This document shows, in pieces, positions 1 through 64,000 of a stretch of DNA of 64,000 bases (positions are counted from its first letter, which is position 1; every line of letters starts with the position of its first letter). Under the pieces are notes generated by a model, which was given only the letters and a program-made list of their open reading frames with translations, was not told the DNA's origin and ran no database searches. This stretch comes from a virus. The position numbers were made by a program, and so were the translations under genes. Location of the stretch: the IMG/VR virus record IMGVR_UViG_3300039355_000071; one strand, 5' to 3'.

Positions 1-179
1 TATCCATAGAAATTTAAAACCTTTCTAAGCGTAATCCAACTATAATCCTCATATGACCTATATTTATCAATAAGGATGTATGTAATATAGAATTTTCGAC
101 TAACTCCATATTTTGTTTTGATGTTCCCTTGAATATAATCATTTGGGAAGCGAGTAAAGTATTCTGTTTTCTGTTGCAA
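1..179 (-). CDS. hypothetical protein, N-terminal part only (continues past window start)
   Basis: Minus-strand open frame from TTG (reverse complement of 177-179), preceded by AAGGAGG (reverse complement of 188-194). Translation begins MQQKTEYFTRFPNDYIQGNIKTKYGVSRKFYITYILIDKY and is open to position 1. Confidence 0.3.
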   Translation of the reverse strand, partial: MQQKTEYFTRFPNDYIQGNIKTKYGVSRKFYITYILIDKYRSYEDYSWITLRKVLNFYG

Positions 180-501
180 TAAAAAATTCCTCCTTGTATG
201 TGATATTTATTTATTCTCCATTTGAGATTAAGTGGACGATGAACTTACGAGCGTTCAGTAAAGTAGGTCTGAACCCCCACTTGTTTGTTTTATTTTTGAA
301 ATTGGTAGGGGTTGAAACCAACTTTGCCGAACTGAAAGAAGATATATAACATTATTAATAAGACAGACTATTCCGTTTGTATTTCGCTTACGCTACATAC
401 AAACTCCATAATTTTTTGGTTGATTGTTATTGGTTGGTTTAGATATATGGTGTTTTGAATTAATACTTTCATTTGGGTACATGTATGATGTACCTATAAT
501 T

Positions 502-918
502 TTATTCTCCATCTGAAGTATTATTCTGTTCCAAATCAACATACTTCTCTGTGAAGATATTATCTACAAAAAATACTGGTAGCTTATCATGATACATTTT
601 ATAAATTTCTTCACCTGATATACTTATCCAAAAATTACTACCTATTTGTCTTTGTTTCTGCAATGTTTCAATCTCTTTCCGATATTTACTATTTTTAATT
701 ATTCCTCCAATTTTTCCACAGATAGTACAGTAACTGCATAATGATGTATGAATACGTTCTTTTTCTTCTTGAGTAAATGCATTACTTTTAAAATTCCATT
801 TATATTGGATTAAACATTCTTCATAATGGTGTTTGTGCTTTGATTTTTTATTGGCTTTGGATATATTGCTTTCTCTCTGTTTAAGATATTTTGGTATCTC
901 TATTTCATATTTGTTCAT
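502..918 (-). CDS. hypothetical Cys-containing protein
   Basis: 138-aa ORF. It is the only sizeable minus-strand frame in the left arm. CSYCTICGK motif. No family recognised. Confidence 0.35.
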   Translation of the reverse strand: MNKYEIEIPKYLKQRESNISKANKKSKHKHHYEECLIQYKWNFKSNAFTQEEKERIHTSLCSYCTICGKIGGIIKNSKYRKEIETLQKQRQIGSNFWISISGEEIYKMYHDKLPVFFVDNIFTEKYVDLEQNNTSDGE

Positions 919-1240
919 TTTGTTTTTTTTATTCCTTTCTATGTTTGTGCTTATATATTCTCTGTTTGGAATTTTATTTTTGCGTATCCTTTTATTGGTA
1001 GTAATGGGATATGAGAGGGATTTATTATGTGGTTTTTACGTACCCCCTATGTATGGGGTTAAATTAAAGAAAATGAGTGTGATTTTCGATTTTAGATTGT
1101 TAGGTATGAATTTATCATTGAAGTGGTTTTGATTGAAATTTGAGTCGATTTCGTGCGATTTAGTCTAAAGATTGGGTATTGAAATTAGTTGGGTGAGTAC
1201 TTAGTTATGATGTAAGAAATTAAATATGAGAGTTTTTATT

Positions 1241-1270
1241 TTTTGAATTAAATTTTGAATTAAATTTGGT
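1241..1270. repeat. tandem direct repeat TGAATTAAATTT x2
   Basis: ttttgaattaaattttgaattaaatttgg read directly. Confidence 0.5.
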
Positions 1271-1363
1271 CTGAGAATTTATATCACGATTATTGGATAA
1301 TTTTTCATGAAAACTGGTTATCGGTGAAAATGCTTATATATAAGGAAGATTTTGAGATTGATG

Positions 1364-1465
1364 GTGTGATTTTAGTGTGATGGGATTTTGAAAATTAGGG
1401 GTTGAAGTGGATAAAAGGCTTGTAAAATAAGTGGATTGACGATATTGGGTACGATAAGTGGTTTG
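1364..1465. repeat. iteron-like direct repeats in a GT-skewed non-coding region
   Basis: GTGTGAT at 1364 and 1375. (A/T)AAGTGG(A/T)TT at 1404, 1428 and 1456, spaced about 26 bp. No ORF across this region. Confidence 0.4.
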
Positions 1466-1794
1466 AAGGATGAAATTTTGGATTTTGCTTGATTTTCTTG
1501 GGAATTTTGAGGTTGGAAATAAGGTTACATTTTTGAGTTAGTGTGTGGAATAACCAGCTATGCAGATGCTGCCAAAATGTGACTATCATTTTAGTTTTAA
1601 GTACCCCCATCATATAAAAACGATGGTTAATAGATATATATTGACCACTGTTTTTACTATTAAGTTGATGTAGTTTTTTAAACTATATGAGATAGTATTG
1701 ATATTATTATCTGACATAGTTTAAAGCTATGTTTTATCGTTTATCATAGTTTTAATCTATACTAATCAATTTATAATAAAATCATAAAAATGTG

Positions 1795-1823
1795 TTGACA
1801 ATCATACAAACATATGATAAAGT
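1795..1823 (+). promoter_or_regulatory. sigma-A-type promoter P1 with embedded palindromic operator
   Basis: TTGACA, 17-nt spacer, TG-n-TAAAGT. The spacer contains ATCATAcaaacaTATGAT. Confidence 0.55.
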
Positions 1824-1873
1824 GTAGACAGTTAAGAACGAACCACACGAACAACTGACTAGAAAAAAAGTTC

Positions 1874-1902
1874 TTGACAATCGCAAGTTCTTGTGATAAG
1901 AT
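1874..1902 (+). promoter_or_regulatory. promoter P2 with embedded near-palindromic operator
   Basis: TTGACA, 17 nt, TGaTAAGAT. The spacer contains ATCGCAAGttcTTGTGAT. Confidence 0.55.
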
Positions 1903-1978
1903 AATCTCAACAAAACAAAGAAAAGCAACAAAGTGCTAAGGCTCGGCAAACTCACATAGTTGCAATCAAAAGTTTTTG

Positions 1979-2007
1979 TTGACAATCACACAAACGTGTG
2001 ATACAAT
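1979..2007 (+). promoter_or_regulatory. promoter P3 with embedded perfect palindromic operator
   Basis: TTGACA, 17 nt, TGaTACAAT. The spacer contains ATCACACaaacGTGTGAT. Confidence 0.6.
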
Positions 2008-2061
2008 CTAAGCAACAAATAAACAAGCACCAAGCAAGAAAGAAGGTTGATTCACTGAAAG

Positions 2062-2178
2062 ATGTATAATCCAAAAGGGTACTATGTACCTAGTGGATAC
2101 ATGGGTTATGTATCAGAAGAAAAGAGTTATATACTCTTTTCAACTGAGCAAGATTATCTTGAATACATAACCGACTAA
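2062..2178 (+). CDS. small protein (38 aa), paralog of the 5532 gene
   Basis: MYNPKGYYVPSGYMGYVSEEKSYILFSTEQDYLEYITD. It shares the pattern GY..P.GY.G.V....Y.LF.SE..Y.EY with the 5532..5645 product. Confidence 0.4.
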   Translation: MYNPKGYYVPSGYMGYVSEEKSYILFSTEQDYLEYITD

Positions 2179-2193
2179 CTCACAAATGAATTG

Positions 2194-2775
2194 TATAGAT
2201 AGTCCCTCAACAAGTCTATTCTATCACAATTCGTGAGTTAATTCCACACCAAAAATATAAACAGTTCTATTCATGTATAGGTACTGCTTGCAATTCCTAG
2301 AGTTGTAAGCAAAAGACTAGAAGTGCGTAGGGTTGCTAGTGGTTTTAATATCCAACGTTTCCACTATACAAAGCAGTCCCAAAAGGATGAATATAAAATG
2401 GTTATATGGTTTTACCTAGAAAAAACCTAGTCTGTCAGCTTATTACTTTGCGGACGAACCTACAATATTTTTGTAGGAATAGGGTAGTTCCCTTTAGTGG
2501 TATAGGGTTCACGTTCTTAGATTATTTTCTAGGAGTGGTTAACGATAGAACAAGCAACCGACACATAGATAAATAACTTACGCTAACAAATAAAAGCGTA
2601 CTCTTACAAGGTTCAATTAAAAACTTACTTGTAAGAAGAAATACATAAGAGACAGATACAAGTACAAAGTGGCAGATACTAGGGTAACACCTAGCATTCT
2701 TGATGTTGGGTAACTCCAACTCACATGACCGTTGTACCTCTGTGTTCTGTATGTCAAAGTTATACATAGTTAGAG
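2194..2775 (+). ncRNA. ORF-free, hairpin-rich transcribed segment downstream of P1-P3 (candidate structured RNA or long 5' leader)
   Basis: No ORF of 60 aa or more on either strand looks real. Higher local GC. Several 5-8 bp hairpins (CCTACAAtatttTTGTAGG, CTTACAAG..CTTGTAAG, CTAGGgtaacaCCTAG). Bounded by the terminator at 2776. Confidence 0.25.
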
Positions 2776-2808
2776 GAGCAGATCAGCACTACCAGTCTGC
2801 TCTTTTAT
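2776..2808 (+). terminator. Rho-independent terminator
   Basis: GAGCAGA, 13-nt loop, TCTGCTC, then TTTTAT. Followed by the motif TAGTGTGCAT. Confidence 0.6.
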
Positions 2809-2889
2809 AGTGTGCATAACACTATTACAACAAATACAATAAATCATATTATAGCACCGATTGCATTAAGTCGGAGAAAGAGGTATTTT

Positions 2890-3705
2890 ATGAAAACATT
2901 ATCAATCAATTTTTATGCAAAAAACATCACAGAAGAGTCTAAGTCTGAACTTATGATAGCAGTACAGCACGAGTCTTGCAACATGAATATTCAGTTACTC
3001 GATGATACAATCGCTAAACTTGAGAAGAAGATTGCTAACGAGAACGGCAATTATTCAGCAGAAGAAGTACAAGCTTTCCAGGTACAATTAGATTCTGCAA
3101 ATGAATCACGGAGTAAGTTTGTGGAGACACAGACGGACACATTAGAAGTATACAATAAAGTTATTTCTACTATGTCACAAAAAAATGCTGACCACTTTGG
3201 CAACTCTGCTGATGTTGTAAGAACTGTACTTCGTGTACTTGGCTCATGGGATAACTCTAAACTTGTAAAATATGCAATTATTCCTGCTTTTGAATCACCT
3301 GAACTTTATGAAGCTTTACAGGCAATTCATATTAACTCCAAAGCGGGGGATGACGGAAATCTTGTAATAAGCAAAGAGGTAAAAGAAGCCTATAAAAAGG
3401 CAAGCGCAGAACTCGAAACAATCATCAAGAAAACTTTCTCTCTGCCTTTTGAAACTCCGTATACAGATAAGACAAGAGTGAAACTGACCGCAGAGGATAA
3501 GAAACTTTTAAACGATTGCTACATTAAGGGATTTTCTAACAAATTTGACGTAGACGATGAAAAGGGAACTGTATCATTTAAAAAGCGTCAGATTAACACG
3601 CTTGTAAAGGCAAAAAAGAACCGCAAAACAGGTGAAATTACTTATGATTATAGCGGACTTGCAAGCACTATCAGCAATATTATAATCAAGCATTACTTCG
3701 CATAA
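2890..3705 (+). CDS. hypothetical protein (271 aa)
   Basis: Long ORF. Internal ATG 2890 has the RBS GAGAAAGAGG; the upstream ATG 2812 has none. Confidence 0.55.
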   Translation: MKTLSINFYAKNITEESKSELMIAVQHESCNMNIQLLDDTIAKLEKKIANENGNYSAEEVQAFQVQLDSANESRSKFVETQTDTLEVYNKVISTMSQKNADHFGNSADVVRTVLRVLGSWDNSKLVKYAIIPAFESPELYEALQAIHINSKAGDDGNLVISKEVKEAYKKASAELETIIKKTFSLPFETPYTDKTRVKLTAEDKKLLNDCYIKGFSNKFDVDDEKGTVSFKKRQINTLVKAKKNRKTGEITYDYSGLASTISNIIIKHYFA

Positions 3706-3732
3706 AAGCAACGTAAAATGTATAGTACGAAA

Positions 3733-3760
3733 GGCAGAATTTCGGTTCTGCCTTTTAATA
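3733..3760 (+). terminator. Rho-independent terminator
   Basis: GGCAGAAtttcggTTCTGCC then TTTT. Followed by AATAGTGTGCAT, the same motif as after the 2776 terminator. Confidence 0.65.
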
Positions 3761-3794
3761 GTGTGCATTTTATGTAAAGGAGAGTGAACGCAAA

Positions 3795-4190
3795 ATGAAA
3801 GTGCGAATCAGACGAACACTTGGAAATGAACTTTACCACGGAAAGCAATTTCCGATCAATACAATTGTCTTGCGTAGTGAAAACGGAGTAGAGATTTTCT
3901 GCTCTGATTTTAGAATGAGAAAAGGCAAAATTACTGTGCTTATTCATATTCCAGGTAGAAAGAAATTTCTCAAAACTGAAATGCGTAATGAATATACAAA
4001 GGTAATGTATGACTATACGCAGCAATTCAAAGACGATTCAAAGCGTTTGAATTATAAGCAAATGATGGCACACGATCGAAAACGGAAATGCGGATCTAGT
4101 GGCGTGCGTTTAGGGAAATTCTGTGGTCAAGTAACTGACTATGAATGCACGAAAAATCCATTACATGATTTTAGAAGAGTGTATTGCTAA
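3795..4190 (+). CDS. hypothetical basic protein (131 aa)
   Basis: RBS AAAGGAGAG, ATG start. Confidence 0.5.
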   Translation: MKVRIRRTLGNELYHGKQFPINTIVLRSENGVEIFCSDFRMRKGKITVLIHIPGRKKFLKTEMRNEYTKVMYDYTQQFKDDSKRLNYKQMMAHDRKRKCGSSGVRLGKFCGQVTDYECTKNPLHDFRRVYC

Positions 4191-4212
4191 TCACAAGATT
4201 TTGTGATAGAAT
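4184..4212 (+). promoter_or_regulatory. promoter P4 with perfect palindromic operator, directly upstream of the XRE regulator gene
   Basis: TTGCTA, 17 nt, TGaTAGAAT. The spacer contains ATCACAAgattTTGTGAT. Confidence 0.55.
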
Positions 4213-4241
4213 GGAGGCGTATAAAATGGAGGTGAAGTAAA

Positions 4242-4523
4242 TTGATAGTTTATTATAAATTGTCGAATATTTTAAAAGAACGTAATATGCAATGGAAAGA
4301 CTTATGCGAAGCAGGCATTTCTGTAAACACACCAACAAAATTTTCGCAAAATAAAACTATGAATACGGAAATGATAGATAAAGTTTGTGCATTTCTAAAG
4401 GTTCAACCAGGGGATATAATGGAATGGGTAAATGAATCAGACCAAAAGGAAAGAGAAATCCAAGCGAAAATTGATGCTTTACAAAAGCAACTCGCAGATG
4501 TAAGAGCAAGTAAATCAAATTAA
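4242..4523 (+). CDS. XRE-family helix-turn-helix transcriptional regulator
   Basis: LSNILKERNMQWKDLCEAGISVNTPTKF..ICAFLKVQPGDIMEW matches the Cro/cI-type HTH pattern. TTG start after GGAGGTGA. Confidence 0.6.
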   Translation: MIVYYKLSNILKERNMQWKDLCEAGISVNTPTKFSQNKTMNTEMIDKVCAFLKVQPGDIMEWVNESDQKEREIQAKIDALQKQLADVRASKSN

Positions 4524-4600
4524 ACAATCATAACCCAAAGCACCCACGTAGGCAAAACTACTAGGTGCTATTTTTATACCCAAAATTAAGGAGGCAAACT

Positions 4601-4774
4601 ATGTCAGAAAAAGCAAAAGCAATCCACAATGCCTATTGTGATTATGAAGTTGCAAAGGCAAAACAACCATCACGGATCTATTCAGTCCGGGTAGAAATTA
4701 AAACTAAAAGCGGTGTCAAAACACACAACATGAGCAAGGCAATGTTAGCAAGACAGTTGGCTTTGCTTTATTAA
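4601..4774 (+). CDS. small hypothetical protein (57 aa)
   Basis: RBS AAGGAGG, ATG. Confidence 0.45.
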   Translation: MSEKAKAIHNAYCDYEVAKAKQPSRIYSVRVEIKTKSGVKTHNMSKAMLARQLALLY

Positions 4775-4808
4775 TGTGGTGGAATAAAAAGAAAAAGGAG
4801 GAATTAGC

Positions 4809-5120
4809 ATGAAAACAATGGTCTTATTGGAAACAGAAAACGGTGCAAGATACACACATTTATTGGACGATGTACCAACAAGAGAAATTGAAACGAATGT
4901 GTTATCCGAACTTTCACGGAAAGAGTTTGAAGAGAAATTCCCGGATAAAAACACATGCAATTTATCACAATTCCAACCTGTTTCCCTCGAAAATGGAGAA
5001 GTTCTCATTCAGAAAGAATGGAACGGAGAATGTTACAACACAGGAAGCAAAAACTATTATCCTGTGTATAATCAGTGTGATGAAGATGATTTTGAAATCA
5101 TTGGATATTATCAGAACTAA
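4809..5120 (+). CDS. hypothetical protein (103 aa)
   Basis: RBS AAAGGAGGAA, ATG. Confidence 0.5.
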   Translation: MKTMVLLETENGARYTHLLDDVPTREIETNVLSELSRKEFEEKFPDKNTCNLSQFQPVSLENGEVLIQKEWNGECYNTGSKNYYPVYNQCDEDDFEIIGYYQN

Positions 5121-5199
5121 AACAACATATTAAATCATTAAAGGCAACTTACAATTTGTAGGTTGTCTTTTTTGTGTACAAAAAAAGGAGAATAAGTAA

Positions 5200-5340
5200 A
5201 TGAAAAAAGCAAGATATGATGCAATTCGTATTGCGAAAGAATTACGTTACAACGAAAACACAATCAGCAAAATCAAAGTAGCAACATCAGAAAGTGAAAT
5301 TACACGGATTTTGCATGATGCAAGGGAGGCGATGGAATGA
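5200..5340 (+). CDS. small hypothetical protein (46 aa)
   Basis: RBS AAAAGGAGAATAAG. Stop overlaps the next start (ATGATG). Confidence 0.4.
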   Translation: MKKARYDAIRIAKELRYNENTISKIKVATSESEITRILHDAREAME

Positions 5341-5510
5341 TGCAGAAAGCAATAATATTCCGTGCTTACAACGGAGTTGAAATCATAGACACTCGCCCAG
5401 AAGCAGAAATAGCGTATGAAAATATGCGCTATACAGAGGAACGGGCAAAGAGAAACAAGAAAAGTAAAGAACATAAAAGTTTTGCAGAAATATTATCTGC
5501 ATTGCTTTAG
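5337..5510 (+). CDS. small hypothetical protein (57 aa)
   Basis: Overlapping start, coupled to the previous gene. Confidence 0.4.
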   Translation: MMQKAIIFRAYNGVEIIDTRPEAEIAYENMRYTEERAKRNKKSKEHKSFAEILSALL

Positions 5511-5531
5511 ATAAAATCAAGGAGGTAAAAC

Positions 5532-5645
5532 ATGAAAGGCTATAACACGCCAGAAGGTTATAGAGGGCTTGTAAAAGGTAAATATATGCTTTTCGCAAGC
5601 GAAACTGAATATTATGAATATATGTTAGAGAAGGAGGAAGTATGA
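5532..5645 (+). CDS. small protein (37 aa), paralog of the 2062 gene
   Basis: RBS AAGGAGGTAAAAC. MKGYNTPEGYRGLVKGKYMLFASETEYYEYMLEKEEV. Confidence 0.45.
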   Translation: MKGYNTPEGYRGLVKGKYMLFASETEYYEYMLEKEEV

Positions 5646-5764
5646 CTGAAAAACAGGTAAGGGAAATAAAATGCAACATTTGTGTGAATTGCGGTGACAG
5701 GATTTGTTGCCACGGAATGCAGAGTTGTAAAGATGCAAATGAATATATTCAGAAAGGGAAGTGA
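5642..5764 (+). CDS. small Cys-rich protein (40 aa)
   Basis: ATGA overlap with the previous gene. CNICVNCGDRICCHGMQSC. Confidence 0.4.
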   Translation: MTEKQVREIKCNICVNCGDRICCHGMQSCKDANEYIQKGK

Positions 5765-5770
5765 AACAAA

Positions 5771-5929
5771 ATGAAATATATCACTTATGAAGAACCACTA
5801 AAAGGCAAAACATTCACAGAAAATCAGATGCATGAAGTTTATAGAGACTTAGCAGACAAAACAGAATATCCCGATTTTGAATGTTGGAAAACAGATATGG
5901 TTAAATCTGGTGTATTTGAAGAAGTTTAG
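5771..5929 (+). CDS. small hypothetical protein (52 aa)
   Basis: RBS GGGAAGTGAAAC, ATG. Confidence 0.4.
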   Translation: MKYITYEEPLKGKTFTENQMHEVYRDLADKTEYPDFECWKTDMVKSGVFEEV

Positions 5930-5935
5930 TAACTA

Positions 5936-5966
5936 AACGGCAAGCGAAAGCAAGCCGTTATTTTTA
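5936..5966 (+). terminator. Rho-independent terminator
   Basis: AACGGCaagcgaaagcaaGCCGTT then ATTTTT. Confidence 0.55.
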
Positions 5967-6007
5967 TGTAAAAAATTAAAACAAGAAAGGTTAAAAAGGT
6001 AAAAGTT

Positions 6008-6940
6008 ATGTGTTATTCAAGAAAAGTAGAACCATCAGTAATTGAAAGAGAAATGCAGGAAGCACGGAATAAGGAAGAATTTACAGATAAGGTTGAAACA
6101 ATCACAATTAAGCAGATTGTTGAAAATGCAAAAGTAAATTCACGGTTTGGCGACAAGATACTTGTCAATATCAATCCTTTACATATACATATTCCATCAT
6201 GGCAAAGAATGTGTGATGTAGTTGCAGCAACGGAAATCGGAACAAAGTACAACAAATATAAATGGGAAGTACCGAAGCTGTTATATCTTAATGGAAAACT
6301 TTGGTGTGTAGATGGTATGCATCGAATTTATGGGGCTTTTAAAGGGAAAATCGAATCCGTTATTTGTGAGATTATTGAATGTTCAGAAAAGGAAGCAATT
6401 AAATTATTTCTTGGTCAAGGTATTGATAGACGTAAGATGTCTCAGGTTGACTATTACAGAGCTGCAATCGAGTATGGAGACGAAAATTATATTCAGTTAA
6501 AAGAAGTTTGTAATAATCATAATGTAGCTGTAAAGGGAGATCCAATTGAAAACCAGGTAGGCATCTTTACACCAATTAAAGACGGAATCAAGTCAATTCG
6601 TAAGAATGGAACGGAATTGCTTGATAAAATCATTACTCTAATTACTGATTTACAGTGGAACGGATATGCAGATACATATAATGGGAAAGCATATACTGCA
6701 AAGTATATCAGAGTGATGCATTCACTATATGCGTATTATGAAGGCAGAACAGAGCAAATGGAGAATATCTTAAAAGAGAAATGCATTGGTACAGAGTTTT
6801 TTGTTGAAAATATTATGAACTTGGAACAGTGTGCAGTATTTGATTATCTGTCTGAAATTATTAGATATGAAATGGAAAGTCCATTCACAGAGAAGAAACG
6901 CAAAACTGCAAAGAAAACATTAAAGTCAAAAGCAATGTAA
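6008..6940 (+). CDS. ParB/Srx-like nuclease-domain protein
   Basis: LWCVDGMHRIYGA resembles the ParB N-terminal DGxHR motif. 310 aa. Confidence 0.45.
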   Translation: MCYSRKVEPSVIEREMQEARNKEEFTDKVETITIKQIVENAKVNSRFGDKILVNINPLHIHIPSWQRMCDVVAATEIGTKYNKYKWEVPKLLYLNGKLWCVDGMHRIYGAFKGKIESVICEIIECSEKEAIKLFLGQGIDRRKMSQVDYYRAAIEYGDENYIQLKEVCNNHNVAVKGDPIENQVGIFTPIKDGIKSIRKNGTELLDKIITLITDLQWNGYADTYNGKAYTAKYIRVMHSLYAYYEGRTEQMENILKEKCIGTEFFVENIMNLEQCAVFDYLSEIIRYEMESPFTEKKRKTAKKTLKSKAM

Positions 6941-7091
6941 CAGAGAATAAACAATTAGAAAGCGAGTGATGAAAAATGAAACATCGGTAACAGAAAATAT
7001 CAAAAAAGCAAACCAATATATACAACATATAAATACGAAGCTGTGATAACGGCTACACGGTCACATTATAATAAGGAAAGGATTGGTGTTA

Positions 7092-7286
7092 ATGACATAT
7101 AGAAGAACAAAACAGTTAAGAGAATTTGAACCAATTTTATATAGAAATGGTTATAGATTCGCACGGTGCAAAGGAAGTCATTTCATTTATATTAACAGGA
7201 CTTCTCATAAAATAATCACAGTCAACAAGGACTTAAATAGAATGGTAAGAGAAAGACTTATTAAGGAAATGGAGTTTGGAAAATAA
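7092..7286 (+). CDS. hicA: HicA-like mRNA interferase (type II toxin family)
   Basis: RCKGSHFIYINRTSHKIITVNKDLNRMVRERLIKE fits the HicA/YcfA pattern (KGSH, then a basic tail). The start could be GTG 7086 or ATG 7092. Confidence 0.5.
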   Translation: MTYRRTKQLREFEPILYRNGYRFARCKGSHFIYINRTSHKIITVNKDLNRMVRERLIKEMEFGK

Positions 7287-7287
7287 T

Positions 7288-7518
7288 ATGACAATTGAAG
7301 AATATGAGAACACAAAAAACGAATTAATAAATAATCTGGAATCAGAGCTTGAAAGATTAGCAGACGCTGCAAATGTTTCCTATGATAGTGAGGATGACAT
7401 TGAAAACATCATTGATAAGGCAGAATGTGATTTAGAATTGATTAACTCACAGATATATGATGTTAAAAATGCTTTATCTGAATTACGCAAAATGAGAAAT
7501 ACGAGAATAGAAGAGTAG
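7288..7518 (+). CDS. small acidic coiled-coil protein (possible cognate partner of the HicA-like gene)
   Basis: Immediately downstream and overlapping. It has no HicB-like RNase-H fold signature. Confidence 0.35.
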   Translation: MTIEEYENTKNELINNLESELERLADAANVSYDSEDDIENIIDKAECDLELINSQIYDVKNALSELRKMRNTRIEE

Positions 7519-7531
7519 GGAGGTGTAAAAG

Positions 7532-7915
7532 ATGAAATGGATAGAGTTATTACGGAAAGATAATTATGCATTATTACAAAGCGAAAGTGATACACAATAT
7601 GCGGTTGTAAGTGGTTACGATCCTGCACAGCCAGAGAATCAGCAGTGGTCACACGGAACATATTTTACTTATTGGAATAATGCAAAGAGAAAGGCAGATT
7701 GCTTGCAAAATGCTTTAGATTGTTTCAGAAGTAGAACAGAAGAGAATTATGTAACCAAAGGTCAGAAATACCTTGAAATCTACAGATATGACTATATGGA
7801 AGGCACGTTTAGGGAAATCTTACAGTCATTAGATTTAGATGATGACTTGGTTGGTGATTCGCTTGGATGCTACTGCATTGTGGATGAAAATAGTTTGAAA
7901 AGTAAGGAGAAATAA
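7532..7915 (+). CDS. hypothetical protein (127 aa)
   Basis: RBS GGGAGGTG. Confidence 0.5.
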   Translation: MKWIELLRKDNYALLQSESDTQYAVVSGYDPAQPENQQWSHGTYFTYWNNAKRKADCLQNALDCFRSRTEENYVTKGQKYLEIYRYDYMEGTFREILQSLDLDDDLVGDSLGCYCIVDENSLKSKEK

Positions 7916-7917
7916 TT

Positions 7918-8172
7918 ATGTCACGGAAAGCAGAAGAATATGTAGTGGGGATTTTATTTCCTTATGAAAATAGAACAGAAATCAAATATGTAACAAGCAT
8001 ATCAAGTAAATCAAAGGTTGCAAAGTGGGAGGATGGACAAAATGCAATGACTTTTTCAAAAGCATATGCAAAGGATCTTGCATGGGGATTAACATTAAAC
8101 GGAAACCCTGCAATTGCAATGTTGAAAGAATCGTATTTGCATTTGGAAAATCCTAAAATAGAAAGTGAGTGA
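7918..8172 (+). CDS. hypothetical protein (84 aa)
   Basis: Coupled to the previous gene. Confidence 0.45.
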   Translation: MSRKAEEYVVGILFPYENRTEIKYVTSISSKSKVAKWEDGQNAMTFSKAYAKDLAWGLTLNGNPAIAMLKESYLHLENPKIESE

Positions 8173-8177
8173 TTAAT

Positions 8178-8396
8178 ATGACAGTTGGAAAATTAAAAGC
8201 GATGTTGGAAGAATATAACGAAGATATGGAAATTATATTTCAGCCATCAGGGAATGCATATGGAGAGCGTATTGGACATGTTATTAAGGAAGGCAAGGGA
8301 ATAGCTCCGTTTAGAGGTAAAGACTACAAGGCGTTAATTCTTACTTCTGATGGACAATGTGGTGAAGTTTGTAACGAGGATGATTTAGATTTATAA
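8178..8396 (+). CDS. hypothetical protein
   Basis: ATG at 8178. Confidence 0.4.
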   Translation: MTVGKLKAMLEEYNEDMEIIFQPSGNAYGERIGHVIKEGKGIAPFRGKDYKALILTSDGQCGEVCNEDDLDL

Positions 8397-8409
8397 AAGG
8401 AGTGATAGT

Positions 8410-8589
8410 ATGTTAGATAAACTAACAGATGAACAGAAAGAGAAGATCGCTATTTTGTGCGAACAAATTAATTACATTTTCACAGAAGAAGACAATGGAT
8501 ACACAGAAGATAATATTGATGAATATTATAGAAGTTCTCTTTATAAGGGAGTTTCGGGTGTTATGTATGAACTTGGGAAATGGTGCTAG
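8410..8589 (+). CDS. small hypothetical protein (59 aa)
   Basis: RBS AAAGGAGTGA, ATG. Better supported than the overlapping track ORFs 8422..8604(-) and 8429..8620(+). Confidence 0.45.
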   Translation: MLDKLTDEQKEKIAILCEQINYIFTEEDNGYTEDNIDEYYRSSLYKGVSGVMYELGKWC

Positions 8590-8623
8590 AAACAGATATT
8601 TCAAGGTAAAAGGAGAATGAACA

Positions 8624-8917
8624 ATGGTAAGAATTGGTAGTATTGGAATAAATTTGCAGGATGAAACAAAAGAAGTTTCATCCGAAAATAAAGTTTTGAG
8701 TTTTCATCTTTTTGGTCAGTGTCCAAAATGCAAAAGAGAAATAGAACTTGTAGAATCTATGAAAACAGATTCTTGTGAATGCGAAGATTCATATTCATTC
8801 ACAGGTTGGAGATATAAATGTAAATGTGGTCATGTGGTGCAAATTCATGAAGATGCTTTTGATTCTGTCATTGATTCGTTTTATGAAGTTGGATTTGTAG
8901 AAGAAAACGCAGAGTAA
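8624..8917 (+). CDS. zinc-ribbon protein (97 aa)
   Basis: CPKCKRE...CKCGH. RBS AAAGGAGAA. Confidence 0.5.
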   Translation: MVRIGSIGINLQDETKEVSSENKVLSFHLFGQCPKCKREIELVESMKTDSCECEDSYSFTGWRYKCKCGHVVQIHEDAFDSVIDSFYEVGFVEENAE

Positions 8918-8945
8918 ATGGATATTTCATAAGGAGGTAAGCAAA

Positions 8946-9107
8946 ATGAAAGACGGAATCCACGGAAATAGAGAACAGGTTGAGAAATTATCAGCAAGCA
9001 GAATTTTAAGTGAATTATATGACAAGGCGAAAATCGAAAATGATGGGAAAGTTCATATTAGAGAAATCAAAAACGGACATGTCGGAGAAATGATTGAAAA
9101 ATATTAA
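8946..9107 (+). CDS. small hypothetical protein (53 aa)
   Basis: RBS AAGGAGGTAAGC. Confidence 0.45.
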   Translation: MKDGIHGNREQVEKLSASRILSELYDKAKIENDGKVHIREIKNGHVGEMIEKY

Positions 9108-9146
9108 CAAATAAATACGTGTTTTCATTAGAAAGGAGAAATAAAA

Positions 9147-9359
9147 ATGGCAAGAACAAATTTTGATATTATTAGAGGTTTAATGATTGCAGATAATACT
9201 CTTGACTCTTGGATTTGTGAAACAGAAGCAGAAGAGAAAAGAGATTTGACAGCAGAAGAAGAGAATGCATATATTCAGAATATTGTGGATATATGCGAAG
9301 AGATAATGCAGGGTTTGTCTTGCACTTTAGTGGAAGCATATAAAGAGATTTCGGAGTAA
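9147..9359 (+). CDS. small acidic protein (70 aa)
   Basis: RBS GAAAGGAGAA. Confidence 0.5.
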   Translation: MARTNFDIIRGLMIADNTLDSWICETEAEEKRDLTAEEENAYIQNIVDICEEIMQGLSCTLVEAYKEISE

Positions 9360-9373
9360 AGAGGAGAAACAGA

Positions 9374-9583
9374 ATGGATATTATTGAAGAAAAAGGGTAG
9401 ACAGTAACCTATATTCCTTGGGAAGATACGGAAGGCAGACCAAGAGTGGCAGGAAGATTCAAAACTACAAGGGAAAAAGATGAATTTTTAGAAAAGATTC
9501 ATGAACCTGATTCTGGATGGATGGATGAAGAACTTGCAATGATTAGTATAATCAATGATTACAATTACATGTTGCCAAGATAG
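9374..9583 (+). CDS. hypothetical protein interrupted by an in-frame TAG at codon 9 (9398-9400)
   Basis: Strong RBS AGAGGAGAAACAGA, then ATG. The frame stays open for 61 codons after the TAG. Confidence 0.3.
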
Positions 9584-9615
9584 GAAATTCGCATTTCAAA
9601 GGAAAGGAGCAAATT

Positions 9616-9786
9616 ATGGATAGATACTTAGTTGTGTGGTTAAGAGAAGGCAGAGAGAATGTTGATGTCATTGATAATGCTATCACTCCGCATGAAGCGG
9701 CTAATAAGGTAAAGGAAATGCATTTAAATGCTAACGTAGTAGCAGTAGGCATTATGTTAGATAACGAACAGTGGAATTATCTGTAG
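9616..9786 (+). CDS. small hypothetical protein (56 aa)
   Basis: RBS GGAAAGGAGC. Confidence 0.4.
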   Translation: MDRYLVVWLREGRENVDVIDNAITPHEAANKVKEMHLNANVVAVGIMLDNEQWNYL

Positions 9787-9829
9787 TAGTTAAAACTAAG
9801 ATTTCTTGGTATGATTGGAGGTAACTAAG

Positions 9830-10114
9830 ATGTTTAAAGTTGGTGATTTAGTATATGTATCTAATCCAGATACAGAATACGAAAAGGAATATGGAGAGAG
9901 AACACATAAAAGCTTCTTTGGTACAGTAACAGATGTTACAGAATATACAGATGAAATTTGTGTAGAAGTGAAATTTCCAGCAACACCAAACGGATGTGCA
10001 ATGGAATGGAGCTATAATACAAACGAATTATCACTTGCAAAGAAACTTAAAGATATGACTATTGAAGAGTTGAGCAACAAATTCAACCTTCAGATTTTTG
10101 CTGAATATCTATAA
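9830..10114 (+). CDS. hypothetical protein
   Basis: RBS GGAGGTAA, ATG at 9830. Confidence 0.5.
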   Translation: MFKVGDLVYVSNPDTEYEKEYGERTHKSFFGTVTDVTEYTDEICVEVKFPATPNGCAMEWSYNTNELSLAKKLKDMTIEELSNKFNLQIFAEYL

Positions 10115-10205
10115 TGTTTAGTAACTAAACAAAATAATGCAAACGCAAAGGCAGTTAGGAGAATAATCTACTAGCTGCCTATTTTATTACAAGGAGGAAA
10201 CGAAT

Positions 10206-10475
10206 ATGAGCAGATGGCTATATGATCCTGAAACGGATTCACGGAATGGGAAAGAGTTTACTTACAATTTGCCAATACATGAAAATGAGGACTTACTTTT
10301 AGGTTTTACATATAGGCAAATTATGGATGAAGTGATTGCAAATTACGGTCACAATGTAACAGAAAAAGAAATCAGAAAACAGGTAAACGAACATCTGGAA
10401 ATGGTTAAAGAAAATATGGAAGAAAATTTAATGTTGTGTATCGACAGTATGTTGAAAGGAATTAAGGAGGCGTAA
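10206..10475 (+). CDS. hypothetical protein (89 aa)
   Basis: RBS AAGGAGGAAAC. Confidence 0.5.
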   Translation: MSRWLYDPETDSRNGKEFTYNLPIHENEDLLLGFTYRQIMDEVIANYGHNVTEKEIRKQVNEHLEMVKENMEENLMLCIDSMLKGIKEA

Positions 10476-10477
10476 TT

Positions 10478-11209
10478 ATGTATAAAATCATTAACCCATG
10501 TAAATGTAAAGTTTACACAAGAACAGGAAACGAAGTAGATGGAAATGCATTTGTGAAAATTGAATATAAAGATTCAAAATTAAGTATGAGTGGTGTAGTT
10601 GCGCCATTATCAAACGGAGATTGTCTTGGCTCTGCTGGTCAGTGTGTAGATGAAATTAGAAATGGTTCACCAACAGATGAGTGGACAACGGAAATGCTTA
10701 ACAAATTATGTGATATTTGGGACAGATGGCATTTGAATGATATGTGTCCTTATTGTGAACACATGAGAGAACTTGGATGGACAGAACACACTCAGGATAA
10801 AGTTAAAATTGAGAAATGGACTTTAACAAAAGAAGCTTGTCAGAAAAAAGATAACGCAAAGAAAAGAGCATTGGAATGTTTGAAAAATGGAGAACCATTT
10901 TATCCAACTAAAGAGGAAACAACATATGCAAATATGGAATATTCTATTGATGTTTATGATGGTGAAGAAGTCACTTATGGAGAAGCATACGAATTAAAAG
11001 AGAAAGATTGTTTAGGACATTCAAATACAGAATATAAGACAAGAGGTTGGATTTCATATAAAGATCACAAACTCGGTTTTATTGGTAGAGAATGCCCAGT
11101 GTGCGGTTATAAATACGGAACTGCTTGGAAGATGGAAGAAGTACCACAGGATATAATTGAGTGGCTGGAAAGTTTACCAGAAACTAAAGTAAAGCCAGCA
11201 TGGGTATAA
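10478..11209 (+). CDS. hypothetical Cys-rich protein (243 aa)
   Basis: RBS AAGGAGG. Several CxxC pairs. Confidence 0.55.
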   Translation: MYKIINPCKCKVYTRTGNEVDGNAFVKIEYKDSKLSMSGVVAPLSNGDCLGSAGQCVDEIRNGSPTDEWTTEMLNKLCDIWDRWHLNDMCPYCEHMRELGWTEHTQDKVKIEKWTLTKEACQKKDNAKKRALECLKNGEPFYPTKEETTYANMEYSIDVYDGEEVTYGEAYELKEKDCLGHSNTEYKTRGWISYKDHKLGFIGRECPVCGYKYGTAWKMEEVPQDIIEWLESLPETKVKPAWV

Positions 11210-11220
11210 GGAAGTCTAGT

Positions 11221-11460
11221 ATGAGAGAAATTGAAGTAAACAATGGATGTAAGATTGTATTAGAGAATAAATCACAAGGTATAGAAGTTATTCATTGTGA
11301 CAGTAAGGGAGGTATTGCATATAGTTACAATATTCCTGATGGCGAACTTGTAATGTTGCTGAATTATTACAGAAACTGTAAGAGTGGCAGAGAAAAATCT
11401 GATTATATATTAGAAGGTAAAATTAGAAATACGAACACGGATATCGTTGAATATATATAG
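11221..11460 (+). CDS. hypothetical protein
   Basis: RBS AAGGAAG. Confidence 0.4.
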   Translation: MREIEVNNGCKIVLENKSQGIEVIHCDSKGGIAYSYNIPDGELVMLLNYYRNCKSGREKSDYILEGKIRNTNTDIVEYI

Positions 11461-11560
11461 TCAAAGGAAATTGTAATTTCTCGGTAGAATAATTACAAGA
11501 TATAGTAGTAAATAAAACAAACAAACACAATATATAGTATAAGAAAAGGAGATTAAAATT

Positions 11561-12073
11561 ATGAGAGCAAACGAAGTAAAGGAAACAAGAGAAGTAGTAG
11601 TAAGAACAGAGTACATTGCAGAGGATGGAACTGTATTTAGAAGCGAAGAAGAGTGCAAGAAATATGAGGAATCAGCACTTTTTGCAATTAGTAAAGAGTT
11701 AAAGAGACTGACAAAAGATAATACATCTCAAAGTGAAATCAATGATAATTTTTCATATGATGATACTGTAGAAATTTTTGATGTACAGACAGAAAGAGAT
11801 TTAGAAAATCTTAGAAGATATTTATATCTTAAAGCAAGAAATAATGGAGCATCCGAAAGTAGTGTAAATGATTGTTTTAAGTCAACAGATGGAAAAAGAA
11901 ACAATTATGTGTTTAGTAATGTAACATATGGACACGAAGTAATGATCTTTTGGGATTATGAAGAACAGTGGTTCTGGGTATATGGAAATGGTAGCATTGA
12001 GGCATTTTGCAATTTCCATAAGGATAGAATCACAAAGCTTATTACACCAAAGGAGGAAAATGCAGATGCTTAA
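11561..12073 (+). CDS. hypothetical protein (170 aa)
   Basis: RBS AAAAGGAGAT. Preceded by the CACAATATATAGTAT motif. Confidence 0.55.
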   Translation: MRANEVKETREVVVRTEYIAEDGTVFRSEEECKKYEESALFAISKELKRLTKDNTSQSEINDNFSYDDTVEIFDVQTERDLENLRRYLYLKARNNGASESSVNDCFKSTDGKRNNYVFSNVTYGHEVMIFWDYEEQWFWVYGNGSIEAFCNFHKDRITKLITPKEENADA

Positions 12074-12221
12074 TATAACATTCAAATATAAAGATGCAAT
12101 GAGTAATTGGGAATGGAGAACACAAAGTTGTACAGTGTCATCTGTTGAAGAATGTAAGCGAGTTTACGGACTTGACAATGGCGATGTTGAATACGAGATT
12201 TTAGAAGTCAAAGAGGCATAA
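12060..12221 (+). CDS. small hypothetical protein
   Basis: RBS AAAGGAGGAAA. Confidence 0.4.
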   Translation: MQMLNITFKYKDAMSNWEWRTQSCTVSSVEECKRVYGLDNGDVEYEILEVKEA

Positions 12222-12232
12222 TACAGAGAATA

Positions 12233-12262
12233 ATAAGGCAGACGCAAACATATGTGTCTGTC
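12233..12262 (+). terminator. terminator-like hairpin
   Basis: GGCAGACgcaaacatatgtGTCTGTC then TTATTTG. Confidence 0.4.
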
Positions 12263-12399
12263 TTATTTGTTGGAAAGGAGAATGCGAAATGATTACACGG
12301 AATTATTTTGGAAGCTCGAACCACGAAAATGCATGCACAAGATAGTGTAAATCATATTATGGAAAAGAGATTTGGTGCAAGAAAGTGAGGTTGAGCAAT

Positions 12400-13086
12400 A
12401 TGTATATAGAACATGATTATCATTATATAAATGCAAATGAAAATTTACTAATAGAAAAAGGTTACGGAAAAATCTCAATACATTCTATTCATTTTGATAG
12501 GCATTATTCAGAAGAGCAGAAGGAAAAGAATAGACAGATTGCAGAATCCATGACAAGTGAGCAATGGAGTAGACACTGCGAAGAGGTCGCAAAAGATTTT
12601 TCAAAACCAATGGAAAATATTTTGAAAATCTTTTTAAACAAATATTCCATATTCCAAGCATCAGAAAATGTTTCATATGATAGTGATTGGGATTTATATT
12701 TTTGGAGTAATAAAGGATGGAATGGGAAAGATTATATGGACTGTTTCAAACTTGAGTTTAACACGAATAGAAGTGTAGAAAAGAATATGACTTTGTTAAA
12801 TGAAATTATTCCACTCGTTGAGTCTATGGAATATGAAAACATAGGTTGCCGTATACAATATAATGCTGTCTTAGACAAAGAAAAAATAGAAAGAGAAGCG
12901 AAAGAAATCTGCGAAAAGCTTACAGGAAAATTTATAACATATTGTGGAATTGAAGGAAAAATCAAAGTTGTGGATGAAGTTAATAACTATAAAATTTATG
13001 GATTTTTTAAGAAAGGTGCAAGAAGTAAGTATTACAAAGTATCAAATGTAGAAATATTAGCAATGAAATTACAAGAGGCAATTTAA
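12400..13086 (+). CDS. hypothetical protein (228 aa)
   Basis: RBS GTGAGG. Confidence 0.5.
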   Translation: MYIEHDYHYINANENLLIEKGYGKISIHSIHFDRHYSEEQKEKNRQIAESMTSEQWSRHCEEVAKDFSKPMENILKIFLNKYSIFQASENVSYDSDWDLYFWSNKGWNGKDYMDCFKLEFNTNRSVEKNMTLLNEIIPLVESMEYENIGCRIQYNAVLDKEKIEREAKEICEKLTGKFITYCGIEGKIKVVDEVNNYKIYGFFKKGARSKYYKVSNVEILAMKLQEAI

Positions 13087-13111
13087 TATGGAAGATAAGG
13101 AGATAACATAG

Positions 13112-13324
13112 ATGAAAAAGTATGTAGTTTCAAAAGATACAAAATCTGGTTTATGGTATGCACATAGAGAAGATCTTCCACACGTTCCGATTAGTGGGAG
13201 CTTTAGCGAAAAGAAATCAGAATCAAAGGAATATGCAAAAATGTATATGGGTTTACAGAATAAAGTAGAACAGATTGAAGAAAACAGACGTGAAAATTTT
13301 ATGAAGGAGATGGAATTAATATGA
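13112..13324 (+). CDS. hypothetical protein (70 aa)
   Basis: RBS AAGGAGATAAC. Confidence 0.45.
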   Translation: MKKYVVSKDTKSGLWYAHREDLPHVPISGSFSEKKSESKEYAKMYMGLQNKVEQIEENRRENFMKEMELI

Positions 13325-13494
13325 TGACAAGAGAAAGATTTGCAGAGACAAACTGGAAAATGAGTTATGAGGAATATCAGAAATGTGATTGTACTGAATG
13401 TAAAAAAGAAGAATGTCCACACAGAGGAGCATATAGAAGAGTACCTGAAATTGATGGTGGACTTGGTTTATGTCCTAATCTGAAGGGAGAGTGA
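13321..13494 (+). CDS. small Cys-rich protein (57 aa)
   Basis: Coupled start. CDCTECKKEECPH. Confidence 0.4.
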   Translation: MMTRERFAETNWKMSYEEYQKCDCTECKKEECPHRGAYRRVPEIDGGLGLCPNLKGE

Positions 13495-13499
13495 TTAAA

Positions 13500-13688
13500 A
13501 TGTACAAATTACAAATATATAAACTGTTTGGTTTAGATAAAGGCAATTTAGACCACGAAGAATTTTTTGATACTAAAGAACAGATGGACAAAAGATATGA
13601 TGAATTGTTTCAAAGAGATTTGTATGGCTTAAATCCTACAGCATGGGAACAGATTGACAATGAATGGAAACGATTGGAGGGATATTAA
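13500..13688 (+). CDS. small hypothetical protein
   Basis: RBS GGGAGAGTGA. Confidence 0.4.
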   Translation: MYKLQIYKLFGLDKGNLDHEEFFDTKEQMDKRYDELFQRDLYGLNPTAWEQIDNEWKRLEGY

Positions 13689-13689
13689 T

Positions 13690-13887
13690 ATGTTCAAATA
13701 TATAATTTGGTATAGTGGTGGATGGCTTAGAGATAGTTCAGGTTTGGGTTATCTCTATGAAACCGAAGAAGAAGCAAGAGAAGAGGGCGAACTTGCAAAA
13801 GAAGAATACATGAGAGATTGGGATATTGAAGGTAGTGAATATGATCCTGATGATTTCGAGATTGAAATTGTAGAGGTGTTAGCATGA
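13690..13887 (+). CDS. small acidic protein
   Basis: RBS GGAGGGATA. Confidence 0.4.
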   Translation: MFKYIIWYSGGWLRDSSGLGYLYETEEEAREEGELAKEEYMRDWDIEGSEYDPDDFEIEIVEVLA

Positions 13888-14102
13888 TTAAAATCTATCA
13901 GAACAAGAGAAATAAACGAAAATACATTGAAGTTCATAATGACGGACATTATCACAATTCTGTTCGTCAGTATATACAGTATGATCAGAAAGTTGCTGGT
14001 CATAAAGTTGGAGTTGTTAGAAATTACACTGGTGATGGAAAACTTCATCGGTGGAGAAAAGGAAACCTAAATGAGCTACTAGAAGATTACAAGGAGGCAT
14101 GA
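13884..14102 (+). CDS. small basic protein (72 aa)
   Basis: Coupled to the previous gene. Confidence 0.4.
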   Translation: MIKIYQNKRNKRKYIEVHNDGHYHNSVRQYIQYDQKVAGHKVGVVRNYTGDGKLHRWRKGNLNELLEDYKEA

Positions 14103-14104
14103 GT

Positions 14105-14284
14105 ATGTGTAGAATAGCAGGAATTGTAATCGAGCATGGTAGAGATGATTTCGGTTATTGGGAAGGATTTAGTCTTACCGAAGCTGAAGAAAATGCCATT
14201 TGGAATATCCTAAGTAATCATGATACAGAAGGTTGCTCAATTAGAGGATCACGAAAAGAAATTGCAGAAGAGATTGGAGAGTGA
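14105..14284 (+). CDS. small hypothetical protein
   Basis: RBS AAGGAGG. Confidence 0.4.
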   Translation: MCRIAGIVIEHGRDDFGYWEGFSLTEAEENAIWNILSNHDTEGCSIRGSRKEIAEEIGE

Positions 14285-14289
14285 TTTAT

Positions 14290-14670
14290 ATGTTAAAAGC
14301 AATAAATATTAAATGGGATACAGATGGAGATATGGAAGTATTTGATGAGCTTCCAACGGAAATGATTATTCCAAATGAATTGGAAGAACTGTACAAGGAA
14401 GATAAAGAATATGCACTTGAAGAGATTTCAGATTGGATATCAGATGAGATAGGATTTTGTCACGCTGGATTCGAAGTTGTAATGGAAATCACAAGACAAT
14501 CTGTTGAGAACGAATTGTTTGATTTCTTCAATGACAAAATGAAAACTGGCGATGCACCTGAAATTAAAAGAGTTGGTCGTTATCCGGAAGAATATATCAC
14601 AATAGATAGCGGAATTGTTATTGATTGTGTAGGTGGAAGGCAGATTAGATTGATTATTCAGGTAGATTAA
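14290..14670 (+). CDS. hypothetical acidic protein
   Basis: RBS GGAGAGTGA. Confidence 0.45.
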   Translation: MLKAINIKWDTDGDMEVFDELPTEMIIPNELEELYKEDKEYALEEISDWISDEIGFCHAGFEVVMEITRQSVENELFDFFNDKMKTGDAPEIKRVGRYPEEYITIDSGIVIDCVGGRQIRLIIQVD

Positions 14671-14683
14671 GGAGCGATGATAT

Positions 14684-14872
14684 ATGGATATTAAAGAAGT
14701 AATGCAAAAAGCAGTACGAGCCTTATTAAGTAGTGGATCATATGACGATTTGAATGAAGAACAGAATGCAGTTATTGTTGAATTTGAAACAGAATTATGG
14801 AAACCAAAAGTTGATGAATTGCGGAAGTCAATGTCGCCAGAAGAAATAAAGGAAACAATACATGATTGGTGA
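14684..14872 (+). CDS. small hypothetical protein
   Basis: RBS AAGGAGCGA. Confidence 0.4.
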   Translation: MDIKEVMQKAVRALLSSGSYDDLNEEQNAVIVEFETELWKPKVDELRKSMSPEEIKETIHDW

Positions 14873-14938
14873 TCAGATTATGAGATTGCAAACGGAACAG
14901 AAGATAATTTATTAGCTTATGTATAGGAGTGATGAGAT

Positions 14939-15256
14939 ATGTTAATTACAGATGAAGCAATTAAAAAAGTAGCAGAAGGAATTTCAAATTGTGTGTACTG
15001 GAATAACTTACAAGCAGTCAAAGAGTTAATGGAGTTATTCAATAAAATATCCCGAAGAGAATTACAGACAGCAGATGATTACATAAATATGTATGATGAT
15101 TGCTTTTATACATATCAAACATGGGAAGACCTTGTAGAAAGCGAAAAAGATCAGAGCGACGGTCTTACAGAAGAAGAACTGAAAAAAGAATTAGAAGATG
15201 ATGAACATGGTTCTGTATGGCAACTTCCTTGTGGATGGTATGTACAGTATGTGTAA
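14939..15256 (+). CDS. hypothetical protein (105 aa)
   Basis: RBS AGGAGTGA. Confidence 0.45.
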   Translation: MLITDEAIKKVAEGISNCVYWNNLQAVKELMELFNKISRRELQTADDYINMYDDCFYTYQTWEDLVESEKDQSDGLTEEELKKELEDDEHGSVWQLPCGWYVQYV

Positions 15257-15305
15257 GTAGTGGATTTGAAACAAGAGTTTCAAGTCTTTTAGAATGGAGG
15301 AAAAA

Positions 15306-15521
15306 ATGGATAATATATTTAGAATAGAAGTAGATACAGGAAGTGGTGGGTATGGTTTTACAGATACATTACCAGAACTTCTTGCAGATGTTGATATGGA
15401 ATATGGAACAAAAGAAGTCAAAAAAGTGTCTGAATGGACAAAGACATCAAAAGATGGTGACGAATATGTGAGTGAAGATGGGAAAATGCATATTTTTAAC
15501 ATGGGAAAAGAGATACAATGA
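15306..15521 (+). CDS. small hypothetical protein
   Basis: RBS GGAGGAAAAA. Confidence 0.4.
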   Translation: MDNIFRIEVDTGSGGYGFTDTLPELLADVDMEYGTKEVKKVSEWTKTSKDGDEYVSEDGKMHIFNMGKEIQ

Positions 15522-15554
15522 AATGAGGATTTGCTATGAAGATTGGAGAGTAAT

Positions 15555-15719
15555 ATGAACATAAACATTGGCGACAAAGTTAAAATTGAAGCAACAATCG
15601 TTGATTATAACGAAGGTGCGAAAACTGTGAAAATAAGAATAGAAGGCTTACAGGAAGATAATTACACACCAGCAGAAAGGTATATTCGTGTAAAATCTGG
15701 GAACTTTGAAAAACAATAG
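15555..15719 (+). CDS. small hypothetical protein (54 aa)
   Basis: RBS GGAGAGTAAT. Confidence 0.4.
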   Translation: MNINIGDKVKIEATIVDYNEGAKTVKIRIEGLQEDNYTPAERYIRVKSGNFEKQ

Positions 15720-15818
15720 AAGCATTAAGACAAGAATTGATAAATAGGGGTGAAAACTTATTGGTTATCATAACACATGAAACGATGATTTACTGAGTTT
15801 AGAAAGCGAGGAAACAAT

Positions 15819-16115
15819 ATGGTAAGAAAAATTAATAATAGATTGTATAAAGTTAATACATATGCTTCTGCACACATTATTGAAGTAGATGACAATTATG
15901 ATGAAGAAGTACAGAAGTTAAGAAAAGAAATCCAATTTGACAGCCTTGGGCATAAATTGAATTTACTTGTATATCTTGCTACATTAACGGTACAAGGATA
16001 TGCAATTTTAAGCGTAACAGAATTTAATATTGATGGAAGTAAGCCTAGAGTTGCTTATGCAAGCAATAAAGATTTTAAAAAGATTGTTAAGTATTATTTT
16101 GGGAAGAAAGCCTAA
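15819..16115 (+). CDS. hypothetical protein (98 aa)
   Basis: RBS AGCGAGGAAAC. Confidence 0.45.
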   Translation: MVRKINNRLYKVNTYASAHIIEVDDNYDEEVQKLRKEIQFDSLGHKLNLLVYLATLTVQGYAILSVTEFNIDGSKPRVAYASNKDFKKIVKYYFGKKA

Positions 16116-16145
16116 GAATCAGCGATTTAGAAAGGAGAATTAAAA

Positions 16146-16334
16146 ATGAAACAGAATCATTATATTGTAACTTTTAACAATGGGAAAACTGTATTTGCAT
16201 CTGGGTTTAATACAGAGGAAGTAGAAATCCTTGCAAAAGCCGTAATGATAAAGAGTGGATTATCTTATGACATTAAAAGTGTTAAGACAACAAGTAATTT
16301 ATCTGATATGGCAGATACAGATTTTGTAGCATAG
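16146..16334 (+). CDS. small hypothetical protein
   Basis: RBS AAAGGAGAAT. Confidence 0.4.
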   Translation: MKQNHYIVTFNNGKTVFASGFNTEEVEILAKAVMIKSGLSYDIKSVKTTSNLSDMADTDFVA

Positions 16335-16365
16335 GAAACGGAAATTTCAAAAGGATGGTGATTAA

Positions 16366-16692
16366 ATGATTTTATTATTAGGTAAAAATAATGCGGTTGA
16401 AAGGTATGCAAAAGAGATACTGAACATTGATATGGATGATGATATTGTTTATTATCCAGATGAAACAACACATTATACAGATTTGCCGAAATGGGTTGAA
16501 TTAGCGAGAGAAGAGAAACCATATGTAGTGACAACACAGAGACTAGACATGATTGATGCATTTCTTCATTCTGATTTGGAATTTAAAGTGATAACAGCTT
16601 TTGAAGTAAATGATAATATTAAAGGAAGAGTTCTTGAAAATAAAGAAAAAGCTATATACGTAAAAGAAATACTTGGATTAGAACTACGATGA
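16366..16692 (+). CDS. hypothetical protein (108 aa)
   Basis: RBS AAAGGATGGTGA. Confidence 0.45.
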   Translation: MILLLGKNNAVERYAKEILNIDMDDDIVYYPDETTHYTDLPKWVELAREEKPYVVTTQRLDMIDAFLHSDLEFKVITAFEVNDNIKGRVLENKEKAIYVKEILGLELR

Positions 16693-16761
16693 AAAGCACT
16701 TCTAGTCTTTTTAATAGGACACAACACATGATATAATTAAAGAAAAACGGAGGTAATTAAT

Positions 16762-16902
16762 ATGGCATATTTAATAGCATTTATTATTGTATTTGGTATT
16801 CCTTATTATCTTAATCAAAAGGAAGAATCTCGTAAGAGACAAGATATGTATAATAACTTAAACAAGAAGTCTGTAGATGAAATGGAAAAGTGGAGAAAAT
16901 AG
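16762..16902 (+). CDS. small single-TM membrane protein (46 aa)
   Basis: RBS ACGGAGGTAA. MAYLIAFIIVFGIPYYL is a hydrophobic N-terminus. Confidence 0.4.
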   Translation: MAYLIAFIIVFGIPYYLNQKEESRKRQDMYNNLNKKSVDEMEKWRK

Positions 16903-16927
16903 TAATATAAAATAAGAAGGGTGGTTG

Positions 16928-17554
16928 ATGAATATGTTCGGAGGACTATTAGCGTTCTTAGGAATTTATGCAGGAAGTGCTGCAAAGGCAGCTAAAGATA
17001 ACTATGATATGAAGAAAATTACTCGTACAGTTGATGAAAAAGGAAATGTTCATTATGCAGACAGATTGTGTAATGATTACATCAATGGAGAGCGAGTAAA
17101 GAGAGTTGAAACTACTGATAGAAACGGAGTTAAGTTGTATTCTACAGTTGGTGTGAACAGTAGTAAAGTATATGATACTTCTTACGGAAGGGGTACACAG
17201 CAGTTATTCGAAATGAGTGAACATGATAAACAGGAAAATTTGAAATACGGGAAAAATGTATATAGTCAATACAATCCATATTTCGGAAAAACTGTTACAA
17301 CTGAAATTAGTTCAGGCAGAACAATTACCTGTTTGTTTAGTGGTAAAAATAGTAAGACTGGTAAAGAGTTCTATAGAGTATGGTATTTTCGTCCAGAATG
17401 TCAAGGAAAGCTTGATTACAATACTACTGTTGATGGAGATATGGGAATTGAAATTACAAAAGAAGAATTTAATAAGTTGAAATTTGGAGCTTTGACATGT
17501 ACATGCATGCCAAGTGATTATGATGTAGTCCATGCATTATGGGGTGATAGGTAA
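16928..17554 (+). CDS. hypothetical protein with a hydrophobic N-terminus (signal-peptide-like)
   Basis: MFGGLLAFLGIYAGSAAKAAK. 208 aa. Confidence 0.45.
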   Translation: MNMFGGLLAFLGIYAGSAAKAAKDNYDMKKITRTVDEKGNVHYADRLCNDYINGERVKRVETTDRNGVKLYSTVGVNSSKVYDTSYGRGTQQLFEMSEHDKQENLKYGKNVYSQYNPYFGKTVTTEISSGRTITCLFSGKNSKTGKEFYRVWYFRPECQGKLDYNTTVDGDMGIEITKEEFNKLKFGALTCTCMPSDYDVVHALWGDR

Positions 17555-17802
17555 TGAATAAACAGAGAAGAGAAAAAATAGGTAAACTTAAAACAAGGAT
17601 TCAGAGTACAAAAATTGAGTTAAAACAAGTTTCAAGTGAGTTATCTTCTATATTAAGTGAAGAACAGGATGCATTTGATAATATGCCAGAAGGATTACAA
17701 AGCAGTTATAGAGGAATGTGTTCTGAAGATGCAATTGATAGTATGGAAGAAGCGAGTGAAAAACTTGATGAAGCGATTGAGTTGTTGGATGATATTGTGT
17801 AG
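17554..17802 (+). CDS. small coiled-coil protein
   Basis: ATGA overlap with the previous gene. Confidence 0.4.
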   Translation: MNKQRREKIGKLKTRIQSTKIELKQVSSELSSILSEEQDAFDNMPEGLQSSYRGMCSEDAIDSMEEASEKLDEAIELLDDIV

Positions 17803-17859
17803 AATAGAAGGCACAATAAATAATAGTTTACTATGGAAAGTAAAGGAAAATAGTAGTGT

Positions 17860-18138
17860 ATGAAAATGACAGTAAGCGATATATTAACAATAACAGGTGG
17901 AAATACAAGCTTTTATATTCAAGGAACAACAGAAAAAGACGAAATTGTTCAGTTAGCTTATGGAAAAGTTGATGATATTAAATTTCCGTTAGTTCCATAT
18001 GGGAAATATGAAGTACAACACATTTCAGTAGATGAAAATTATTTATATATTTGCATAGATGATAATATCAACTTTGCACAAATAAATCCAGAATTAACAG
18101 ATATTACTTGCGATGGGTTTACAGGCTATATAATATAA
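17860..18138 (+). CDS. hypothetical protein (92 aa)
   Basis: ORF with ATG start. Confidence 0.4.
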   Translation: MKMTVSDILTITGGNTSFYIQGTTEKDEIVQLAYGKVDDIKFPLVPYGKYEVQHISVDENYLYICIDDNINFAQINPELTDITCDGFTGYII

Positions 18139-18188
18139 AAATACCAAGTAAATTTAACTTTCTTAGGTTGTGAAAGGAGAAATTATAT

Positions 18189-18395
18189 ATGATTAACGAA
18201 AAGAAATTCTTTTATAAAGCTAGAAGATATGAAGATAATAAAGAGGTAATAGGAAGAGTTGGAAGTTCTCACTCAACAGAAGACGGAAAAGAAGTGACAA
18301 CTTATTTTAATGAGTATATTGGAGATAACAGTCCAAATGCAAATTGGAAAAGCTGCGTTGTTAAAACAGATTCAATACAGCCATATAAATTATAA
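18189..18395 (+). CDS. small hypothetical protein
   Basis: RBS AAAGGAGAAAT. Confidence 0.4.
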   Translation: MINEKKFFYKARRYEDNKEVIGRVGSSHSTEDGKEVTTYFNEYIGDNSPNANWKSCVVKTDSIQPYKL

Positions 18396-18621
18396 TCATA
18401 AGAAAGAATGATTTACTTGGAAGATTGGAAGAGGTAATATAAATGGATAGAAAACGAAATAATCCTACATGGTGTTGTGATCAAATTGAAGAGAAAATTA
18501 AAGATTATAAAATATCTCTTACAGAAATTAAAGGAGAAGAAGTAAAAAGACAGATGGAAATTGTGATTAATGATTTGGAAACAATTCTATACAGGTAGAT
18601 TAGAGGGGAGGGTGATATAAA

Positions 18622-18858
18622 ATGACTAATGGCATTAAAGAGAAAGACATTCGTGATATGCAAAAATGCTTTGATAAAATGAGATATATTCTAAAAAGGA
18701 TTCAGGTATATAATCCTGAAGCACAAATTATTTGTATTGAAAGTGATACAATAGCTCTAGTTAATTTCAATGGTGAGTTTATTGATTCAGCTCCACAAAT
18801 AAAAGATGAACATATTGTTGCAAGTCAAGACATACCAGCAATGGATAACTATTGTTAA
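18622..18858 (+). CDS. hypothetical protein (78 aa)
   Basis: RBS GGGGAGGGTGA. Confidence 0.45.
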   Translation: MTNGIKEKDIRDMQKCFDKMRYILKRIQVYNPEAQIICIESDTIALVNFNGEFIDSAPQIKDEHIVASQDIPAMDNYC

Positions 18859-19009
18859 AAGAAATGACGATTTCATCGGGAAGGGAGATATTAATATGAC
18901 AAATTATTCAAAATTTGAAGGTAAAATTATTCGAATGAATAAACCTTATCCGATTACAAATGATGAAGATGAAATTTTAGGATATACATAAGTTGGTGAT
19001 ATGGCGGTT

Positions 19010-19273
19010 ATCACTTTTTCTGAACTTAAAAACAAAATTGGATATAGAAAAGTGGCAGATATTTCAGACGAATTAGGTATAGTCATTCCATTTGATACAG
19101 GGAAAGAGGAAGGATATTTTGAAACGGTTATAGTATCTGGGAAATTTATTGGAGTTGATTCTTTAGCATTAGATTTAACTGATATAAAGGAATCTACTTT
19201 TATATTCAATAACAAGGATAAAAATGGAATAGCAGTTATAGATAATAGAGAAATTAATTACGAATATATTTGA
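19010..19273 (+). CDS. hypothetical protein
   Basis: ATG at 19010 inside the track ORF. Confidence 0.35.
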   Translation: MTFSELKNKIGYRKVADISDELGIVIPFDTGKEEGYFETVIVSGKFIGVDSLALDLTDIKESTFIFNNKDKNGIAVIDNREINYEYI

Positions 19274-19289
19274 TAATCCAAAGAAAAAT

Positions 19290-19372
19290 TGCTTTCTTGT
19301 TGAAAGCAAATCAAATATAGAAATGAGTATTAGAAGCAGAAATCAACTGCTTCTTTTTTGTTGCAAAAAAAT
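19290..19372 (+). terminator. two tandem Rho-independent terminators
   Basis: TTGCTTTCttgtTGAAAGCAA, then GAAGCAGaaatcaaCTGCTTC followed by TTTTTTG. Confidence 0.65.
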
Positions 19373-19381
19373 GAGGTGATG

Positions 19382-19684
19382 AATATGTGTAAACGACATG
19401 ACAATACAAACAGATCAAGTGAATTTATCTGTTTAAGATGTCTTAGTAAAAATCAAGTTGGTGATAAAATGCGTAGACCGAATATGAGAGAAAAAGATCA
19501 TGTAAAAAACTTGTGTTGTCTATGTACAAAGTTGCAAATGAGAACTAAAAATCTTGAAGTTAGGTGGTGCGATGATTTTGACGAGCGTATGGAATACGCA
19601 AAGAAAATTAAACCCAGATATTATGATGAGAATAATGAACTGCTACCTGAATGGCAAACGGAGAATATGTATGTAGGAAAGTGA
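19382..19684 (+). CDS. Cys-rich zinc-finger protein (100 aa)
   Basis: RBS GAGGTGA. CLRCLSKN..CCLCTKL. Confidence 0.45.
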   Translation, partial: NMCKRHDNTNRSSEFICLRCLSKNQVGDKMRRPNMREKDHVKNLCCLCTKLQMRTKNLEVRWCDDFDERMEYAKKIKPRYYDENNELLPEWQTENMYVGK

Positions 19685-19689
19685 GGTTG

Positions 19690-20715
19690 ATGAACATGTG
19701 TTACAAAATAGAAGTACAAAACAAAAATGCTGAAAAGCTTAATATGAAGTTGGATGAGTTAAACGCACCACAGTTTTTAAGAGGTTACTTGAATGAATTG
19801 GAAAGTAAAAGTGGAGCGTTAAATTATTTAGTGGCAATTAAAGATTTTTTACAGTGGTTGATTGAAAGTAATATCATTAATAAAAAATCAATTTCTGAAA
19901 TAGAAGTTTCTGATTTTAGTGACTTACGACCACAAAATATTAGTTCATACCTTAGATATAAAGAAACAAATGGAATGTCACCAACCACAACGGAAACAAG
20001 AAAGAATATTATAAAAAGTTTTATAAAAAATGTATATTCATATAGAGAATGTTTATTGAGAGAACTCTATAACAGTATGGAAGATTTTAGTAAACAAATA
20101 AAATATAAAGGAATATCTTCTAAAAACAACTTAACACAAAAACTTCCAACAGAAAATCAGCTTAATGATATGGAAGAAAAAATAATGTGGAAAAAGGATG
20201 AATGTGTAAGGAATAGAAATATTGCTATTTTTCGTGTCTTAAGAGGAACTGGAATAAGAGAGTCTGAACTTGCTGGCTTGGATTTATCAGATTTGCATTT
20301 AGATGAAAATAATGAATATATTGATCTTAATGATATGTCACATATTATGGTTTTACCAAAAGGATATCAAAGAGAAACTGAAAAAAGACCTGTGTATCTT
20401 ACTGGATCTGCTCTGAAAGCATTAAGAGAATGGTTAGAGTATAGAAATACATTGGATAATATTGTAGACAAAGAAGCTGTGTTCGTAAATAAAAATGGTA
20501 CACGTACAACAGAGAGAAATATCAAACAGATATTTGAGAATTATGGAAATGGTATTACTCCACATATGATGCGACATTATTATGCTAGTATAATGAACAG
20601 AAATGGAAATCTTGCATTTGTTCAGCAGCAGTTGGGGCATAGTAGTGTAAATACAACAGTTAATAATTATGCCAATGGAGCTGTGGGAATGAAAACAGTT
20701 TTGGAGAATATGTAA
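19690..20715 (+). CDS. int: tyrosine site-specific recombinase/integrase (XerC/D-like)
   Basis: TGIRESELAGLDLSDL (Arg box), HMMRHYYAS and LGHSSVNTTVNNYAN (His-x-x-Arg and the catalytic Tyr region). RBS GTGAGG. Confidence 0.8.
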   Translation: MNMCYKIEVQNKNAEKLNMKLDELNAPQFLRGYLNELESKSGALNYLVAIKDFLQWLIESNIINKKSISEIEVSDFSDLRPQNISSYLRYKETNGMSPTTTETRKNIIKSFIKNVYSYRECLLRELYNSMEDFSKQIKYKGISSKNNLTQKLPTENQLNDMEEKIMWKKDECVRNRNIAIFRVLRGTGIRESELAGLDLSDLHLDENNEYIDLNDMSHIMVLPKGYQRETEKRPVYLTGSALKALREWLEYRNTLDNIVDKEAVFVNKNGTRTTERNIKQIFENYGNGITPHMMRHYYASIMNRNGNLAFVQQQLGHSSVNTTVNNYANGAVGMKTVLENM

Positions 20716-20933
20716 TGAAAGTAATAAGCACAAGAGAAATGATAGAGACGCTGCAAAAATACGAAAAGAATTACGGCGTAGGCATAATAATTGGGTTCAG
20801 CAACGAGATCGTTGAACCCAATTATACCATTAAAATAGCTAATAGAAATGAATTTGGATTAATTAAAAATCCACAATATCAACCATTGGAAATACCAATT
20901 TCTATGGTTAGCTTAAGTGAAATATTTATTTAA
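20715..20933 (+). CDS. small protein downstream of the integrase (excisionase-position gene)
   Basis: ATGA overlap with the integrase stop. 72 aa. Confidence 0.35.
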   Translation: MKVISTREMIETLQKYEKNYGVGIIIGFSNEIVEPNYTIKIANRNEFGLIKNPQYQPLEIPISMVSLSEIFI

Positions 20934-21160
20934 TTATTTTGGATAAGTGATTGCATTCTGATATTTGACGACTTGAAAAGTTCATTTGGAGAACATTCTA
21001 ACGCAATGCAAATCTTTTCAAGAGTATCAAATCGTATATTAGTTGTCTCGCAATTATATATTTTATTTATTGCGTTAGGTGCTATACCAGTTTCTTTTGC
21101 AAGCCAATATTGTGTTTTATTTTTATTTATAAGAATGGATTTTATGTCTAGCTGTAACAT
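20930..21160 (-). CDS. XRE-family HTH repressor (cI-like position)
   Basis: TQYWLAKETGIAPNAINKIYNCETTNIRFDTLEKICIALECSPNELF. Divergent from the toxin-gene promoter. Confidence 0.7.
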   Translation of the reverse strand: MLQLDIKSILINKNKTQYWLAKETGIAPNAINKIYNCETTNIRFDTLEKICIALECSPNELFKSSNIRMQSLIQNN

Positions 21161-21226
21161 ATTTTACCTCCTATACATTTTTGTAAATAGATTATCATAA
21201 AATATTATATTTTACAATAATATATC

Positions 21227-21255
21227 TTGACATATATCATTTGCAGGTATATAAT
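21227..21255 (+). promoter_or_regulatory. consensus sigma-A promoter for the MazF-like gene, with flanking inverted repeats
   Basis: TTGACA, 17 nt, TATAAT (a perfect match). TTGTAAA..TTTACAA inverted repeat just upstream. Confidence 0.65.
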
Positions 21256-21306
21256 GCATAGTATCAAAGGTAATCCATTACATAAATATAAGAGAGGAGG
21301 ATACAT

Positions 21307-21687
21307 ATGGATTTACAAAGATACGATATAATTAAGGCAAACGTAAAATATGAAGGTGGATCAGTCCAAACAAAAGAACGTCCATATGTTATCGTGTCGA
21401 ATCCGATTGGAACAAAACACGCTACGATAATCACAGTGATGCCTTTGACTTCAAAAATAAAGAAATTGAATATGCCAGTTCACGGTTGTATTAATGCAGA
21501 TGATAAAAATGGATTGACAGAATATTCAATGCTACTTGGTGAACAGTTAATTACTATTTCAAAAGAAGAAGTAATTAACAAATTAGGAACTGTTACAGAT
21601 GAAAAAGAGAAAAAGTTAATTGATAAGGTTTGTTTTAATTCTTTATTTTTTGGAACAGAATATAGACTAGAGGAGGTAACTGCGTAA
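21307..21687 (+). CDS. mazF: MazF/PemK-family endoribonuclease toxin homolog
   Basis: KERPYVIVSNPIGTKHATIITVMPLTSKIKKLNMPVHGCI..EYSMLLGEQLITISKEEV aligns along its length with NdoA/MazF (RPVLVIQND..PT.IVAAITSQ..K..LPTHV). Confidence 0.7.
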   Translation: MDLQRYDIIKANVKYEGGSVQTKERPYVIVSNPIGTKHATIITVMPLTSKIKKLNMPVHGCINADDKNGLTEYSMLLGEQLITISKEEVINKLGTVTDEKEKKLIDKVCFNSLFFGTEYRLEEVTA

Positions 21688-21941
21688 TGTATGTAAGTAA
21701 AGAAATGGCAAAAAAGATTATTGATGAAGCACCTGGAAAAATTTGGATAGATTCATTTAATGGACTTACATTTATTCATACAAAACCAAGACAAATCAGT
21801 ATTGATGAAGGAAAGAATATGATAAATAATGCATCTACAGTTGATTATCAAGACAATGAAATCTTCGGAAGATTATGTTTGGAGGGAATTCAAGAACTAA
21901 TGATACACAATATAAATTTTCCGCTTAAACTTAGAGAATAA
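21687..21941 (+). CDS. hypothetical protein (84 aa), translationally coupled to the MazF-like gene
   Basis: TAATG overlap. Confidence 0.4.
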   Translation: MYVSKEMAKKIIDEAPGKIWIDSFNGLTFIHTKPRQISIDEGKNMINNASTVDYQDNEIFGRLCLEGIQELMIHNINFPLKLRE

Positions 21942-22018
21942 ATGTCCATTTTATCGGACTGAAAATGTGATAAATATATTTACAGAGCAAAAAAGCAAAC
22001 ACACGTTCGAAAAAACAG

Positions 22019-22047
22019 TTGACAAAAACAAACATACGTTCTAATAT
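22019..22047 (+). promoter_or_regulatory. promoter of the same family as P1-P3, upstream of the tRNAs
   Basis: GTTGACAAaaACAAACATacgttc then TAATAT. 17-nt spacer. Confidence 0.5.
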
Positions 22048-22264
22048 TGTTCTTGTAAAACAAAAAAGATAGAGTTAAGCGGTGCTGGAACACCAAATGC
22101 TCAACTCTATCCAACCAATACATACAACAGCATAAGCTATCGTAAGGCAGAACAAAAGTTCTACGTTAAATTATAATACATAGATTTTCTTTGAAAGTCA
22201 AGTGGTTCGAGTATTTCTGCTTTAAAAATCCATTTTTTACAATTTAATATGGAAAATAACTTAT

Positions 22265-22336
22265 AGGGCATTTGCCAAGCGGTAAGGCACAGGATTTTGA
22301 TTCCTGCATTCACCAGTTCGAATCTGGTATGCCCTG
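22265..22336 (+). tRNA. tRNA-Gln (anticodon UUG)
   Basis: Manual cloverleaf. Acceptor AGGGCAT/ATGCCCT. Anticodon stem CAGGA/TCCTG with loop TTTTGAT. T arm ACCAG-TTCGAAT-CTGGT. 72 nt. Confidence 0.85.
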
Positions 22337-22593
22337 CTATGTAACATTCCACCCGGTATGTTTCAGAACGCAGATTTAAAATCTGTAAGCGCAGACTGTA
22401 AGCTGCGTAAGTTCTTATGGAGAATAACTCACTAAAGAGTTACATAGTCAACAGTTCGTTTCTTGATTTAAAATTTGTTGGCAAGCCTAGCGGTCGGCTA
22501 GTTGTGGATTACAGGTCACATTAATTCTTGTAAAGCTTTGTCCACTTACGGATGTATCCAATGTCAATACCCGTCAGTCTTGGCATTGGTTAT

Positions 22594-22667
22594 GGATCAT
22601 TAGCTCAGTTGGTCAGAGCAACCGGCTCATACCCGGTAAGTCGTAGGTTCGAGTCCTATATGATCCA
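22594..22667 (+). tRNA. tRNA-Met (anticodon CAU; elongator, initiator or Ile-lysidine type not resolved)
   Basis: Acceptor GGATCAT/ATGATCC. D arm GCTC-AGTTGGTCA-GAGC. Anticodon loop CTCATAC. T arm GTAGG-TTCGAGT-CCTAT. 74 nt. Confidence 0.85.
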
Positions 22668-22691
22668 TTACAAAATAATAGTAGAAGGGAG

Positions 22692-23309
22692 ATGAATGTA
22701 TTGGCTCAATATGTTATTACTGATGGAACTCGCTGGGTTATGCGTGACAGAAATAATAAATACGTTCCAACATCTAATGAAGCACTTGCTGATGTATTTG
22801 GAAATAAAGAAGCTAATTCTGTGTATCAAAATAATTTACCAAAGGCATTGAAATCGGTCTTTCATATTCAGAAAATCGACACGCCACCAAAGTTGGTAAA
22901 ACAAATCACACATGCAGAAGTGCAAGAGAATACAGAAACGGTGTCAGTTGCAGAAAATATCCAATATTGGATGGATAAGATATCTGGATTAAACGGACTT
23001 GCTTCTGAAGCATTACATAGAAAAGAAGAATTGATTAATCAGTTAAGCGAAGTTGATAAGGAGCTTTGTGACATAAACCATTACATAGAATTCTGTAACC
23101 TTAATGCAGCACAAGGCTATAAGGCATACAAAATGATAAAAGATAGGAGAGTGAAAAGGAGAAGTATTAAGAATGAGTTAGATGTTCTAAATGTTATTCT
23201 TGGAAAGAAGATATCTGAATCGGTAAGTGATGAATTACAAAAGATGATTAACGGATTAGATGGAAGAAAATATGAACCAAGAGTTATGAATGAACTGTTC
23301 GATTTTTAA
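22692..23309 (+). CDS. hypothetical protein (205 aa)
   Basis: ORF after the tRNAs. RBS AGAAGGGAG. Confidence 0.45.
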   Translation: MNVLAQYVITDGTRWVMRDRNNKYVPTSNEALADVFGNKEANSVYQNNLPKALKSVFHIQKIDTPPKLVKQITHAEVQENTETVSVAENIQYWMDKISGLNGLASEALHRKEELINQLSEVDKELCDINHYIEFCNLNAAQGYKAYKMIKDRRVKRRSIKNELDVLNVILGKKISESVSDELQKMINGLDGRKYEPRVMNELFDF

Positions 23310-23323
23310 GCGAGGTGATGAAA

Positions 23324-23512
23324 ATGATTATTTGTAGAAATTGTAACACTCCAATGGAAAATGTAATGTCATTCTCGAAAGATAAGAATGAGAAATTTTC
23401 ACGATGTCCCAAATGCTTTAGTGAAACAAAGTACACAAATATACAAGTTGGTGAATTGACTTTTGGAGAGTATTTACATAGAGAATTAAATAAGAAGGGA
23501 CATATAAAATGA
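23324..23512 (+). CDS. zinc-ribbon protein
   Basis: CRNCNT..CPKCFSE. RBS GAGGTGA. Confidence 0.45.
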   Translation: MIICRNCNTPMENVMSFSKDKNEKFSRCPKCFSETKYTNIQVGELTFGEYLHRELNKKGHIK

Positions 23513-24165
23513 TAACAAAAGAAACTATGTTAATCATTAAATCCAATCAAAAAATGTTGGACATCATTAATACATACATGCAGGATGACATGAAAAAGTT
23601 AAAACCAATATGTCATAAGGTTTGGGAAGGGAAAGTTAGCACAAGCGAATACGAGGATTTATATGATGTAGCAACGGATTGTCTTATAGAATCAGTTGTT
23701 CAATATGATCATTCAAAGTCTTCTTTTAAGACTTTTCTTACTGGAAATATTATGCGAAAGACAAGCACATGGATAAGAGATAATAAATATACTCTTAAAT
23801 CAAGTAATCTGGAAAGAGATAAAAATGGAAAGATCCTACGGGATGAGGATGATATTCATAAAAGACCTAAAAGAATTGAGAATATATCACTAGATGATCC
23901 AATGGAAGATGGTGGAGACTTAAAAGAAATGATACCTGGTACATTTAAAAATCTGTATGATGAATTATTTTATGAAGATTTAAGTGATATTAAGATACGA
24001 AATTATTTAAGCAAACTATCAGATATTCAAAAAGAAATTTTATCATATTTGATAAAAGGTTATGAAACTAAAGACATACAAGAGTTATTACATATTTCTA
24101 AAAAAGATTATGGTAATCATATAGCAGCTATTCAGGCTTATGAAAACGTTAGAGAATTAATGTAA
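23509..24165 (+). CDS. phage-encoded sigma-70-family sigma factor
   Basis: Region-2-like FKTFLTGNIMRKTSTWIRDN. Region-4 HTH EILSYLIKGYETKDIQELLHISKKDYGNHIAAIQAY. Confidence 0.6.
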   Translation: MITKETMLIIKSNQKMLDIINTYMQDDMKKLKPICHKVWEGKVSTSEYEDLYDVATDCLIESVVQYDHSKSSFKTFLTGNIMRKTSTWIRDNKYTLKSSNLERDKNGKILRDEDDIHKRPKRIENISLDDPMEDGGDLKEMIPGTFKNLYDELFYEDLSDIKIRNYLSKLSDIQKEILSYLIKGYETKDIQELLHISKKDYGNHIAAIQAYENVRELM

Positions 24166-24183
24166 AAATGGGAGGAATTTATT

Positions 24184-25590
24184 ATGGCAAAGAAAGTAAG
24201 GGAACAAGCAATCGCATTATCTTCATATTTAAAAAGTGTAAATAGTGAAGATATATCGGAGAATCAGGATGTACAGAGAATGTTTTGTTGGGACAATCCG
24301 GCAATAAATGAACTTATTGTTACTGTACTTACAGATGATTACATTCCTCCTATTATTCTTGGCGAAGAGGAGCTTGGTGGAGATTTAACACAACAATATA
24401 TTGTTGATGGTATTCAAAGAACTACAGCTTTAAATAAGTTCCGTCATATGAATTGGAAAACAACAAAATCATTTGAAAATAGTGTTATTCAGTATCAAGC
24501 GAAAATGAGGGATAGTGAAGGACATCTTATCAAGGATAAAGATGGTAGTATTCTTTGGGAAAATCGGGAGTTTGATATTAAAAATAAAACTTTCGAACAG
24601 TTACCAGATGAACTTAAGAAGAAATTCGATGATTATCAGATTCGTATTGTAATTCATCAAAATTGCACTATGCAGGAAATAAGCAAGCTTGTAAGACGTT
24701 ATAACCGCAACAAGAGTATGGGTTCAAACCAGAAGGCTCTAACATGGATTCCTACATATGCAAGAAAAATTAAGAACATTGCTAATAACGAGTTCTACAA
24801 AAATTGTGTTTCTTACTCAAAGTCAATGCGTAAGAACGGTACATACGAGCAAACAGTTGCAAATTCTGTGATGGCAACATTTCATCTTAATGATTGGAAA
24901 AAGACACCAAACGATAGAAATGAGTACCTTGAAGAGAACTCTTCGTTTGATGAATTTGAAAAGGTAAATGAATATGGAAATCGTATTGCAAAAGTTTGTG
25001 GAAACAAATTTCAGAATATATTCGTATTTAAGGATATTCTTTGTTGGATTGCAACATTCTACAATTTTACAAAATTTGGACTCAAAGATGAGAAATTCGC
25101 AGAGTTTGTAAATGCTCTTGTAAATGAATTACATGGGAAAGTAGTTGGTGAATGGAGTTATGACATGCTTGATAAAGAAGCTGGTACATCTGATAAAAAG
25201 ATTATTCAAGCCAAAATTGAAACATATACCACTTTAATGATGAATTATTTACATATTAATCCAGAAACAGCAATAGAAAATTCAGAAGAAACAACTCTTT
25301 CTTTTGTTCAGGAAAATGCAAATCCTGACGCTACAGAAGAGGATATTGAGTTTTACAGAGATATGGTTGAGGATTGCGTAAGGGTGGACGAGCCTGTATA
25401 TCAGCAGTGTGAAAGGGCTGTAATTGCTATTATGGCTTATGCTTGTATGAAAGAACAAGATGAGGAATTTGAAAAATGGATTCAGAGATATAAAAATCAG
25501 ATAAATTTCAGTCCTTCACAGAAAACAAATTTTACATATATGAAAAATAGTTTTGATAAATATGTTCAGAAAGGAGCTAGTGGGAAATAA
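24184..25590 (+). CDS. DUF262 (ParB/Srx-fold, GmrSD N-terminal-like) domain protein
   Basis: YIVDGIQRTTALNKF matches the DGQQR signature of DUF262. 468 aa. No HNH/DUF1524 C-terminal nuclease motif seen. Confidence 0.5.
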   Translation: MAKKVREQAIALSSYLKSVNSEDISENQDVQRMFCWDNPAINELIVTVLTDDYIPPIILGEEELGGDLTQQYIVDGIQRTTALNKFRHMNWKTTKSFENSVIQYQAKMRDSEGHLIKDKDGSILWENREFDIKNKTFEQLPDELKKKFDDYQIRIVIHQNCTMQEISKLVRRYNRNKSMGSNQKALTWIPTYARKIKNIANNEFYKNCVSYSKSMRKNGTYEQTVANSVMATFHLNDWKKTPNDRNEYLEENSSFDEFEKVNEYGNRIAKVCGNKFQNIFVFKDILCWIATFYNFTKFGLKDEKFAEFVNALVNELHGKVVGEWSYDMLDKEAGTSDKKIIQAKIETYTTLMMNYLHINPETAIENSEETTLSFVQENANPDATEEDIEFYRDMVEDCVRVDEPVYQQCERAVIAIMAYACMKEQDEEFEKWIQRYKNQINFSPSQKTNFTYMKNSFDKYVQKGASGK

Positions 25591-25642
25591 AAGATAGCAC
25601 AATTTATGTAGATGAAATGAGCATTTAGATAGGAGTGATTAT

Positions 25643-25822
25643 ATGCGTATAAAAGATCTTATAGATAAGTCAAAACACATTCAGTTTATTTGGATTCATA
25701 ATCATGGTGAATCGAAGTTAGCTGAGATTAATGAACTTACTGAAAAAGATTTATCTTATAAATTTGAATGGTTTGAGATTACAGAATATCATGGGAAACC
25801 TTGTATTGAATTTAATTTGTAA
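25643..25822 (+). CDS. small hypothetical protein (59 aa)
   Basis: RBS AGGAGTGA. Confidence 0.4.
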   Translation: MRIKDLIDKSKHIQFIWIHNHGESKLAEINELTEKDLSYKFEWFEITEYHGKPCIEFNL

Positions 25823-25864
25823 TAGGAATAGGAAATTTATTATCAAGATGTTGGGAGAAATATT

Positions 25865-26038
25865 ATGTCAGATAAAGAAAGTTTAGAATCAATTTTGAAT
25901 GGTTTTGATTCACTATTATTAAAAGATGTTGAAAAGGAATTATATTGTGATCGAATGACTTTTCAAGAACTTAGGGAATGGCAGAAAAACATTCAAGAAA
26001 TTAATATTAGGCTTCATAAGTTATTATAATCAGAAAAT
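25865..26038 (+). CDS. small hypothetical protein (57 aa)
   Basis: RBS GGGAGAAATATT. Confidence 0.35.
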
Positions 26039-26184
26039 TTGGAGGAAAAGAAAATGATTCAGTTAAAAGATATGAACGAAACTTTATCAACAAAAACAGC
26101 CAATTAGACTGGTTTATCCTACAGGTGAAAGTAATATAGCGAATATTTGGAATTTTGAAAATTAGAATTTAAGGAGGATGAAAA

Positions 26185-26427
26185 ATGAAATACAGTATTG
26201 AGACAACAGAAAATGGTGTAAATGAAATATTAGAGGTAGATGGAAATTTATATAAAAAAGAGTGGTGCAGAGAGGAAAGCGGTATTTTTAGATGCAAACA
26301 AAAAAACTTTGCAGATCAAATGGAAAATGATGGATATGATAACGAACCATTACTTGAAAAAATTGATGAAGTTTTTGATAGCTTCCTTGCTAGTTCAGTT
26401 GACGATATAAGAGACTACTTAGATTAA
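26185..26427 (+). CDS. hypothetical acidic protein (80 aa)
   Basis: RBS AAGGAGGATGA. Confidence 0.45.
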   Translation: MKYSIETTENGVNEILEVDGNLYKKEWCREESGIFRCKQKNFADQMENDGYDNEPLLEKIDEVFDSFLASSVDDIRDYLD

Positions 26428-26584
26428 TAAATTTCAGAGGCAAAGAAAACATGGCATGGTATGCGCTTTATAAATGGTATAGGGATTGGAGCAGAATAGG
26501 ATACCCTAATATGATTAGATGGTATTCCGAAAAGTTGAATCCACCAAAATTTACAATATTAAAATTCAAGTGAGGTAGAAGTAA

Positions 26585-26800
26585 ATGGAAGTGTCGGAAA
26601 AATTTGAAAATATCATTTGTCCTGTATGTTCCGGGAATGGAAAAATACAACATTCAAGACAAATAACATTTGATGAAGATGAATATTGGGAAGAAAAATG
26701 TAGTTATTGTAATGGAAAAAGAATAGTAAAGAGAAGAACTTTAATAGAAGATTTGCAAGTAGAAGAGTTGATAATAGATACAAATATCCATGTTTGCTAG
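26585..26800 (+). CDS. zinc-ribbon protein
   Basis: CPVCSGNG...CSYCNGK. Confidence 0.45.
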   Translation: MEVSEKFENIICPVCSGNGKIQHSRQITFDEDEYWEEKCSYCNGKRIVKRRTLIEDLQVEELIIDTNIHVC

Positions 26801-26877
26801 AATAATGAGTCACTTTTTCTTTGCATAAAGGAAAGAGAACATTTATTGCTCACATGAACTTTGCGATGAGGTGAAAA

Positions 26878-27090
26878 ATGAGAACGCAAGATATTATAAA
26901 TAAAATTAATTCAAATCAACAATTAAATCAAGACGAACTTCAATTTATTGCGATGATGTGGAGTTCAACTTCATTAATCAGAAATGAAAAATATAATTCA
27001 AATAGATGCCCAAAATGTAACGAGGTAATAATGTATAGAAGTTACCATTATTGCCCAAACTGCGGAAAGAAAGTAAAAATAGTCGTGTAA
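26878..27090 (+). CDS. zinc-ribbon protein
   Basis: CPKCNEV..CPNCGKK. Confidence 0.45.
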   Translation: MRTQDIINKINSNQQLNQDELQFIAMMWSSTSLIRNEKYNSNRCPKCNEVIMYRSYHYCPNCGKKVKIVV

Positions 27091-27128
27091 CTGGCGAAGA
27101 ACTTGAGAGATGATTAAGAGGTGAAAAT

Positions 27129-27305
27129 ATGTCAAAATTAAAAGACATATCAAATTATGAAGACGATATATTAGAAATATTTCATACAAAATTTAGCGAT
27201 CTACCTTCAAAATATTTATCTGATGATGGAAGCGCATTGTTTACAAGCACTGAAGCATTGATGGTATTGGAAGATACATTGAATTGTATTTTTAAAGATA
27301 AATAA
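27129..27305 (+). CDS. small hypothetical protein (58 aa)
   Basis: RBS AGAGGTGAAAAT. Confidence 0.4.
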   Translation: MSKLKDISNYEDDILEIFHTKFSDLPSKYLSDDGSALFTSTEALMVLEDTLNCIFKDK

Positions 27306-27336
27306 ATTCTCTTTCTTTGGATTGTGAGGTGAAAAT

Positions 27337-27708
27337 ATGCAAATAAATATTAGTTATACATTATATACAGACGGGGATTACAGTTTAATGAATGCCGAAG
27401 ATTTTGGTTGTACTAATAGAGATGTAGTAGTTAATGATTTTGAATATTATGATTATGTTGGCTCTATGGAATTTAAATATGAAGAAGAGTGGCGTTGTAA
27501 AAGCGAAGCAAAAAATTTTCTTTGGAGATTTTTATGTGATGGAATTCATATATCTTATACACATCCTTGGTTGCTTAAAGATTTTTATGACATTATGGAA
27601 TCTTTAGAGAATGTCATTAATGAATATCAAGAGGGAATATCTGTAGCCAAAAGGCATATAACAGGTAACTATGATGGAACAGAAATTAAAATAGAAATAT
27701 CGAAGTAA
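27337..27708 (+). CDS. hypothetical protein (123 aa)
   Basis: RBS TGTGAGGTGAAAATATG, a repeat shared with the next gene. Confidence 0.5.
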   Translation: MQINISYTLYTDGDYSLMNAEDFGCTNRDVVVNDFEYYDYVGSMEFKYEEEWRCKSEAKNFLWRFLCDGIHISYTHPWLLKDFYDIMESLENVINEYQEGISVAKRHITGNYDGTEIKIEISK

Positions 27709-27734
27709 AGTTCTTTGGACTGTGAGGTGAAAAT

Positions 27735-27908
27735 ATGTTAAATAGCGATTTTAAAGGTCGTAAATGTTCAGGGTGTGGTGAGTGTAAACATGCGGATCAC
27801 GATAAAATGAAATGCTATCCTGAATCAGAAGATTGTAAGAGTGAATATGATTTAACGGAGGAAGATTTTAACAAAGAGGCAAGATGTGATTTCTTCCATC
27901 ATAAGTAA
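27735..27908 (+). CDS. small Cys-rich protein (57 aa)
   Basis: Identical upstream context TGTGAGGTGAAAATATG. Confidence 0.4.
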   Translation: MLNSDFKGRKCSGCGECKHADHDKMKCYPESEDCKSEYDLTEEDFNKEARCDFFHHK

Positions 27909-27950
27909 AAGACAAATAAAGTTCGATTTCTTGAGAAGAGAGGTAAAGTA

Positions 27951-28280
27951 ATGGAAAATATAAGAAGATGGTTTGAAAATGATCAAGTAAATAATGGTCA
28001 AAATTATGAGATTGACGAATACGAAGGTCACTTAGAAGCAAGAACAGGTACAGTTATTTTTATGGTAGTAGAACCTCATAGCGGAACAAAAAATAGATGG
28101 ATGCTTAGAGTTTCAACGGAAAGTGCTTTTGATAGATGGGCTAATTCCACAGCCATTGAAAAGTTTTTCGATAGTGACATTGAATTATGTAATTATTTAT
28201 ACGAACATCAATTAGATATTTATAAGGATTTAGTTGAATATTTATCAAGAGAATATGATGATGTAGCAGAAGTTTACTAA
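27951..28280 (+). CDS. hypothetical protein (109 aa)
   Basis: RBS GAGAGGTAAAG. Confidence 0.45.
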   Translation: MENIRRWFENDQVNNGQNYEIDEYEGHLEARTGTVIFMVVEPHSGTKNRWMLRVSTESAFDRWANSTAIEKFFDSDIELCNYLYEHQLDIYKDLVEYLSREYDDVAEVY

Positions 28281-28319
28281 GAAAACTTCGTTTCATGTGA
28301 AAGTTAGAAAGGAGACAAT

Positions 28320-28631
28320 GTGTTAAATATAGGAGATTATGTAGCACAGATCAACAAAGATTCATCTGGCGTATGGAAGTTATATAAGGATAAGATAAAT
28401 AAAATTACTACAACAAAGAAATATGGTAGAAGATATTTTACCAAGACAGTGTTTCGACCATTAGATGCAGATGATGTAGATAACAATACAAAAGATATGG
28501 AAGAGTCGATTGGCAAAGGATATATACTCACAAGAGAAGTGTTTGGATTAAATAATAAAACTGAATCTTATGCTGAAAGATGGATAAAATGGGCTAATAA
28601 GAATCCAGATAAGGCAACTGGTTTGATATAA
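28320..28631 (+). CDS. hypothetical protein (103 aa)
   Basis: GTG start after AAAGGAGACA. Confidence 0.4.
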   Translation: MLNIGDYVAQINKDSSGVWKLYKDKINKITTTKKYGRRYFTKTVFRPLDADDVDNNTKDMEESIGKGYILTREVFGLNNKTESYAERWIKWANKNPDKATGLI

Positions 28632-28694
28632 ACGGAGAATATAACGATAGAAACAATTAACAAAAATAAATATAAGAAAGAAGAGGTACAAAAC

Positions 28695-30752
28695 ATGGAT
28701 GGATTTATGATGTTTAAGAAGGCTTTACAGAAGCACTTCGATGAAATGCAGAAAGAGGCAACACATTTATTTGAGGTAAATGTAGATAAGGATGAATTAT
28801 GGAATACATATCTTGATAGCTTCCCTGCTGGTACAAATGAGATTTTCAGAGAGCGTAGAGAACATGATTGTAGTTGTTGTAGACAGTTTATTAAGAATAT
28901 TGGTTCTGCTGTCACTATCAAGGATAACCAAATTCATACGATTTGGGAACTGAATCTTGGTGATACAACATATCAACCAGTATGTGATGCACTTGATGCT
29001 TTTGTAAAAGCTCATACAGTTACAGATATTTATACAACTAAGTTCCCTAAGATTGGTACAGATTTTAACTTTGAGGAAATCAATGGAAAGTCTCATCAGT
29101 GGGATCATTTCTTCTTAGAGCTTCCAAATAAGTTTGTAAATAGAAGTAGTCGTTCTAATGAGGAAGTTAAAGGACAGTTCAGAGATACAAGAAATGTATT
29201 TAAGCGTTCTCTCGATGAAATTACTATGGATGCACTTGATACAATTCTTGAACTTATCAACTCAAATACACTTTACAAGGGCGAAGAGTGGAAAGGCGTA
29301 CTCACAGAGTTCAAGAAGTATAAGAAGGAATACGATAAGCTGACTTCTGATACTGAAAAGGATTTATATGCTTGGGAGAAGTCGGTAACAGCAGGTATGG
29401 CTATCGGAAGAATTAGAAATCATTCTATCGGAACACTTCTTATTAATGTAAGTGAGGATATGGATCTTGACACAGCAGTTAAGAAGTATGAGCAGATTGT
29501 CGCTCCAAGCAATTATAAGCGTCCAAAGGCTATTTTTACAAAGAAGATGCTTGAGGATGCAAAGAAGACTATTACAGAACTTGGATATATGGATTCATTA
29601 CAGAGAAGATTTGCTAATCTGAATGATATTACTGTAAATAATGTACTGTTCTCAAATAAGAGTGCTGCAAGAAGAATGGTTGGTGCAGATGATATTTTTG
29701 GACAGATGGAAAAGGATGTTGCTGTAAGTCCTAAGAAGTTTTCTAAGGTTGAAGAGATTTCAGCACAGAATTTCATTGATAAGGTACTTCCAACTGCAAA
29801 GGAGATTGAAGCTTTTGTAGAGAATAAACATGAGAAGAACTTTGTTTCTATGATTGCACCTGTTAATCCAGACGCTAAGACAATGTTCAAGTGGAATAAT
29901 GGATTATCTTGGGCTTATTCAGGAAACATTACTGACTCTGATATGAAGCAAAATGTAAAAGCTGCTGGCGGTAATGTCGATGGTGTACTCAGATTTTCTA
30001 TTCAGTGGAATGAAGATGGTCATGATAATTACGACCTTGATGCACATTGTATTGAGCCAGATAAGAATGAAATTTTCTTTAGTAATTGTAGAAAGCCAAA
30101 TGTTTCAAGAATGGGTGGTCAGTTAGATGTTGATATTATTCATCCAAATGGAAAGGTTGCAGTAGAGAATATTACTTGGGAAGACCTGTCAAGAATGAAA
30201 CCAGGTGTTTATAAATTCTTTGTACATCAGTATTCGGGAAGCGTAAGGCATGGATTTAGAGCTGAGATTGAATTTAATGGAGAAATTTACAAGTTTGATT
30301 ACGATAAGTCAATGAGAACTGATGAAAAGGTTCAGGTTGCAGAAGTAACACTCGATGAGAATGGAAACTTCTCAATTAAGGAGAAATTAGCAGGAAATTC
30401 ATCTATTTCAAGCCGTGAGATTTGGGGTGTAAATACAAATCAGTTCGTTCCTGTATCAGTAATCAGTTATAGTCCAAACTATTTTGACGAGCAGGATGGA
30501 ATTGGTCATAGACATTTATTCTTCTTCCTGAAAGATTGTGTAAATAGCGAAGAGCCTAATGGATTCTATCTTGAGTTCCTTGATAATGATTTAATGAAGC
30601 ATAAGAGAGTGTTCGAGGCTTTAGGTGCTAAGTGTCATGTAGAAGATACTGATGATCAGCTTTCAGGAATTGGTTTTTCGATGACAAAGAGAGCAGATTT
30701 AGTTGTTAAGGTTAAGGGTGCAACAGAGCGTGTAATGAAGATTAAGTTTTAA
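28695..30752 (+). CDS. large hypothetical protein (685 aa), family not recognised
   Basis: RBS GAAGAGGTAC. No P-loop and no ligase KxDG motif found by eye. Confidence 0.6.
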   Translation: MDGFMMFKKALQKHFDEMQKEATHLFEVNVDKDELWNTYLDSFPAGTNEIFRERREHDCSCCRQFIKNIGSAVTIKDNQIHTIWELNLGDTTYQPVCDALDAFVKAHTVTDIYTTKFPKIGTDFNFEEINGKSHQWDHFFLELPNKFVNRSSRSNEEVKGQFRDTRNVFKRSLDEITMDALDTILELINSNTLYKGEEWKGVLTEFKKYKKEYDKLTSDTEKDLYAWEKSVTAGMAIGRIRNHSIGTLLINVSEDMDLDTAVKKYEQIVAPSNYKRPKAIFTKKMLEDAKKTITELGYMDSLQRRFANLNDITVNNVLFSNKSAARRMVGADDIFGQMEKDVAVSPKKFSKVEEISAQNFIDKVLPTAKEIEAFVENKHEKNFVSMIAPVNPDAKTMFKWNNGLSWAYSGNITDSDMKQNVKAAGGNVDGVLRFSIQWNEDGHDNYDLDAHCIEPDKNEIFFSNCRKPNVSRMGGQLDVDIIHPNGKVAVENITWEDLSRMKPGVYKFFVHQYSGSVRHGFRAEIEFNGEIYKFDYDKSMRTDEKVQVAEVTLDENGNFSIKEKLAGNSSISSREIWGVNTNQFVPVSVISYSPNYFDEQDGIGHRHLFFFLKDCVNSEEPNGFYLEFLDNDLMKHKRVFEALGAKCHVEDTDDQLSGIGFSMTKRADLVVKVKGATERVMKIKF

Positions 30753-30774
30753 ATTAGAAAAGGAGATTATTATT

Positions 30775-31164
30775 ATGACAAACAATGAATTATTTATTAA
30801 TGCAACGAGAAATAATTATCAGTTTCCATTCAGAGGAATGATTAACGTAATTGATTTGTGGGATTTATCTCTCACAAATCTGGACTCAGTATTTAAAACA
30901 CTCAATGCAGAAGTAAAGAAGTCTGAGGAAGAAAGTCTTTTGAATACTAAGTCAAAGGAAGATGAGGAGATTTCTAATAAGATTGAAATTGTCAAGTATA
31001 TTGTTAGTGTGAAGCTGGATGAGAAGAAGAAGAGAGAAGACGCTAAGAAAAATGCTGAGATAAGACAGAGATTGCTTGAAATCAAGGCTAAGAGACAGGA
31101 TGCAGCACTTGAAAACATGTCTGACGAGGAGCTGGATAAGGCACTTGCCGAGTTGGGAGAATAA
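30775..31164 (+). CDS. Glu/Lys-rich coiled-coil protein (129 aa)
   Basis: RBS AAAAGGAGAT. Confidence 0.5.
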   Translation: MTNNELFINATRNNYQFPFRGMINVIDLWDLSLTNLDSVFKTLNAEVKKSEEESLLNTKSKEDEEISNKIEIVKYIVSVKLDEKKKREDAKKNAEIRQRLLEIKAKRQDAALENMSDEELDKALAELGE

Positions 31165-31171
31165 GATAATT

Positions 31172-31196
31172 AGGTCGGTTGATAAATGACCGACCT
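31172..31196 (+). terminator. terminator-like hairpin
   Basis: AGGTCGGTtgataaatgACCGACCT. Confidence 0.45.
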
Positions 31197-31223
31197 TAAT
31201 ATAAAAGAAAAGGAGACAAAAAG

Positions 31224-32804
31224 ATGAGTAGTATTTTAAGTAACTTAGGAATGGTAATTCCGATTGTAGCAATTGTATTAGTTGTAGTTGGTTTGTTAGT
31301 GGCAGGTTATGTAAAGGCTTCACCTGATAGAGCATACATAATTTCTGGACTTAGAAAAGAACCAAAGGTGTTAATTGGTAAAGCTGGAATCAAAATTCCG
31401 TTTTTAGAAAAGAAAGATGAACTGAATTTGCAGTTGATTCCAATTGATGTAAAGACAAGTAGTGCAGTTCCAACAGCAGATTATATTAACATCAATGTAG
31501 ATGCTGCGGTCAACGTAAAGGTAAGTTCAGACAATACAAGATTACAGCTTGCAGCTCAGAACTTTTTAAATAAACCAGTTGATTATATTGGAAGCGTAGC
31601 AAGAGAAGTTCTTGAAGGAAATATGAGAGAAATTGTTGGTAAGATGAATTTAGAGGAAATGGTTTCAGATAGACAGAAGTTTGCCGAACTTGTAAAAGAG
31701 AATGCAGAACCTGATCTTGCAGCTATGGGACTTGATATTGTAAGTTTCAATGTACAGAACTTTGTTGATGAAAATGGTGTTATTGAGAACCTTGGTGTAG
31801 ATAATATTGTTAAGATTCAGAAAAATGCAGCTATTTCAAGAGCTGAAAGTGAAAAAGAGATTGCAAAAGCAAGAGCTATCGCAAAGAAGGAAGCAAATGA
31901 TGCGGAAGTAAGTTCTGAATTAGAGATTGCAAATGCACAGGCTGAAGCTCAGAAGAAGAAAGCAATCGTTCAGGCTAATGCAAATCGAGAATCACAGGAA
32001 GCTCAGATTGAAGCAGATACTCTTATTGCCCAGAAAGAGAATGAACTTGCGATTAAAAAGGCAGAATTACAGAAAGATGCTGATACAAAGAAAGCAAGTG
32101 CAGATGCAGCATATAATATTCAGCAGGAAACAGAGAGAAAGACAGTTGAGATTGCAACGGCTGATGCAAATCTTGCTCGTCAGGAAAAGGCTATTGCTTT
32201 AAAAGAGAAAGAAGTAGAACTTACAGAGAGAACTCTTGAAGCAACAGTAAAGAAACAGGCAGAAGCTGATAAATATGCAAAACAGCAGGAAGCAGATGCC
32301 AAGTTATACGAAACTCAGAGACAGTCGGAAGCAAAACTGTTTGAGAGACAGAAGAATGCCGAAGCAGAAAAGTTTGAACAGGAAAAGAAAGCAGAAGCTG
32401 AAAAAGCAACAGCAGATGCCAACAGATACACAATGGAACAGGAAGCAGAAGGTATTCGTAGTAAAGGACAGGCAGAAGCGGATGCCATTAAAGCAAAAGC
32501 GTTAGCAGAAGCAGAAGGTATCGAAAAGAAAGCAGAAGCCATGAAACAGATGGGCGAAGCCGCTGTATTAGAGATGTACTTCAAAGCAATGCCTGAGATT
32601 GCTAAGAATATTGCAGAGCCACTTGCGAAGGTTGATAAGATTACAATGTACGGTGATGGCAATTCATCTAAGCTGATGAAAGATATTATGAACACTCTCA
32701 ATCAGGTAACAGATGGAATGAAAGAGTCTACTGGTATTGATCTTAGTTCTGTACTTGCTGGTTTTGCAGGTGCAAAGATTGCAGATAATACACAGAATAA
32801 GTAA
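31224..32804 (+). CDS. flotillin/SPFH (band-7) family membrane protein
   Basis: N-terminal transmembrane helix GMVIPIVAIVLVVVGLLVAG. SPFH-like core. Long Ala/Glu/Lys coiled coil with EAEAEK repeats. This is the YqiK/FloT architecture. Confidence 0.65.
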   Translation: MSSILSNLGMVIPIVAIVLVVVGLLVAGYVKASPDRAYIISGLRKEPKVLIGKAGIKIPFLEKKDELNLQLIPIDVKTSSAVPTADYININVDAAVNVKVSSDNTRLQLAAQNFLNKPVDYIGSVAREVLEGNMREIVGKMNLEEMVSDRQKFAELVKENAEPDLAAMGLDIVSFNVQNFVDENGVIENLGVDNIVKIQKNAAISRAESEKEIAKARAIAKKEANDAEVSSELEIANAQAEAQKKKAIVQANANRESQEAQIEADTLIAQKENELAIKKAELQKDADTKKASADAAYNIQQETERKTVEIATADANLARQEKAIALKEKEVELTERTLEATVKKQAEADKYAKQQEADAKLYETQRQSEAKLFERQKNAEAEKFEQEKKAEAEKATADANRYTMEQEAEGIRSKGQAEADAIKAKALAEAEGIEKKAEAMKQMGEAAVLEMYFKAMPEIAKNIAEPLAKVDKITMYGDGNSSKLMKDIMNTLNQVTDGMKESTGIDLSSVLAGFAGAKIADNTQNK

Positions 32805-32959
32805 TACAAGTAAAATTCAAGAGTTGGTAGGTGTCATAGCCTACTGACTCTATCAATATACCATATATAGCAACTATAAAACACAATATATACTATATAT
32901 GGTATATAAATTATATTAGAAGGAAACGCACATTTCTTATGGAATTTCGGAGGTGAAAT

Positions 32960-33139
32960 ATGAATATTTTAAACATTATTTTATTGATTATGGGAATTTT
33001 CAATTTGATTATGGGGATAACATGGTCGAAAAAGAATGTTCTCAACCTTGTATTCAAATTATTATTCTTGGCAGGTGGTGGCTATTTAGTATTCTATGCT
33101 TTATATCTGAGCAACATTTTGATTGTTTTGAATAAGTAA
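32960..33139 (+). CDS. small two-TM membrane protein (59 aa)
   Basis: RBS CGGAGGTGAAAT. MNILNIILLIMGIFNLIMGI... Confidence 0.4.
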   Translation: MNILNIILLIMGIFNLIMGITWSKKNVLNLVFKLLFLAGGGYLVFYALYLSNILIVLNK

Positions 33140-33151
33140 GAGGAGAATAGT

Positions 33152-33313
33152 ATGTATAAATCCACAATAAGATTTTTAATATGGCTTATGACATTAAATT
33201 TATTAATGAATTTTATTTTTCCAGAACCAGTTGAGTTATGGAAATTTATATTAATAGAGATATGTTTAGGATTTTTGTCATTTATTATGGTTGATTGGAA
33301 AGAAGATAAGTGA
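33152..33313 (+). CDS. small membrane protein (53 aa)
   Basis: RBS AAGAGGAGAAT. Confidence 0.4.
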   Translation: MYKSTIRFLIWLMTLNLLMNFIFPEPVELWKFILIEICLGFLSFIMVDWKEDK

Positions 33314-33320
33314 GGTAAAT

Positions 33321-33542
33321 ATGAAATATGTTGTTATTTTAATTGGTCTATTATTCTTGCTATTTGTACCATACATGTTAGCAGACTATATTAAACCATT
33401 ACAAAAGTTCTTTTGTAAAATAGGATGGCATTGTCACCAAAAGGATTATATTACTGAGAGTTTTGATGGTGCTTCCATGCACTGCAAATGTAAATGGTGT
33501 GGTTACAAAGGTATGGTAGATAGTCAAGGAAATTTATTTTAG
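33321..33542 (+). CDS. small membrane protein with Cys-rich tail (73 aa)
   Basis: RBS GTGAGGTAAAT. HCKCKWCGYKG. Confidence 0.45.
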   Translation: MKYVVILIGLLFLLFVPYMLADYIKPLQKFFCKIGWHCHQKDYITESFDGASMHCKCKWCGYKGMVDSQGNLF

Positions 33543-33554
33543 GAGATTAAGACA

Positions 33555-34583
33555 ATGACAATTGAACAGATTAAGGACAAATTAAAATCAAAAGAGTATG
33601 ACTTCCTGAGAACAGATAAGAATTTGGGTAACAATATCATTATCTTAACTCTTGGTGGAAGTCATGCATATGGAATGGATAAAGAAGGATCTGATTTAGA
33701 TGTGAGAGGTATTGCACTCAACAGCAAATCAGATATTTTACTTGGAACAGACTTTGAACAGGTCGTAGATGTTGATACGGATACAACTATGTATTCGTTT
33801 AATAAAATGATACAGCTTTTAGCATCAAGTAATCCTAATACAATTGAACAACTTGGCTGTTTGCCTGAGCATTATTTACATTTATCTAAAATTGGTAAAG
33901 AATTATTGGATAATAGAAAAATGTTTCTTTCGCAGATTTGTGTTCATACCTTTGGAGGATATGCTGGTTCTCAGCTCAGACGTATGGAAAACAAGGCTGC
34001 AAGATTGGTTGGTCAGGCAGAAAATGAAGCCTACATTTTAAAAAGCATCAATAATGCAAGATATGAATTTAAAAACAGATATTACCCTCATGAAAATAGT
34101 GATGTGAAACTATATATTGATAAGGCTGTTCAAGAAGGATATGATAGTGAGATTTTTATGGATGTAAACTTGCAACATTATCCGTTAAGAGATTGGGCTG
34201 GCATGTGGAACGAAATGAAGTCCATTGTTAGTAGTTATAGCAAATTTGGTAAAAGAAATGAAAAGGCTGTAGCCCATGATAAATTAGGAAAACATATGGC
34301 TCATTTGATTCGATTATATATGATGTGTATTGATATTCTGGAAAAGGAAGAGATTATCACTTATAGATCAGATGAACACGATTTACTTATGAGTATTAGA
34401 AATGGAGAATATTTAGATGAAAATAGACAACCTATTTCTGAGTTCTATGATTTATTGAATGAATATGAAAAACGTTTTGAATACGCAAAAGAAAATACAT
34501 CTTTGCCTGATAAACCTGATTATAAGAAAATCAATGAATTTAAGATGTATGTAAATGAGAGAATTGTGAAAGGAGATATCTGA
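33555..34583 (+). CDS. Pol-beta-superfamily nucleotidyltransferase
   Basis: LTLGGSHAYGMDKEGSDLDVRGI is the GS-x(9-13)-DxD signature. First gene of the overlapping four-gene operon. Confidence 0.55.
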   Translation: MTIEQIKDKLKSKEYDFLRTDKNLGNNIIILTLGGSHAYGMDKEGSDLDVRGIALNSKSDILLGTDFEQVVDVDTDTTMYSFNKMIQLLASSNPNTIEQLGCLPEHYLHLSKIGKELLDNRKMFLSQICVHTFGGYAGSQLRRMENKAARLVGQAENEAYILKSINNARYEFKNRYYPHENSDVKLYIDKAVQEGYDSEIFMDVNLQHYPLRDWAGMWNEMKSIVSSYSKFGKRNEKAVAHDKLGKHMAHLIRLYMMCIDILEKEEIITYRSDEHDLLMSIRNGEYLDENRQPISEFYDLLNEYEKRFEYAKENTSLPDKPDYKKINEFKMYVNERIVKGDI

Positions 34584-35545
34584 TGGAAATATCAAATAGA
34601 GCAAAAGAAAGATTCTGTAAGGATTGCAATATACCAATTAGATTATTCCAAGAGCCATATTTTTTAGATAGAATTAAGCTTTTTGATGAGTTTTATGGAA
34701 CTGTTGACAAGTGGATTAGATTTGTAAGCGAATTACAGGAGTATAATTGTGAGCAGGATTATTTTGAAGAATATAATCATGTAAAGGATGCAGCTATTAC
34801 AAGTATCAAAGAGTCAGAGGCATATCAGAGATTTAATGCGGAAGATATGAACAAATTCACTGTGATTCATAAAAATTTATCTAATAAAGATATATTTAAG
34901 TCAACTAATACTGGAAGAGTTTTTATCAGTATTGATATGAGAAAGGCTAATTTTTCATCTTTACACGAATATGATAAGAATATATTTCGTGGGACTGATA
35001 CATGGGAAGATTTTATTTCTCAATTCACGGATAACGAACATATTGCAAATAGTAAATATATTCGCCAGGTTATTCTTGGTAATTGTAATCCTAAAAGACA
35101 TATCACCTATGAAAAATACCTTATGGATCAGACATTATCGTTATTATATGACATCATTGGTGAAGAGAGAATTGTATTCTTTTCAAATGATGAGATCGTT
35201 TATGATATGACAACTGCAAGTAATTTGCACATGTTAAGTCTTGTGAGAAATTGTGTTGAAGAAAGATTAAATACAAAATCTAATATTCCATTCAGAGTAG
35301 AGTTATTTTCACTCCACAAGATCAATGGTACTGACGGATACTGTAAGAAAATCTATAAAGAAAATGGAGAATATAATATTGAATTTAAGTGTTTGGATAA
35401 TTATATGATGCCATTCGTACTTAGATATTTCTTAGGAGAAGAAATTACTGAAAGTGACAAGGTGTTCTACCATGAAGGGCTATTGGCAAAGTTTATTGAA
35501 GAACCGAAAATTGAGGTGAATTTGGATGAAAAGATTGAAAATTGA
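34583..35545 (+). CDS. hypothetical protein (320 aa), operon partner
   Basis: ATGG overlap with the upstream stop. Confidence 0.5.
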   Translation: MEISNRAKERFCKDCNIPIRLFQEPYFLDRIKLFDEFYGTVDKWIRFVSELQEYNCEQDYFEEYNHVKDAAITSIKESEAYQRFNAEDMNKFTVIHKNLSNKDIFKSTNTGRVFISIDMRKANFSSLHEYDKNIFRGTDTWEDFISQFTDNEHIANSKYIRQVILGNCNPKRHITYEKYLMDQTLSLLYDIIGEERIVFFSNDEIVYDMTTASNLHMLSLVRNCVEERLNTKSNIPFRVELFSLHKINGTDGYCKKIYKENGEYNIEFKCLDNYMMPFVLRYFLGEEITESDKVFYHEGLLAKFIEEPKIEVNLDEKIEN

Positions 35546-36935
35546 AATTCCATCTGGTGCAAATGAAATTATCCATAGTCTACAAAATAATGGATATGAG
35601 GCATTTTTATGTGGCGGTGCAGTAAGAGATAGTATTCTTGGCAGAACAATTCACGATTATGACATTACAACTTCTGCCACACCAGATGAAATGATGGAAG
35701 TATTCAAGGATAAAAGAATTATTGAAACTGGATTACAACATGGAACTATTACCATTGTAATTGACGGTGAAGGATATGAATGTACCACTTACAGAATTGA
35801 CGGTAATTACTCAGATAGTCGTAGACCTGATAGCGTAACATTTACACGAAATCTTAAAGAAGATTTAAAGCGTAGAGATTTTACAATCAATGCGATGGCA
35901 TACAATGATGAAGTTGGACTTGTAGATCCATTTAATGGCATGGAAGATATTGAGCATTATAAAATCAGATGTGTTGGTAGAGCAGAGGATAGATTTTCAG
36001 AAGATGCTTTAAGGATTTTACGTGCTATTCGGTTTGCTTCACAATTGGGATTTGTAGTTGACTCTGATGTAAGTTTGAACATTCATAAAATGTATAAGAA
36101 TTTAGAGAATATATCTATTGAGAGAATCAACAGTGAGTTCTGTAAAATTGCATTATCAAGCGAGTTTTATATACAGATAGGATTATTCCGTGAAGTATTC
36201 TCGTTATTTATTCCTGAAATAAAAGATATGTTTGATTTTCCGCAGAATAATCCATATCACATCTATGATGTATGGAATCATACAGTACATGCAGTACATG
36301 CTTATGAATGTGATTGTGAACCCGACTTGAATCCAAGGGATTTGATTACATCATTGGCTGTATTTTTTCATGATATTGGAAAGCCACATTGTTATCAAGA
36401 TGGCGAGGATGGCATTAGACATTTCAAAGGTCATGGAAGAGTCAGTGCTGATATGACTGATACAATTATGAAAAGACTTCGTTTTGATAATGATACAAGA
36501 GAAAAGGTAATGCAGCTTGTTTATTATCATGATGCAACTTTTGAAGTGGGTGAAAAGTATATCAAGAGATGGCTCAATAAGATTGGAGAAGAACAATTTA
36601 GAAGATTACTGAATGTTCGTAGAGCAGATATTAAAGCGCAGGCTTATACAGATCAAGAAAGTAGGCTTCAGAAAATTGACAATATCGAATATATCTTAGA
36701 GGAAGTTTTACAGAAAGACGAATGTTTCTCACTGAAAGATTTGGCTGTTGATGGCAATGATTTGATTGAGATTGGATATAAGCCAGGAAAAGAAATAGGG
36801 AATACACTGAATTGTCTTTTGCAGTTAGTAATTGAAGGTGTATATCTAAACGAGAAAAGTGAGTTACTTAAATATGTTGAAACAACAAAAGAATGGATGA
36901 AGTTAGGAGAGAATTATAATGGTAAGATTATTTAG
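35526..36935 (+). CDS. cca: CCA-adding enzyme (tRNA nucleotidyltransferase with C-terminal HD domain)
   Basis: LCGGAVRDSILGRTIHDYDITT (GGAVRD plus DxD) and FFHDIGKPH (HD). Confidence 0.8.
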   Translation: MKRLKIEIPSGANEIIHSLQNNGYEAFLCGGAVRDSILGRTIHDYDITTSATPDEMMEVFKDKRIIETGLQHGTITIVIDGEGYECTTYRIDGNYSDSRRPDSVTFTRNLKEDLKRRDFTINAMAYNDEVGLVDPFNGMEDIEHYKIRCVGRAEDRFSEDALRILRAIRFASQLGFVVDSDVSLNIHKMYKNLENISIERINSEFCKIALSSEFYIQIGLFREVFSLFIPEIKDMFDFPQNNPYHIYDVWNHTVHAVHAYECDCEPDLNPRDLITSLAVFFHDIGKPHCYQDGEDGIRHFKGHGRVSADMTDTIMKRLRFDNDTREKVMQLVYYHDATFEVGEKYIKRWLNKIGEEQFRRLLNVRRADIKAQAYTDQESRLQKIDNIEYILEEVLQKDECFSLKDLAVDGNDLIEIGYKPGKEIGNTLNCLLQLVIEGVYLNEKSELLKYVETTKEWMKLGENYNGKII

Positions 36936-37842
36936 CCACAGTGATTTAGACGGAATCGGTTGTGGTATTTTAGCACAACTTGCATTTGGTAAAGATAATG
37001 TAGAAATTTCATATTGTGATTATGACAATATTGATTCAACTGTAAAGAAATATTTGGAAATAGAACAGGACGACACAATTCCAATTTATATTACCGATAT
37101 TCGTGTCAATGAAGAAACTGCTGAGTTGCTGAATAAAAGAGGCAATGTTCAGTTATTAGATCATCATCCAACAGCTCTTGGATTAAATAAGTATGATTGG
37201 TGTGATGTAGTTATCGAAGATTCCAAAGGAATTAAAACATCGGGAACTATGTTGTTTTATCATTACTTAGGTATGAATGGTTGTCTGAGTGAAGAGTTAG
37301 AGAATAATAAAGCGTTAGAGAGATTTGCTGAACTTGTGAGAGATTATGACACTTGGAGATGGTCAGAACTCGGTGATGAAGGTGTTATTTGTAAGCAGGT
37401 AAATGATTTATTATATCTTTACGGTAGAGATGATTTTATTCATTGGTGCATTTCAGAAATCCATGATGAGGTATTTCCAAGATTATATGCTAAAGATGAG
37501 GTTATTCTGAAGATTAAGCAGGATGAAATTGATAGATATATCGAAGAGAAGAATGAAACTATGTTTACCAGTCCTATGTGTGGTAAGGTTTGTGGTTTTG
37601 TATTTGCAGATAGGTTTGTTAGCGAATTAGGTAATAGACTTTGTAAAATGCATCCTGAAATTGATTTTGTGGCTATGATTGATATTGATGGTTGTACGGT
37701 ATCTTATAGAACCGTTAAAGAAGATATTGATCTTGGTAAAGATGTAGCAAGTTTATTTGGTGGCGGTGGTCATCCAAAAGCTGTTGGTTTAGAATTTAGT
37801 CAGAATATTAAGTCGAAAGTTATTGAGGAAATTTTTGAATAG
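36919..37842 (+). CDS. DHH/DHHA1 phosphoesterase (NrnA-like nanoRNase / pAp phosphatase family)
   Basis: SHSDLDGIGCG (motif I), LLDHHP (motif III), GGGGHPKAVG (DHHA1). Confidence 0.7.
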   Translation: MVRLFSHSDLDGIGCGILAQLAFGKDNVEISYCDYDNIDSTVKKYLEIEQDDTIPIYITDIRVNEETAELLNKRGNVQLLDHHPTALGLNKYDWCDVVIEDSKGIKTSGTMLFYHYLGMNGCLSEELENNKALERFAELVRDYDTWRWSELGDEGVICKQVNDLLYLYGRDDFIHWCISEIHDEVFPRLYAKDEVILKIKQDEIDRYIEEKNETMFTSPMCGKVCGFVFADRFVSELGNRLCKMHPEIDFVAMIDIDGCTVSYRTVKEDIDLGKDVASLFGGGGHPKAVGLEFSQNIKSKVIEEIFE

Positions 37843-37854
37843 TGAGGTAATAGA

Positions 37855-38052
37855 GTGAATAAAAGCAAATTTACATATCCAAAATGTCCATATTGCAATG
37901 AAGAATATCAAGATGGAGTTATGGAATATGATTTGATGAATTTAGTAACTCAAGGTTGGTGCAAAGAAGTAAACGTAAAATGTCATAGTTGTGGTGAGTA
38001 TTTCAAAGTGAAGGCACACATTACTTATTATGGTTCAAAGTTAGCGAGGTAA
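37855..38052 (+). CDS. zinc-ribbon protein
   Basis: CPYCNEE...CHSCGEY. GTG start. Confidence 0.4.
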   Translation: MNKSKFTYPKCPYCNEEYQDGVMEYDLMNLVTQGWCKEVNVKCHSCGEYFKVKAHITYYGSKLAR

Positions 38053-38056
38053 AAGA

Positions 38057-38281
38057 GTGTTAGATTACAGTAATGCAGATTTCCCTAAAGAAACTTATTA
38101 CATAAGACATCCAAATCGCATATATTTTCCTACAGATTTTTATGATGGTGAAAAAATATTCTATTATGGAAAACATACTAAACCAAGTAGTAATGCGAGA
38201 GGATATAGATGGTATCGAAATGTGCATGGTTTAATGAAACTTGTTCATTGGACTGATATTAAACATAGTAAATTATTTTAA
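38057..38281 (+). CDS. small hypothetical protein
   Basis: GTG start after GCGAGGTAAAAGA. Confidence 0.35.
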   Translation: MLDYSNADFPKETYYIRHPNRIYFPTDFYDGEKIFYYGKHTKPSSNARGYRWYRNVHGLMKLVHWTDIKHSKLF

Positions 38282-38365
38282 AGATAGTTAATATAAATAG
38301 AGAATAATCTAATATAGAAGTAATTCTATTCACGGCTGATCAGCCAAATTAAGCGAGGTGATAAA

Positions 38366-38665
38366 GTGAAGAAGTATTGGGAAACAGGTAAAAAGAATGA
38401 TTTTGGTAAGGAATGTTATAAATTACATTTTAGTCAATTTTATGAAGAAGATGATGAAAATGTAGTAGCTGGTTTTGTACAAGATGAGGCAGACGAAAAC
38501 ATATTTATATATGTATCAAAAGAACTAAATGTTGAATATGATACATTGTTTGCAGACAGTATAGAAGATGCAAAGCATCAAATCGAAGACATGTTAATAG
38601 ACCATTGGAATGATGAGATTGATTATTTAGAAAATCGAATTAAATCATTTCAAGACGAAGAATAA
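38366..38665 (+). CDS. hypothetical acidic protein
   Basis: GTG start after GCGAGGTGATAAA. Perfect palindrome GGCTGATCAGCC upstream. Confidence 0.4.
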   Translation: MKKYWETGKKNDFGKECYKLHFSQFYEEDDENVVAGFVQDEADENIFIYVSKELNVEYDTLFADSIEDAKHQIEDMLIDHWNDEIDYLENRIKSFQDEE

Positions 38666-38858
38666 TCATATATAGAAATTTCTATCTTGGCGATTCAGCC
38701 AAAATTTCCAAATAAAAGTAACAAGAAATATTTTTTTCCTATGGTTTTAGCAGACGTGTTAATTCCATAGAATTTTACAACAAAATAAGTAAGAAGAAAG
38801 GATTTAACAGTAACTCCTAGGTAAAAATGATTGCGCAATCTCTGTAGATTAAAAGATT

Positions 38859-40364
38859 TTGACAGAGAATAAAGAAAAAAATAATTATTGTGAGTTAAGT
38901 GTAATTGAGCTTTGTAGTGGTATTGGTGCGCAGATGAAGGGAATTGATAATACTCATCTATTTAATGCAAATATGATTGCAACAGCAGATTTAGACAAAG
39001 AAGTAGTAGTTAGTTATGCTGCAATGCATTGTGGTTTGACTAATGAGATGATTGAAAACTATGAAGATTATCCAAGCAAAGAAGAAATGGTAAGACAGCT
39101 TACAGATAAGAGACTTGGATATGATTTTAAAAAAGATGTTCCGTATGATTGGGAAAAACTTTCACGAAAGAAGAACAAGACAAAAGGTATTGAGAAATAT
39201 TGGTTAGCAGACCATATTTCACATAATCTTGGCGATATGATGCAGATTGAGTCACTGCCATATAGTGATTTACTTACATACTCGACTCCATGCACAGATT
39301 TGTCAATCGCCGGTAAACAGGAAGGATTAAAGTGGACATGTCATGATTGTGGTTGTGAATATGATCCATCAGAATTAGATGTAGATACTCGTTATACTTG
39401 CCCTAATTGTGGCAGTCACAACATTAAATCAACTCGTTCAGGTTTATTGTATGAAGTTGAGAGACTTCTTGTAAAAGCAAAAGAGAATAACACATTGCCA
39501 AAGTATTTGCTTATGGAGAATGTAGATGCTCTTGTATCAAAGAAGTATATTGACAGTTTTAAGGATTGGCTGATTCGGCTTGATAACTTGGGATATAACT
39601 CATATTATCAGACAATCAATGCAAAGAACACAGGTGTTCCACAGAATCGTAATAGAATCTTCTGTATCTCTATTCGTAAGGATATTGATACCAAGTCTTT
39701 TGAATTTCCACAGCCTTTTGACACAGGAATCAGATTAAAGGATTTATTAGAAACAGATAGCAGTGTTTTGGCGAAATATTTCTTATCTGATGAAGTACAG
39801 AAAAGACTTCAGATAACAGATCCAAAATTTAAAAAAAATATTGTTGGCACTACAAAACCTGAATTCAGAACTATCGGTCAGAGAGATTTAGTTTATCAGC
39901 AGGATTCAGTAATGGGTACTTTAGTGGCAACTGATTATAAACAGCCAAAACAGATTCTTGCAGATTCAAATAATATAAAAAGACTTTTTAATATTTATGG
40001 TGAAAATAAAGGAACTGGATTCGCAGGAAATGTTTGGGACAAAGATTATATTTCTCCAACAATAACAACATGCCAGGGAGGAAATCGGCAACCAATGGTC
40101 GAAGAAGATAGAGACAATTTAAGAGTTGTGAGAAAGCTCACACCAAAAGAGTGCCACAGGCTCATGGGATTCGATGATATTGATTATGAGAACTGTAAAG
40201 CAGTTGGAATGTCTGATACCCAGGGATATAAACAAAGCGGTAACAGTATAGTGACAACTTGCATCTCTTTGTTGATTGAGCATTTATATAAGGCTCAGTA
40301 TGACAATACATATATTTGTACAGATGAGAAGATGGCAAATTTTCATCAGCCACAAGTGGATTAA
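38859..40364 (+). CDS. DNA (cytosine-5)-methyltransferase with an inserted zinc ribbon
   Basis: Motif I ELCSGIGAQ, IV PCTDLSIAGK, VI ENVDALV, VIII QNRNRIFCISIRKD, X GNSIV. CHDCGCEY..CPNCGSH lies between motifs IV and VI. TTG start as annotated; the true start is uncertain. Confidence 0.75.
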   Translation: MTENKEKNNYCELSVIELCSGIGAQMKGIDNTHLFNANMIATADLDKEVVVSYAAMHCGLTNEMIENYEDYPSKEEMVRQLTDKRLGYDFKKDVPYDWEKLSRKKNKTKGIEKYWLADHISHNLGDMMQIESLPYSDLLTYSTPCTDLSIAGKQEGLKWTCHDCGCEYDPSELDVDTRYTCPNCGSHNIKSTRSGLLYEVERLLVKAKENNTLPKYLLMENVDALVSKKYIDSFKDWLIRLDNLGYNSYYQTINAKNTGVPQNRNRIFCISIRKDIDTKSFEFPQPFDTGIRLKDLLETDSSVLAKYFLSDEVQKRLQITDPKFKKNIVGTTKPEFRTIGQRDLVYQQDSVMGTLVATDYKQPKQILADSNNIKRLFNIYGENKGTGFAGNVWDKDYISPTITTCQGGNRQPMVEEDRDNLRVVRKLTPKECHRLMGFDDIDYENCKAVGMSDTQGYKQSGNSIVTTCISLLIEHLYKAQYDNTYICTDEKMANFHQPQVD

Positions 40365-40681
40365 GTTCTGCTTGTGGTGATAAGCCACAGTTAGTTGGAG
40401 GTATTGGTGAGATAAATTTTGGAAAGCAATTTCGCCAGGGTAATAGGGTATATGATTCAGACCATGTAGCAATGTGTTTATTAGCACAGCCTGTAGGTAA
40501 TGCTGGTGGATTTAGTTATTTATATGTGGTTAGAAAATAAAATGGAGAATAATACAATAAGTAGTTGAAAACAAAATAGCATATACAATATATAGTATTA
40601 AATAATTACAACAAATACTATATATTGTATAAAAATCAAGACCGAAAGAAAGCGGATTTTCTTACGATGAAAGGAGATAAT

Positions 40682-41404
40682 ATGTATCCAGAATACGATG
40701 ATTTTTATGAGCCAAGTGAAGTCGAAATGTTTTTTGATGAAATGAAAGAAAAGTTCAGAGAGATTTTACGTGAAGATGTAAACTCTGAAATCAGCAGATT
40801 AACAAAAGAAAATATAGAATTAAGGCAAAAGGTTAAAGAGTACAATGATAAAAATTTAGATTTTTCTTGTAGAGAAAGAGATTTGCAGTACAAGATAGAT
40901 AATTACAAACGAGAGGTAGAAAAAGACTTTTACAATAAAACAATGGAAGAAGTTTTTGAGAAACTTTTAGAAGACTCAGAAGTGTGGTACGCAGAACGTG
41001 TTCCTCATGAGAAACCAAAATGTAATTTATGCAACGAAGAAAGAAAACTTGTTGCAGTATATCCAAATGGTGAAACTGTAACCAAGGAGTGTGAATGTTC
41101 TCGACCAATATATATCTATGAGCCAGTTATTTCATTGAATAAGGAGATTAAATTTCATAAAGCATATAAACCAAAGTGCGGCGATAAAAAGAAAGTCTAT
41201 TTTACTAAAAATCACGAGCCAAACAAGGATTATGCAGATGCGTATGATTATTACAGTGAATTCAGAATAGAAAATATTTTTGATGATTTTAATGATGATG
41301 TAATTGCATATCACAATGGTAAAAGATATGGAGAGAAAATCGCATTCAGAAGTAAAGAGGCTTGTCAGAAATATTGTGATTGGCTTAATAAGGAGAATAA
41401 GTAG
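40682..41404 (+). CDS. hypothetical protein (240 aa)
   Basis: RBS GAAAGGAGATAAT. Preceded by the inverted ATACAATATATAGTAT motifs. Confidence 0.5.
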   Translation: MYPEYDDFYEPSEVEMFFDEMKEKFREILREDVNSEISRLTKENIELRQKVKEYNDKNLDFSCRERDLQYKIDNYKREVEKDFYNKTMEEVFEKLLEDSEVWYAERVPHEKPKCNLCNEERKLVAVYPNGETVTKECECSRPIYIYEPVISLNKEIKFHKAYKPKCGDKKKVYFTKNHEPNKDYADAYDYYSEFRIENIFDDFNDDVIAYHNGKRYGEKIAFRSKEACQKYCDWLNKENK

Positions 41405-41602
41405 ATGGTAGACATTCAGTGTAAAGACGGAAAATATATTATTGAGGCAAGGATTCATAGTGAAGTTGATACAAATGATATTGCAAAAGTGCAGGAAAGA
41501 TTTACTTCTGATTGTGCTTATGAGTTTGCAGAAGCTATGAGAGAAGCAGTAAACGTTAGCCATTTGGTAATGAAAGAACAAAGAAAAGAGGTAACAAAAT
41601 GA
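41405..41602 (+). CDS. small hypothetical protein (65 aa)
   Basis: RBS AAGGAGAATAAG. Confidence 0.45.
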   Translation: MVDIQCKDGKYIIEARIHSEVDTNDIAKVQERFTSDCAYEFAEAMREAVNVSHLVMKEQRKEVTK

Positions 41603-42111
41603 GCAAAACATTAATCGTAGTAGATATGCAGAATGATTTTATTGATGGCTCACTCGGTACAAAGGAAGCACAGACAATTGTATCGAATGTAGCAAAGAAA
41701 ATTAAGGAGTACAAGGATGCTGGTAAACAGGTAATCTTTACAAGAGACACACACCCTGAGAATTATTTGGAAACATATGAGGGTAAGCATCTTCCTGTTA
41801 CTCACTGTGTAAAGAATACTGTTGGTTGGCAGATTTCAGATAGGTTAGATTTTGATATTGAGAACGATATTCTGATTGATAAGCCTACTTTTGGTTGGTT
41901 AAACTGGAAGGATTTTGGATTTGAAAGTGTTGAGGTTTGCGGATTATGCACCGACATCTGTGTGGTTTCAAATGCACTTATTATTAGAGCAAATTATCCT
42001 GAGATTGATATTACAGTAGATGCAAGCTGTTGTGCAGGTGTCACACCTGATACTCACAATGCTGCATTAGCAACTATGAAGATGTGTCAGATCGAAGTGA
42101 TTGGAGAGTAG
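41599..42111 (+). CDS. isochorismatase-family cysteine hydrolase (nicotinamidase PncA-like)
   Basis: LIVVDMQNDF and CGLCTDICV (catalytic Asp and Cys context). 170 aa. Confidence 0.6.
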   Translation: MSKTLIVVDMQNDFIDGSLGTKEAQTIVSNVAKKIKEYKDAGKQVIFTRDTHPENYLETYEGKHLPVTHCVKNTVGWQISDRLDFDIENDILIDKPTFGWLNWKDFGFESVEVCGLCTDICVVSNALIIRANYPEIDITVDASCCAGVTPDTHNAALATMKMCQIEVIGE

Positions 42112-42114
42112 AAT

Positions 42115-42951
42115 ATGATTAAAATTAATGGCGAAATTGTAACAATCAACAAGTTTCCAGATGGAACACCAAGAGTAAATATTGATATAAACAACATTGA
42201 GGAAGACTCTTATGATGGCTCTCCTTGTATTTGGATTGAATGGATTTATGAGAGTAACGATGAGATATTTTATCTGATGTTAGTAAAGAAACATCTTGAA
42301 AGATTTTTTACTAATGTGGATTATTATTTGTCTCTTCCATATATTCCTAATGCACGAATGGATAGAGTAAAAAATGATGATGAAGTATTCACATTGAAGT
42401 ATTTTTGCGATTTTATCAATTGGTTAGGATTTTCATCAGTTTATGTTTTAGATGCTCATAGCGATGTTTCTACTGCATTACTCAATAATTGTGTAAAAGA
42501 AAATCCAAAAGAGTATGTTGATAAAGCTATTTCAAAGATTGGTATGAGAAATCTTGTACTTTATTTCCCAGATGCAGGTGCAGCTAAGAGATATTCAGAT
42601 TTATTTCCTGAGTTACCATATTGTTATGGTGAAAAGAAGAGAGATTGGAAGACTGGTAAAATCCTTGGATTAGACATTAGAACAAATGGTATTGATTTGA
42701 AAGATAAAGCTGTGTTAATGATTGATGATATTATCGCATATGGCGGTTCACTTTATTATAGTGCAGAAGAATTGAAGAAACATGGTGTAACTGAGATTTA
42801 TGCATATGCCACTCATACAGAGAATTCAATTCTTAATAAAGAAAAAGGAACATTAATCAAATCTTTGGAGAATAATACTGTGAACAGATTATTTACCACA
42901 AACAGTTTATTTAATGGTAGTCATGAAAAAATTACGGTTATGGAGGTTTAA
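42115..42951 (+). CDS. ribose-phosphate pyrophosphokinase (Prs)-like enzyme; candidate ADPR-pyrophosphate synthetase (Adps) of a NARP1 module
   Basis: KFPDGT (N-terminus), VLDAHSDV, FPDAGAAKRY, VLMIDDIIAYGGSL (PRPP-binding-like loop). Confidence 0.65.
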   Translation: MIKINGEIVTINKFPDGTPRVNIDINNIEEDSYDGSPCIWIEWIYESNDEIFYLMLVKKHLERFFTNVDYYLSLPYIPNARMDRVKNDDEVFTLKYFCDFINWLGFSSVYVLDAHSDVSTALLNNCVKENPKEYVDKAISKIGMRNLVLYFPDAGAAKRYSDLFPELPYCYGEKKRDWKTGKILGLDIRTNGIDLKDKAVLMIDDIIAYGGSLYYSAEELKKHGVTEIYAYATHTENSILNKEKGTLIKSLENNTVNRLFTTNSLFNGSHEKITVMEV

Positions 42952-42955
42952 AATT

Positions 42956-44416
42956 ATGGATAACACAATGGCTTTATTATTATCAGATACTTATAAACAG
43001 TGTCATGATCGCATGTACCCAAATGGTTTGACTAAATTGGTGTCGTATTGGGTGCCTCGAAAATCAATGTTAGAGAATCAGAATGAAATGGTTTTCTTTG
43101 GATTGCAGGCATTTATCAAAGAATATTTAATGGGAGATTTTCAGAAAAATTTCTTCGATTTATCGGAAGATGAGATGTTAACTCTTTATACAGATTCGAT
43201 GGATGTACAGATTGGTAGAGACAACTATGATTTAGATAAAATTGTAGAGCTTCACAGATTAGGATATTTACCACTTGAGATTAGAGCATTGCCAGAAGGT
43301 ACACTTGTTCCTATGGGTGTTCCTTGTATTGAGATTACAAATACGGATGATAAATTTGCTTGGCTTGTTCAGTGGATTGAATGTATTCTTCAGGTAGAAT
43401 TATGGAAACCTTGTTGTCATGCAACTATCGGTCATATGTATCGTGAAATTGCAGATTATTGGTATAACAAGACAACAGACGGATTGCCTGGAAATATGGC
43501 TTGTGCGGATTTTGGCATGAGAGGAATGTCTTGTATGGATGAAGCTACAAGATGTTCAGCATCATGGTTGCTTTCATTTAATAAGACATCTACAATTCCA
43601 GCAATTAATTATATTGATAGATATTACAATGCCGATTGTAAGAATAATGGTATTGGAATCGGTGCTGTCTCAACTGAGCATTCTGTAATGGGTGCTAATT
43701 TCTCAATTGATGGAGATGAGATTACGTTTGTTAAAAGACTTTTAACAGAGTTATATCCAAATACATCATTTAGTATGGTTTCAGATACTTATGATTATTG
43801 GAATATGGTAAATAATATTCTTCCACAGTGTAAAGAAGAGATTATGAATCATAATGGAAAGCTCTTGGTTCGTCCTGATAGTGGTGATATTGTAGAGATT
43901 TCAGTTAAAACAGTTGAAAGGTTGTGGGAGATTTTTGGTGGTTCTGTAAATGGTAAAGGTTATAAGGTATTAAATCCGCATATCGGTATTATTTATGGTG
44001 ATGGCTGCACACTTTCTAATGTAGAAACTATTTGGAAAGAATTAGAAAAGCGTGGTTTCGCAGCTAATAATATTGCTTATGGTGTAGGAGCTTTTTGCTT
44101 CACTGCAATCGTTGAAAACGGCAAGATGATTGTTGTTACAAGAGATACTTTTGGTATTGCAATGAAAGCTACATATGGAGTAATTGATGGCAAGAAGTTA
44201 ATGATTTTCAAAGATCCTAAGACAGATACAAGTCACTTAAAGAAATCTCATAAAGGATGTTGTAGAGTATACGATGATAACGGTGAATTAAAGTGTCAAG
44301 ATCAGTTACTTGAAATGAGTGATAACAGTTTACTTACTACCGTATTTAAAGATGGAGAATTAGTAAGAGAAGATACATTTGCGGATATTAGAAACAGAAT
44401 GTACGGAGGTAAGTAA
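42956..44416 (+). CDS. NAMPT-family type II phosphoribosyltransferase; candidate nicotinamide-ADPR transferase (Namat)
   Basis: N-terminal LLLSDTYKQCH (the D-[ST]-Y-K motif of NAMPT/PncB). About 487 aa from the RBS-supported ATG 42956. Confidence 0.65.
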   Translation: MDNTMALLLSDTYKQCHDRMYPNGLTKLVSYWVPRKSMLENQNEMVFFGLQAFIKEYLMGDFQKNFFDLSEDEMLTLYTDSMDVQIGRDNYDLDKIVELHRLGYLPLEIRALPEGTLVPMGVPCIEITNTDDKFAWLVQWIECILQVELWKPCCHATIGHMYREIADYWYNKTTDGLPGNMACADFGMRGMSCMDEATRCSASWLLSFNKTSTIPAINYIDRYYNADCKNNGIGIGAVSTEHSVMGANFSIDGDEITFVKRLLTELYPNTSFSMVSDTYDYWNMVNNILPQCKEEIMNHNGKLLVRPDSGDIVEISVKTVERLWEIFGGSVNGKGYKVLNPHIGIIYGDGCTLSNVETIWKELEKRGFAANNIAYGVGAFCFTAIVENGKMIVVTRDTFGIAMKATYGVIDGKKLMIFKDPKTDTSHLKKSHKGCCRVYDDNGELKCQDQLLEMSDNSLLTTVFKDGELVREDTFADIRNRMYGGK

Positions 44417-44877
44417 TGATTAAAATTATTGATGGAGACTTACTCACTTCGAACACTGATATTATTGCACACCAGGTTAATTGCAAAGGTGCTTTTAATT
44501 CTGGTGTTGCAAAAGCGATCCGTGATTATGATGTGCAAGTATATAAAGATTATCATAGTTTTTGTTCGATTAATACACCTGAACAATTATTGGGTTCTGT
44601 TAGATATTTTCAGTCTAATATTGACGCAAGAATATATGCAAATTTATTTGCACAAAAATCATATGGCTATGACGGAAAACAGTATACAGATATTGACGCT
44701 TTAAGAAAATGTTTTGAAAATTTGAGATCATATGCAGTTTTGGAAAATATGAGTATTGCAATGCCATATAAAATTGGATGTGTTCGTGGCGGTGCAAATT
44801 GGGAAGAAGTGTATCAAATGATAAATGATATATTTGAAAATTGTAATATTGAATTATGGAGGTTAGATAAAGGATGA
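44416..44877 (+). CDS. macro-domain (ADP-ribose-binding/processing) protein
   Basis: IIDGDLLTSNTDIIAHQVNCKGAFNSGVAKAI. Confidence 0.65.
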   Translation: MIKIIDGDLLTSNTDIIAHQVNCKGAFNSGVAKAIRDYDVQVYKDYHSFCSINTPEQLLGSVRYFQSNIDARIYANLFAQKSYGYDGKQYTDIDALRKCFENLRSYAVLENMSIAMPYKIGCVRGGANWEEVYQMINDIFENCNIELWRLDKG

Positions 44878-45632
44878 GTAATTTTGATGCTAAGAAAGTA
44901 AAGAATGAGATCGTAGAGTGGATTAGAGATTGGTTTGAACAGAATGGTAAAGATTGTATGGCAGTAGTTGGAATTTCTGGCGGTAAGGATTCAAGCGTTG
45001 TTGCTGGCTTATGTTGTGAAGCTCTTGGAAAAGATAGAGTTTTTGGTGTAATGATGCCACAGGGAGAACAGCCAGATATTGATTATTCTCGAATGCTTAT
45101 AGACCATCTTGGAATCGACAGTTGTGTTGTAAATATAGGCAATACAGTTCGCACTTTAAAGCATGAGATTAAACCACAGTTGGGAGATCATTGGTCAAAG
45201 CAGACTTCTACAAATCTCCCTGCTCGTATTCGTATGACTACGCTTTATGCAGTATCGCAGACAGTAAATGGTCGTGTCGCTAATACGTGTAATCTTTCAG
45301 AAACATTACTATCTTGGGAAACCAGATGGGGTGATGCAGTTGGAGATTTTGCACCAATTAGCGACTTAACAGTAAAAGAAGTGAAAGCTATTGGATATGA
45401 ACTTGGATTGCCAAATGAATTAATCGAAAAAATTCCGTCTGATGGACTGTGTGGAAGTACAGATGAAGATGCATTGGGATTTAAATACTCTGTTATGGAT
45501 AGATATATTAGAACAGGCGAGATTGACGACAAAGATATTAAAAAGAAAATTGATAATCGAGTAGAAAAATATCGGTTTAAGAGAATGCCTATTCCTTATT
45601 ATAAAACAGGTATGGAAAGATATGTAGACTAA
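44874..45632 (+). CDS. nadE: NH3-dependent NAD+ synthetase
   Basis: VVGISGGKDSSVVAGL (PP-loop SGGxDS). 252 aa. Confidence 0.7.
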   Translation: MSNFDAKKVKNEIVEWIRDWFEQNGKDCMAVVGISGGKDSSVVAGLCCEALGKDRVFGVMMPQGEQPDIDYSRMLIDHLGIDSCVVNIGNTVRTLKHEIKPQLGDHWSKQTSTNLPARIRMTTLYAVSQTVNGRVANTCNLSETLLSWETRWGDAVGDFAPISDLTVKEVKAIGYELGLPNELIEKIPSDGLCGSTDEDALGFKYSVMDRYIRTGEIDDKDIKKKIDNRVEKYRFKRMPIPYYKTGMERYVD

Positions 45633-45633
45633 A

Positions 45634-46833
45634 ATGGCAGAAGACTTAACTAATTTACAATTTGGAAAATTAACAGTCATCAAACGTGGAGACAACGATA
45701 AAAGCGGACATGTGAGATGGTGGTGTAAATGTGACTGTGGCAACCCTAAATTGATTTTAGTTGCCGCAGGACATTTAAAATCAGGACATACTCAATCATG
45801 TGGATGTATAAGAAGAGATAATATTAAACCACAAAAGAATTTAGAAGGAAAAAGATTTGGGAAATTAATTGTAAAAGAATTTCTTGGTATAAAAAATCAT
45901 AGATCATTATGGAGTTGTGATTGTGATTGTGGTAAGAAAATTAACGCTTTATCATCGTCTTTAACTTCTGGAAAACTTAAGTCATGTGGATGTTTATCTT
46001 CTGTAGCTGAGTTCGAATTAAGCCAGTTCTTGACAGATGAACAAATTATATTTGATACGCAATATAAGTTTGATGATTGTAAATATAAAAGAAGATTGCC
46101 ATTCGATTTTGCAATTTTTCATCCACAAAATAAGAAACTCTTATTTTTAATTGAACTACATGGAGAACAGCATTATTTTCCGTTTACATTTAATAGTGAG
46201 TCTGATATGCAAAAGAAGGAAAATTTTTTGCATAGAAAACATTTGGATAAATTAAAAGAAGATTATTGTAGTGAAAATAATATTCCATTGTTAATTATTA
46301 GATATACAAATTTTCAAACAAAAGAAAAAATTGTAAAAGGGTTTTATGAAAAGCTCTTGCAAAAGAATATTACATTTGATGATTATATATTTTCATCAAA
46401 ACAAATAAAGGATGATTTACAAGTAAAGCATAAACGTGTCTATAAAAGAAAAGTAGTCCAAATAGATATACCCAACAAGAATATTATAAGAGAATATAAT
46501 AGTATGGAAGAGGCATATAAGATAACTGGAATATCATCTGGACAGATTTCGGATTGTTGTAAGGGTAATTGTAAAACAGCAGGTGGATATGCCTGGGCAT
46601 ATAATAACGGAAACGTTAATATTGAAGAAGTAATTAAACGTGCAACAATTCCAAATAGAACAAATGCAGTTGTGATTTTCCAAAAAGATAAAAATGGAAA
46701 TATTATAAAAGAGTGGCAAAGTATAACAGAAGCAGCACATTCTTTGGGAGTAAGTCATCAAGGTATTCAAGCGTGTTGTTCAGGAAAGCAGAAAACTTGT
46801 AAAGGATTTGTTTGGAATTATAAGAAAGATTGA
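45634..46833 (+). mobile_element. homing-endonuclease-like gene: zinc-ribbon repeats, DUF559/Vsr-like PD-(D/E)xK nuclease core, C-terminal NUMOD-like DNA-binding repeats
   Basis: FGKLxV..W.C.CDCG..SCGC repeated twice. LPFDFAIFHPQNKKLLFLIELHGEQHY. Duplicated EY.S..EA...TGIS...I..CC.GK.KT..G..W.Y modules. Confidence 0.45.
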
Positions 46834-46914
46834 TTCAATGCATGAGAAAAATCTGTTTAAATTACAGCCGATGCCAAGTTTTGTGTATCAGGCGTAAATG
46901 AGATACTATATATA

Positions 46915-47328
46915 GTGCTTATAGAAAATATGGACACTATATATAGTAATATTTTTACCAAGAAACATAGATTTCATTTGAGACGAAAAGAGGTGAAGTT
47001 TTTGAAAATCGTACAGAATAAATCGCATTGCGATTTTAGAATAAAAATCGGAAATAACTATGTAACTGTTGCAACGCTTCATCCGTGGTTATTTAGTAAA
47101 CATAATCATAAATACAATCTGTATTTTTATTACTATGGAGCTGAATATGAGGAAGGAACGTATGCTTGCTGTCATAGAAATGGAAATGAAAAGATGGTGG
47201 TGTATGAGCAGGAAGATGAACTTCATAAAGAATTCCTTGAAAGAGTAAGAAGAATAATTTCAAAGAAGTTGTATGTAATAGGAAGTTCGATCCTGGAAGA
47301 AATAAAATACATTGAAGATGAAGATTAG
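46915..47328 (+). CDS. hypothetical protein (137 aa)
   Basis: Start uncertain (GTG 46915 or ATG 46930). Flanked by two ACTATATATAGT palindromes. Confidence 0.4.
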   Translation: MLIENMDTIYSNIFTKKHRFHLRRKEVKFLKIVQNKSHCDFRIKIGNNYVTVATLHPWLFSKHNHKYNLYFYYYGAEYEEGTYACCHRNGNEKMVVYEQEDELHKEFLERVRRIISKKLYVIGSSILEEIKYIEDED

Positions 47329-47337
47329 GAGGCAATA

Positions 47338-47598
47338 ATGGCAGGATTCGTATCAAAACAGCCAAACGGATTATATTGTAGATTTTCAACCGTCACAGAT
47401 TGCCCTACGGCATGGAACATGACCAGAGAAGATTATATCAATATGAAAATGCAGGAAGCAAAAGAAGATGCTGAAGATGTGTTGGATAATTATTTGAAGC
47501 CATTTGATATGGTGGTGGATATGTATTATCCAAACAATATGACAAAAGAGGAATTTGATAAATTTCTTGAAGAGACTGGATATAGAAAAGGAGAATAA
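47338..47598 (+). CDS. hypothetical protein (86 aa)
   Basis: RBS TAGGAGGCAATA. Confidence 0.5.
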   Translation: MAGFVSKQPNGLYCRFSTVTDCPTAWNMTREDYINMKMQEAKEDAEDVLDNYLKPFDMVVDMYYPNNMTKEEFDKFLEETGYRKGE

Positions 47599-47603
47599 AC
47601 AAC

Positions 47604-47876
47604 ATGAAGAAGAAAATTTTAGCAGTTGTATTAGGATTAACATTATGTTTTGGAATGACTGGATGCCAGTCTGTTACAAAAGATTTTGGTGGATCAACAA
47701 CAATTGAGCTTGAACCAAACCAGAAACTTGAAGAGATTACATGGAAAGATGATTCATTATGGTATCTTACAAGACCTATGACAGATGACGACATTGCGGA
47801 GACACATACATTTCAACAGTCATCAAATTTTGGAGTGTTTGAGGGTACTGTAACTATTATTGAGAAGAAGGAATAA
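47604..47876 (+). CDS. lipoprotein (90 aa)
   Basis: MKKKILAVVLGLTLCFGMTGC is a signal peptide plus lipobox. Confidence 0.55.
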   Translation: MKKKILAVVLGLTLCFGMTGCQSVTKDFGGSTTIELEPNQKLEEITWKDDSLWYLTRPMTDDDIAETHTFQQSSNFGVFEGTVTIIEKKE

Positions 47877-48021
47877 TATGATAGACAACGAATTACGTCA
47901 GCAATATAGACAAGCTGTTGATGATTTGAAAATAGCATTTAAGAAGACTTGTTTGTATATATTTTGCGAAGAAGTTGTGAAGAGATTAAGTAAGATTTTG
48001 AGATAGTAAGGAGTAAATTAT

Positions 48022-48423
48022 ATGAAAAAGAAAATTTTAGTAGTAATGTTAGCCGTTGGAATGGTAGCAACATCATTAACTGGGTGTGCTTTTGAAACTG
48101 AATCAAAAAAGGTTACATATAATATGAAACAGGAAGCTGAGAACTTTAATGTTCTTAGAAGATTTGCAGTAATTAACACTCGTACTGATAAGGTTGAGTT
48201 TGAAATGATTGGTGCATTTAGTAGAGAGGATGCGACAAATGATCAGGTGACGCTTGTTGTAGAGATGGAAGATGGTACATATAAGAGACATATTATTGGG
48301 CTGAATGAAGATACAATGTATGTCATTGAGGATTTGGGTGGTGCTGAAGTGAATAAGTACAAGTATGAGGTTAATTATATTCCAGAGTCAATTGTACCAT
48401 TTGAGATTACAGATAAAAAGTAA
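48022..48423 (+). CDS. lipoprotein (133 aa), paralogous N-terminus
   Basis: MKKKILVVMLAVGMVATSLTGC. Confidence 0.55.
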   Translation: MKKKILVVMLAVGMVATSLTGCAFETESKKVTYNMKQEAENFNVLRRFAVINTRTDKVEFEMIGAFSREDATNDQVTLVVEMEDGTYKRHIIGLNEDTMYVIEDLGGAEVNKYKYEVNYIPESIVPFEITDKK

Positions 48424-48467
48424 GCGCAAGAATCCGAAATTTTTTGTGGTCGTAGGGAGGTAAAGCA

Positions 48468-48905
48468 GTGAAAATTAAAGATAAGATACGAGACAAGTTA
48501 AGACAGTGGTTATTGGCAGATGAGTTATTAAAATTTGATTTAGCCGAAGATAAATATAAAGAAGCCAGAAAATTACTTACATATTCTAATGCCGAATTAT
48601 CAAGAGCAATAGACCAGCATAGTGCTTCATTTAAATTAGTCGATGATTGTCATCAGCTTATGAATTCTATGATGGACGTTGGGACAGATGTAGGATTTCA
48701 TTCTGATGACCATTCGTGGGCAGTTATATGTATTAAAGGTCATCCAGAATATTTGAAATTTATTCCATTGTCGCATAAAGACGCACGAGATGTATTAGAT
48801 TTTCTGAAACGATTTAGATATTCAGACAGAGTTGTAGATTCTCCATTTGCGTTTAGAGATATGATTGATCATTGTATTATGGAAAATTCATTTTTTGAAA
48901 AATAA
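48468..48905 (+). CDS. hypothetical protein (145 aa)
   Basis: GTG start after GGGAGGTAAAGCA. Confidence 0.45.
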   Translation: MKIKDKIRDKLRQWLLADELLKFDLAEDKYKEARKLLTYSNAELSRAIDQHSASFKLVDDCHQLMNSMMDVGTDVGFHSDDHSWAVICIKGHPEYLKFIPLSHKDARDVLDFLKRFRYSDRVVDSPFAFRDMIDHCIMENSFFEK

Positions 48906-49410
48906 AGTTATAATGAAATTTTGGTTTCGGATGGTTAGTCCAAATATCTGTAGGCTTCATCCGAGTATCACCGTATTTACAATATGTAACCGTATATCGT
49001 GGAAGGTCTTGCATCCAAGTCATCTTTCTCATACCACCACGAGGATTTTCAATAAAATAATAAGTTGGGTTTAATTCTTTGATTAAAGAAACGACATGCT
49101 GATCAGTTGCATCACAGAATTTTGCATAATCACTGATTGGATCAAGATTACCAGTCTCAGGATTCTTTCTTCTATGATGACTTATTGCAGCAATACTGAA
49201 CGTTGTACAGTCAGGCGATGCCCAGATAACATCGGGATGACCAAACTTTTCTAAGATATCTTGTGCAGTTACTTGACTAATATCTGCATATAAATCAATG
49301 TTTTCAAAATCTTTATTCCATTCTACGCTGTACACTTCATGACCTCTTGCTTCAAAAGCTTTGCCAATTGAACGTGTGCCAGCAAATAACTCTAATACTT
49401 TAATAGTCTC
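48877..49410 (-). pseudogene. C5-cytosine DNA methyltransferase, N-terminal half only (truncated, split or pseudogenised)
   Basis: Minus-strand frame encodes ETIKVLELFAGTRSIGKAFEARGHEVYSVEW (motif I F-x-G-x-x-S-x-G), ASPDCTTFSIAA (motif IV), FIENPRG (motif VI). There is no in-frame ATG/GTG/TTG upstream of motif I before the stop. No TRD or motifs IX-X. The far end overlaps a + strand gene. Confidence 0.5.
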
Positions 49411-49882
49411 TTACCGATAGTGGTGCGCACCTTTAACTCATGAGACTATATTTTCCTTTCTTATAAAATTATATCTACATTGTTACTTAGTTTCGTGACA
49501 AGCCAAGAAACCAAAATTTCTGCCTATGTGTAAGAATGGAGATCCATGTCATGTATCAGCTCCAAGAGGAAGTAGAACAGGCACACAAGGATTAAAAGGA
49601 GCAAAAGAAAGAAGTGTAATACCACAGAAATTGTGTGAACACATTGTAGATATTTGCGAAGAAGGACTTGCTGAAAATAATTTACATGACAAGTGTAAGT
49701 CGTGTGATAACAAGTGGTCTTCATTTGAATGTGATATGTGTGAAAATTTCGACATGTATGAGAACAAAAAAGAGAATAATGAGGTGTAACTGATAATTTG
49801 TAAAACTCCAACCTCTGAAATGCCCTAAAATCAAGGCTTTCAGATGTTGAAAAAGCCAAGGAAAACCACGTTTCTTTTGGTT

Positions 49883-50350
49883 ATGAAAGTAGGTGAGAAA
49901 TTGAAAAATATATTTTTAGAAGCTGCTATGAACTATAACAAGATGAGTAATTCAGAAAAAGCAAAAGCGAATAATATAATTCGAGAAAATGTCAAAGAAA
50001 TCATGAAGCCTCGTTCAAAAACTGAACGAGAAAAAGAACTTGACAGATTAGCGAAGGAAGAAAAGGAAGAGTATGAAAGAAACAAAAATGCTTTCTATGC
50101 TGATCCTATTCATTGGAACAACAATAAGCGTAGAAGACATGGATTATCTGTATTAAGAGGGAATGTTAATAAATACCGTTTAAAGAAATATCCAGCGTTT
50201 TATCCTTCTGTAAAATTCTTTGGTCGCTTGGATGATATTATTACCGAAAAATTAGAAGATAATTTTAAGAATAATGAGTATTTTAATTCTTTTATTGAAG
50301 AAAAAGATTTGGCAGTTGGTGATGCAAATGTATTTAGAGTGAGTAAATAG
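49883..50350 (+). CDS. hypothetical basic protein
   Basis: Start uncertain (ATG 49844, ATG 49883 or TTG 49895). Confidence 0.4.
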   Translation: MKVGEKLKNIFLEAAMNYNKMSNSEKAKANNIIRENVKEIMKPRSKTEREKELDRLAKEEKEEYERNKNAFYADPIHWNNNKRRRHGLSVLRGNVNKYRLKKYPAFYPSVKFFGRLDDIITEKLEDNFKNNEYFNSFIEEKDLAVGDANVFRVSK

Positions 50351-50360
50351 GAGAATAACA

Positions 50361-50864
50361 ATGAGTAAATCATTAGAATTTGTAAAAGAACGAATTGCAT
50401 CAGGTCAGTGTAATGGCATGGAGAATAATAAATATGAATCCATGATTGAACAGGATATACGAGAGTTATTTACGGTTATTACTTACACCAAAGATGGAAC
50501 AATTTTAATAGATGTTCCTTATCTTAAAGGTGACAAACCTTATTTTAATGTAATTATTAAGCATGATCCAGATGCAGATTTTGAATATTTCACAATGCAG
50601 CGTTGCAATTGTGATGGAACGTTTGTATTCTTTCAAGATTTAATGGGTGAGTGCATAGATAAAATGATTCATCTTAAAACCTGTAATGTAAATAAGGAGA
50701 TTCCAAAAGATTTAACTGGATATTCTATTGTCTACACTGTCGGAGATTTTGTATTAGCAGAAGAATTTGGTGATCAATTTGCAACAAAAGAAAAACCTTG
50801 GATGAAGAGTAGATTTACGGCTATGTTACCAATTAAGTTTAATGTAGTAAGGAATGAAGAATAA
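50361..50864 (+). CDS. hypothetical protein (167 aa)
   Basis: RBS AATAGGAGAATAACA. Confidence 0.5.
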   Translation: MSKSLEFVKERIASGQCNGMENNKYESMIEQDIRELFTVITYTKDGTILIDVPYLKGDKPYFNVIIKHDPDADFEYFTMQRCNCDGTFVFFQDLMGECIDKMIHLKTCNVNKEIPKDLTGYSIVYTVGDFVLAEEFGDQFATKEKPWMKSRFTAMLPIKFNVVRNEE

Positions 50865-51256
50865 TGTATTTTGATTTAAATATTGAAGAATGGAATTTTA
50901 AAAATGATTATGAAGACATCTATTTTCTGCTTCATTGTTTATACAATGCAAAAACTGAGTTATACGACAGAACTCTTACTGATATGAGAAGCAGATATGA
51001 TCCGACTGAAGCATTTATAGATAACGGGATTAATGGCTGGAATAGAAGGAGATCGAATTGGTATTCCAAGAAATTATACGATAAATGTGTGAAATGTATT
51101 GAGTTAAAAACAAGAGGTCATTTTATACACAGACATTGGAAAGAATGCGTTTGGAGGTACAAAGGTCTTTCAGCACAAGAATGGATAAATTTATATCAGC
51201 AATTAATTAAAGAAAATAAATACGACAGTTGGATATTGGAATATATAGAAGCGTAG
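50864..51256 (+). CDS. hypothetical protein (130 aa)
   Basis: ATGT overlap. Confidence 0.45.
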   Translation: MYFDLNIEEWNFKNDYEDIYFLLHCLYNAKTELYDRTLTDMRSRYDPTEAFIDNGINGWNRRRSNWYSKKLYDKCVKCIELKTRGHFIHRHWKECVWRYKGLSAQEWINLYQQLIKENKYDSWILEYIEA

Positions 51257-51268
51257 GATGGTGTCAAT

Positions 51269-51514
51269 ATGGAAGAAACAACAGAATTAGAGAAGAAATA
51301 TTATAAGCTTCTAATAGGCGAAACGTTTCATTGCTATGATATTACATTAAACGAATTACTGATTATTATGAACGCAGAGCTTAATATTAATACATTATCT
51401 TTGCAGAAGTCAGGAAGACATAATTTTTATTGTAGAGTCGATGATAAAACCAAACAGTACTATTTACGAAAATTTGGTTTGTTGGATAATGACCATGTAG
51501 AAATAGGAGAATAA
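51269..51514 (+). CDS. hypothetical protein (81 aa)
   Basis: ORF with a weak RBS. Confidence 0.4.
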   Translation: MEETTELEKKYYKLLIGETFHCYDITLNELLIIMNAELNINTLSLQKSGRHNFYCRVDDKTKQYYLRKFGLLDNDHVEIGE

Positions 51515-51518
51515 CAGT

Positions 51519-51770
51519 ATGGAGTTATCACAAGATGAAAGACAAAAATTTTTAGAGTTAATAGATAAAGTAAGTCCATGTGCTGCAATTTCTGAAAAAG
51601 AAAATCTTAAAAAGTTTAAAGAGTGGCTGGATAGTGATAGCTCAAAAAGAGTTACATTTGTTGAAGCCCCAAAAATATTTAAAGATCAGGTTGGAAATGA
51701 CAAAGTGCTTCTTATACCAACAAATGACGAAGCCATAAAGCCCATAAGAGTAATATTCGAAGGAGAATAA
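51519..51770 (+). CDS. hypothetical protein (83 aa)
   Basis: RBS AATAGGAGAATAACAGT. Confidence 0.45.
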   Translation: MELSQDERQKFLELIDKVSPCAAISEKENLKKFKEWLDSDSSKRVTFVEAPKIFKDQVGNDKVLLIPTNDEAIKPIRVIFEGE

Positions 51771-51774
51771 CAGT

Positions 51775-51984
51775 ATGAGAACATATGAATTACGACAACA
51801 TGACGTGATTTCTTATTATCCTCCATAACCACACAAACAGGAATACAAACTTGGAGAACATATTTCTATTAACGAATTAGCCGAAGCAATGTTTGGTTCA
51901 CCTGCTTTAAGGTTAGATAGAGATAAAAATGAGGACAAGATGCTTCGAGTTATAGAAATAGAATATGTGAAATTTCCGTGGTGA
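51775..51984 (+). CDS. ORF with an in-frame TAA at codon 18 (51826-51828), then 50 open codons
   Basis: Same GGAGAATAACAGTATG initiation context as the upstream gene. Confidence 0.25.
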
Positions 51985-52055
51985 AAGTTTTGGAAGAAAA
52001 GAAAATATGTTGAAGAATATCATTTAGAAGTAATGTAAAGGAGACAAATTAAATT

Positions 52056-52334
52056 ATGAACAATAGACAGAAAAAGAAATTATTTAAGCAGACACTTATT
52101 AAGGTTAGAAAACTGCATCCACAGAAAGGTGATGTGATTTGTTTTCAACCAGATTTAGATTGGATTGATGTTGAAACTATGTACCAGTTTATGAAAGTTT
52201 ATTCGAATAATGATGTTTTCGGTGAATCGAAGTTGGCTTTTGTACCTGCTGATATTAAGCAACTTAAATATAAAAAGAACGCTCAGATATATATTAACAA
52301 GTTGCAGAGTATTGTAGATCAGATGGGAGAATAA
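52056..52334 (+). CDS. hypothetical protein (92 aa)
   Basis: RBS AAAGGAGACAAAT. Confidence 0.5.
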   Translation: MNNRQKKKLFKQTLIKVRKLHPQKGDVICFQPDLDWIDVETMYQFMKVYSNNDVFGESKLAFVPADIKQLKYKKNAQIYINKLQSIVDQMGE

Positions 52335-52443
52335 ATAATCCAATTAAAGAAGCATTTCCTGTTAATTTTGTCTAAGAGCATTTCTACACACGGTTTTCCA
52401 AAATAAAAAAGAGAGAATAACTAAATATAAGGAGGTATAGAAC

Positions 52444-52701
52444 TTGCATATAAGAATTGTTGGTTTTAGCGACAGATATGATGATTATAAACTTCTTGGA
52501 TATACAGAAGTAGAGAATATATCAGAAGTTTTTAAGACGCTAGATTATATGAGAAAGAACGAAATTCCATTAATAATCAATACTAATGATGTCATTGATA
52601 CAGACGGAGAAGAATATTACATAGATAGTATTACAATGGTATTCCCAAAAGTGAGTGGTGAGATTGGAAGTTGTATTACTGTTTATGTGGAAGATGTTTA
52701 G
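52444..52701 (+). CDS. hypothetical protein (85 aa)
   Basis: TTG start after AAGGAGGTATAGAAC. Confidence 0.4.
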   Translation: MHIRIVGFSDRYDDYKLLGYTEVENISEVFKTLDYMRKNEIPLIINTNDVIDTDGEEYYIDSITMVFPKVSGEIGSCITVYVEDV

Positions 52702-52713
52702 AAGGATAAAGAT

Positions 52714-53193
52714 ATGAAAATAGAATTAATCAAATTAAAATTCAATGATACTTGTGCATATAAGCATAAGCCATTCACTTATTGCTGTGATGAAATTCAG
52801 AATGATAAAGCTATTGTATTTACAGGTGAAGATTTGGTATGCAACGATACTTTTGGATTAGTAGTAAGAGATTCAGATGATACTATAATTCCTCAATTTT
52901 GTAATTCATACACAGAAACATTTAACTCTTGGGGTGATGAGTATGAGCAGACAGACAATTATCCAATTCAGTTATGCCCTCACTGCGGAGAGAAGATTGA
53001 GATTTCAGTCGTAGATGAGATAGATGTATCTGATAAGTATAATGAATTATCTAAGCAGCGTGAGGAATTGTGGAAGAAATGTCAGAAAACAGATAGTAAA
53101 AAAGAAGAGAGTGAGTTGAGAAAACAGGTTAGAAAGTTAGATGACCAGATAAACGACTTCTATGAATTAGGTGAGTGGAAAGGAGAATATTAA
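52714..53193 (+). CDS. hypothetical protein with CxxC pairs (159 aa)
   Basis: CPHCGEK. Confidence 0.45.
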   Translation: MKIELIKLKFNDTCAYKHKPFTYCCDEIQNDKAIVFTGEDLVCNDTFGLVVRDSDDTIIPQFCNSYTETFNSWGDEYEQTDNYPIQLCPHCGEKIEISVVDEIDVSDKYNELSKQREELWKKCQKTDSKKEESELRKQVRKLDDQINDFYELGEWKGEY

Positions 53194-53194
53194 A

Positions 53195-53533
53195 ATGGAG
53201 AACAGATTATTGTTTGAAAGTGATGTAATCGAAGCAATTGACAAACATATGGATGAATATGGTGAACTTGATGCTGATATTAGCTGTATTCTTGAAGAAT
53301 TAAAATCACCAGTCTTTGTAGGTTCAAAAGACGCATTAAATAACTTGAAGGTAGAGAATGAACCAATGCAGAAACAGAAACGAGTTCAACTATTTGAGAA
53401 TGAGGATGTTGTTTTAGAGCAACGTGGTAACAGATATTATTTATCACTTTATGATAAGGAAGGAAAATTTCAGAGAGAAGTAACCATTGATGTAAAGGAC
53501 GACTATAAAGTTGGACTTGGGAATGGTAAGTAG
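53195..53533 (+). CDS. hypothetical protein
   Basis: RBS GAAAGGAGAATATT. Confidence 0.45.
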   Translation: MENRLLFESDVIEAIDKHMDEYGELDADISCILEELKSPVFVGSKDALNNLKVENEPMQKQKRVQLFENEDVVLEQRGNRYYLSLYDKEGKFQREVTIDVKDDYKVGLGNGK

Positions 53534-53542
53534 AGGAGCTTT

Positions 53543-53731
53543 ATGAGATCAGAGATTAAAAGACGACAATTTTCTGAAAATCATCAATCTTGGTTCTCCC
53601 ATGATTATGCTTGTTGGGCAAATAATCACAATGGTTGGAGAAAGATGAAAAAGAAGAATCGTAGATTATTTAAAAAGAAGCATAGAAGAGAAGTTGAGAA
53701 AGATATTAATAAAGAATTAAGTGATATGTAA
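53543..53731 (+). CDS. small basic protein
   Basis: RBS GTAGAGGAGC. Confidence 0.4.
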   Translation: MRSEIKRRQFSENHQSWFSHDYACWANNHNGWRKMKKKNRRLFKKKHRREVEKDINKELSDM

Positions 53732-53796
53732 TAACAGTAAATTCAGGTTTCTTTTGGTTACAAAGAGAGAATATTAAAACAAGGAGGTAAGCAAAA

Positions 53797-54525
53797 TTGA
53801 AAAGACAGATTCGTAGAGGTGTTTTCGAGACAAATTCAAGTAGTCAGCATTCGCTTTGTATTATGAAGAAAGATGAGCATTATACGCCAGATGAGATTGC
53901 AAAGGATTTTTATTTATGGGATGACAAAGAAACTGGTGAAAAAGATTGTGAATGGCATATTTGGGATCATGATATGGAGTTTGGTAGAAGTCCATTTAGA
54001 GCATTAGGTAATTTTCATGACAAATGGTTGTATGCTTGTGCTTCATTGGTACATGAGTATAATGACGAAAATTATAAAAAGCTTGAATCGCTTGCATTAA
54101 AATATGTTCCTGGTCTTAAAAAGATTGTTGTTCCTATGATTTCAGATTCAATCGCTGATAAAAATCATCCAGAGAATAAAGATAGTGATTTTGCACAGGA
54201 ATATGGCAAGACAGAGAATGAATTTAACGAGTGGATTGAACAGAAAGAAAAGGATTGGGGAATTGATACAATCGAATATTGGGAAACAGACAATGGATAT
54301 TTTCATTTTGAGAAGCCATGTACAGGATATGTTGATGTAGATATACTTAGTGGATTCCTTAAAAAAGAGAATATATCATTAGAGGAATATCTGACAAATA
54401 AGAAGTATGTTGTTATTCAAGATGGTGACGAATATGGATATTTTGGAGATATGAAACGTAGTGGGTTGATTAATTTTGATGCTATTGATCATGAGTATCC
54501 AAGAGCATATGGAACGGAGGATTAA
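53797..54525 (+). CDS. hypothetical protein (242 aa), paralog A with conserved MKRQIRRGVFETNSSSQHSL N-terminus
   Basis: TTG start after AAGGAGGTAAGC. Confidence 0.5.
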   Translation: MKRQIRRGVFETNSSSQHSLCIMKKDEHYTPDEIAKDFYLWDDKETGEKDCEWHIWDHDMEFGRSPFRALGNFHDKWLYACASLVHEYNDENYKKLESLALKYVPGLKKIVVPMISDSIADKNHPENKDSDFAQEYGKTENEFNEWIEQKEKDWGIDTIEYWETDNGYFHFEKPCTGYVDVDILSGFLKKENISLEEYLTNKKYVVIQDGDEYGYFGDMKRSGLINFDAIDHEYPRAYGTED

Positions 54526-54528
54526 TTT

Positions 54529-54942
54529 ATGAAGAGACAGATTAGACGAGAAGTTTATGAAACTAACTCATCAAGCACACATTCACTTACAATATGTAGT
54601 GAGGAAGAATTTGAACAGTGGAAGAATGGCGAACTTCTTTTTGATGAATGGGGTTCTGAGTCATTTGTAAAAGCAAATAGTTTATCAGATGATGATAAGA
54701 AATATGCAGCACAAGACTATGAAAATCATAAAGATGAATTTTCTAAAGATTGGTCAGACTTGTCAGAATCTGCGAAAGAAAAGTATTATTCCAAATATGC
54801 AAAAGAGAACAATATTGTAGACGAGGATGCTAAAACCTATGAGGAGTGGGAGCACGATGATCTTGAAACATTTGTAAATAGATATACAAGTAAAAGTGGA
54901 GATAAAATTGTTGCGTTTGGCAAGTATGGATACGATGGTTGA
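54529..54942 (+). CDS. hypothetical protein (137 aa), paralog B with N-terminus MKRQIRREVYETNSSSTHSL
   Basis: RBS ACGGAGGATTAAT. Confidence 0.5.
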   Translation: MKRQIRREVYETNSSSTHSLTICSEEEFEQWKNGELLFDEWGSESFVKANSLSDDDKKYAAQDYENHKDEFSKDWSDLSESAKEKYYSKYAKENNIVDEDAKTYEEWEHDDLETFVNRYTSKSGDKIVAFGKYGYDG

Positions 54943-54965
54943 TTTAATTTAGGAGGATTTTAAGA

Positions 54966-55856
54966 ATGGAATTATTAGGAAGATACATAAATGGTAACTT
55001 TAAAACTACAATTTTTAGCGATGGAACAAAGATCAGAGAGACAGAAGATGATGAGTTTGTACCAGTTTTTGCGGAGAATATGGATATAAAAATTTGTAAT
55101 TTTTGCGATATGGGATGTCCATTCTGCCATGAAGGTAGTACAACAGATGGAAAATTTGGAGATATTTTGAATGAGAAATTCATTAATACACTTCATCCAT
55201 ATCAGGAAGTTGCTCTTGGTGGTGGAGATGCTACAAGTCATCCTGACTTAATTCCATTCTTACAGAAACTCAAAGATAGAAAAGTTATTGTAAACATGAC
55301 GGTAAATCAGATTCATTTTGAGAAGAAACAGGATTTAATCAAAAAGCTTGTTGATGAAAAACTTATCTATGGTCTTGGCGTATCGCTCGTAAATCCAACA
55401 AAGAATTTTATTGAACTTATTAAGCAATATCCAAATGCGGTCATTCATGTAATCAACGGGGTATTAAAACCATCGGACGTAGAAGCTTTAGAGAATAATA
55501 ATCTGAAGATGCTGATTCTTGGTTATAAACATTTAAGACGTGGTGATGATTTTTATTCAGAAGATCATGAAAACATTGTTGTAAAGCAGAATTGGCTATA
55601 TGAAAATCTTGCAGATATTATTGAGAAATTTAAGGTAGTTAGTTTTGATAATCTTGCCATCGACCAGTTAAATGTTAAGAGATTGATGTCTGATGATGAA
55701 TGGAATGAGTTTTATATGGGCGATGATGGAACAATGACTTACTACATCGACATGGTTGAGCGTAAATTTGCAAGAAGCTCAACAGCAGCATTTGATAAGA
55801 GATATGACTTATTGGACTCAGTAGATGATATGTTCCAGAAGATTTTATCTGAGTAA
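54966..55856 (+). CDS. radical SAM enzyme (4Fe-4S, CxxxCxxC)
   Basis: ICNFCDMGCPFCHEG and GGGDATSHPDL (Gly-rich SAM motif). 296 aa. Confidence 0.6.
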   Translation: MELLGRYINGNFKTTIFSDGTKIRETEDDEFVPVFAENMDIKICNFCDMGCPFCHEGSTTDGKFGDILNEKFINTLHPYQEVALGGGDATSHPDLIPFLQKLKDRKVIVNMTVNQIHFEKKQDLIKKLVDEKLIYGLGVSLVNPTKNFIELIKQYPNAVIHVINGVLKPSDVEALENNNLKMLILGYKHLRRGDDFYSEDHENIVVKQNWLYENLADIIEKFKVVSFDNLAIDQLNVKRLMSDDEWNEFYMGDDGTMTYYIDMVERKFARSSTAAFDKRYDLLDSVDDMFQKILSE

Positions 55857-55903
55857 CTTCACAGGAAAGCAACATTTCACAACTTTAGAAAGGACAAGTA
55901 CAA

Positions 55904-56383
55904 ATGAATTTAAAGAAGATTAAAAGTGAAGATTTGATTTTTAGCAATGAAATTGAAGACGATAGAACTAATACATATCTCACATTAAATGATTATGACT
56001 GGATGAATTATAATCTGTCTACTCGTTTTAAAACAGAAGAGATGGGTGTATTAGAAGTCGAGTTTGAATATTTCGGTATGGTTACTTCACAGATGAAAGT
56101 AAAGCAGACGTTAAATGGTAAAATGCAGAAAATTACCTATGAATATCCAACTGATATCTTCAGTAAGAATTTGATTAAGTTCTTGGATAAGCATATTAGA
56201 TACTGGAACGAGAAATATGCATTTAATGGCGAAGAAGAAGTTATAGATTTCTTTAATGAAGTTCTCGATAAAGGGACTGTCAAAGATATTGCTGAAATCA
56301 ATAAAGATGACAACAAACCACAATGTTGCATAGACCACGATAAGTATTTCTCGACATGTGACACTTGTGAGTTTGGAGAATAA
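55904..56383 (+). CDS. hypothetical protein (159 aa)
   Basis: RBS GAAAGGACAAG. Confidence 0.45.
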   Translation: MNLKKIKSEDLIFSNEIEDDRTNTYLTLNDYDWMNYNLSTRFKTEEMGVLEVEFEYFGMVTSQMKVKQTLNGKMQKITYEYPTDIFSKNLIKFLDKHIRYWNEKYAFNGEEEVIDFFNEVLDKGTVKDIAEINKDDNKPQCCIDHDKYFSTCDTCEFGE

Positions 56384-56401
56384 TATACTGGAGGTGAAAT
56401 T

Positions 56402-56794
56402 ATGTATCAGAATTGTTGTAAGAAATGTGGAAGTATTTCACTACATACAGAAGTAAAAGGCAATAACACAGGACTTTATTGTGATGATTGCGGTGCATGG
56501 ATCAAATGGCTTGGTAAAGATGAGCTGAGAGCTTTTGAACATGCGAATAAATCAAGAGGTTTGAGGGCGACTGCAAAACTATATGATGAAGCGTTTGTCA
56601 ATAATCCAATAGATAATGAAAGCATTAGCGATTGTTTGATTGTTGGATTTGATAAACATAAGGGAGAACAAACTTGGATGTCTATTGGTAGAAAAGATGG
56701 AGACACATTGAATATCGTAAACATGATTAAGGATGAGAGAGCAGAAGAATTATATAAGCAACTACTTTCAACTCAAAAATCAGTTTCACAGTAA
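56402..56794 (+). CDS. hypothetical protein with N-terminal zinc ribbon (130 aa)
   Basis: CCKKCGS..CDDCGAW. Confidence 0.45.
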   Translation: MYQNCCKKCGSISLHTEVKGNNTGLYCDDCGAWIKWLGKDELRAFEHANKSRGLRATAKLYDEAFVNNPIDNESISDCLIVGFDKHKGEQTWMSIGRKDGDTLNIVNMIKDERAEELYKQLLSTQKSVSQ

Positions 56795-56895
56795 ACCAAT
56801 CTTTCTTTTGAAAATTTTTAATCATATCTAAGCCATTCGGCTATGGGAATCCCAGTAAATAAGAGAATAAAATATCAGAAAGGTGGTGAAAAGTA

Positions 56896-57252
56896 GTGCA
56901 TCCAAGTGATTTTTTTGAAAATTGCTCATTGAGGACTGGAATTGATACATTTGAAATTTTTGATGAAGATTTGAAACAAAAATTAAAAAGTATTCATCCT
57001 AAAAATTTCTTAAAAACAAAAATTACCCTACCAGTTTATAAGATAAATCTATCTTATGTGACAGAAAAAGGAAATTACAAGACAGTTGATAGATATACTG
57101 TAATGGATTCGGAGTCAGATGATGAGTATGTAGATTTTTGGATAGATATGTTTATTCAGGATTATAACAAAGATAATCCAAATCATAAAATGACAAAATG
57201 CGAAGTCAACAGTATTGAACGAATCTGCGAGGTTGTGCTGCCACTTGGTTAG
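56896..57252 (+). CDS. hypothetical protein (118 aa)
   Basis: GTG start after AAAGGTGGTGA. Confidence 0.4.
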   Translation: MHPSDFFENCSLRTGIDTFEIFDEDLKQKLKSIHPKNFLKTKITLPVYKINLSYVTEKGNYKTVDRYTVMDSESDDEYVDFWIDMFIQDYNKDNPNHKMTKCEVNSIERICEVVLPLG

Positions 57253-57429
57253 CTTTTCACCATATGTATTTAATGCCTTTGATTAGCAAAGGTTGTCACA
57301 ATGATTCATAAAACGGATCATTGGTTTATATGAATCGAAAAAGTAATGTGATAGTGACGTAAAAAGACACTCACTAAGTATGGCTTTACCTCATTGAAAT
57401 GAAATTAATTTCAGTGAGGAAAGTACATA

Positions 57430-58440
57430 TTGGTACAGAAAGCTAATACAATTGAAGAATTATTACAGGATTGTCCTGTAAACTCAATAATAGGAGACAA
57501 TTTAATAAGAGCGTGGTCAAAAATTAACAGCCACAAATATTTATATATACTATGTTCTATTTCAGGTGGATCAGATAGTGATGATATGTTGGATATTGTT
57601 TATAGATGCGATAAAAGCAATAAAGTGAAGTATGTCTGGTTTGATACTGGATTAGAATATTCTGCAACAAAAGAGCATCTCAAATATTTAGAAAATAAAT
57701 ATGATATAACAATTGATTCATATAAAGCAATTAAGCCAATTCCACTATCGTGTAAACGATATGGACAACCATTTCTATCTAAGCAAGTCAGTGAATTTAT
57801 CCAAAGATTACAAAAACATAACTTCCAATGGGAAGACGAGGATTTTGATACGCTATATAAGAAGTATCCGAAGTGCAAATCTGCATTGGAATGGTGGTGT
57901 GGAATAAAAGGTAATGGTAGTCAATTTAATATCACTCATAATAAATGGCTAAAAGAATTTATGATTGAAAACCCACCAACATTTAAAATTTCTAACAAAT
58001 GCTGTCAATATGCGAAGAAAGATGTCTCACATAAGCTTTTAAGAGAAGGTGTATATGGCGATGGAAAAATACCATTTGACCTAAATATTGTAGGTGTAAG
58101 AAAAGCCGAAGGTGGAGCAAGAGCAACTGCATATAAAAGTTGTTTTGATGAAAATGATTCTGGTTGTGATAATTATAGACCTTTATTTTGGTATAAAGAC
58201 TCAGACAAAATAGACTATGAAAATTCTTATGACATTGAGCACAGCAAGTGTTATACAGAATATGGACTGAAAAGAACTGGTTGTGCAGGTTGCCCATTTG
58301 GTAGAGATTTTGAATACGAATTAGAAGTAATTCAAAAGTATGAACCGAAACTTTATAAGGCTGTTAATAATATTTTTGGAGATTCTTACGAATATACAAG
58401 GAAGTATCGTGAATTTGTAAAGAATATGAATAAAAAGTAG
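57430..58440 (+). CDS. PAPS-reductase-family PP-loop ATP-pyrophosphatase-like protein
   Basis: LCSISGGSDSD (PP-loop) and IVGVRKAEGGARA (the G-x-R-x-x-E-S/G-x-x-R signature of CysH/DndC-like enzymes). CAGCPFG near the C-terminus. Confidence 0.5.
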   Translation: MVQKANTIEELLQDCPVNSIIGDNLIRAWSKINSHKYLYILCSISGGSDSDDMLDIVYRCDKSNKVKYVWFDTGLEYSATKEHLKYLENKYDITIDSYKAIKPIPLSCKRYGQPFLSKQVSEFIQRLQKHNFQWEDEDFDTLYKKYPKCKSALEWWCGIKGNGSQFNITHNKWLKEFMIENPPTFKISNKCCQYAKKDVSHKLLREGVYGDGKIPFDLNIVGVRKAEGGARATAYKSCFDENDSGCDNYRPLFWYKDSDKIDYENSYDIEHSKCYTEYGLKRTGCAGCPFGRDFEYELEVIQKYEPKLYKAVNNIFGDSYEYTRKYREFVKNMNKK

Positions 58441-58569
58441 AGAATAACAAATTGAGAGGTTACGAAAGCCTTGAAAAATAAGGCTTTTAGAACCTCAAAA
58501 TATAAAAATATTACATATAAAGGAGATTTTAAATTAGGATTTTTCTTTCAAGTGAGGTTAGAGGATATA

Positions 58570-58905
58570 ATGACAAAGAAACAATTATTAAAAGAAAAAG
58601 AAAATTTAGAGTACAAATTATCAATTATAAATAAGGCGTTGAACCAAGATAATATAGAAAATCCAAAATGTTTTATTCTTGATACAATTCCTTGGCGTCA
58701 TGATATTTTGTGGCTAATTGCAGATATTGTCAGAACATCTCCGATAGTTAATAAAAATTATCCTTATGGATATGATTGTAACATTTGTGAAGAATGTGGA
58801 AATGAATGTTCTACGGATGGAGATGGCATAGATTGTAATTGGGCATTTGTAGAATATTTTGAAAAAGAACTTCGTGAACGAGGCTATTACGAAAGCAGAG
58901 CATGA
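58570..58905 (+). CDS. hypothetical Cys-containing protein (111 aa)
   Basis: RBS GTGAGGTTAGAGG. Confidence 0.45.
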   Translation: MTKKQLLKEKENLEYKLSIINKALNQDNIENPKCFILDTIPWRHDILWLIADIVRTSPIVNKNYPYGYDCNICEECGNECSTDGDGIDCNWAFVEYFEKELRERGYYESRA

Positions 58906-58974
58906 AGAATTTAGCAGATGTAATACTGATTGGAGTGGTCTTCGAGGTGGATTTTGATTTAAAGGAGAGAATAA

Positions 58975-59613
58975 ATGAGCAGTAGTAGTATTTATGGAAT
59001 AAGAAAAGATTATACAGGAGAAGAAATATTTGAATATAAAAACTCATGGTTGTTTTCTCCTATAATTTGGGGCGTCTTACCAGATAAATATATTCATGAT
59101 TACATTCAAACACCATTTGGTTTTAAAAAGGGAATTATTGGAATGGACGGAAACGATGTATGGACAAGAACTAACAAATTCATTAATGAGTGCGATAACA
59201 CACCTGATAGGGTTTGTTGGGAGATGTCAAATCAACAGATTTTTCATACTTGTGATAAACAGATTATTTCAAATTCTATTATGCAATTCTTAAAACAAAA
59301 TGATACTTATGATGTATCAGAAGAAGATAATATCCCAGTTTTAAAAAGAGAACATATTATTGAAAGATTTACCGAAATAGCAAATGATATTTTGTCAATT
59401 GACGAAAATGAATTTCCATATTTTGTTTTTAAAAATACAACAGTTGATGATGGCGTTGAGAGATGGTTTGAAAAATATGATGAAGAATCTGATGAGTATG
59501 TTTCATGTGCAATGTCAGAAAATACAGATGATTTTTATGCAGAATTTGTATTTTTCAAAGATGGAAAAATTGACAAATTTGTAAGTAACAAAAATTATCA
59601 GTTTGAATCATAG
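58975..59613 (+). CDS. hypothetical protein (212 aa)
   Basis: RBS AAAGGAGAGAATAA. Confidence 0.5.
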   Translation: MSSSSIYGIRKDYTGEEIFEYKNSWLFSPIIWGVLPDKYIHDYIQTPFGFKKGIIGMDGNDVWTRTNKFINECDNTPDRVCWEMSNQQIFHTCDKQIISNSIMQFLKQNDTYDVSEEDNIPVLKREHIIERFTEIANDILSIDENEFPYFVFKNTTVDDGVERWFEKYDEESDEYVSCAMSENTDDFYAEFVFFKDGKIDKFVSNKNYQFES

Positions 59614-59652
59614 CAAGAAATTTTTCTTTCTTGTGAAGATTGGAGGTATTAT

Positions 59653-59841
59653 ATGTCTTTTACAGTAGATTTTAGTTCAATAAGAACAGTTAGAGTTCAC
59701 AAAGAACAATTTGACGCAATAGACAATAAAGCAAATGTCGTAATGATTACTTGCATTGAGGATGGAAGAGTTATTCCATTCAATAGAGCTGATAGCGAAA
59801 AAGATAAAATTGATAGATTGAACAGGAATAGTGGAGAATAA
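59653..59841 (+). CDS. small hypothetical protein
   Basis: RBS TTGGAGGTATT. Confidence 0.4.
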   Translation: MSFTVDFSSIRTVRVHKEQFDAIDNKANVVMITCIEDGRVIPFNRADSEKDKIDRLNRNSGE

Positions 59842-59845
59842 CATT

Positions 59846-60589
59846 ATGGATAATTTAACACGTAGAGAAGAAGTAAATCTTCATGAAGCAATTCAGAAAT
59901 CTTTTCCTAAAATTCTTATCAAGGATCTGACAGAACATGAAAGAATCTGTCCTGTCTGTAATGGTCTTGGTATGATCATTGAAAACAATATTTATGGAAT
60001 CAAAGGTGACAAGTCCGAAGCTGCGAAACGAGAACCCTTCCCATATAAACATCAAGCACTTTCGTTTTGTGGAAGTTGTTTTAATGGTGTACAGATATTA
60101 TGTCCTTATTGTGGACAACCCTATGTAAATCAAGCGTATATGCATTGCGGCTGCGAAGGACAGAAGAAAGCCGATGAAGAGGAGAGAATAAAGAAGTGGA
60201 ATGAGAAAGTTTCTAAAGCAGTTCCAGTTGACGAAAAAGATGTAGACACAATGCTTTACTGTGAAGAGTTTGATGAGTATTACGATACTGTTGATGATTT
60301 CTTTTACGATTATTTTGGGCGTTATACAGATGAAGAATTTAATAATGATGGCAGACCTGAGAGATTATGGGTGTGCAGCGTGGAGAAGATTCATATTGAT
60401 GCTGATAATGTAGTTGACAATGCTTGCGAAGAGTTACATGAAGATGCTTATGAACAGTGTGATATTGGTGGTCTGCAAAATTTGTTAGATACCTGGTGTA
60501 AAGATCAGACAGGAGCTACTACATATTATCCATATTATAAGCAGTATGTAGAAATTGATTGGAGTGAATATGAAGATTGTAGCAGGTAA
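59846..60589 (+). CDS. multi-zinc-finger protein (247 aa)
   Basis: CPVCNGLG..CGSCFNG..CPYCGQ..CGCEG. Confidence 0.5.
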   Translation: MDNLTRREEVNLHEAIQKSFPKILIKDLTEHERICPVCNGLGMIIENNIYGIKGDKSEAAKREPFPYKHQALSFCGSCFNGVQILCPYCGQPYVNQAYMHCGCEGQKKADEEERIKKWNEKVSKAVPVDEKDVDTMLYCEEFDEYYDTVDDFFYDYFGRYTDEEFNNDGRPERLWVCSVEKIHIDADNVVDNACEELHEDAYEQCDIGGLQNLLDTWCKDQTGATTYYPYYKQYVEIDWSEYEDCSR

Positions 60590-60884
60590 TTATTTCGGTA
60601 AAAATATTCAGTTTGTATGTAGATGCTGCAACTGTGTATATGAAGTTGAATCAAAGGATGATTGGAATGTTCAGATGATATTTCCTAACTATTGTAGTTT
60701 TAAATATAAAGTTCCTGAATATGGAGTAACTTGTCCTAATTGTGGTCATGAAGAATATCTTGGTTGCGATCAAGATGACTTGATAGGAACTGAATCTGAA
60801 AACCTACACTGTCCTTGGATTCCATTATTAAAGAAGAGAGCAGATTGGAATGAACGATATAGGGTTGAGCCAATAAGAGAATAA
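60570..60884 (+). CDS. Cys-rich protein
   Basis: CRCCNC..CPNCGHE. Confidence 0.4.
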   Translation: MKIVAGNYFGKNIQFVCRCCNCVYEVESKDDWNVQMIFPNYCSFKYKVPEYGVTCPNCGHEEYLGCDQDDLIGTESENLHCPWIPLLKKRADWNERYRVEPIRE

Positions 60885-60903
60885 GTATTTGTGAGGTGAG
60901 TAG

Positions 60904-61127
60904 ATGAGAGCATACAAATGTGATGTTTGTGGTAAGTATTGTGAAGATTGTTTTGAAATTAATGATGATACATTTGATGTATTCCCATCAGATTTCGTTG
61001 ACAGAGGACAATATGATAAAAAAAGGTGGAAGTACGAGATTTGTGTTCTGAATGTTATGTAGATATTAAAAATTATATTCATAACAAAGTATTCAATAGG
61101 TTTAAGAAAGAGGAAGAATCGAAGTAA
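60904..61127 (+). CDS. zinc-ribbon protein needing a -1 shift at an A7 run (61018-61024) to join its two CxxC halves
   Basis: Frame 0 gives CDVCGKYC..DKK then junk and a stop at 61062. The frame reached by one extra A continues VEVRDLCSECYVDIKNYIHNKVFNRFKKEEESK to 61127. Confidence 0.4.
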
Positions 61128-61180
61128 AGATTCGATTCTTGCGGAAATTTTTACAGAGAATATAAGAATAGGAGGTACAA

Positions 61181-61789
61181 ATGGGAACACGAAATTTAAC
61201 AATTGTACATAGTAATGGCGAATATAAAGTTGCACAGTATGGACAGTGGGATGGGTATCCTGAAGGTTTAGGCGTACAATTGCTTGAATATCTTAAAGGA
61301 ATAAATATTAACGAATTAAGAAATTCAGTGAATGATTGTACATATTTGTCTAAGGAAGATTTTGATGAGATAAATAAAAATATTGATGAAGCAATGAAGG
61401 ATAATCCAAGATTTCCTTGGCAGAAGTTTTATCCAGAATTATCAAGAGATACAGGTGGAGATATTTTAAAGTTAATTATGTTTAAGAATAAAACAAAGTT
61501 GAAAAACTCATTAAACTTTGCAGCAGATAGCCTTTTCTGTGAGTGGGCTTATGTTATTGATTTGGATAAGAATACTTATGAAGTATACAAAGGTTTTAAT
61601 AAAGAGCCACTAGATGAATCTGAAAGGTTTTATTTTTTAACACCAATTGCAGAGAAAGAGTATCGAGAAAATCCCAAAGAATATTATCCTGTTAAATTTG
61701 TTACAGAATATAGTCTTAGTAGTCTTCCTGACGAAAAAGATTTCCTCGAAGATATTAGTAAAATCTGTGGTTTTGATGAGGAAGAGTAG
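61181..61789 (+). CDS. hypothetical protein (202 aa)
   Basis: RBS AATAGGAGGTACAA. Conserved upstream repeat. Confidence 0.55.
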   Translation: MGTRNLTIVHSNGEYKVAQYGQWDGYPEGLGVQLLEYLKGININELRNSVNDCTYLSKEDFDEINKNIDEAMKDNPRFPWQKFYPELSRDTGGDILKLIMFKNKTKLKNSLNFAADSLFCEWAYVIDLDKNTYEVYKGFNKEPLDESERFYFLTPIAEKEYRENPKEYYPVKFVTEYSLSSLPDEKDFLEDISKICGFDEEE

Positions 61790-61855
61790 ACTTGGCATAT
61801 CGGTTTTCCTTGCGGAAATTTAAAAGGAGAATATAAGAGTAGGAGGTAAAATTAA

Positions 61856-62434
61856 ATGCATTATTGCGTTCATTTACTCACAAAAGAATTACCAAGTGAG
61901 AATAAAATTGCAGCAATTATGAAGCCATACAATTCAGAACTTGTATATGGCTCAGATGAAGAAGACGAACAGATTGATTATCCAGTTTTTACATGGGATT
62001 ACTACCGAATTGGTGGCAGGTATAAGGCTGAATTAAAACTAAAAGTAGATGAAGAAGGATCTGCAAACAGAGAATATTATAATTGGGGCTACTATGACAG
62101 ACAAGATAGAAACGGCAGATTGTTTTGGTCAAGTCTTTTATCAACATTAAAAGAGAATATTACACCTGAATGGATGTATCATGAGGAAGATTGGTTCATG
62201 AATATGGGTTTTGGCGATGGATATATTCTTGTTGATGGAGCAAAGCAAAGTGATGTTTTAAATATTGGCAAGCTTGGATGTTACATATGTATTCTTCCTG
62301 ATGGTTCAGCTATTGCAAGAGATTCATGGAATGGTAAAGATATTATCAAAGATGAAAAATTCGATGAAAAATATAAACAGGCTATAACAGATAATATGGA
62401 TGGATTTATTACAGTGCTTGATATCCATGATTAA
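61856..62434 (+). CDS. hypothetical protein (192 aa)
   Basis: RBS GTAGGAGGTAAAAT. Same upstream repeat. Confidence 0.55.
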   Translation: MHYCVHLLTKELPSENKIAAIMKPYNSELVYGSDEEDEQIDYPVFTWDYYRIGGRYKAELKLKVDEEGSANREYYNWGYYDRQDRNGRLFWSSLLSTLKENITPEWMYHEEDWFMNMGFGDGYILVDGAKQSDVLNIGKLGCYICILPDGSAIARDSWNGKDIIKDEKFDEKYKQAITDNMDGFITVLDIHD

Positions 62435-62467
62435 GAAGAAGTATCGGTTTCCATGGGAGGTGAAAAA

Positions 62468-62752
62468 GTGAGAATAGAAGAAATTGCTTTAAGACAAGAA
62501 GCAAGACAAATGTTATGTGAAGCTGGTTTAAGTAAAGAGGAACTTAAAGAACTGGTATTGAAAGATATAGATGATAAAGTAATTCAAGCGATTGAAAGTA
62601 AAATCAAGGGTGTTGATTTTGAACAAATGATTATGGATAGAGTTGATAGAGCTTTAACCAAAGCAGTTGATGATATTGTTCGAAGAGAAGTAGAGGGATA
62701 TTTTTATAACAGAAGGCTCAATATTCGTGCAACTGCTTCATTTGAAGAATAA
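62468..62752 (+). CDS. hypothetical protein
   Basis: GTG start after GGGAGGTGAAAAA. Confidence 0.4.
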   Translation: MRIEEIALRQEARQMLCEAGLSKEELKELVLKDIDDKVIQAIESKIKGVDFEQMIMDRVDRALTKAVDDIVRREVEGYFYNRRLNIRATASFEE

Positions 62753-62794
62753 AAAATCGCAGTAAATTTCGATTTCTTGCGAGGAGGTGAAATC

Positions 62795-63208
62795 TTGGAG
62801 AAAGTAATTAAATATAGATGTTCTGAATGTGGAAAATTATTTGACACACCTGATGATGCTTTTGATTGTGAATCAAGACACAAAAGAATTGAGAGAGCTA
62901 ATGAGATGCTTAAGAAAGGATATACATTAAAACAAATCAATGATGAGTGTGAGATTTGGGATTCTATACCAGAATATTTAGAAAATGTAAACAAGGATAA
63001 TTGCTTCAAAATCAGTTATTGGCAATATTGTGACAAACCTGCATATCAAATTGTTAACATCTATTTTGACGGAAGAGTATATATAAGAGGTTGTGGTTCA
63101 CGGAGTGGATATTATGGTAATAGTCTTAGATTAGATAATAGTATTTTGAAAGATCCAAGACCAAAGGAAGAGTTATTTATAGATAGTAGATATACAAGTA
63201 GATGGTAA
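62795..63208 (+). CDS. zinc-ribbon protein (137 aa)
   Basis: TTG start after GAGGAGGTGAAATC. CSECGKLF..C.CESRH. Confidence 0.4.
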   Translation: MEKVIKYRCSECGKLFDTPDDAFDCESRHKRIERANEMLKKGYTLKQINDECEIWDSIPEYLENVNKDNCFKISYWQYCDKPAYQIVNIYFDGRVYIRGCGSRSGYYGNSLRLDNSILKDPRPKEELFIDSRYTSRW

Positions 63209-63248
63209 TTGTATTTGGAGAATAATATATTGAAAGAGAGGTACATAT

Positions 63249-64000
63249 ATGCCAGTACATGATGATTTAGGCTGTCGCATGAAGACATTTTATGAGCAGA
63301 TTCCTAAGACAAAATTAATGAGAAGATGCCCAGTTGCTATCCGCATTGATGGAAAAGCGTTTCATACATTCACAAGAGGATTCCAGAAACCGTTTGATGA
63401 AGTGTTAATCAGGTCTATGCAGGAAACAATGAAATACTTATGCGAGAATATTCAAGGCTGTGTTCTTGGTTACACACAATCAGACGAGATTACATTAATC
63501 CTTGTTGATTATAAGAAGCTCACATCTTCAGCATGGTTTGATTATGAGGTGCAGAAAATTTGTAGTATTACAGCAAGTATGACTACGATGGCATTTAATA
63601 AATTTTTTGAAAAGTATGTTGACGAATATAGATTTAGTAAATGGGATGGTGTTTCAAAATATGAGGATGGTACATGGGGATATATTCAGACATTACTAAA
63701 TGCAGTTGACAAAGGTGCAATGTTTAATGCTCGTTGCTTCAATATTCCAAAAGAAGAAGTAACAAATCTCGTATATTGGCGACAACTTGACGCTTCTCGT
63801 AACTCAATTCAGATGGTAGGTCAAGCCAATTTCTCACACAAAGAATTACAGAATAAGTCATGTAATGATATTCAGGATATGCTTATGATTCAAAAAGGTA
63901 TTAACTGGAATGATTTGCCGACTTATCAGAAGAGGGGAAGCTGTTGTGTAAAACGTGAATTCTGGGTTGATAAAAATGATGGCGAAGAGTTTAGTAAAGA
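63249..64000 (+). CDS. Thg1-like protein (tRNA-His guanylyltransferase family 3'-5' polymerase), truncated by the window end
   Basis: RBS AGAGAGG. AIRIDGKAFHTF, YTQSDEITLIL and YWRQLDASRNSI match the Thg1 signatures VVRLDGRNFHRF, YGQSDEYSFVF and SWRQADCHINNL. Confidence 0.7.
   Translation, partial: MPVHDDLGCRMKTFYEQIPKTKLMRRCPVAIRIDGKAFHTFTRGFQKPFDEVLIRSMQETMKYLCENIQGCVLGYTQSDEITLILVDYKKLTSSAWFDYEVQKICSITASMTTMAFNKFFEKYVDEYRFSKWDGVSKYEDGTWGYIQTLLNAVDKGAMFNARCFNIPKEEVTNLVYWRQLDASRNSIQMVGQANFSHKELQNKSCNDIQDMLMIQKGINWNDLPTYQKRGSCCVKREFWVDKNDGEEFSK

Follow-up and report, generated by a model that had tools for sequence, protein, structure and literature searches.

A leftward methyltransferase fragment and its detached C-terminus

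The window, by which we mean the whole 64,000-nt stretch of IMG/VR virus record IMGVR_UViG_3300039355_000071, contains in its right arm a single credible gene on the minus strand, as the first-pass annotation had proposed. The other minus-strand ORFs of at least 100 aa all overlap longer plus-strand ORFs, and all other Pfam matches among the scanned ORFs belong to plus-strand ORFs. The two coding parts found at the locus are:

48877-49404, minus strand: N-terminal methyltransferase fragment in the inverted, presumably OFF, state (ORF reading, PF00145 and tblastn)
49521-49789, plus strand: detached C-terminal part, LPMCKNGDPCHVSAPRGSRTGTQGLKG...ERSVIPQKLCEHIVDICEE plus a Cys-rich tail (tblastn and family-wide conservation)

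The minus-strand frame from 49410 to 48880 comprises 177 codons (ETIKVLELFAGTRS...SPDCTTFS...FIENPRGG...TNHPKPKFHYNFIFQKMNFP) and corresponds to the first 165 aa of a small C5-cytosine methyltransferase. Our reading of it confirms the motifs I, IV and VI that had been assigned to this strand. They follow an ATT codon and are succeeded by a YCxYGDxRxKPTDIWTN block and a 12-residue tail derived from the flank (HYNFIFQKMNFP), after which the frame stops. The fragment matches PF00145 (E 5.6e-6, 26.4 bits against a cut-off of 22) at profile positions 1-112 of 324 only, and tblastn aligns homologue residues 6-173 to the minus strand at 49404-48916. It was also correct that from the in-frame TAA upstream (49413-49411) as far as motif I there is neither ATG nor GTG nor TTG. 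A canonical start first appears past motif I, with the GTG at 49335, from which gene callers derive a 152-aa product (NCBI DAH04738.1) present on 106 public contigs.

The target-recognition domain (TRD) and motifs IX-X had been described as missing, and a search for a separately encoded partner had rightly been suggested. The description is true of the minus-strand ORF, but the C-terminus is present at the locus, on the opposite strand and 106 bp beyond the fragment's start codon. Residues 171-221 of 221-aa Bacillus-phage homologues align by tblastn to the plus strand at 49511-49663 (69% identity, E 1e-19), and this severed block is invariant or nearly so across 50 homologues. The part can be called as an 87-aa ORF from ATG 49526 (DAH04840.1), found on 153 public contigs; no Shine-Dalgarno sequence is visible before this ATG, whose Met is a conserved internal residue of the single-chain homologues.

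Inverted repeats at both junctions

49507-49520, unstranded: right arm IRb, GAAACCAAAATTTC; the tblastn breakpoints of both halves fall in the two arms
48929-49506, unstranded: invertible interior, 578 bp (in-silico flip; identity with direct-state contigs)
48915-48928, unstranded: left arm IRa, GAAATTTTGGTTTC, of a perfect 14-nt inverted repeat

The arms of this perfect 14-bp inverted repeat, 48915-48928 and 49507-49520, lie exactly at both junctions. When the segment is flipped in silico, one uninterrupted plus-strand frame of 254 codons results, collinear with the homologues of 211-256 aa; the breakpoints fall in the repeats and no sequence is gained or lost, which describes a conservative inversion. 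Within the interior, whose orientation here is opposite to that of the flanking genes, lie the leader, the start codon and the codons for about 165 N-terminal residues. In the direct state IRb encodes (P)KPKF within the methyltransferase gene and IRa is non-coding. In the inverted state the minus strand of IRa encodes ...KPKF, the last family-homologous residues of the N-terminal fragment. Nearly all clade members keep IRa at the left edge of the module. The repeat of at least 14 bp exists in this clade only, and inverted repeats in other lineages of the methyltransferase family occur at chance level only.

In 64 kb of AT-rich sequence, an inverted repeat of 14 bp may well arise by chance. Only two such 14-mer inverted pairs, 100-2000 nt apart, are found in the window, and the other perfect pair (54961/55249) was rejected as a second inverton: its junction occurs as-is in 23 contigs and flipped in 0, an underpowered comparison (0/23 versus 2/14 in the same collection). 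No extended shared motif was seen around enriched IR-like 14-mers.

Both orientations in public sequences

Both states occur in nature at roughly 4:1. A census of public contigs yielded the intact direct product on 441, the inverted N-terminal fragment on 106 and the detached 87-aa ORF on 153; the intact form, 100% identical in protein, is the commoner state in public assemblies. With about one fifth of this gut phage's public assemblies carrying the flipped form, it seems that the phage can turn one of its DNA-methylation genes on and off.

The flip is found on identical haplotypes and in several flank backgrounds. The 254 aa are contiguous at 100% identity in the direct-state IMG/VR contigs L006-L012, three of which (L006, L010, L011) match the left flank of the window at 99.8-99.95%, while five inverted-state contigs (L086, L087, L100, L109, L112) have breakpoints identical to those of the window. 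The 578-bp interior shows 0 differences from direct-state L006, L009, L011, L105 and L111 and from inverted-state L087. Two flanks, aagttataat/GAAA and aaaagcacag/TAAA (the slash marking the junction), each occur with both states, and additional flank backgrounds are represented by further inversion-specific protein tails (P0005, P0006/P0015). The inverted product comes from unrelated samples with at least five downstream arrangements. This polymorphism, seen between samples in assembled consensus sequences, suggests true phase variation.

Resequencing that revealed a frameshift had been named as the result that would reduce the truncation to a sequencing artefact. This objection does not apply, since the arrangement recurs base-for-base in many independent assemblies. 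A frameshift or sequencing error was likewise rejected as the source of the truncation or of the missing start: at least 17 contigs carry the identical sequence, and a start could not be regained by any single frameshift.

Neither junction was matched in representative bacterial genomes (0 matches), and among deposited phages no close DNA relatives were found except for the methyltransferase itself. The region of the window is a mosaic accessory one in which rearrangements are common, and a chimeric fusion product (P0031) records that other rearrangements have also struck this gene.

Protein family and predicted fold

The restored protein scores 24.9 bits against PF00145 (cut-off 22), again at profile positions 1-112 of 324 only, and far below the cut-off of TIGR00675; PHROG 757, labeled “DNA methyltransferase,” is matched over the full length (E 2.2e-46). 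The motifs can be read directly as ELFAGTRS (I), SPDCTTFS (IV, with the Cys in a PDC rather than a PCQ context) and FIENPRGG (VI), variant forms of the canonical F-x-G-x-G, Pro-Cys and E-N-V. Residues F7, A8, G9, D65, C66, E119, N120 and P121 are invariant in 50 homologues.

Since a PDB sequence search gave no significant match, the fold was searched instead. The AlphaFold2 model (pLDDT 77.9, pTM 0.77) finds its best Foldseek matches in the methyltransferase domains of DNMT3A/B (E 7e-9), M.HaeIII (1.6e-8) and M.HhaI (1.5e-7), with moderate TM-scores of 0.43-0.54, and displays the C5-methyltransferase fold, including a C-terminal helix resembling motif X. This helix (199-210), which belongs to the detached part, is modeled confidently (pLDDT ~95) and is separated from the core by no more than ~35 residues (160-195, with pLDDT low to medium). 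A TRD of ordinary size between motifs VIII and IX is not present in the restored protein, and the model portrays a minimal-TRD enzyme, as in DNMT3.

The family to which the protein belongs comprises PHROG 757 and the “C-5 cytosine-specific DNA methylase I” of Bacillus cereus-group Bastillevirinae, for instance Bc431v3 orf172. The window protein resembles its members in identity (65-73% over the core), length class, motifs and a C-terminal CKNG..CHVSAPRG..TGTQG..IP..LC.H block. Family length is typically 211-220 aa, reaching 256 aa in the window clade and its nearest relatives, and the listed homologues that span the junction are all single-chain proteins of 206-290 aa. Unlike the rest of the family, the window clade possesses a Cys-rich C-terminal extension of ~35 aa, the ATT, a structured leader and the inverted repeats.

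Start codon and leader

49442-49449, minus strand: 5' arm of the outer stem of the leader, ATAGTCTC (minimum-free-energy fold)
49403-49410, minus strand: 3' arm of the outer stem, GAGACTAT (fold), overlapping the first two bases of the ATT
49402-49404, minus strand: ATT, probable non-canonical start of the methyltransferase, at the position of the relatives' ATG/GTG

Comparison of sequences indicates that translation most likely starts at the ATT (49404-49402), because relatives carry ATG or GTG at that exact position: ATG in most of them (MKVLELFAG) and GTG in one clade (L022-L033). Lineages L018 and L034 also have ATT there, likewise without an in-frame canonical start, and this absence is kept in at least 17 contigs, intact alleles included. 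AUU is documented as a weak initiation triplet (PMC5499595). Counted from the ATT, the intact protein has 251 aa.

The 5' arm of the leader stem lies just downstream of a Shine-Dalgarno-like AAAGGA (49459-49454) and just upstream of a mini-ORF, ATG AGT TAA (49441-49433). The two arms of the stem covary across six lineages, with stems of 5-8 bp and compensatory changes in 6/6 minimum-free-energy folds; the single-sequence statistics of the stem are modest (z -0.7 to -2.3). These tests relied on start-codon-anchored shuffles and independent folds, the MAFFT alignment of the leader having misaligned the 3' arms. Comparison with the Rfam 15 covariance models returned no relevant match, even at E up to 10.

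The covarying hairpin may either bring the distant Shine-Dalgarno-like box beside the start or occlude the start. The first possibility would resemble T4 genes 38 and 25, whose ribosome-binding sites are bridged by hairpins, in that a stem-loop could place a far Shine-Dalgarno box near the start codon. Unlike in those genes, the stem overlaps the start codon in three lineages here and could occlude it instead.

As routes to the methyltransferase frame in this lineage, a translational hop, a +1 shift at the mini-ORF stop and stop-codon recoding were rejected: the in-frame TAA at 49413-49411 would still intervene, and code 11 gives a normal reading of the other genes of the window. The mini-ORF of lineage C (L018) is in frame, with a single TAG between it and the gene, and variant P0035 has CAG there.

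Palindromes upstream of two C5-methyltransferase genes

49422-49431, unstranded: palindrome GGTGCGCACC, 10 bp and perfect, with a TGCGCA/GCGC core, at the tip of the leader hairpin
38830-38839, unstranded: second palindrome ATTGCGCAAT, 10 bp, with a TGCGCA core, 19 nt upstream of a TTG start

The palindrome reported beside the fragment exists and is perfect, although it occupies 49422-49431 rather than 49421-49430. It occurs once in the window and in 0/100 shuffles of it, and other lineages keep it through compensatory changes (GCTGCGCAGC, AGCTGCGCAGCT). TGCGCA is present only three times in 64 kb, two of these immediately upstream of the starts of both C5-methyltransferase genes. The second gene is the phage's full-size C5-methyltransferase (38859-40364, 501 aa, PF00145 E 2.9e-46), and the same AAGAAAGGA box precedes its palindrome.

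The suggestion that the palindrome could be both methylation target and control site gains support for the latter role from the compensatory changes and from the second TGCGCA-core palindrome upstream of the other C5-methyltransferase. We regard the palindrome as a candidate operator and/or methylation site.

Candidate recombinase

19651-20715, plus strand: Xer-like tyrosine recombinase (PF00589, E 1.4e-26)

The window encodes no other site-specific recombinase, and this one lies 29 kb from the methyltransferase module; no invertase gene adjoins the module, and the window contains no serine invertase. Among NCBIfam models it scores best against XerC, XerS and XerA, though far short of their cut-offs, and weakly against FimB/E-type invertases. 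The gene is present on module-bearing contigs of both states, yet it also occurs on many others (152 relatives) and is a widespread core gene. It is a candidate invertase, a host enzyme being the alternative.

A probable inverton in a phage DNA-methylation gene and its alternatives

Taken together, the locus is probably a partly intragenic inverton, captured by the window in its OFF state. The 606-bp segment 48915-49520 would flip between the 14-bp repeats, one upstream of the gene and one at codons ~160-164, and would thereby reorient the leader together with the probable ATT start and codons 1 to ~165 of a small orphan C5-cytosine DNA methyltransferase. When the segment lies direct, the gene is intact and co-oriented with its neighbors (presumably ON). 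In the orientation of the window, its N-terminal part is read leftward and ends in 12 flank-encoded residues, cut off from the conserved C-terminal ~85 aa, among them the helix that is predicted to pack onto the catalytic domain. We infer that flipping is frequent and reversible, that a site-specific recombinase catalyzes it, that the OFF form is catalytically dead and that the flip is adaptive. Under such a switch the phage population could hedge between hosts in which C5-methylation would shield its DNA from Type II restriction and hosts in which it would be a liability under methylation-dependent Type IV restriction. The GCGC-core palindrome common to both C5-methyltransferases may sense methylation or bind a common regulator. 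The complete scheme, in which a recombinase-driven phase switch on the orphan enzyme of a large gut phage yields bursts that mix methylating and non-methylating genotypes as bet-hedging and is combined with an undescribed leader containing the ATT, a covarying hairpin and the GCGC-core palindrome, is put forward tentatively.

The same anatomy could have arisen through recurrent rearrangement that is not programmed, by which the segment between fortuitous repeats would occasionally be inverted through short-homology recombination or replication template switching and the split allele would persist because the accessory methyltransferase is dispensable, with neither a dedicated enzyme nor adaptive switching. 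We consider this account somewhat unlikely, even though no invertase is adjacent, the repeat is short with one arm in constrained coding sequence, the surrounding region is mosaic and prone to rearrangement, and the P0031 fusion reveals other rearrangements at this gene. Among contigs of one identical haplotype about 20-25% are inverted, and the inversion has arisen in several backgrounds; a flip rate that is high relative to point mutation would be needed for this. Moreover, the clade preserves the non-coding IRa, to the left of which the genomes have unrelated sequence, and the comparable 14-bp repeat elsewhere in the genome was never seen flipped (0/23 contigs).

The first-pass annotation had offered a decayed gene, one half of an AquI-like split methylase or a gene repurposed as a regulator, and a conservative inversion between the 14-bp repeats fits the locus better than any of them. 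In a functional split enzyme the N-terminal fragment (motifs I-VIII) and the 87-aa C-terminal fragment would assemble, and the flip would alter regulation. The break does separate the catalytic-core motifs from the C-terminal block, with the topology of M.AquI, and the C-terminal fragment opens with an in-frame ATG (49526) on the strand of the surrounding genes; yet this ATG lacks a Shine-Dalgarno sequence and encodes a conserved internal residue, the parts lie on opposite strands here, and no relative is organized as two co-oriented genes. Since the tail of the N-terminal fragment differs with the flank, it is not a conserved interface, and we judge assembly of the two parts improbable. Still less credence is due to a decayed pseudogene or a one-off inversion fixed as a relic. 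The ORF is truncated and has no canonical start, but intact alleles share the latter trait, both halves are free of disabling mutations and identical to the intact allele, and the inverted state is polyphyletic. An assembly or sequencing artefact is hardly conceivable: inverted repeats can confuse assemblers, but this 14-bp repeat is shorter than the k-mers in several contig labels (k119, k127, k141), and identical junctions recur across studies, assemblers and sources, namely IMG/VR, ENA (SPAdes-style NODE_ and MEGAHIT-style k141_ contigs) and Logan.

Relation to known systems

Phase-variable methyltransferases and invertons are bacterial bet-hedging devices. Partial-intergenic and intragenic invertons in which a flip introduces a premature stop, such as that of Bacteroides thetaiotaomicron thiC with its 11-bp repeats, were described by Chanin et al. 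(PMC10028968). The locus shares with them short repeats, at least one arm in coding sequence, a truncating flip, two alleles and a gut microbiome setting. Those elements reside on bacterial chromosomes, whereas here the carrier is a phage genome and the target an orphan DNA methyltransferase; two-thirds of the gene, with its start and leader, sit on the flipped segment, and the orientations are known from differences between assemblies.

Epigenetic invertons also include the Type I hsdS shufflons, which produce phase-variable methyltransferases (PMC7672463), and gene-altering programmed inversions are known in R-M, BREX and DISARM genes (Milman et al., PMC9881135). As is proposed for the phage locus, inversion in these systems changes the methylation capacity of the carrier genome, and tyrosine recombinases are typical of them. 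They swap specificity domains between functional alleles, usually with an adjacent recombinase, whereas the flip described here would simply turn a Type II-like C5 enzyme ON or OFF by disrupting its gene, with neither an alternative cassette nor an adjacent recombinase.

Phage counterparts are the Gin/G-segment of Mu and the Cin/C-segment of P1, which likewise are phage-encoded invertible segments with one repeat inside coding sequence. They switch between two functional tail-fibre C-termini and employ an adjacent serine invertase, an enhancer and Fis. By contrast, the present locus has no alternative exon, the window holds no serine recombinase, and the target is a DNA-modification gene. Both orientations of the Mu and P1 segments coexist in phage populations. 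M.AquI, encoded by two co-oriented genes that are both translated, shares the position of the break between catalytic-core motifs and C-terminal block. At the phage locus, by contrast, an inversion has put the parts on opposite strands, and more contigs carry the single-chain allele.

To our knowledge, programmed inversions in phages are known essentially for tail-fibre host-range switches. If the proposed reading is true, an ON/OFF inversion of a phage DNA-modification gene would bring the epigenetic self-protection of viruses within the range of phase variation and would offer a concrete, testable way into how phages deal with hosts restricting either unmethylated or methylated DNA. Inverton surveys that ignore viral contigs would miss such elements. 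In hundreds of public contigs automated annotation misreads the locus, calling a “methyltransferase” of 152 aa and a hypothetical protein of 87 aa. In the intact allele, too, it overlooks the ATT start and begins at an internal GTG, so that the annotated protein (229 aa) is 25 residues too short.

The split methyltransferase gene

The genes around 49410-48880 all run rightward, and the single leftward gene that the first-pass annotation singled out there does stand alone in its direction. Its minus-strand frame (49410 to 48880, 177 codons, stop to stop ETIKVLELFAGTRSIGKAF...SPDCTTFS...FIENPRGG...YCKYGDTRMKPTDIWTNHPKPKFHYNFIFQKMNFP) scores above the gathering threshold for Pfam DNA_methylase (PF00145), although the match covers just positions 1-112 of the 324-position profile. 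The annotation had taken the gene as truncated and proposed looking for a separate C-terminal partner; that search, once run, located the C-terminal residues on the plus strand, so that the gene is split by inversion rather than truncated. The nearest deposited relatives, annotated as "C-5 cytosine-specific DNA methylase I" in Bacillus cereus-group myophages (65-73% identity), are only 221-222 aa long, and the family is therefore naturally small. The full-length Bc431v3 protein aligns in two pieces, and a perfect 14-bp inverted repeat lies exactly at both junctions, with 578 nt between its arms:

48915-48928: left arm (IRa), GAAATTTTGGTTTC
49507-49520: right arm (IRb), GAAACCAAAATTTC
49404-48916, minus strand: match to Bc431v3 residues 6-173
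49511-49663, plus strand: match to Bc431v3 residues 171-221 (69% identity, E 1e-19)

Reverse-complementing 48915-49520 in silico yields an unbroken 254-codon plus-strand frame (...TNHPKPKF/LPMCKNGDPCHVSAPRGSRTGTQG...NNEV, then stop), collinear with homologues and oriented like all neighbouring genes; inversion of this segment accounts for the sole leftward gene. Almost certainly, an inversion bounded by the repeats splits the gene, with the intact form as the other state. The first-pass observation is confirmed as real, and its interpretation of the locus is partly supported.

Both orientations in public sequence

Searching IMG/VR with the restored protein identified seven contigs of 95-160 kb (L006-L012) in which the 254 residues are encoded without interruption at 100% identity, besides many more near-identical contigs. 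Because the left flank of the window is 99.8-99.95% identical over 2 kb to those of L006, L010 and L011, these represent the same phage in the opposite orientation. Junction-specific scans detected 12 direct (intact) and 2 inverted (split) contigs in IMG/VR, 12 direct and 3 inverted in a metagenome collection, and no junction match in representative bacterial genomes. All retrieved module-bearing loci together comprise 29 direct and 5 inverted, excluding the window and with possible duplicates such as L086 and L100. A census by exact-sequence look-ups in a 15-billion-protein collection extends these counts.

Table. Contigs encoding state-specific products.
Product; state; contigs; accession
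229 aa, gene-caller form of the intact gene; direct; 441; DAV57622.1
152-aa N-terminal fragment with inversion-specific tail HYNFIFQKMNFP; inverted; 106; DAH04738.1
87-aa detached C-terminal ORF; inverted; 153; DAH04840.1

The inverted product was assembled in unrelated studies with different assemblers and has five or more downstream gene arrangements, and further inversion-specific tails (P0005, P0006/P0015) mark flips adjoining other left flanks; together with the census, this places about one-fifth of assemblies in the inverted state. The 578-bp interior of the window shows no differences from direct L006, L009, L011, L105 and L111 or from inverted L087, while inverted L086/L100, L109 and L112 carry other haplotypes. 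Identical outer flanks occur with both states in two backgrounds ('aagttataat/GAAA...' and 'aaaagcacag/TAAA...'), and the variant bases that the left arm carries at its outer positions 1 and 4 travel with the left flank in either state, as expected of a crossover within the inner ~10 bp. The data require no fewer than two independent flips, several more probably occurred, and we consider it very likely that flipping happened repeatedly. An assembly artefact is implausible, given that the 14-bp repeat is shorter than the k-mers in several contig labels (k119-k141) and that inverted junctions recur across sources.

Some gene-carrying contigs measure 300-670 kb, against 95-217 kb in IMG/VR, and may be prophages in bacterial contigs, chimeric assemblies or much larger relatives.

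Consequences of the inversion

The methyltransferase family is very large, with at least 8000 matches at E up to 1e-5 and members typically of 211-220 aa. The block severed by the flip (CKNG.PCH.SAPRGS.TGTQG.KG..ERS.IP..LCEHI) is invariant or nearly so in 50 homologues. AlphaFold2 models the restored protein (pLDDT 77.9, pTM 0.77) with confidence in the core and helix 199-210 but not in a clade-specific Cys-rich tail. Foldseek matches are C5-methyltransferase catalytic domains, first DNMT3A/B with their minimal target-recognition domain, then M.HaeIII and M.HhaI. We infer that the inverted state produces an inactive 175-aa fragment. Complementation between the two fragments, as in AquI, is possible but unlikely, because the first Met of the 87-aa ORF is a conserved internal residue of the homologues and no Shine-Dalgarno sequence precedes it.

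An orphan C5-methyltransferase would protect the phage against Type II restriction but expose it to methylation-dependent restriction, and an ON/OFF switch would therefore hedge between hosts. That the flip is an enzyme-catalysed, adaptive phase-variation switch is a tentative proposal, at best evenly balanced. Several short palindromes are strongly avoided in the window (32.4% GC) relative to Markov expectation: CGCG 0 vs 15.5, GGCC 0 vs 26, CCGG 9 vs 21, GCGC 11 vs 25.8, CTAG 33 vs 70 and GATC 93 vs 197. This composition is compatible with a phage under heavy restriction pressure.

Start codon and leader

Upstream of motif I, the minus-strand frame reaches TAA (49413-49411) before any ATG, GTG or TTG, just as the first-pass annotation stated, and its first canonical start, GTG 49335, lies 3' of motif I. 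Most relatives start with ATG AAA GTA (MKVLELFAG), and the 89-91% clade has GTG at this position. The window clade, L018 and L034 have ATT there and no in-frame canonical start; conservation in all close relatives indicates that this lack is not an error. Since ATT 49404-49402 (minus strand) occupies the position of the relatives' ATG/GTG and is conserved, it is the probable start codon; AUU is known to initiate translation weakly (PMC5499595). The public annotations DAV57622.1 (229 aa) and DAH04738.1 (152 aa) begin at the internal GTG 49335, so that the first 25 residues, and with them the SAM-binding motif I, are missing. P0031 (6 contigs), a 381-aa chimera that fuses the first ~127 residues of ORF 36919-37842 directly to ...ETIKVLELFAG of the methyltransferase, reveals another rearrangement ending just upstream of ATT.

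Six lineages (the window, L004, L018, L022, L025 and L034) share a leader architecture, at 49402-49460 (minus strand) in the window: an AAAGGA box, a 5' arm, usually a mini-ORF of 2-7 codons (ATG AGT TAA in the window), a GC-rich perfect palindrome (GGTGCGCACC, GCTGCGCAGC, AGCTGCGCAGCT or GGCGCC) and a 3' arm that adjoins the start codon or overlaps it. The arms form a covarying outer stem of 5-9 bp with the palindrome at its apex: ATAGTCTC/GAGACTAT in the window, ATAGTCTT/AAGACTAT in L025 and GTCCCAT/ATGGGAC in L004, with unrelated stems at the same place in L018 (GTACC/GGTAC) and L034 (TGTTCAC/GTGAACA). Anchored shuffle tests gave p ~0.003-0.008 in four lineages and were weak in two, and the stem, together with a small hairpin on the palindrome at its apex, recurs in every one of the six minimum-free-energy folds, each computed independently. 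The leader matches no Rfam family. The stem could bring the distant Shine-Dalgarno-like box next to the start, as a stem does in phage T4 for genes 38 and 25, or it could block initiation there; an operator acting at the DNA level would fit the same data.

In lineage C (L018), the mini-ORF MGKLRST shares the reading frame of the methyltransferase, with one TAG between them; the P0035 variant has CAG (Gln) in place of this stop and encodes a fused N-terminal extension. Readthrough or an alternative start may operate in this lineage.

The palindrome reported beside the gene is present, though one base from the position first given; it occurs once in the window (49422-49431) and in none of 100 shuffles. 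The 64 kb contain three TGCGCA sites, all at the 5' ends of two C5-methyltransferase genes:

49422-49431: within GGTGCGCACC
38830-38839: within the 10-bp palindrome ATTGCGCAAT, 19 nt before the TTG that begins the full-size C5-methyltransferase gene 38859-40364
Motif I codons of gene 38859-40364

The leader of the full-size gene (38790-38861) is built the same way, with a AAGAAAGGA box, a mini-ORF ATG and the palindrome ATTGCGCAAT; the AAGAAAGGA box precedes the palindromes of both genes. A second TGCGCA-core palindrome before another C5-methyltransferase supports the earlier suggestion of a control site.

The inverted repeat

The window contains two perfect 14-bp inverted-repeat pairs 100-2000 nt apart, so such a repeat is not improbable by itself. 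The second (54961-54974/55249-55262) spans the start of a radical-SAM gene (54966-55856); its flipped junction was found in 0 IMG/VR contigs against 23 with the junction as it stands, a suggestive but underpowered control, and it is probably a chance repeat. The repeat of the module stands out from this one: a repeat of at least 14 bp linking upstream region and coding sequence is confined to the window clade, other family lineages do not exceed chance, and only that clade yielded inverted copies. The non-coding arm IRa is conserved, and the DNA directly to its left is unrelated among mosaic genomes: their homology starts exactly at 48915 (L006-L021, L100-L114), with at least 10 unrelated left flanks abutting the 14-mer. 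IRa thus also delimits the module and may be a hotspot of recombination.

The 14-mer has internal dyad symmetry (GAAA-TTTTGG-TTTC). Ten 14-mers within two mismatches of GAAATTTTGGTTTC occur in the window against 1.85 expected, and none of 100 shuffles had as many as ten. Beyond the two arms they lie at 885, 1472, 14800, 16335, 41011, 51468, 55865 and 59617, several of them intergenic, and no wider common context was seen among those in the window.

Candidate catalysts and known systems

A Pfam scan of all sizeable window ORFs identified one site-specific recombinase (19651-20715, PF00589, E 1.4e-26) and no serine invertase. This Xer/integrase-like protein matches XerC, XerS and XerA best, all far below cut-offs, and is weakly similar to FimB/E-type invertases. 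It is present on module-bearing contigs of both states, but as a widespread core gene of the phage group (152 relatives) its co-occurrence says little. The flip could be catalysed by this enzyme or a host recombinase, or could arise by a recombinase-independent process on short repeats. The small ORFs 48022-48423 and 47604-47876 carry lipoprotein-type signal peptides (…LTGC/…MTGC). The former, 500 bp from the inverton, matches Pfam Phage_VG64 and PHROG 478, labelled 'recombination directionality factor', a label that seems doubtful for a secreted lipoprotein.

Mu Gin and P1 Cin, the classical phage inversions, switch tail fibres, whereas this module holds a methyltransferase gene. Its anatomy fits the "partial intergenic" inverton with premature-stop outcome of Chanin et al. 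(PMC10028968), who validated a thiC inverton with 11-bp repeats. Epigenetic invertons and gene-altering inversions in restriction-modification genes (PMC7672463, PMC9881135) are similar, but those systems swap specificity modules, usually with an adjacent recombinase. The literature searched contained no description of ON/OFF inversion of a phage orphan methyltransferase.

The phage is a large one, its relatives being contigs of 85-217 kb. Accessory genes lie in 19651-25590 and 31224-46833:

21307-21687: MazF/PemK-like toxin
24184-25590: GmrSD_N-domain protein
45634-46833: I-HmuI/NUMOD-like homing-endonuclease gene
Within these regions: flotillin/Band-7 protein and CCA-adding enzyme
NAD-salvage set: isochorismatase-family protein, phosphoribosyltransferase-domain protein, NAMPT and NAD synthase

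Follow-up and report, generated by a model that had tools for sequence, protein, structure and literature searches.

A conserved zinc-ribbon gene split by a frameshift

The window analyzed here, a stretch of 64,000 nucleotides of viral DNA taken as a whole, contains a small plus-strand gene that is broken into two reading frames at a run of seven adenines (A7, positions 61018 to 61024). A Shine-Dalgarno-like motif, GAGGTGA (60893 to 60899), can be read from the sequence 4 nucleotides (nt) 5' of the ATG at 60904. The 5' part of the gene (60904 to 61024) runs from this ATG in frame 0 through codons 1 to 40 and the first base of codon 41 and includes the first zinc knuckle, C6-x2-C9 (60919 to 60930), alongside C13 and C16. 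In the A7 allele, frame 0 is read across the run as GAT AAA AAA AGG and continues into a read-through tail, RWKYEICVLNVM (61025 to 61062), that is closed by the TAG at 61060 to 61062. The resulting open reading frame (ORF; 60904 to 61062) encodes a truncated product of 52 amino acids (aa), with the C-terminal end ...DKKRWKYEICVLNVM*, that is identical to the public database entry DAH04865.1. The original prediction placed the end of this frame 14 codons after the A run; the count is 12 sense codons beyond the run, or 14 with the two AAA codons included. The 3' part of the gene (61023 to 61127) lies in the -1 frame, which is open for 33 codons, and specifies K41 to K74, followed by TAA; it comprises the conserved second knuckle (C48 at 61044 to 61046 and C51 at 61053 to 61055) and the predicted long C-terminal helix. 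The ORF list represents this part as an ORF from 61026 to 61127 encoding VEVRDLCSECYVDIKNY...EEESK. The two parts are joined into a 74-aa product, MRAYKCDVCGKYCEDCFEINDD...DKKKVEVRDLCSECYVDIKNY...EEESK, by one additional A or by a -1 shift within the run.

A search with the fused product identified 74-aa homologs that align over the full length (E = 5e-41 to 9e-38), and 26 of the 27 related viral loci contain a single, uninterrupted ORF, bearing out the original prediction that an extra A or a -1 shift at the run joins two zinc-ribbon halves. In the intact close relatives, the tract is either A8 (GAT AAA AAA AAG) or interrupted (GAT AAG AAA AAG, AAGAAAAA), and both forms encode DKKKVEV; relative to these, A7 is an out-of-frame (-1 nt) allele. 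Orthologs at approximately 50% identity are likewise single ORFs, with no A-run at the position of the tract. Between divergent in-frame haplotypes, the fused plus-strand frame has a pN/pS of about 0.1 to 0.17 and is under purifying selection. That the locus instead consists of two small independent genes, or of a minus-strand gene (ORF 60828 to 61235, 135 aa), merits practically no credence. Both plus-strand ORFs and the antisense ORF do appear in a mechanical list of ORFs, but all orthologs are single plus-strand ORFs of about 60 to 80 aa, the low pN/pS applies to the fused plus frame, and the GTG at 61026, from which the second half might be translated separately, has no ribosome-binding site. 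Inspection of the sequence ahead of this GTG found no motif comparable to GAGGTGA, and because of that, an independent start there appears unlikely. The minus-strand ORF, which spans the locus, was rejected as spurious; no homolog supports it, its openness is explained by AT-rich composition alone, and it enters a naive longest-ORF gene map only because the real gene is split. Comparison with orthologs had been proposed as a check that might reveal two separate genes; since the orthologs show one gene, that objection fails.

The family to which the fused product belongs comprises approximately 31 clusters at 50% identity, nearly all of them single proteins of 60 to 80 aa, as a profile search across 1.84 billion representatives showed. 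Among 20 diverse members that were aligned, Y4, C6, D7, C9, and C51 never vary, C48 shows at least 90% conservation, and C13 and C16 lack conservation. The conserved CxxC pairs are C6/C9 and C48/C51, and the tract therefore lies between the two knuckles. AlphaFold, when given a 5-sequence alignment, returned a pLDDT of 57; the repeat with the 20-sequence alignment gave the model used here, in which the protein forms one compact domain (mean pLDDT 94.9, pTM 0.75) with short beta-hairpins, a helix at residues 28 to 33, and a long helix at residues 49 to 73, the pLDDT being ∼97 both at the tract position and in the long helix. The fused protein matched no family in Pfam or PHROGs, a sequence search of the PDB yielded weak C2H2-knuckle matches only, and Foldseek found nothing in the PDB (E > 2) or BFVD beyond the protein's own ortholog. 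A distant blastn comparison against an annotated phage collection produced 3 hits covering 4% of the query and no annotated relative. The split ORFs are the halves of one conserved 74-aa zinc-ribbon gene, a class assignment that refers to the two family-wide conserved CxxC knuckles and comes with no match to a curated family or a solved fold. Like four-cysteine zinc ribbons (CxxC...CxxC), the family has two conserved CxxC knuckles, here ∼40 residues apart, and a predicted compact arrangement of beta-hairpins and a helix; unlike them, it has no Pfam, PHROG, PDB-sequence, or fold match except its own orthologs.

Two cysteine-rich genes, mutually overlapping, are located directly upstream and encode proteins of 252 aa (59831 to 60589) and 109 aa (60555 to 60884) with several CxxC pairs each; neither matches a family. 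Judging by their cysteine pairs, the genes between 59831 and 60884 form, together with the target gene, a small cluster encoding orphan, putative zinc-binding proteins. A further observation concerns the loci L001 and L007, between which synonymous divergence is ∼8-fold lower 3' of the tract (1 difference per 17.3 synonymous sites) than 5' of it (8 per 19.3). This pattern could reflect either a recombination boundary at or near the tract or a nucleotide-level constraint on the 3' half of the gene.

A hairpin with a 10-bp stem and a 7-nt loop (61114 to 61140; dG = -14.1 kcal/mol, z = -3.1) overlaps the 3' end of the gene. The stop of the shifted frame had been predicted to fall inside a terminator loop. 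The TAA at 61125 to 61127 indeed sits in the hairpin loop, whereas the label of terminator is weak, and the hairpin is either a weak terminator candidate or a cassette boundary. A canonical intrinsic terminator on the plus strand was unsupported: the T-run on that strand begins 8 nt past the stem, for which reason a terminator consensus scan called the hairpin on the minus strand only, and the stem contains a U.U mismatch in most relatives. In relatives L001 to L014 and L028 to L036, sequence and gene content diverge straight after the hairpin (positions 61141 to 61180 of the window), and the downstream genes differ between contigs. The 3' end of the gene together with the hairpin looks like a mosaic cassette junction.

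The genes neighboring the locus in the relatives (YorF, YorH, YopX, DnaB/primase, DNA polymerase III alpha, and SSB) indicate that the source is probably an SPbeta-like temperate phage of ∼120 to 156 kb, and in the relatives the prophage often lies within contigs that reach 1.2 Mb. RefSeq lists one allele, as a hypothetical protein of Agathobacter rectalis (WP_346991381.1). By this RefSeq name, the prophage would reside in Agathobacter rectalis-type gut bacteria; the conserved 37-mer used for the census described below had no match among the GTDB species-representative genomes. The flanks of L028 to L040 combine, in various ways, genes for Thg1-like, PAPS-reductase-like, and radical SAM proteins, RNA ligase with a KTI12/AAA kinase, PTH2, an nSTAND3 ATPase, and GIY-YIG and LAGLIDADG homing endonucleases. 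The prophage neighborhood of the locus is a highly mosaic accessory region.

Heritable tract-length polymorphism in excess of control tracts

To count tract lengths independently of the allele, contigs were collected by an invariant 37-mer located just 3' of the tract. This census comprised 24 contigs, among which A8 and AAGAAAAA were found 11 times each, A9 twice, and A7 not at all. Thus, 22 of the 24 contigs are in frame, and half of those carry the G-interrupted tract that encodes the same peptide. Larger numbers were obtained by exact protein look-up in a collection of 15 billion proteins. On the main background (F17/K20), the contig counts obtained in this way, which hinge on gene calling and uneven sampling and are inflated by clonal spread, with many runs coming from one large cohort, were 1 for A5, 26 for A6, 63 for A7, 553 for A8, 36 for A9, 2 for A10, and 0 for A11, that is, an out-of-frame share of ∼19%. 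The window's own background, marked by N20, is represented by A7 in 9 contigs (19 in the contig index) and by A8 in 6 (P0019). On the L014-type background, A7 was found in 1 contig, A8 in 11, A9 in 108, and A10 in 1; the out-of-frame share thus reaches ∼90% on one background. In terms of products, A8 encodes the 74-aa protein, A7 and A10 lead to ...RWKYEICVLNVM, and A6 and A9 lead to ...GGSTRFVF.

Contigs of the L014 type with A7, A8, A9, and A10, all from different samples, show 0 substitutions in the 1,000 nt upstream, the 114 nt of the gene, and the 1,000 nt downstream. Four tract lengths on identical flanks of ∼2.1 kb imply that the tract changes far faster than its surroundings. At least 4 protein backgrounds carry A7, and at least 3 carry A9. 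In a tree of the flanks built with the tract masked, the A7 contigs with N20 form a clade of 3 haplotypes that is sister to A8 contigs, and the A9 contigs form a clade of 2 haplotypes. Both alleles were found in prophages with differing flanking gene modules, and the sequences of the 3' half are identical within the out-of-frame lineages that were compared. The out-of-frame alleles are inherited and have spread among hosts. Other damaged alleles of the gene were also encountered among the database relatives, namely, a single-C deletion outside the tract (P0014, 1 contig), C16Y in combination with A9 (P0034, 11 contigs), C48R (P0001, 2 contigs), and a 56-aa form that has been rearranged (P0016, 1 contig). 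Against the number of tract frameshifts, lesions elsewhere in the gene are rare.

Other tracts of the same phage served as controls. An in-frame A8 tract in the middle of a gene for a C5 DNA methyltransferase (39831 to 39838) was present as A8 in 358 contigs and as A7 and A9 in 1 contig each (0.6% variants). No length variant in either direction was detected for the A7 tracts of two further genes, one encoding 80 aa (352 contigs) and the other 271 aa (51 contigs), and the interrupted tract of the target gene itself was ON in about 731 contigs and OFF in 3 (0.4%). The out-of-frame share of the target is roughly 30 times these control baselines. Similar mutation rates are expected for two A8 tracts, and therefore, out-of-frame alleles must be purged in the methyltransferase gene and tolerated or favored in the target. 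The methyltransferase gene (38859 to 40364; 501 aa; PF00145, E = 4e-49), which encodes a C5 cytosine enzyme, additionally carries an A7 tract five codons after its start (38875 to 38881) and encodes an inserted CxxC...CxxC segment with a weak match to HypA. The sole T8 run of the window, at 923 to 930, is apparently intergenic.

The phage genome otherwise strongly avoids A-runs in coding sequence. Across 122 crude ORFs from the whole window, 65% of the Lys codons are AAA, yet AAA-AAA accounts for only 11 of the 125 Lys-Lys pairs (∼53 expected), the favored order being AAG-AAA (55 pairs), and none of the 9 KKK motifs in these ORFs is encoded as A8. The target locus shows features of a phase-variable locus: a coding mononucleotide repeat in which a change of one unit switches the frame, several tract lengths on near-identical genomes, and variation above that of comparable tracts and of the technical background.

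Explanations for the A7 allele

In our estimation, the A7 of the window is, with a probability of about 75%, a genuine, inherited frameshift ("off") allele of the zinc-ribbon gene at a hypermutable poly(A) tract. The intact coding tract, GAT AAA AAA AAG, would behave as a hypermutable mononucleotide repeat at which strand slippage during replication, the presumed cause, repeatedly gains or loses A's, so that the natural population would contain A8 as the in-frame ON state and A6, A7, A9, and A10 as OFF states that are out of frame. Ordinary decoding of A7 would then produce the 52-aa protein, which would keep the first CxxC knuckle and lose C48, C51, and the C-terminal helix. Because of these losses, the four-cysteine site could not form, and the product is most likely inactive, although, with C6, C9, C13, and C16 retained, it might fold or act on its own. 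The tract may represent true phase variation that is useful to the phage or a tolerated mutational hot spot; at A7 to A8, it is shorter than classical contingency tracts.

The original prediction had offered two explanations, a homopolymer sequencing error or programmed transcriptional or ribosomal slippage, and is partly supported overall, in that neither of the two fits best. That the genome is truly A8 with an intact gene, so that A7 would stem from sequencing or assembly, we consider quite unlikely. Homopolymers are the classic sites of indel errors, A8 is the commonest allele, and the N20 haplotype is also known with A8; against this, the product combining N20 and A7 was assembled independently 9 to 19 times, from different runs and by MEGAHIT-, SPAdes-, and Logan-type pipelines, and the A7 contigs constitute a clade with its own linked substitution (N20) and three flank haplotypes. 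Length variants at the control A8 and A7 tracts of this phage amount to 0 to 0.6%. Furthermore, the closest relative (L006, with A8) aligns to the window over 3,677 nt at 99.86% identity and with one gap, and the window is therefore not generally indel-prone. A simple assembly error behind A7 is accordingly unlikely. Programmed recoding, in which the split would be the designed state and the full-length protein would normally arise from programmed slippage during transcription or from -1 frameshifting by the ribosome, as at phage tail-chaperone or dnaX-type sites, is highly improbable, even though the A-run is slippery, the -1 frame is open through the conserved second knuckle, and, in the A8 form, A_AAA_AAG is in frame and preceded by a GAGGA at a distance of 10 nt. 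Relatives do not preserve the split, given the predominance of in-frame contigs in the census and the interrupted tract in half of these, and distant orthologs lack any A-run. In addition, OFF alleles occur in both directions (-2, -1, +1, and +2), such that no single programmed shift would correct all of them. The frame-0 heptamer of the A7 allele, T_AAA_AAA or A_AAA_AGG, is noncanonical, A_AAA_AAG being present only in the in-frame A8. Folding of the 104 nt from the tract onward (61010 to 61113) was no better than that of shuffled sequences (z = 0.00), a search of 60700 to 61300 against Rfam returned no match, and the hairpin at 61114 to 61140, the sole one there, is ∼90 nt from the tract. 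Hence, of the hallmarks of -1 ribosomal frameshifting (a conserved two-ORF split, a zero-frame X_XXY_YYZ, and a downstream hairpin or pseudoknot), none was found. Productive transcriptional slippage typically requires runs of 9 nt or more (PMC1088944), kept in homologs; the run examined here is 7 nt long, G-interrupted in half of the close relatives, and absent from distant ones. Because the split is not conserved and a stimulatory structure is absent, conserved programmed frameshifting is unsupported. The GAGGA was also rejected as a frameshift stimulator: AGA-GGA is the preferred coding for Arg-Gly, with AGA making up 354 of the 526 Arg codons, and distant orthologs without the tract use AGA-GGY.

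A leaky, nonprogrammed form of rescue can be envisaged as well. According to this account, A7, like A9 and A10, would be partly on through insertion of an A by RNA polymerase or through a -1 slip of the P-site tRNA-Lys on AAA ahead of a rare AGG codon; we regard it as credible but doubtful. Both routes would yield the exact wild-type 74-aa sequence, including DKKKVEV, and the frame-0 codon after the tract is AGG, which is rare in this genome (39 of 526 Arg codons). The OFF alleles make up ∼19% overall on the main background and ∼90% on one background despite purifying selection, compared with 0.6% at the methyltransferase A8. Single-base insertions during transcription cluster in A/T runs, their frequency growing exponentially as the run lengthens (PMC5574713), and tssM1 is rescued in this way by an A11 tract (PMC4256274). 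Conversely, A7 falls short of the ∼9 nt from which slippage usually becomes productive or meets negative selection (PMC1088944), homopolymer runs are rarely associated with transcriptional deletions, the kind of change that A9 would require, there is no stimulatory RNA structure, and the upstream GAGGA is explained by preferred Arg-Gly coding. Negative selection on A/T runs alone cannot separate replication slippage from transcriptional slippage (Baranov et al., PMC1088944). Low-level rescue of the A7 allele by polymerase or ribosome slippage is thus possible; it would leave the out-of-frame alleles near-neutral, would explain their persistence, and can coexist with the interpretation of A7 as an inherited OFF allele.

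Given that inherited OFF allele, the tract might also be actively maintained, in a genome that otherwise purges A-runs from coding sequence, as a contingency switch by which the phage alternates between making and not making a small zinc-ribbon protein, perhaps also through polymerase or ribosome slippage on A_AAA_AAG that would set the ratio of the full-length protein to a four-cysteine N-terminal peptide of 49 to 52 aa. We put this forward as a speculative extension that is unlikely on present evidence. If such a switch is maintained, a prophage of gut commensals could hedge between two states of a putative host-interaction or antidefense function.

Implications and comparison with known systems

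For annotation, these findings mean that two short ORFs, one of which has been deposited as a "zinc-finger double domain protein," are best regarded as a frameshifted allele of one 74-aa gene, and as neither two genes nor a recoding site. The locus is a clean example from nature of a coding homopolymer that is hypermutable, in a prophage widespread in the human gut, with about one-fifth of the copies off, and a sister lineage in which a single synonymous A-to-G substitution has "locked" the tract provides a built-in control. It lends itself to studying whether simple-repeat phase variation is exploited by temperate phages and to quantifying polymerase or ribosome slippage on A7 to A10 in Lachnospiraceae.

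Several known systems bear comparison. dnaX-type -1 ribosomal frameshifting (reviewed in PMC5009743) acts on A_AAA_AAG. The A8 allele resembles such sites in that it reads A_AAA_AAG in frame with the Shine-Dalgarno-like GAGGA ∼10 nt upstream, and a -1 shift on A8 would result in the 49-aa product that the A9 allele encodes. The two differ in that the locus described here has no downstream stimulatory hairpin, its GAGGA is explained by codon preference, the A7 heptamer is out of phase, and no conservation points to use of the site. With the A11 tract of Citrobacter rodentium tssM1 (Gueguen et al. 2014, PMC4256274) and the A9/T9 sites (Baranov et al. 2005, PMC1088944), the locus shares an A-run directly before the frame break, where A's added to the mRNA restore the full-length product and both short and long products are possible. 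In those systems, however, the runs are 9 to 11 nt long and the interrupted arrangement is the conserved state, whereas here the run is 7 nt long, most relatives are in frame, and the tract is often G-interrupted.

The poly(A) tract of Listeria monocytogenes inlA (Orsi et al. 2010, PMC2831843), which frameshifts ∼1,000 times more often than the point-mutation frequency, differs in being located at the 5' end of its gene, with an 8-aa product, whereas the tract described here is in the middle of a prophage gene and separates the two halves of a zinc site; for inlA, the rate and reversibility of switching come from measurement, whereas the behavior of the present tract is read from sequence comparisons. 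The likeness is nevertheless extensive. In both cases, the setting is a low-GC Firmicute, a change of one A in a short poly(A) tract within the coding sequence toggles the protein between its full-length and truncated forms, and frameshifted alleles have arisen independently several times and occur in natural isolates. The phenomenon at the phage locus is of a kind already known, and the gene is new; it opens no new category.

Follow-up and report, generated by a model that had tools for sequence, protein, structure and literature searches.

An intact Thg1-like protein gene with a probable part in repairing tRNA 5' ends in a likely gut phage of Lachnospiraceae

The gene running off the end of the analysed DNA (hereafter the window, 64,000 nucleotides of the IMG/VR virus record IMGVR_UViG_3300039355_000071) belongs to the Thg1-like proteins (TLPs), a family of 3'-5' nucleotidyltransferases, or reverse RNA polymerases. 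It probably encodes a functional bacterial-type TLP and acts as an accessory (auxiliary) gene of a large Lachnospiraceae gut phage or prophage, its product repairing 5'-truncated tRNAs and keeping the tRNA pool usable. Direct support for this reading comes from the integrity of the gene and its family, from an active site with all its residues, from the fold and the signature of purifying selection, and from the phage context and the recurrent proximity of RNA-repair genes in relatives. By analogy with characterised homologues, we infer that the protein would be enzymatically active, would take tRNA as its substrate and would help the phage to withstand damage or host defence. Though genuine, the gene is nothing unusual: the same annotation already stands on this exact protein and on about 160 sequenced phages. 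Its first identification was correct and the accompanying interpretation reasonable.

Gene integrity and family assignment

The TLP gene starts with an ATG at 63249 on the plus strand, and its frame remains open through 64000, so the window holds 250 codons without a stop and two bases of codon 251, out of 297 (63249..64000, +). A Shine-Dalgarno-like GAGAGG at 63236-63241 (+), separated from the ATG at 63249 by a 7-nt spacer, is the putative ribosome-binding site of the gene. No longer ORF competes with the TLP frame on either strand, the overlapping ORFs being only 40-58 aa long and located on the minus strand. A scan for promoters and terminators around the gene returned nothing exceeding shuffled expectation.

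The first-pass annotation had described the ORF as cut by the window edge and had proposed to extend the contig. The extension recovered the full length. Over its final 12,145 nt the window is 100% identical to a metagenome contig of 301,371 bp (ena:ERZ27239619:k119_23589), to which both an exact match of a neighbouring protein and the homologues of the partial TLP pointed; the window as a whole corresponds to positions 59042-123041 of that contig. On it the frame, rather than ending right after the window, has 47 further codons before a TAA, giving a product of 297 aa (P0001). The remainder of the gene with its TAA stop lies at 10753-10894 of locus L007, just past the window end. Since the frame on the metagenome contig reaches its stop at 297 aa, the gene is intact in the genome and truncated only by the window. 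Its median dN/dS against 65 relatives is 0.27 and therefore indicates purifying selection.

Matches in Pfam, PHROG and PDB, all far beyond chance, bear out the identification of the cut ORF as a Thg1-like gene. In the HMM search that had been suggested along with it, the Pfam Thg1 model PF04446 scored 103.9 bits against the 250-codon translation, above its gathering threshold of 29.2 (E = 7.6e-30) and across positions 3-130 of the 130 in the profile, and the result was unchanged with the full-length 297-aa protein. PHROG 4717, "tRNA-His guanylyltransferase", was matched at E = 8.5e-86. Among solved structures, the TLP of Bacillus thuringiensis (BtTLP, PDB 4kgk) gave E = 2.3e-60 with the partial protein and 8.6e-62 over the full length, followed by 5axk (Thg1-like, E = 1.2e-12), yeast Thg1 (2e-10) and human Thg1 (4.4e-8). 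Judged from its sequence, the window protein is a member of the bacterial, repair-type TLP branch rather than a eukaryotic Thg1.

The model of the Thg1 C-terminal domain, PF14413, reached 23.0 bits against the full-length protein, under its gathering cut-off of 26.3, and the structural match described below spans this region. The same model also remains below threshold for the TLP of phage Bcp1 and for the homologue of locus L019, and it therefore appears to perform poorly on bacterial-type TLPs. NCBIfam contains no model for the Thg1/TLP family, and its sole match was a spurious sub-threshold one to PBP1A. The PADLOC defence models gave no match to P0001 at E <= 1e-3, and a role of the protein in a defence system is on this ground not supported. 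Homologues are abundant: at least 8000 were scored, the best 120 of these being 82-100% identical to the window TLP. In a library clustered at 50% identity, the matches number 5564 representatives at E <= 1e-3, of which 1230 reach E <= 1e-30.

Predicted catalytic site and structure

Residue roles were taken from Hyde et al. 2013 (PMC3701042), and positions were derived from alignment to BtTLP and human THG1. In the full-length alignment D30, D75 and E76 of BtTLP, and D29, D76 and E77 of human THG1, have their equivalents in the catalytic carboxylates D34, D79 and E80; the acidic residues whose loss, according to the first-pass annotation, would have spoken against a Thg1-like enzyme are thus all in place. 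The NTP-binding arginines R32, R162 and R178 correspond to R28, R131 and R147 of BtTLP, and E16 to its E12, the glutamate that positions these arginines. Three further residues, K47, S78 and N185, have activation-step residues as their aligned counterparts (K44, S75 and N161 in ScThg1). Among 31 aligned close homologues the active-site positions are invariant, save K47, which is at least 90% conserved. Across 95 diverse homologues (39-84% identity) they are kept in 89-93 sequences, with K at the K47 position in 59 and R in 32.

An AlphaFold run with a shallow alignment (31 sequences, 77-100% identity) yielded an unusable model with a pLDDT of 44.6. It was replaced by a run with the 95-sequence diverse alignment, in which the AF2 monomer model reached a pLDDT of 95.1 and a pTM of 0.91. 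When this predicted model was compared with the PDB by Foldseek, the top 32 matches were all Thg1 or TLP chains. The best of them, 4kgm_A (BtTLP), aligned to the predicted structure with a TM-score of 0.93, normalised on the target, at E = 2e-28. The protein is accordingly modelled with the complete two-domain Thg1/TLP fold. The RNA-bound complexes among the Foldseek matches (3wc1, 5axm, 5axn and 7cv1) all contain tRNA.

Relation to characterised and phage-borne TLPs

BtTLP (4KGK/4KGM) is the closest solved relative by these matches, clearly similar wherever the two align, and its metal-binding carboxylates, NTP-binding arginines and activation residues align one for one with those of the window protein. 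The two differ in length, BtTLP having 245 aa against 297 aa (52 residues more in the window protein), and in source, a Bacillus genome against a likely gut Lachnospiraceae phage. The extra length falls into the linker between palm and fingers (approximately residues 127-156) and the segment before the C-terminal strand (approximately 243-262). Family members differ greatly in the length of both regions (9-60 and 11-54 residues, respectively), and the additional 52 residues are therefore not distinguishing; the idea that the longer segments (127-156 and 243-262) define a new variant was rejected. BtTLP itself is 75-77% identical to TLPs of Bacillus Herelleviridae phages, which places it in a phage-associated subfamily.

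Rao et al. (PMC3061083) report that BtTLP prefers 5'-truncated tRNAs (5-160-fold), acts in a template-dependent manner and has no specificity for tRNA-His; templated N-1 addition to tRNA-His is possible in vitro, and yeast thg1 is complemented weakly. As to the role of bacterial TLPs, PMC3701042 offers "perhaps in tRNA quality control". Eukaryotic Thg1 (human 3OTB, yeast 5XOX) shares the fold and the two-metal active site with the window protein but is distant from it (E = 4e-8, 17-19% identity in structural alignment) and represents the branch that adds G-1 to tRNA-His. At a deeper level, the Thg1 palm is homologous to the nucleotide-polymerising palms of GGDEF and Cas10 proteins (PMC2904730; PMC12657218).

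TLPs have also been annotated in isolated phages, where gp164 of Bacillus phage Bcp1, gp147 of Fusobacterium phage Fnu1 and gp378 of Bacillus phage G share PHROG 4717. They are 45-51% identical to the window protein over more than 90% of the length, and their setting resembles that in the window: a lone gene amid small hypothetical genes of a large phage genome, with no adjoining tRNAs. Their carriers, however, belong to a different phage lineage. In GenBank, 162 phage records hold a TLP homologue, most among the records listed being annotated as tRNA-His guanylyltransferase.

The carrier phage and the gene neighbourhood

The claim that the gene is phage-encoded has stood up well, being supported by the bacteriophage label in nr, by 113 IMG/VR viral contigs and by phage-like surrounding genes. 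An identical protein is already named "MAG TPA: tRNAHis guanylyltransferase [Bacteriophage sp.]" in nr and "tRNA(His) 5'-end guanylyltransferase" in JGI. The 113 viral contigs bearing homologues are mostly 100-190 kb long, and in the 80 of them that were examined the proteins are 61-86% identical to the window TLP. Gene content is dense, with mostly co-oriented small ORFs, and includes an I-HmuI-like homing endonuclease, an integrase, a primase-helicase and a Pol III alpha gene; relatives carry YorH, YorF and YopX genes of the SPbeta type. The examined stretches of ena:ERZ27239619:k119_23589 contained no structural genes.

By the primase-helicase, the nearest GenBank record is an uncultured 176-kb faecal phage (MT835469.1), whose protein is 91% identical. 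Megablast of positions 61000-64000 of the window against GenBank phages gave no match, and the same search with positions 30000-54999 gave one short match to a methylase gene only, at 71% identity. Related genes occur in bacterial genomes, namely Lachnospiraceae MAGs, Robinsoniella peoriensis and Roseburia inulinivorans, and the host is on this basis probably a member of Lachnospiraceae. The likely carrier is a phage or prophage of large size from Lachnospiraceae of the human gut.

The first-pass annotation had further placed the TLP gene next to tRNA genes and a CCA enzyme. For the window this wording is loose, the distance upstream of the TLP gene being 41 kb for the tRNA genes and 26 kb for the CCA enzyme; for some relatives it is literally true. 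In the window the TLP gene adjoins neither an RNA gene nor an RNA-repair gene, and its immediate neighbours encode small proteins without a family match. The ORF directly upstream (62777..63208, +; 137-143 aa) has an N-terminal zinc-ribbon-like CxxC...CxxxH motif and no family match. Beyond the window end follow genes for a DprA/YpsA-like protein, DUF488, YopX, an AAA_24 ATPase, SSB, the primase-helicase, a PD-(D/E)XK nuclease and Pol III alpha.

The only tRNA genes within the 64-kb window are those of tRNA-Gln(UUG) (22265..22337, +) and tRNA-Met(CAU) (22593..22668, +). Both have a fully paired acceptor stem, with A1:U72 in tRNA-Gln, and in neither is the CCA encoded. The RNA-repair genes form a co-oriented block of four with overlapping stops and starts (33555-37842). 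It opens with an RlaP-family nucleotidyltransferase (33555..34583, +; PF10127 E = 3.3e-21, PHROG 388), a family that Pfam describes as "RNA repair pathway DNA polymerase beta family". Next comes a 320-aa protein (34583..35545, +) without a Pfam, PHROG or PADLOC match, which occupies the same position in the relative L034. The third gene encodes the CCA-adding enzyme, a tRNA nucleotidyltransferase (35526..36935, +; PF01743 E = 9e-38, PF13735 E = 2e-11, PHROG 2244 E = 5e-72) with PolyA_pol head, HD and tRNA_NucTran2_2 domains. The block closes with a DHH-family phosphoesterase (36919..37842, +; PHROG 26954 E = 5e-29, with a weak DHHA1 match).

The wider context was assessed by clustering the ORFs of 92 TLP-bearing loci and by a tRNA scan over 88 TLP loci. 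A conserved operon partner was sought in the 92 loci and none was found, the best neighbour occurring at position -1 in 16 of the 92. This commonest -1 neighbour is the zinc-ribbon-like ORF, which is also present without a TLP gene in L006 and is probably not an obligate partner. Approximately 70 of the 88 loci have no tRNA within 10 kb of the TLP gene, and approximately 21 have an RNA-repair gene within that distance. Some arrangements are close: in L032 and L034 a distance of 1.0-1.2 kb separates the TLP gene from the genes for RlaP, the 320-aa protein and the CCA enzyme downstream of it; in L019 its start lies 36 nt past the last of six arrayed tRNAs, and a PTH2 homologue comes next; in L021 it comes after five tRNAs and a tmRNA; and in L058 an RNA-ligase-like gene follows it. 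The gene for tRNA-Gln(UUG) recurs in 13 loci. This recurrent linkage to tRNA arrays, the CCA-adding enzyme and PTH2 points to tRNA as the substrate.

The TLP gene is accessory and dispensable, as five of six closely related loci with the same flanking genes do without it. Sister contigs devoid of the gene have, in roughly the corresponding place, an RNA ligase, a KTI12/AAA_33 kinase, a metallophosphoesterase and PTH2; this suggests a variable region where different RNA-repair cassettes are exchanged among relatives. In L011 and L012 an IS605 OrfB/TnpB gene is located just upstream of the TLP gene.

Discussion

By homology to BtTLP, the window enzyme would bind a tRNA that lacks one or a few nucleotides at its 5' end. 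The 5'-monophosphate would then be activated with ATP to a 5'-adenylylated intermediate, and the missing nucleotides would be added in the 3'-5' direction, copied from the 3' acceptor strand by Watson-Crick pairing. Such an activity would most likely keep both host tRNAs and the phage's own tRNAs usable during infection. The TLP may represent one tool of an RNA-repair kit shared with the RlaP nucleotidyltransferase, the CCA-adding enzyme and the DHH phosphoesterase; in sister phages the kit would comprise an RNA ligase, a polynucleotide-kinase-like kinase, a metallophosphoesterase and a peptidyl-tRNA hydrolase.

The earlier proposal of a tRNA-protection strategy is a reasonable inference and had been published before (PMC7824862). 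In that work, Iyer, Anantharaman, Krishnan, Burroughs and Aravind (2021) described RlaP, the CCA-adding enzyme, Thg1, RNA ligases and PTH2 of jumbo phages as restoring RNAs damaged by host RNase effectors. RlaP, the CCA enzyme and Thg1 of this set are found in the window, and an RNA ligase, a kinase and PTH2 in sister contigs; the difference lies in the carriers, isolated jumbo phages there and here an uncultured gut phage whose IMG/VR relatives are mostly 100-190 kb long. The feature is thus already known, since the family has its own PHROG, databases already contain this very protein under a name, and the functional idea is in print. With the window the known cases grow by one, contributed by uncultured gut Lachnospiraceae phages that form an abundant family. 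It serves as confirmation, supplying a correct annotation and comparative backing, of modest weight, for the idea of an RNA-repair kit. As an experimental handle, the locus is no better than the approximately 160 cultured phages with the gene, several of which grow on tractable Bacillus hosts. Enzymes of this kind restore 5'-truncated tRNAs in vitro. That phages carry copies of the gene implies that tRNA 5'-end integrity limits infection.

Phage T4 Pnkp/Rnl1 repairs tRNA cut by the host anticodon nuclease PrrC. The likeness to the TLP is a functional analogy only, that of a phage enzyme restoring damaged tRNA: the enzymes are unrelated, and the T4 lesion is a break in the anticodon loop, whereas that addressed by a TLP is the loss of 5'-terminal nucleotides. 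For T4 the host nuclease is known, while none is known for TLPs. The T4 tRNA-repair system is mentioned in PMC2610378. Those bacterial tRNA-targeting defences that the searched papers cover cut the anticodon loop or the 3' CCA tail (PMC12851939). In the literature searched, no defence that removes tRNA 5' nucleotides was described, and no experiment on a phage TLP, including its activity, was found. RNase J of Firmicutes is a 5'-3' exonuclease, and one may speculate that it could generate 5'-truncated tRNA ends. More specifically, the TLP could be a counter-defence against an undiscovered immune or stress nuclease of the host that shuts down translation by trimming tRNA 5' ends or acceptor stems. 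Together with RlaP and the CCA enzyme it would then rebuild both acceptor strands, and its presence or absence would reflect an arms race of cassettes (TLP, RNA ligase plus kinase, PTH2). We regard this as tentative and less likely than not.

The family name and the database annotations as "tRNA-His guanylyltransferase" would rather suggest true tRNA-His maturation, in which the TLP adds G-1 to a phage tRNA-His, or to a host tRNA-His lacking it, in the manner of eukaryotic Thg1. The templated N-1 addition in vitro and the weak yeast thg1 complementation by BtTLP, as given in PMC3061083, are consistent with such an activity. Nevertheless, this is quite improbable, as neither the 64-kb window nor the 88 scanned TLP loci contain a tRNA-His gene, the protein resembles BtTLP (E = 9e-62) much more than it does human (4e-8) or yeast (2e-10) Thg1, and the same paper has BtTLP favouring truncated tRNAs 5-160-fold. 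The paper also states that G-1 is genome-encoded in most bacteria, which would therefore need no G-1-adding enzyme (PMC3061083). A still weaker candidate is 5'-editing of the phage's own tRNAs. In amoeba mitochondria, mismatched 5' nucleotides of the acceptor stem are encoded in the tRNA genes, removed and then re-made by a TLP. The phage lineage does have tRNA genes, tRNA-Gln(UUG) among them in its 13 loci, and tRNA arrays immediately precede the TLP gene in L019 and L021. The acceptor stems argue strongly against editing: of 28 tRNAs found by ARAGORN in the window and loci, 25 have 7/7 acceptor pairs and three a single mismatch, only one of which falls within the first three 5' positions (position 2, tRNA-Gln of L088). 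In Rfam alignments, too, the acceptor pairs of the two window tRNAs are all standard, and most TLP loci lack a nearby tRNA. For the sampled tRNAs editing was therefore rejected, with 25/28 acceptor stems fully paired, and we consider it extremely unlikely in general.

Repair of truncated tRNAs, the favoured reading, must also be set against substrates other than tRNA. The enzyme might repair or extend the 5' end of another structured RNA, or 5'-adenylylate RNA ends for ligation, in phage RNA metabolism or counter-defence. Several observations leave room for this: the immediate neighbourhood of the gene is not conserved, its downstream neighbours here are DNA-replication genes, the palm is homologous to those of GGDEF and Cas10 (PMC2904730; PMC12657218), and natural substrates of bacterial TLPs are not known to have been established, PMC3701042 going only as far as "perhaps in tRNA quality control". 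Yet nothing positive speaks for any particular alternative, the solved RNA-bound complexes retrieved by the fold search all hold tRNA, the complete fold is kept with the longer segments falling in length-variable regions of the family, and there is no PADLOC match. Given also the recurrent linkage to tRNA arrays, the CCA-adding enzyme and PTH2, a non-tRNA substrate appears unlikely, although less so than tRNA-His maturation. Finally, the presence/absence polymorphism among near-identical relatives and the IS605 OrfB/TnpB genes nearby in L011 and L012 would fit a passenger gene, decaying or without function, that sits in a mosaic accessory region. This is hardly tenable for a full-length gene with an intact frame, all catalytic residues kept and a median dN/dS of 0.27, which belongs to a family of at least 8000 scored homologues, the best 120 of them sharing 82-100% identity and the 31 that were aligned all retaining the active site.

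Surroundings of the Thg1-like polymerase gene

The region of the Thg1-like 3'-5' polymerase (TLP) gene and the 137-aa ORF directly 5' of it (window 62777..63208, plus strand) bears the trace of a transposon-related gene in two related loci. An IS605 OrfB/TnpB (Cas12f-like) gene lies directly upstream of this gene pair in L011 (5122-6420) and L012 (1476-2774), whose TLPs are 100% identical to that of the window, and the insertion marks mobile-element activity at this site. Past the window end, as seen in L007, the locus that continues the TLP gene, the stop codon is followed by a 530-nt gap in which the palindrome CACTATATATAGTG occurs twice, at a spacing of about 26 nt (L007 10905-10950; 11-56 nt past the stop), and which could thereby include an operator or other regulatory site. 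An uncalled ORF whose N-terminus is hydrophobic also lies in this gap (about 10990-11406 in L007).

A few kb before the TLP gene, the window encodes a radical-SAM/Fe-S oxidoreductase-like protein (54966-55856; PHROG 16999) and a PAPS-reductase-family protein (57430-58440; PHROG 424), both of which may be nucleic-acid modification enzymes. In 22 related viral contigs (L022, L026, L028, L033, L036, L039, L042-L053, L056, L079, L086 and L093), a gene for a short, 363-aa adenylosuccinate-synthetase-family protein (Pfam E = 7e-34) precedes the TLP gene by about 2-8 kb; the window has no such gene. The protein is a possible PurZ-like enzyme, which would point to 2-aminoadenine DNA.

RNA repair, tRNA genes and NAD+ metabolism

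Four genes of one orientation, whose stop and start codons overlap (window 33555-37842), encode, in order, an RlaP nucleotidyltransferase, a 320-aa protein, a CCA-adding enzyme with PolyA_pol, HD and tRNA_NucTran2_2 domains, and a DHH phosphoesterase, an arrangement suggestive of an RNA 3'-end repair operon. The 320-aa member matched no family and keeps its position in the relative L034. The window tRNAs, tRNA-Gln(UUG) (22265-22337) and tRNA-Met(CAU) (22593-22668), both need a CCA-adding enzyme, because the 3' CCA is encoded in neither. The first pair of the tRNA-Gln is A1:U72, and 13 related loci have a tRNA-Gln(UUG) in the vicinity of the TLP gene.

Both tRNA genes belong to an island-like stretch (window 19651-25590) that also encodes a tyrosine integrase, an oppositely oriented HTH regulator, a PemK-family toxin and its 84-aa partner, and a 468-aa GmrSD_N protein with a PADLOC match to NsnA (1e-11). 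This stretch may be a phage-borne defence or addiction module.

A cluster for NAD+ salvage and synthesis (window 41599-46833) comprises genes for an isochorismatase/PncA-like protein, a PRPP-synthetase-like protein, NAMPT, a 153-aa unknown protein and the NAD synthase NadE, and is directly followed by an I-HmuI-like HNH homing endonuclease gene. We take this cluster to resemble the NAD-reconstitution pathways of phage counter-defence.

Other genes of the window

The C5-cytosine DNA methyltransferase (window 38859-40364) carries an additional N-terminal zinc-ribbon-like segment; residues 137-192 match HypA weakly. Window 28695-32804 encodes a 685-aa DUF8224 protein and a 526-aa Band_7/flotillin protein. 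A prohibitin-family gene is also present in Fusobacterium phage Fnu1, where it lies 0.6 kb downstream of the TLP gene.
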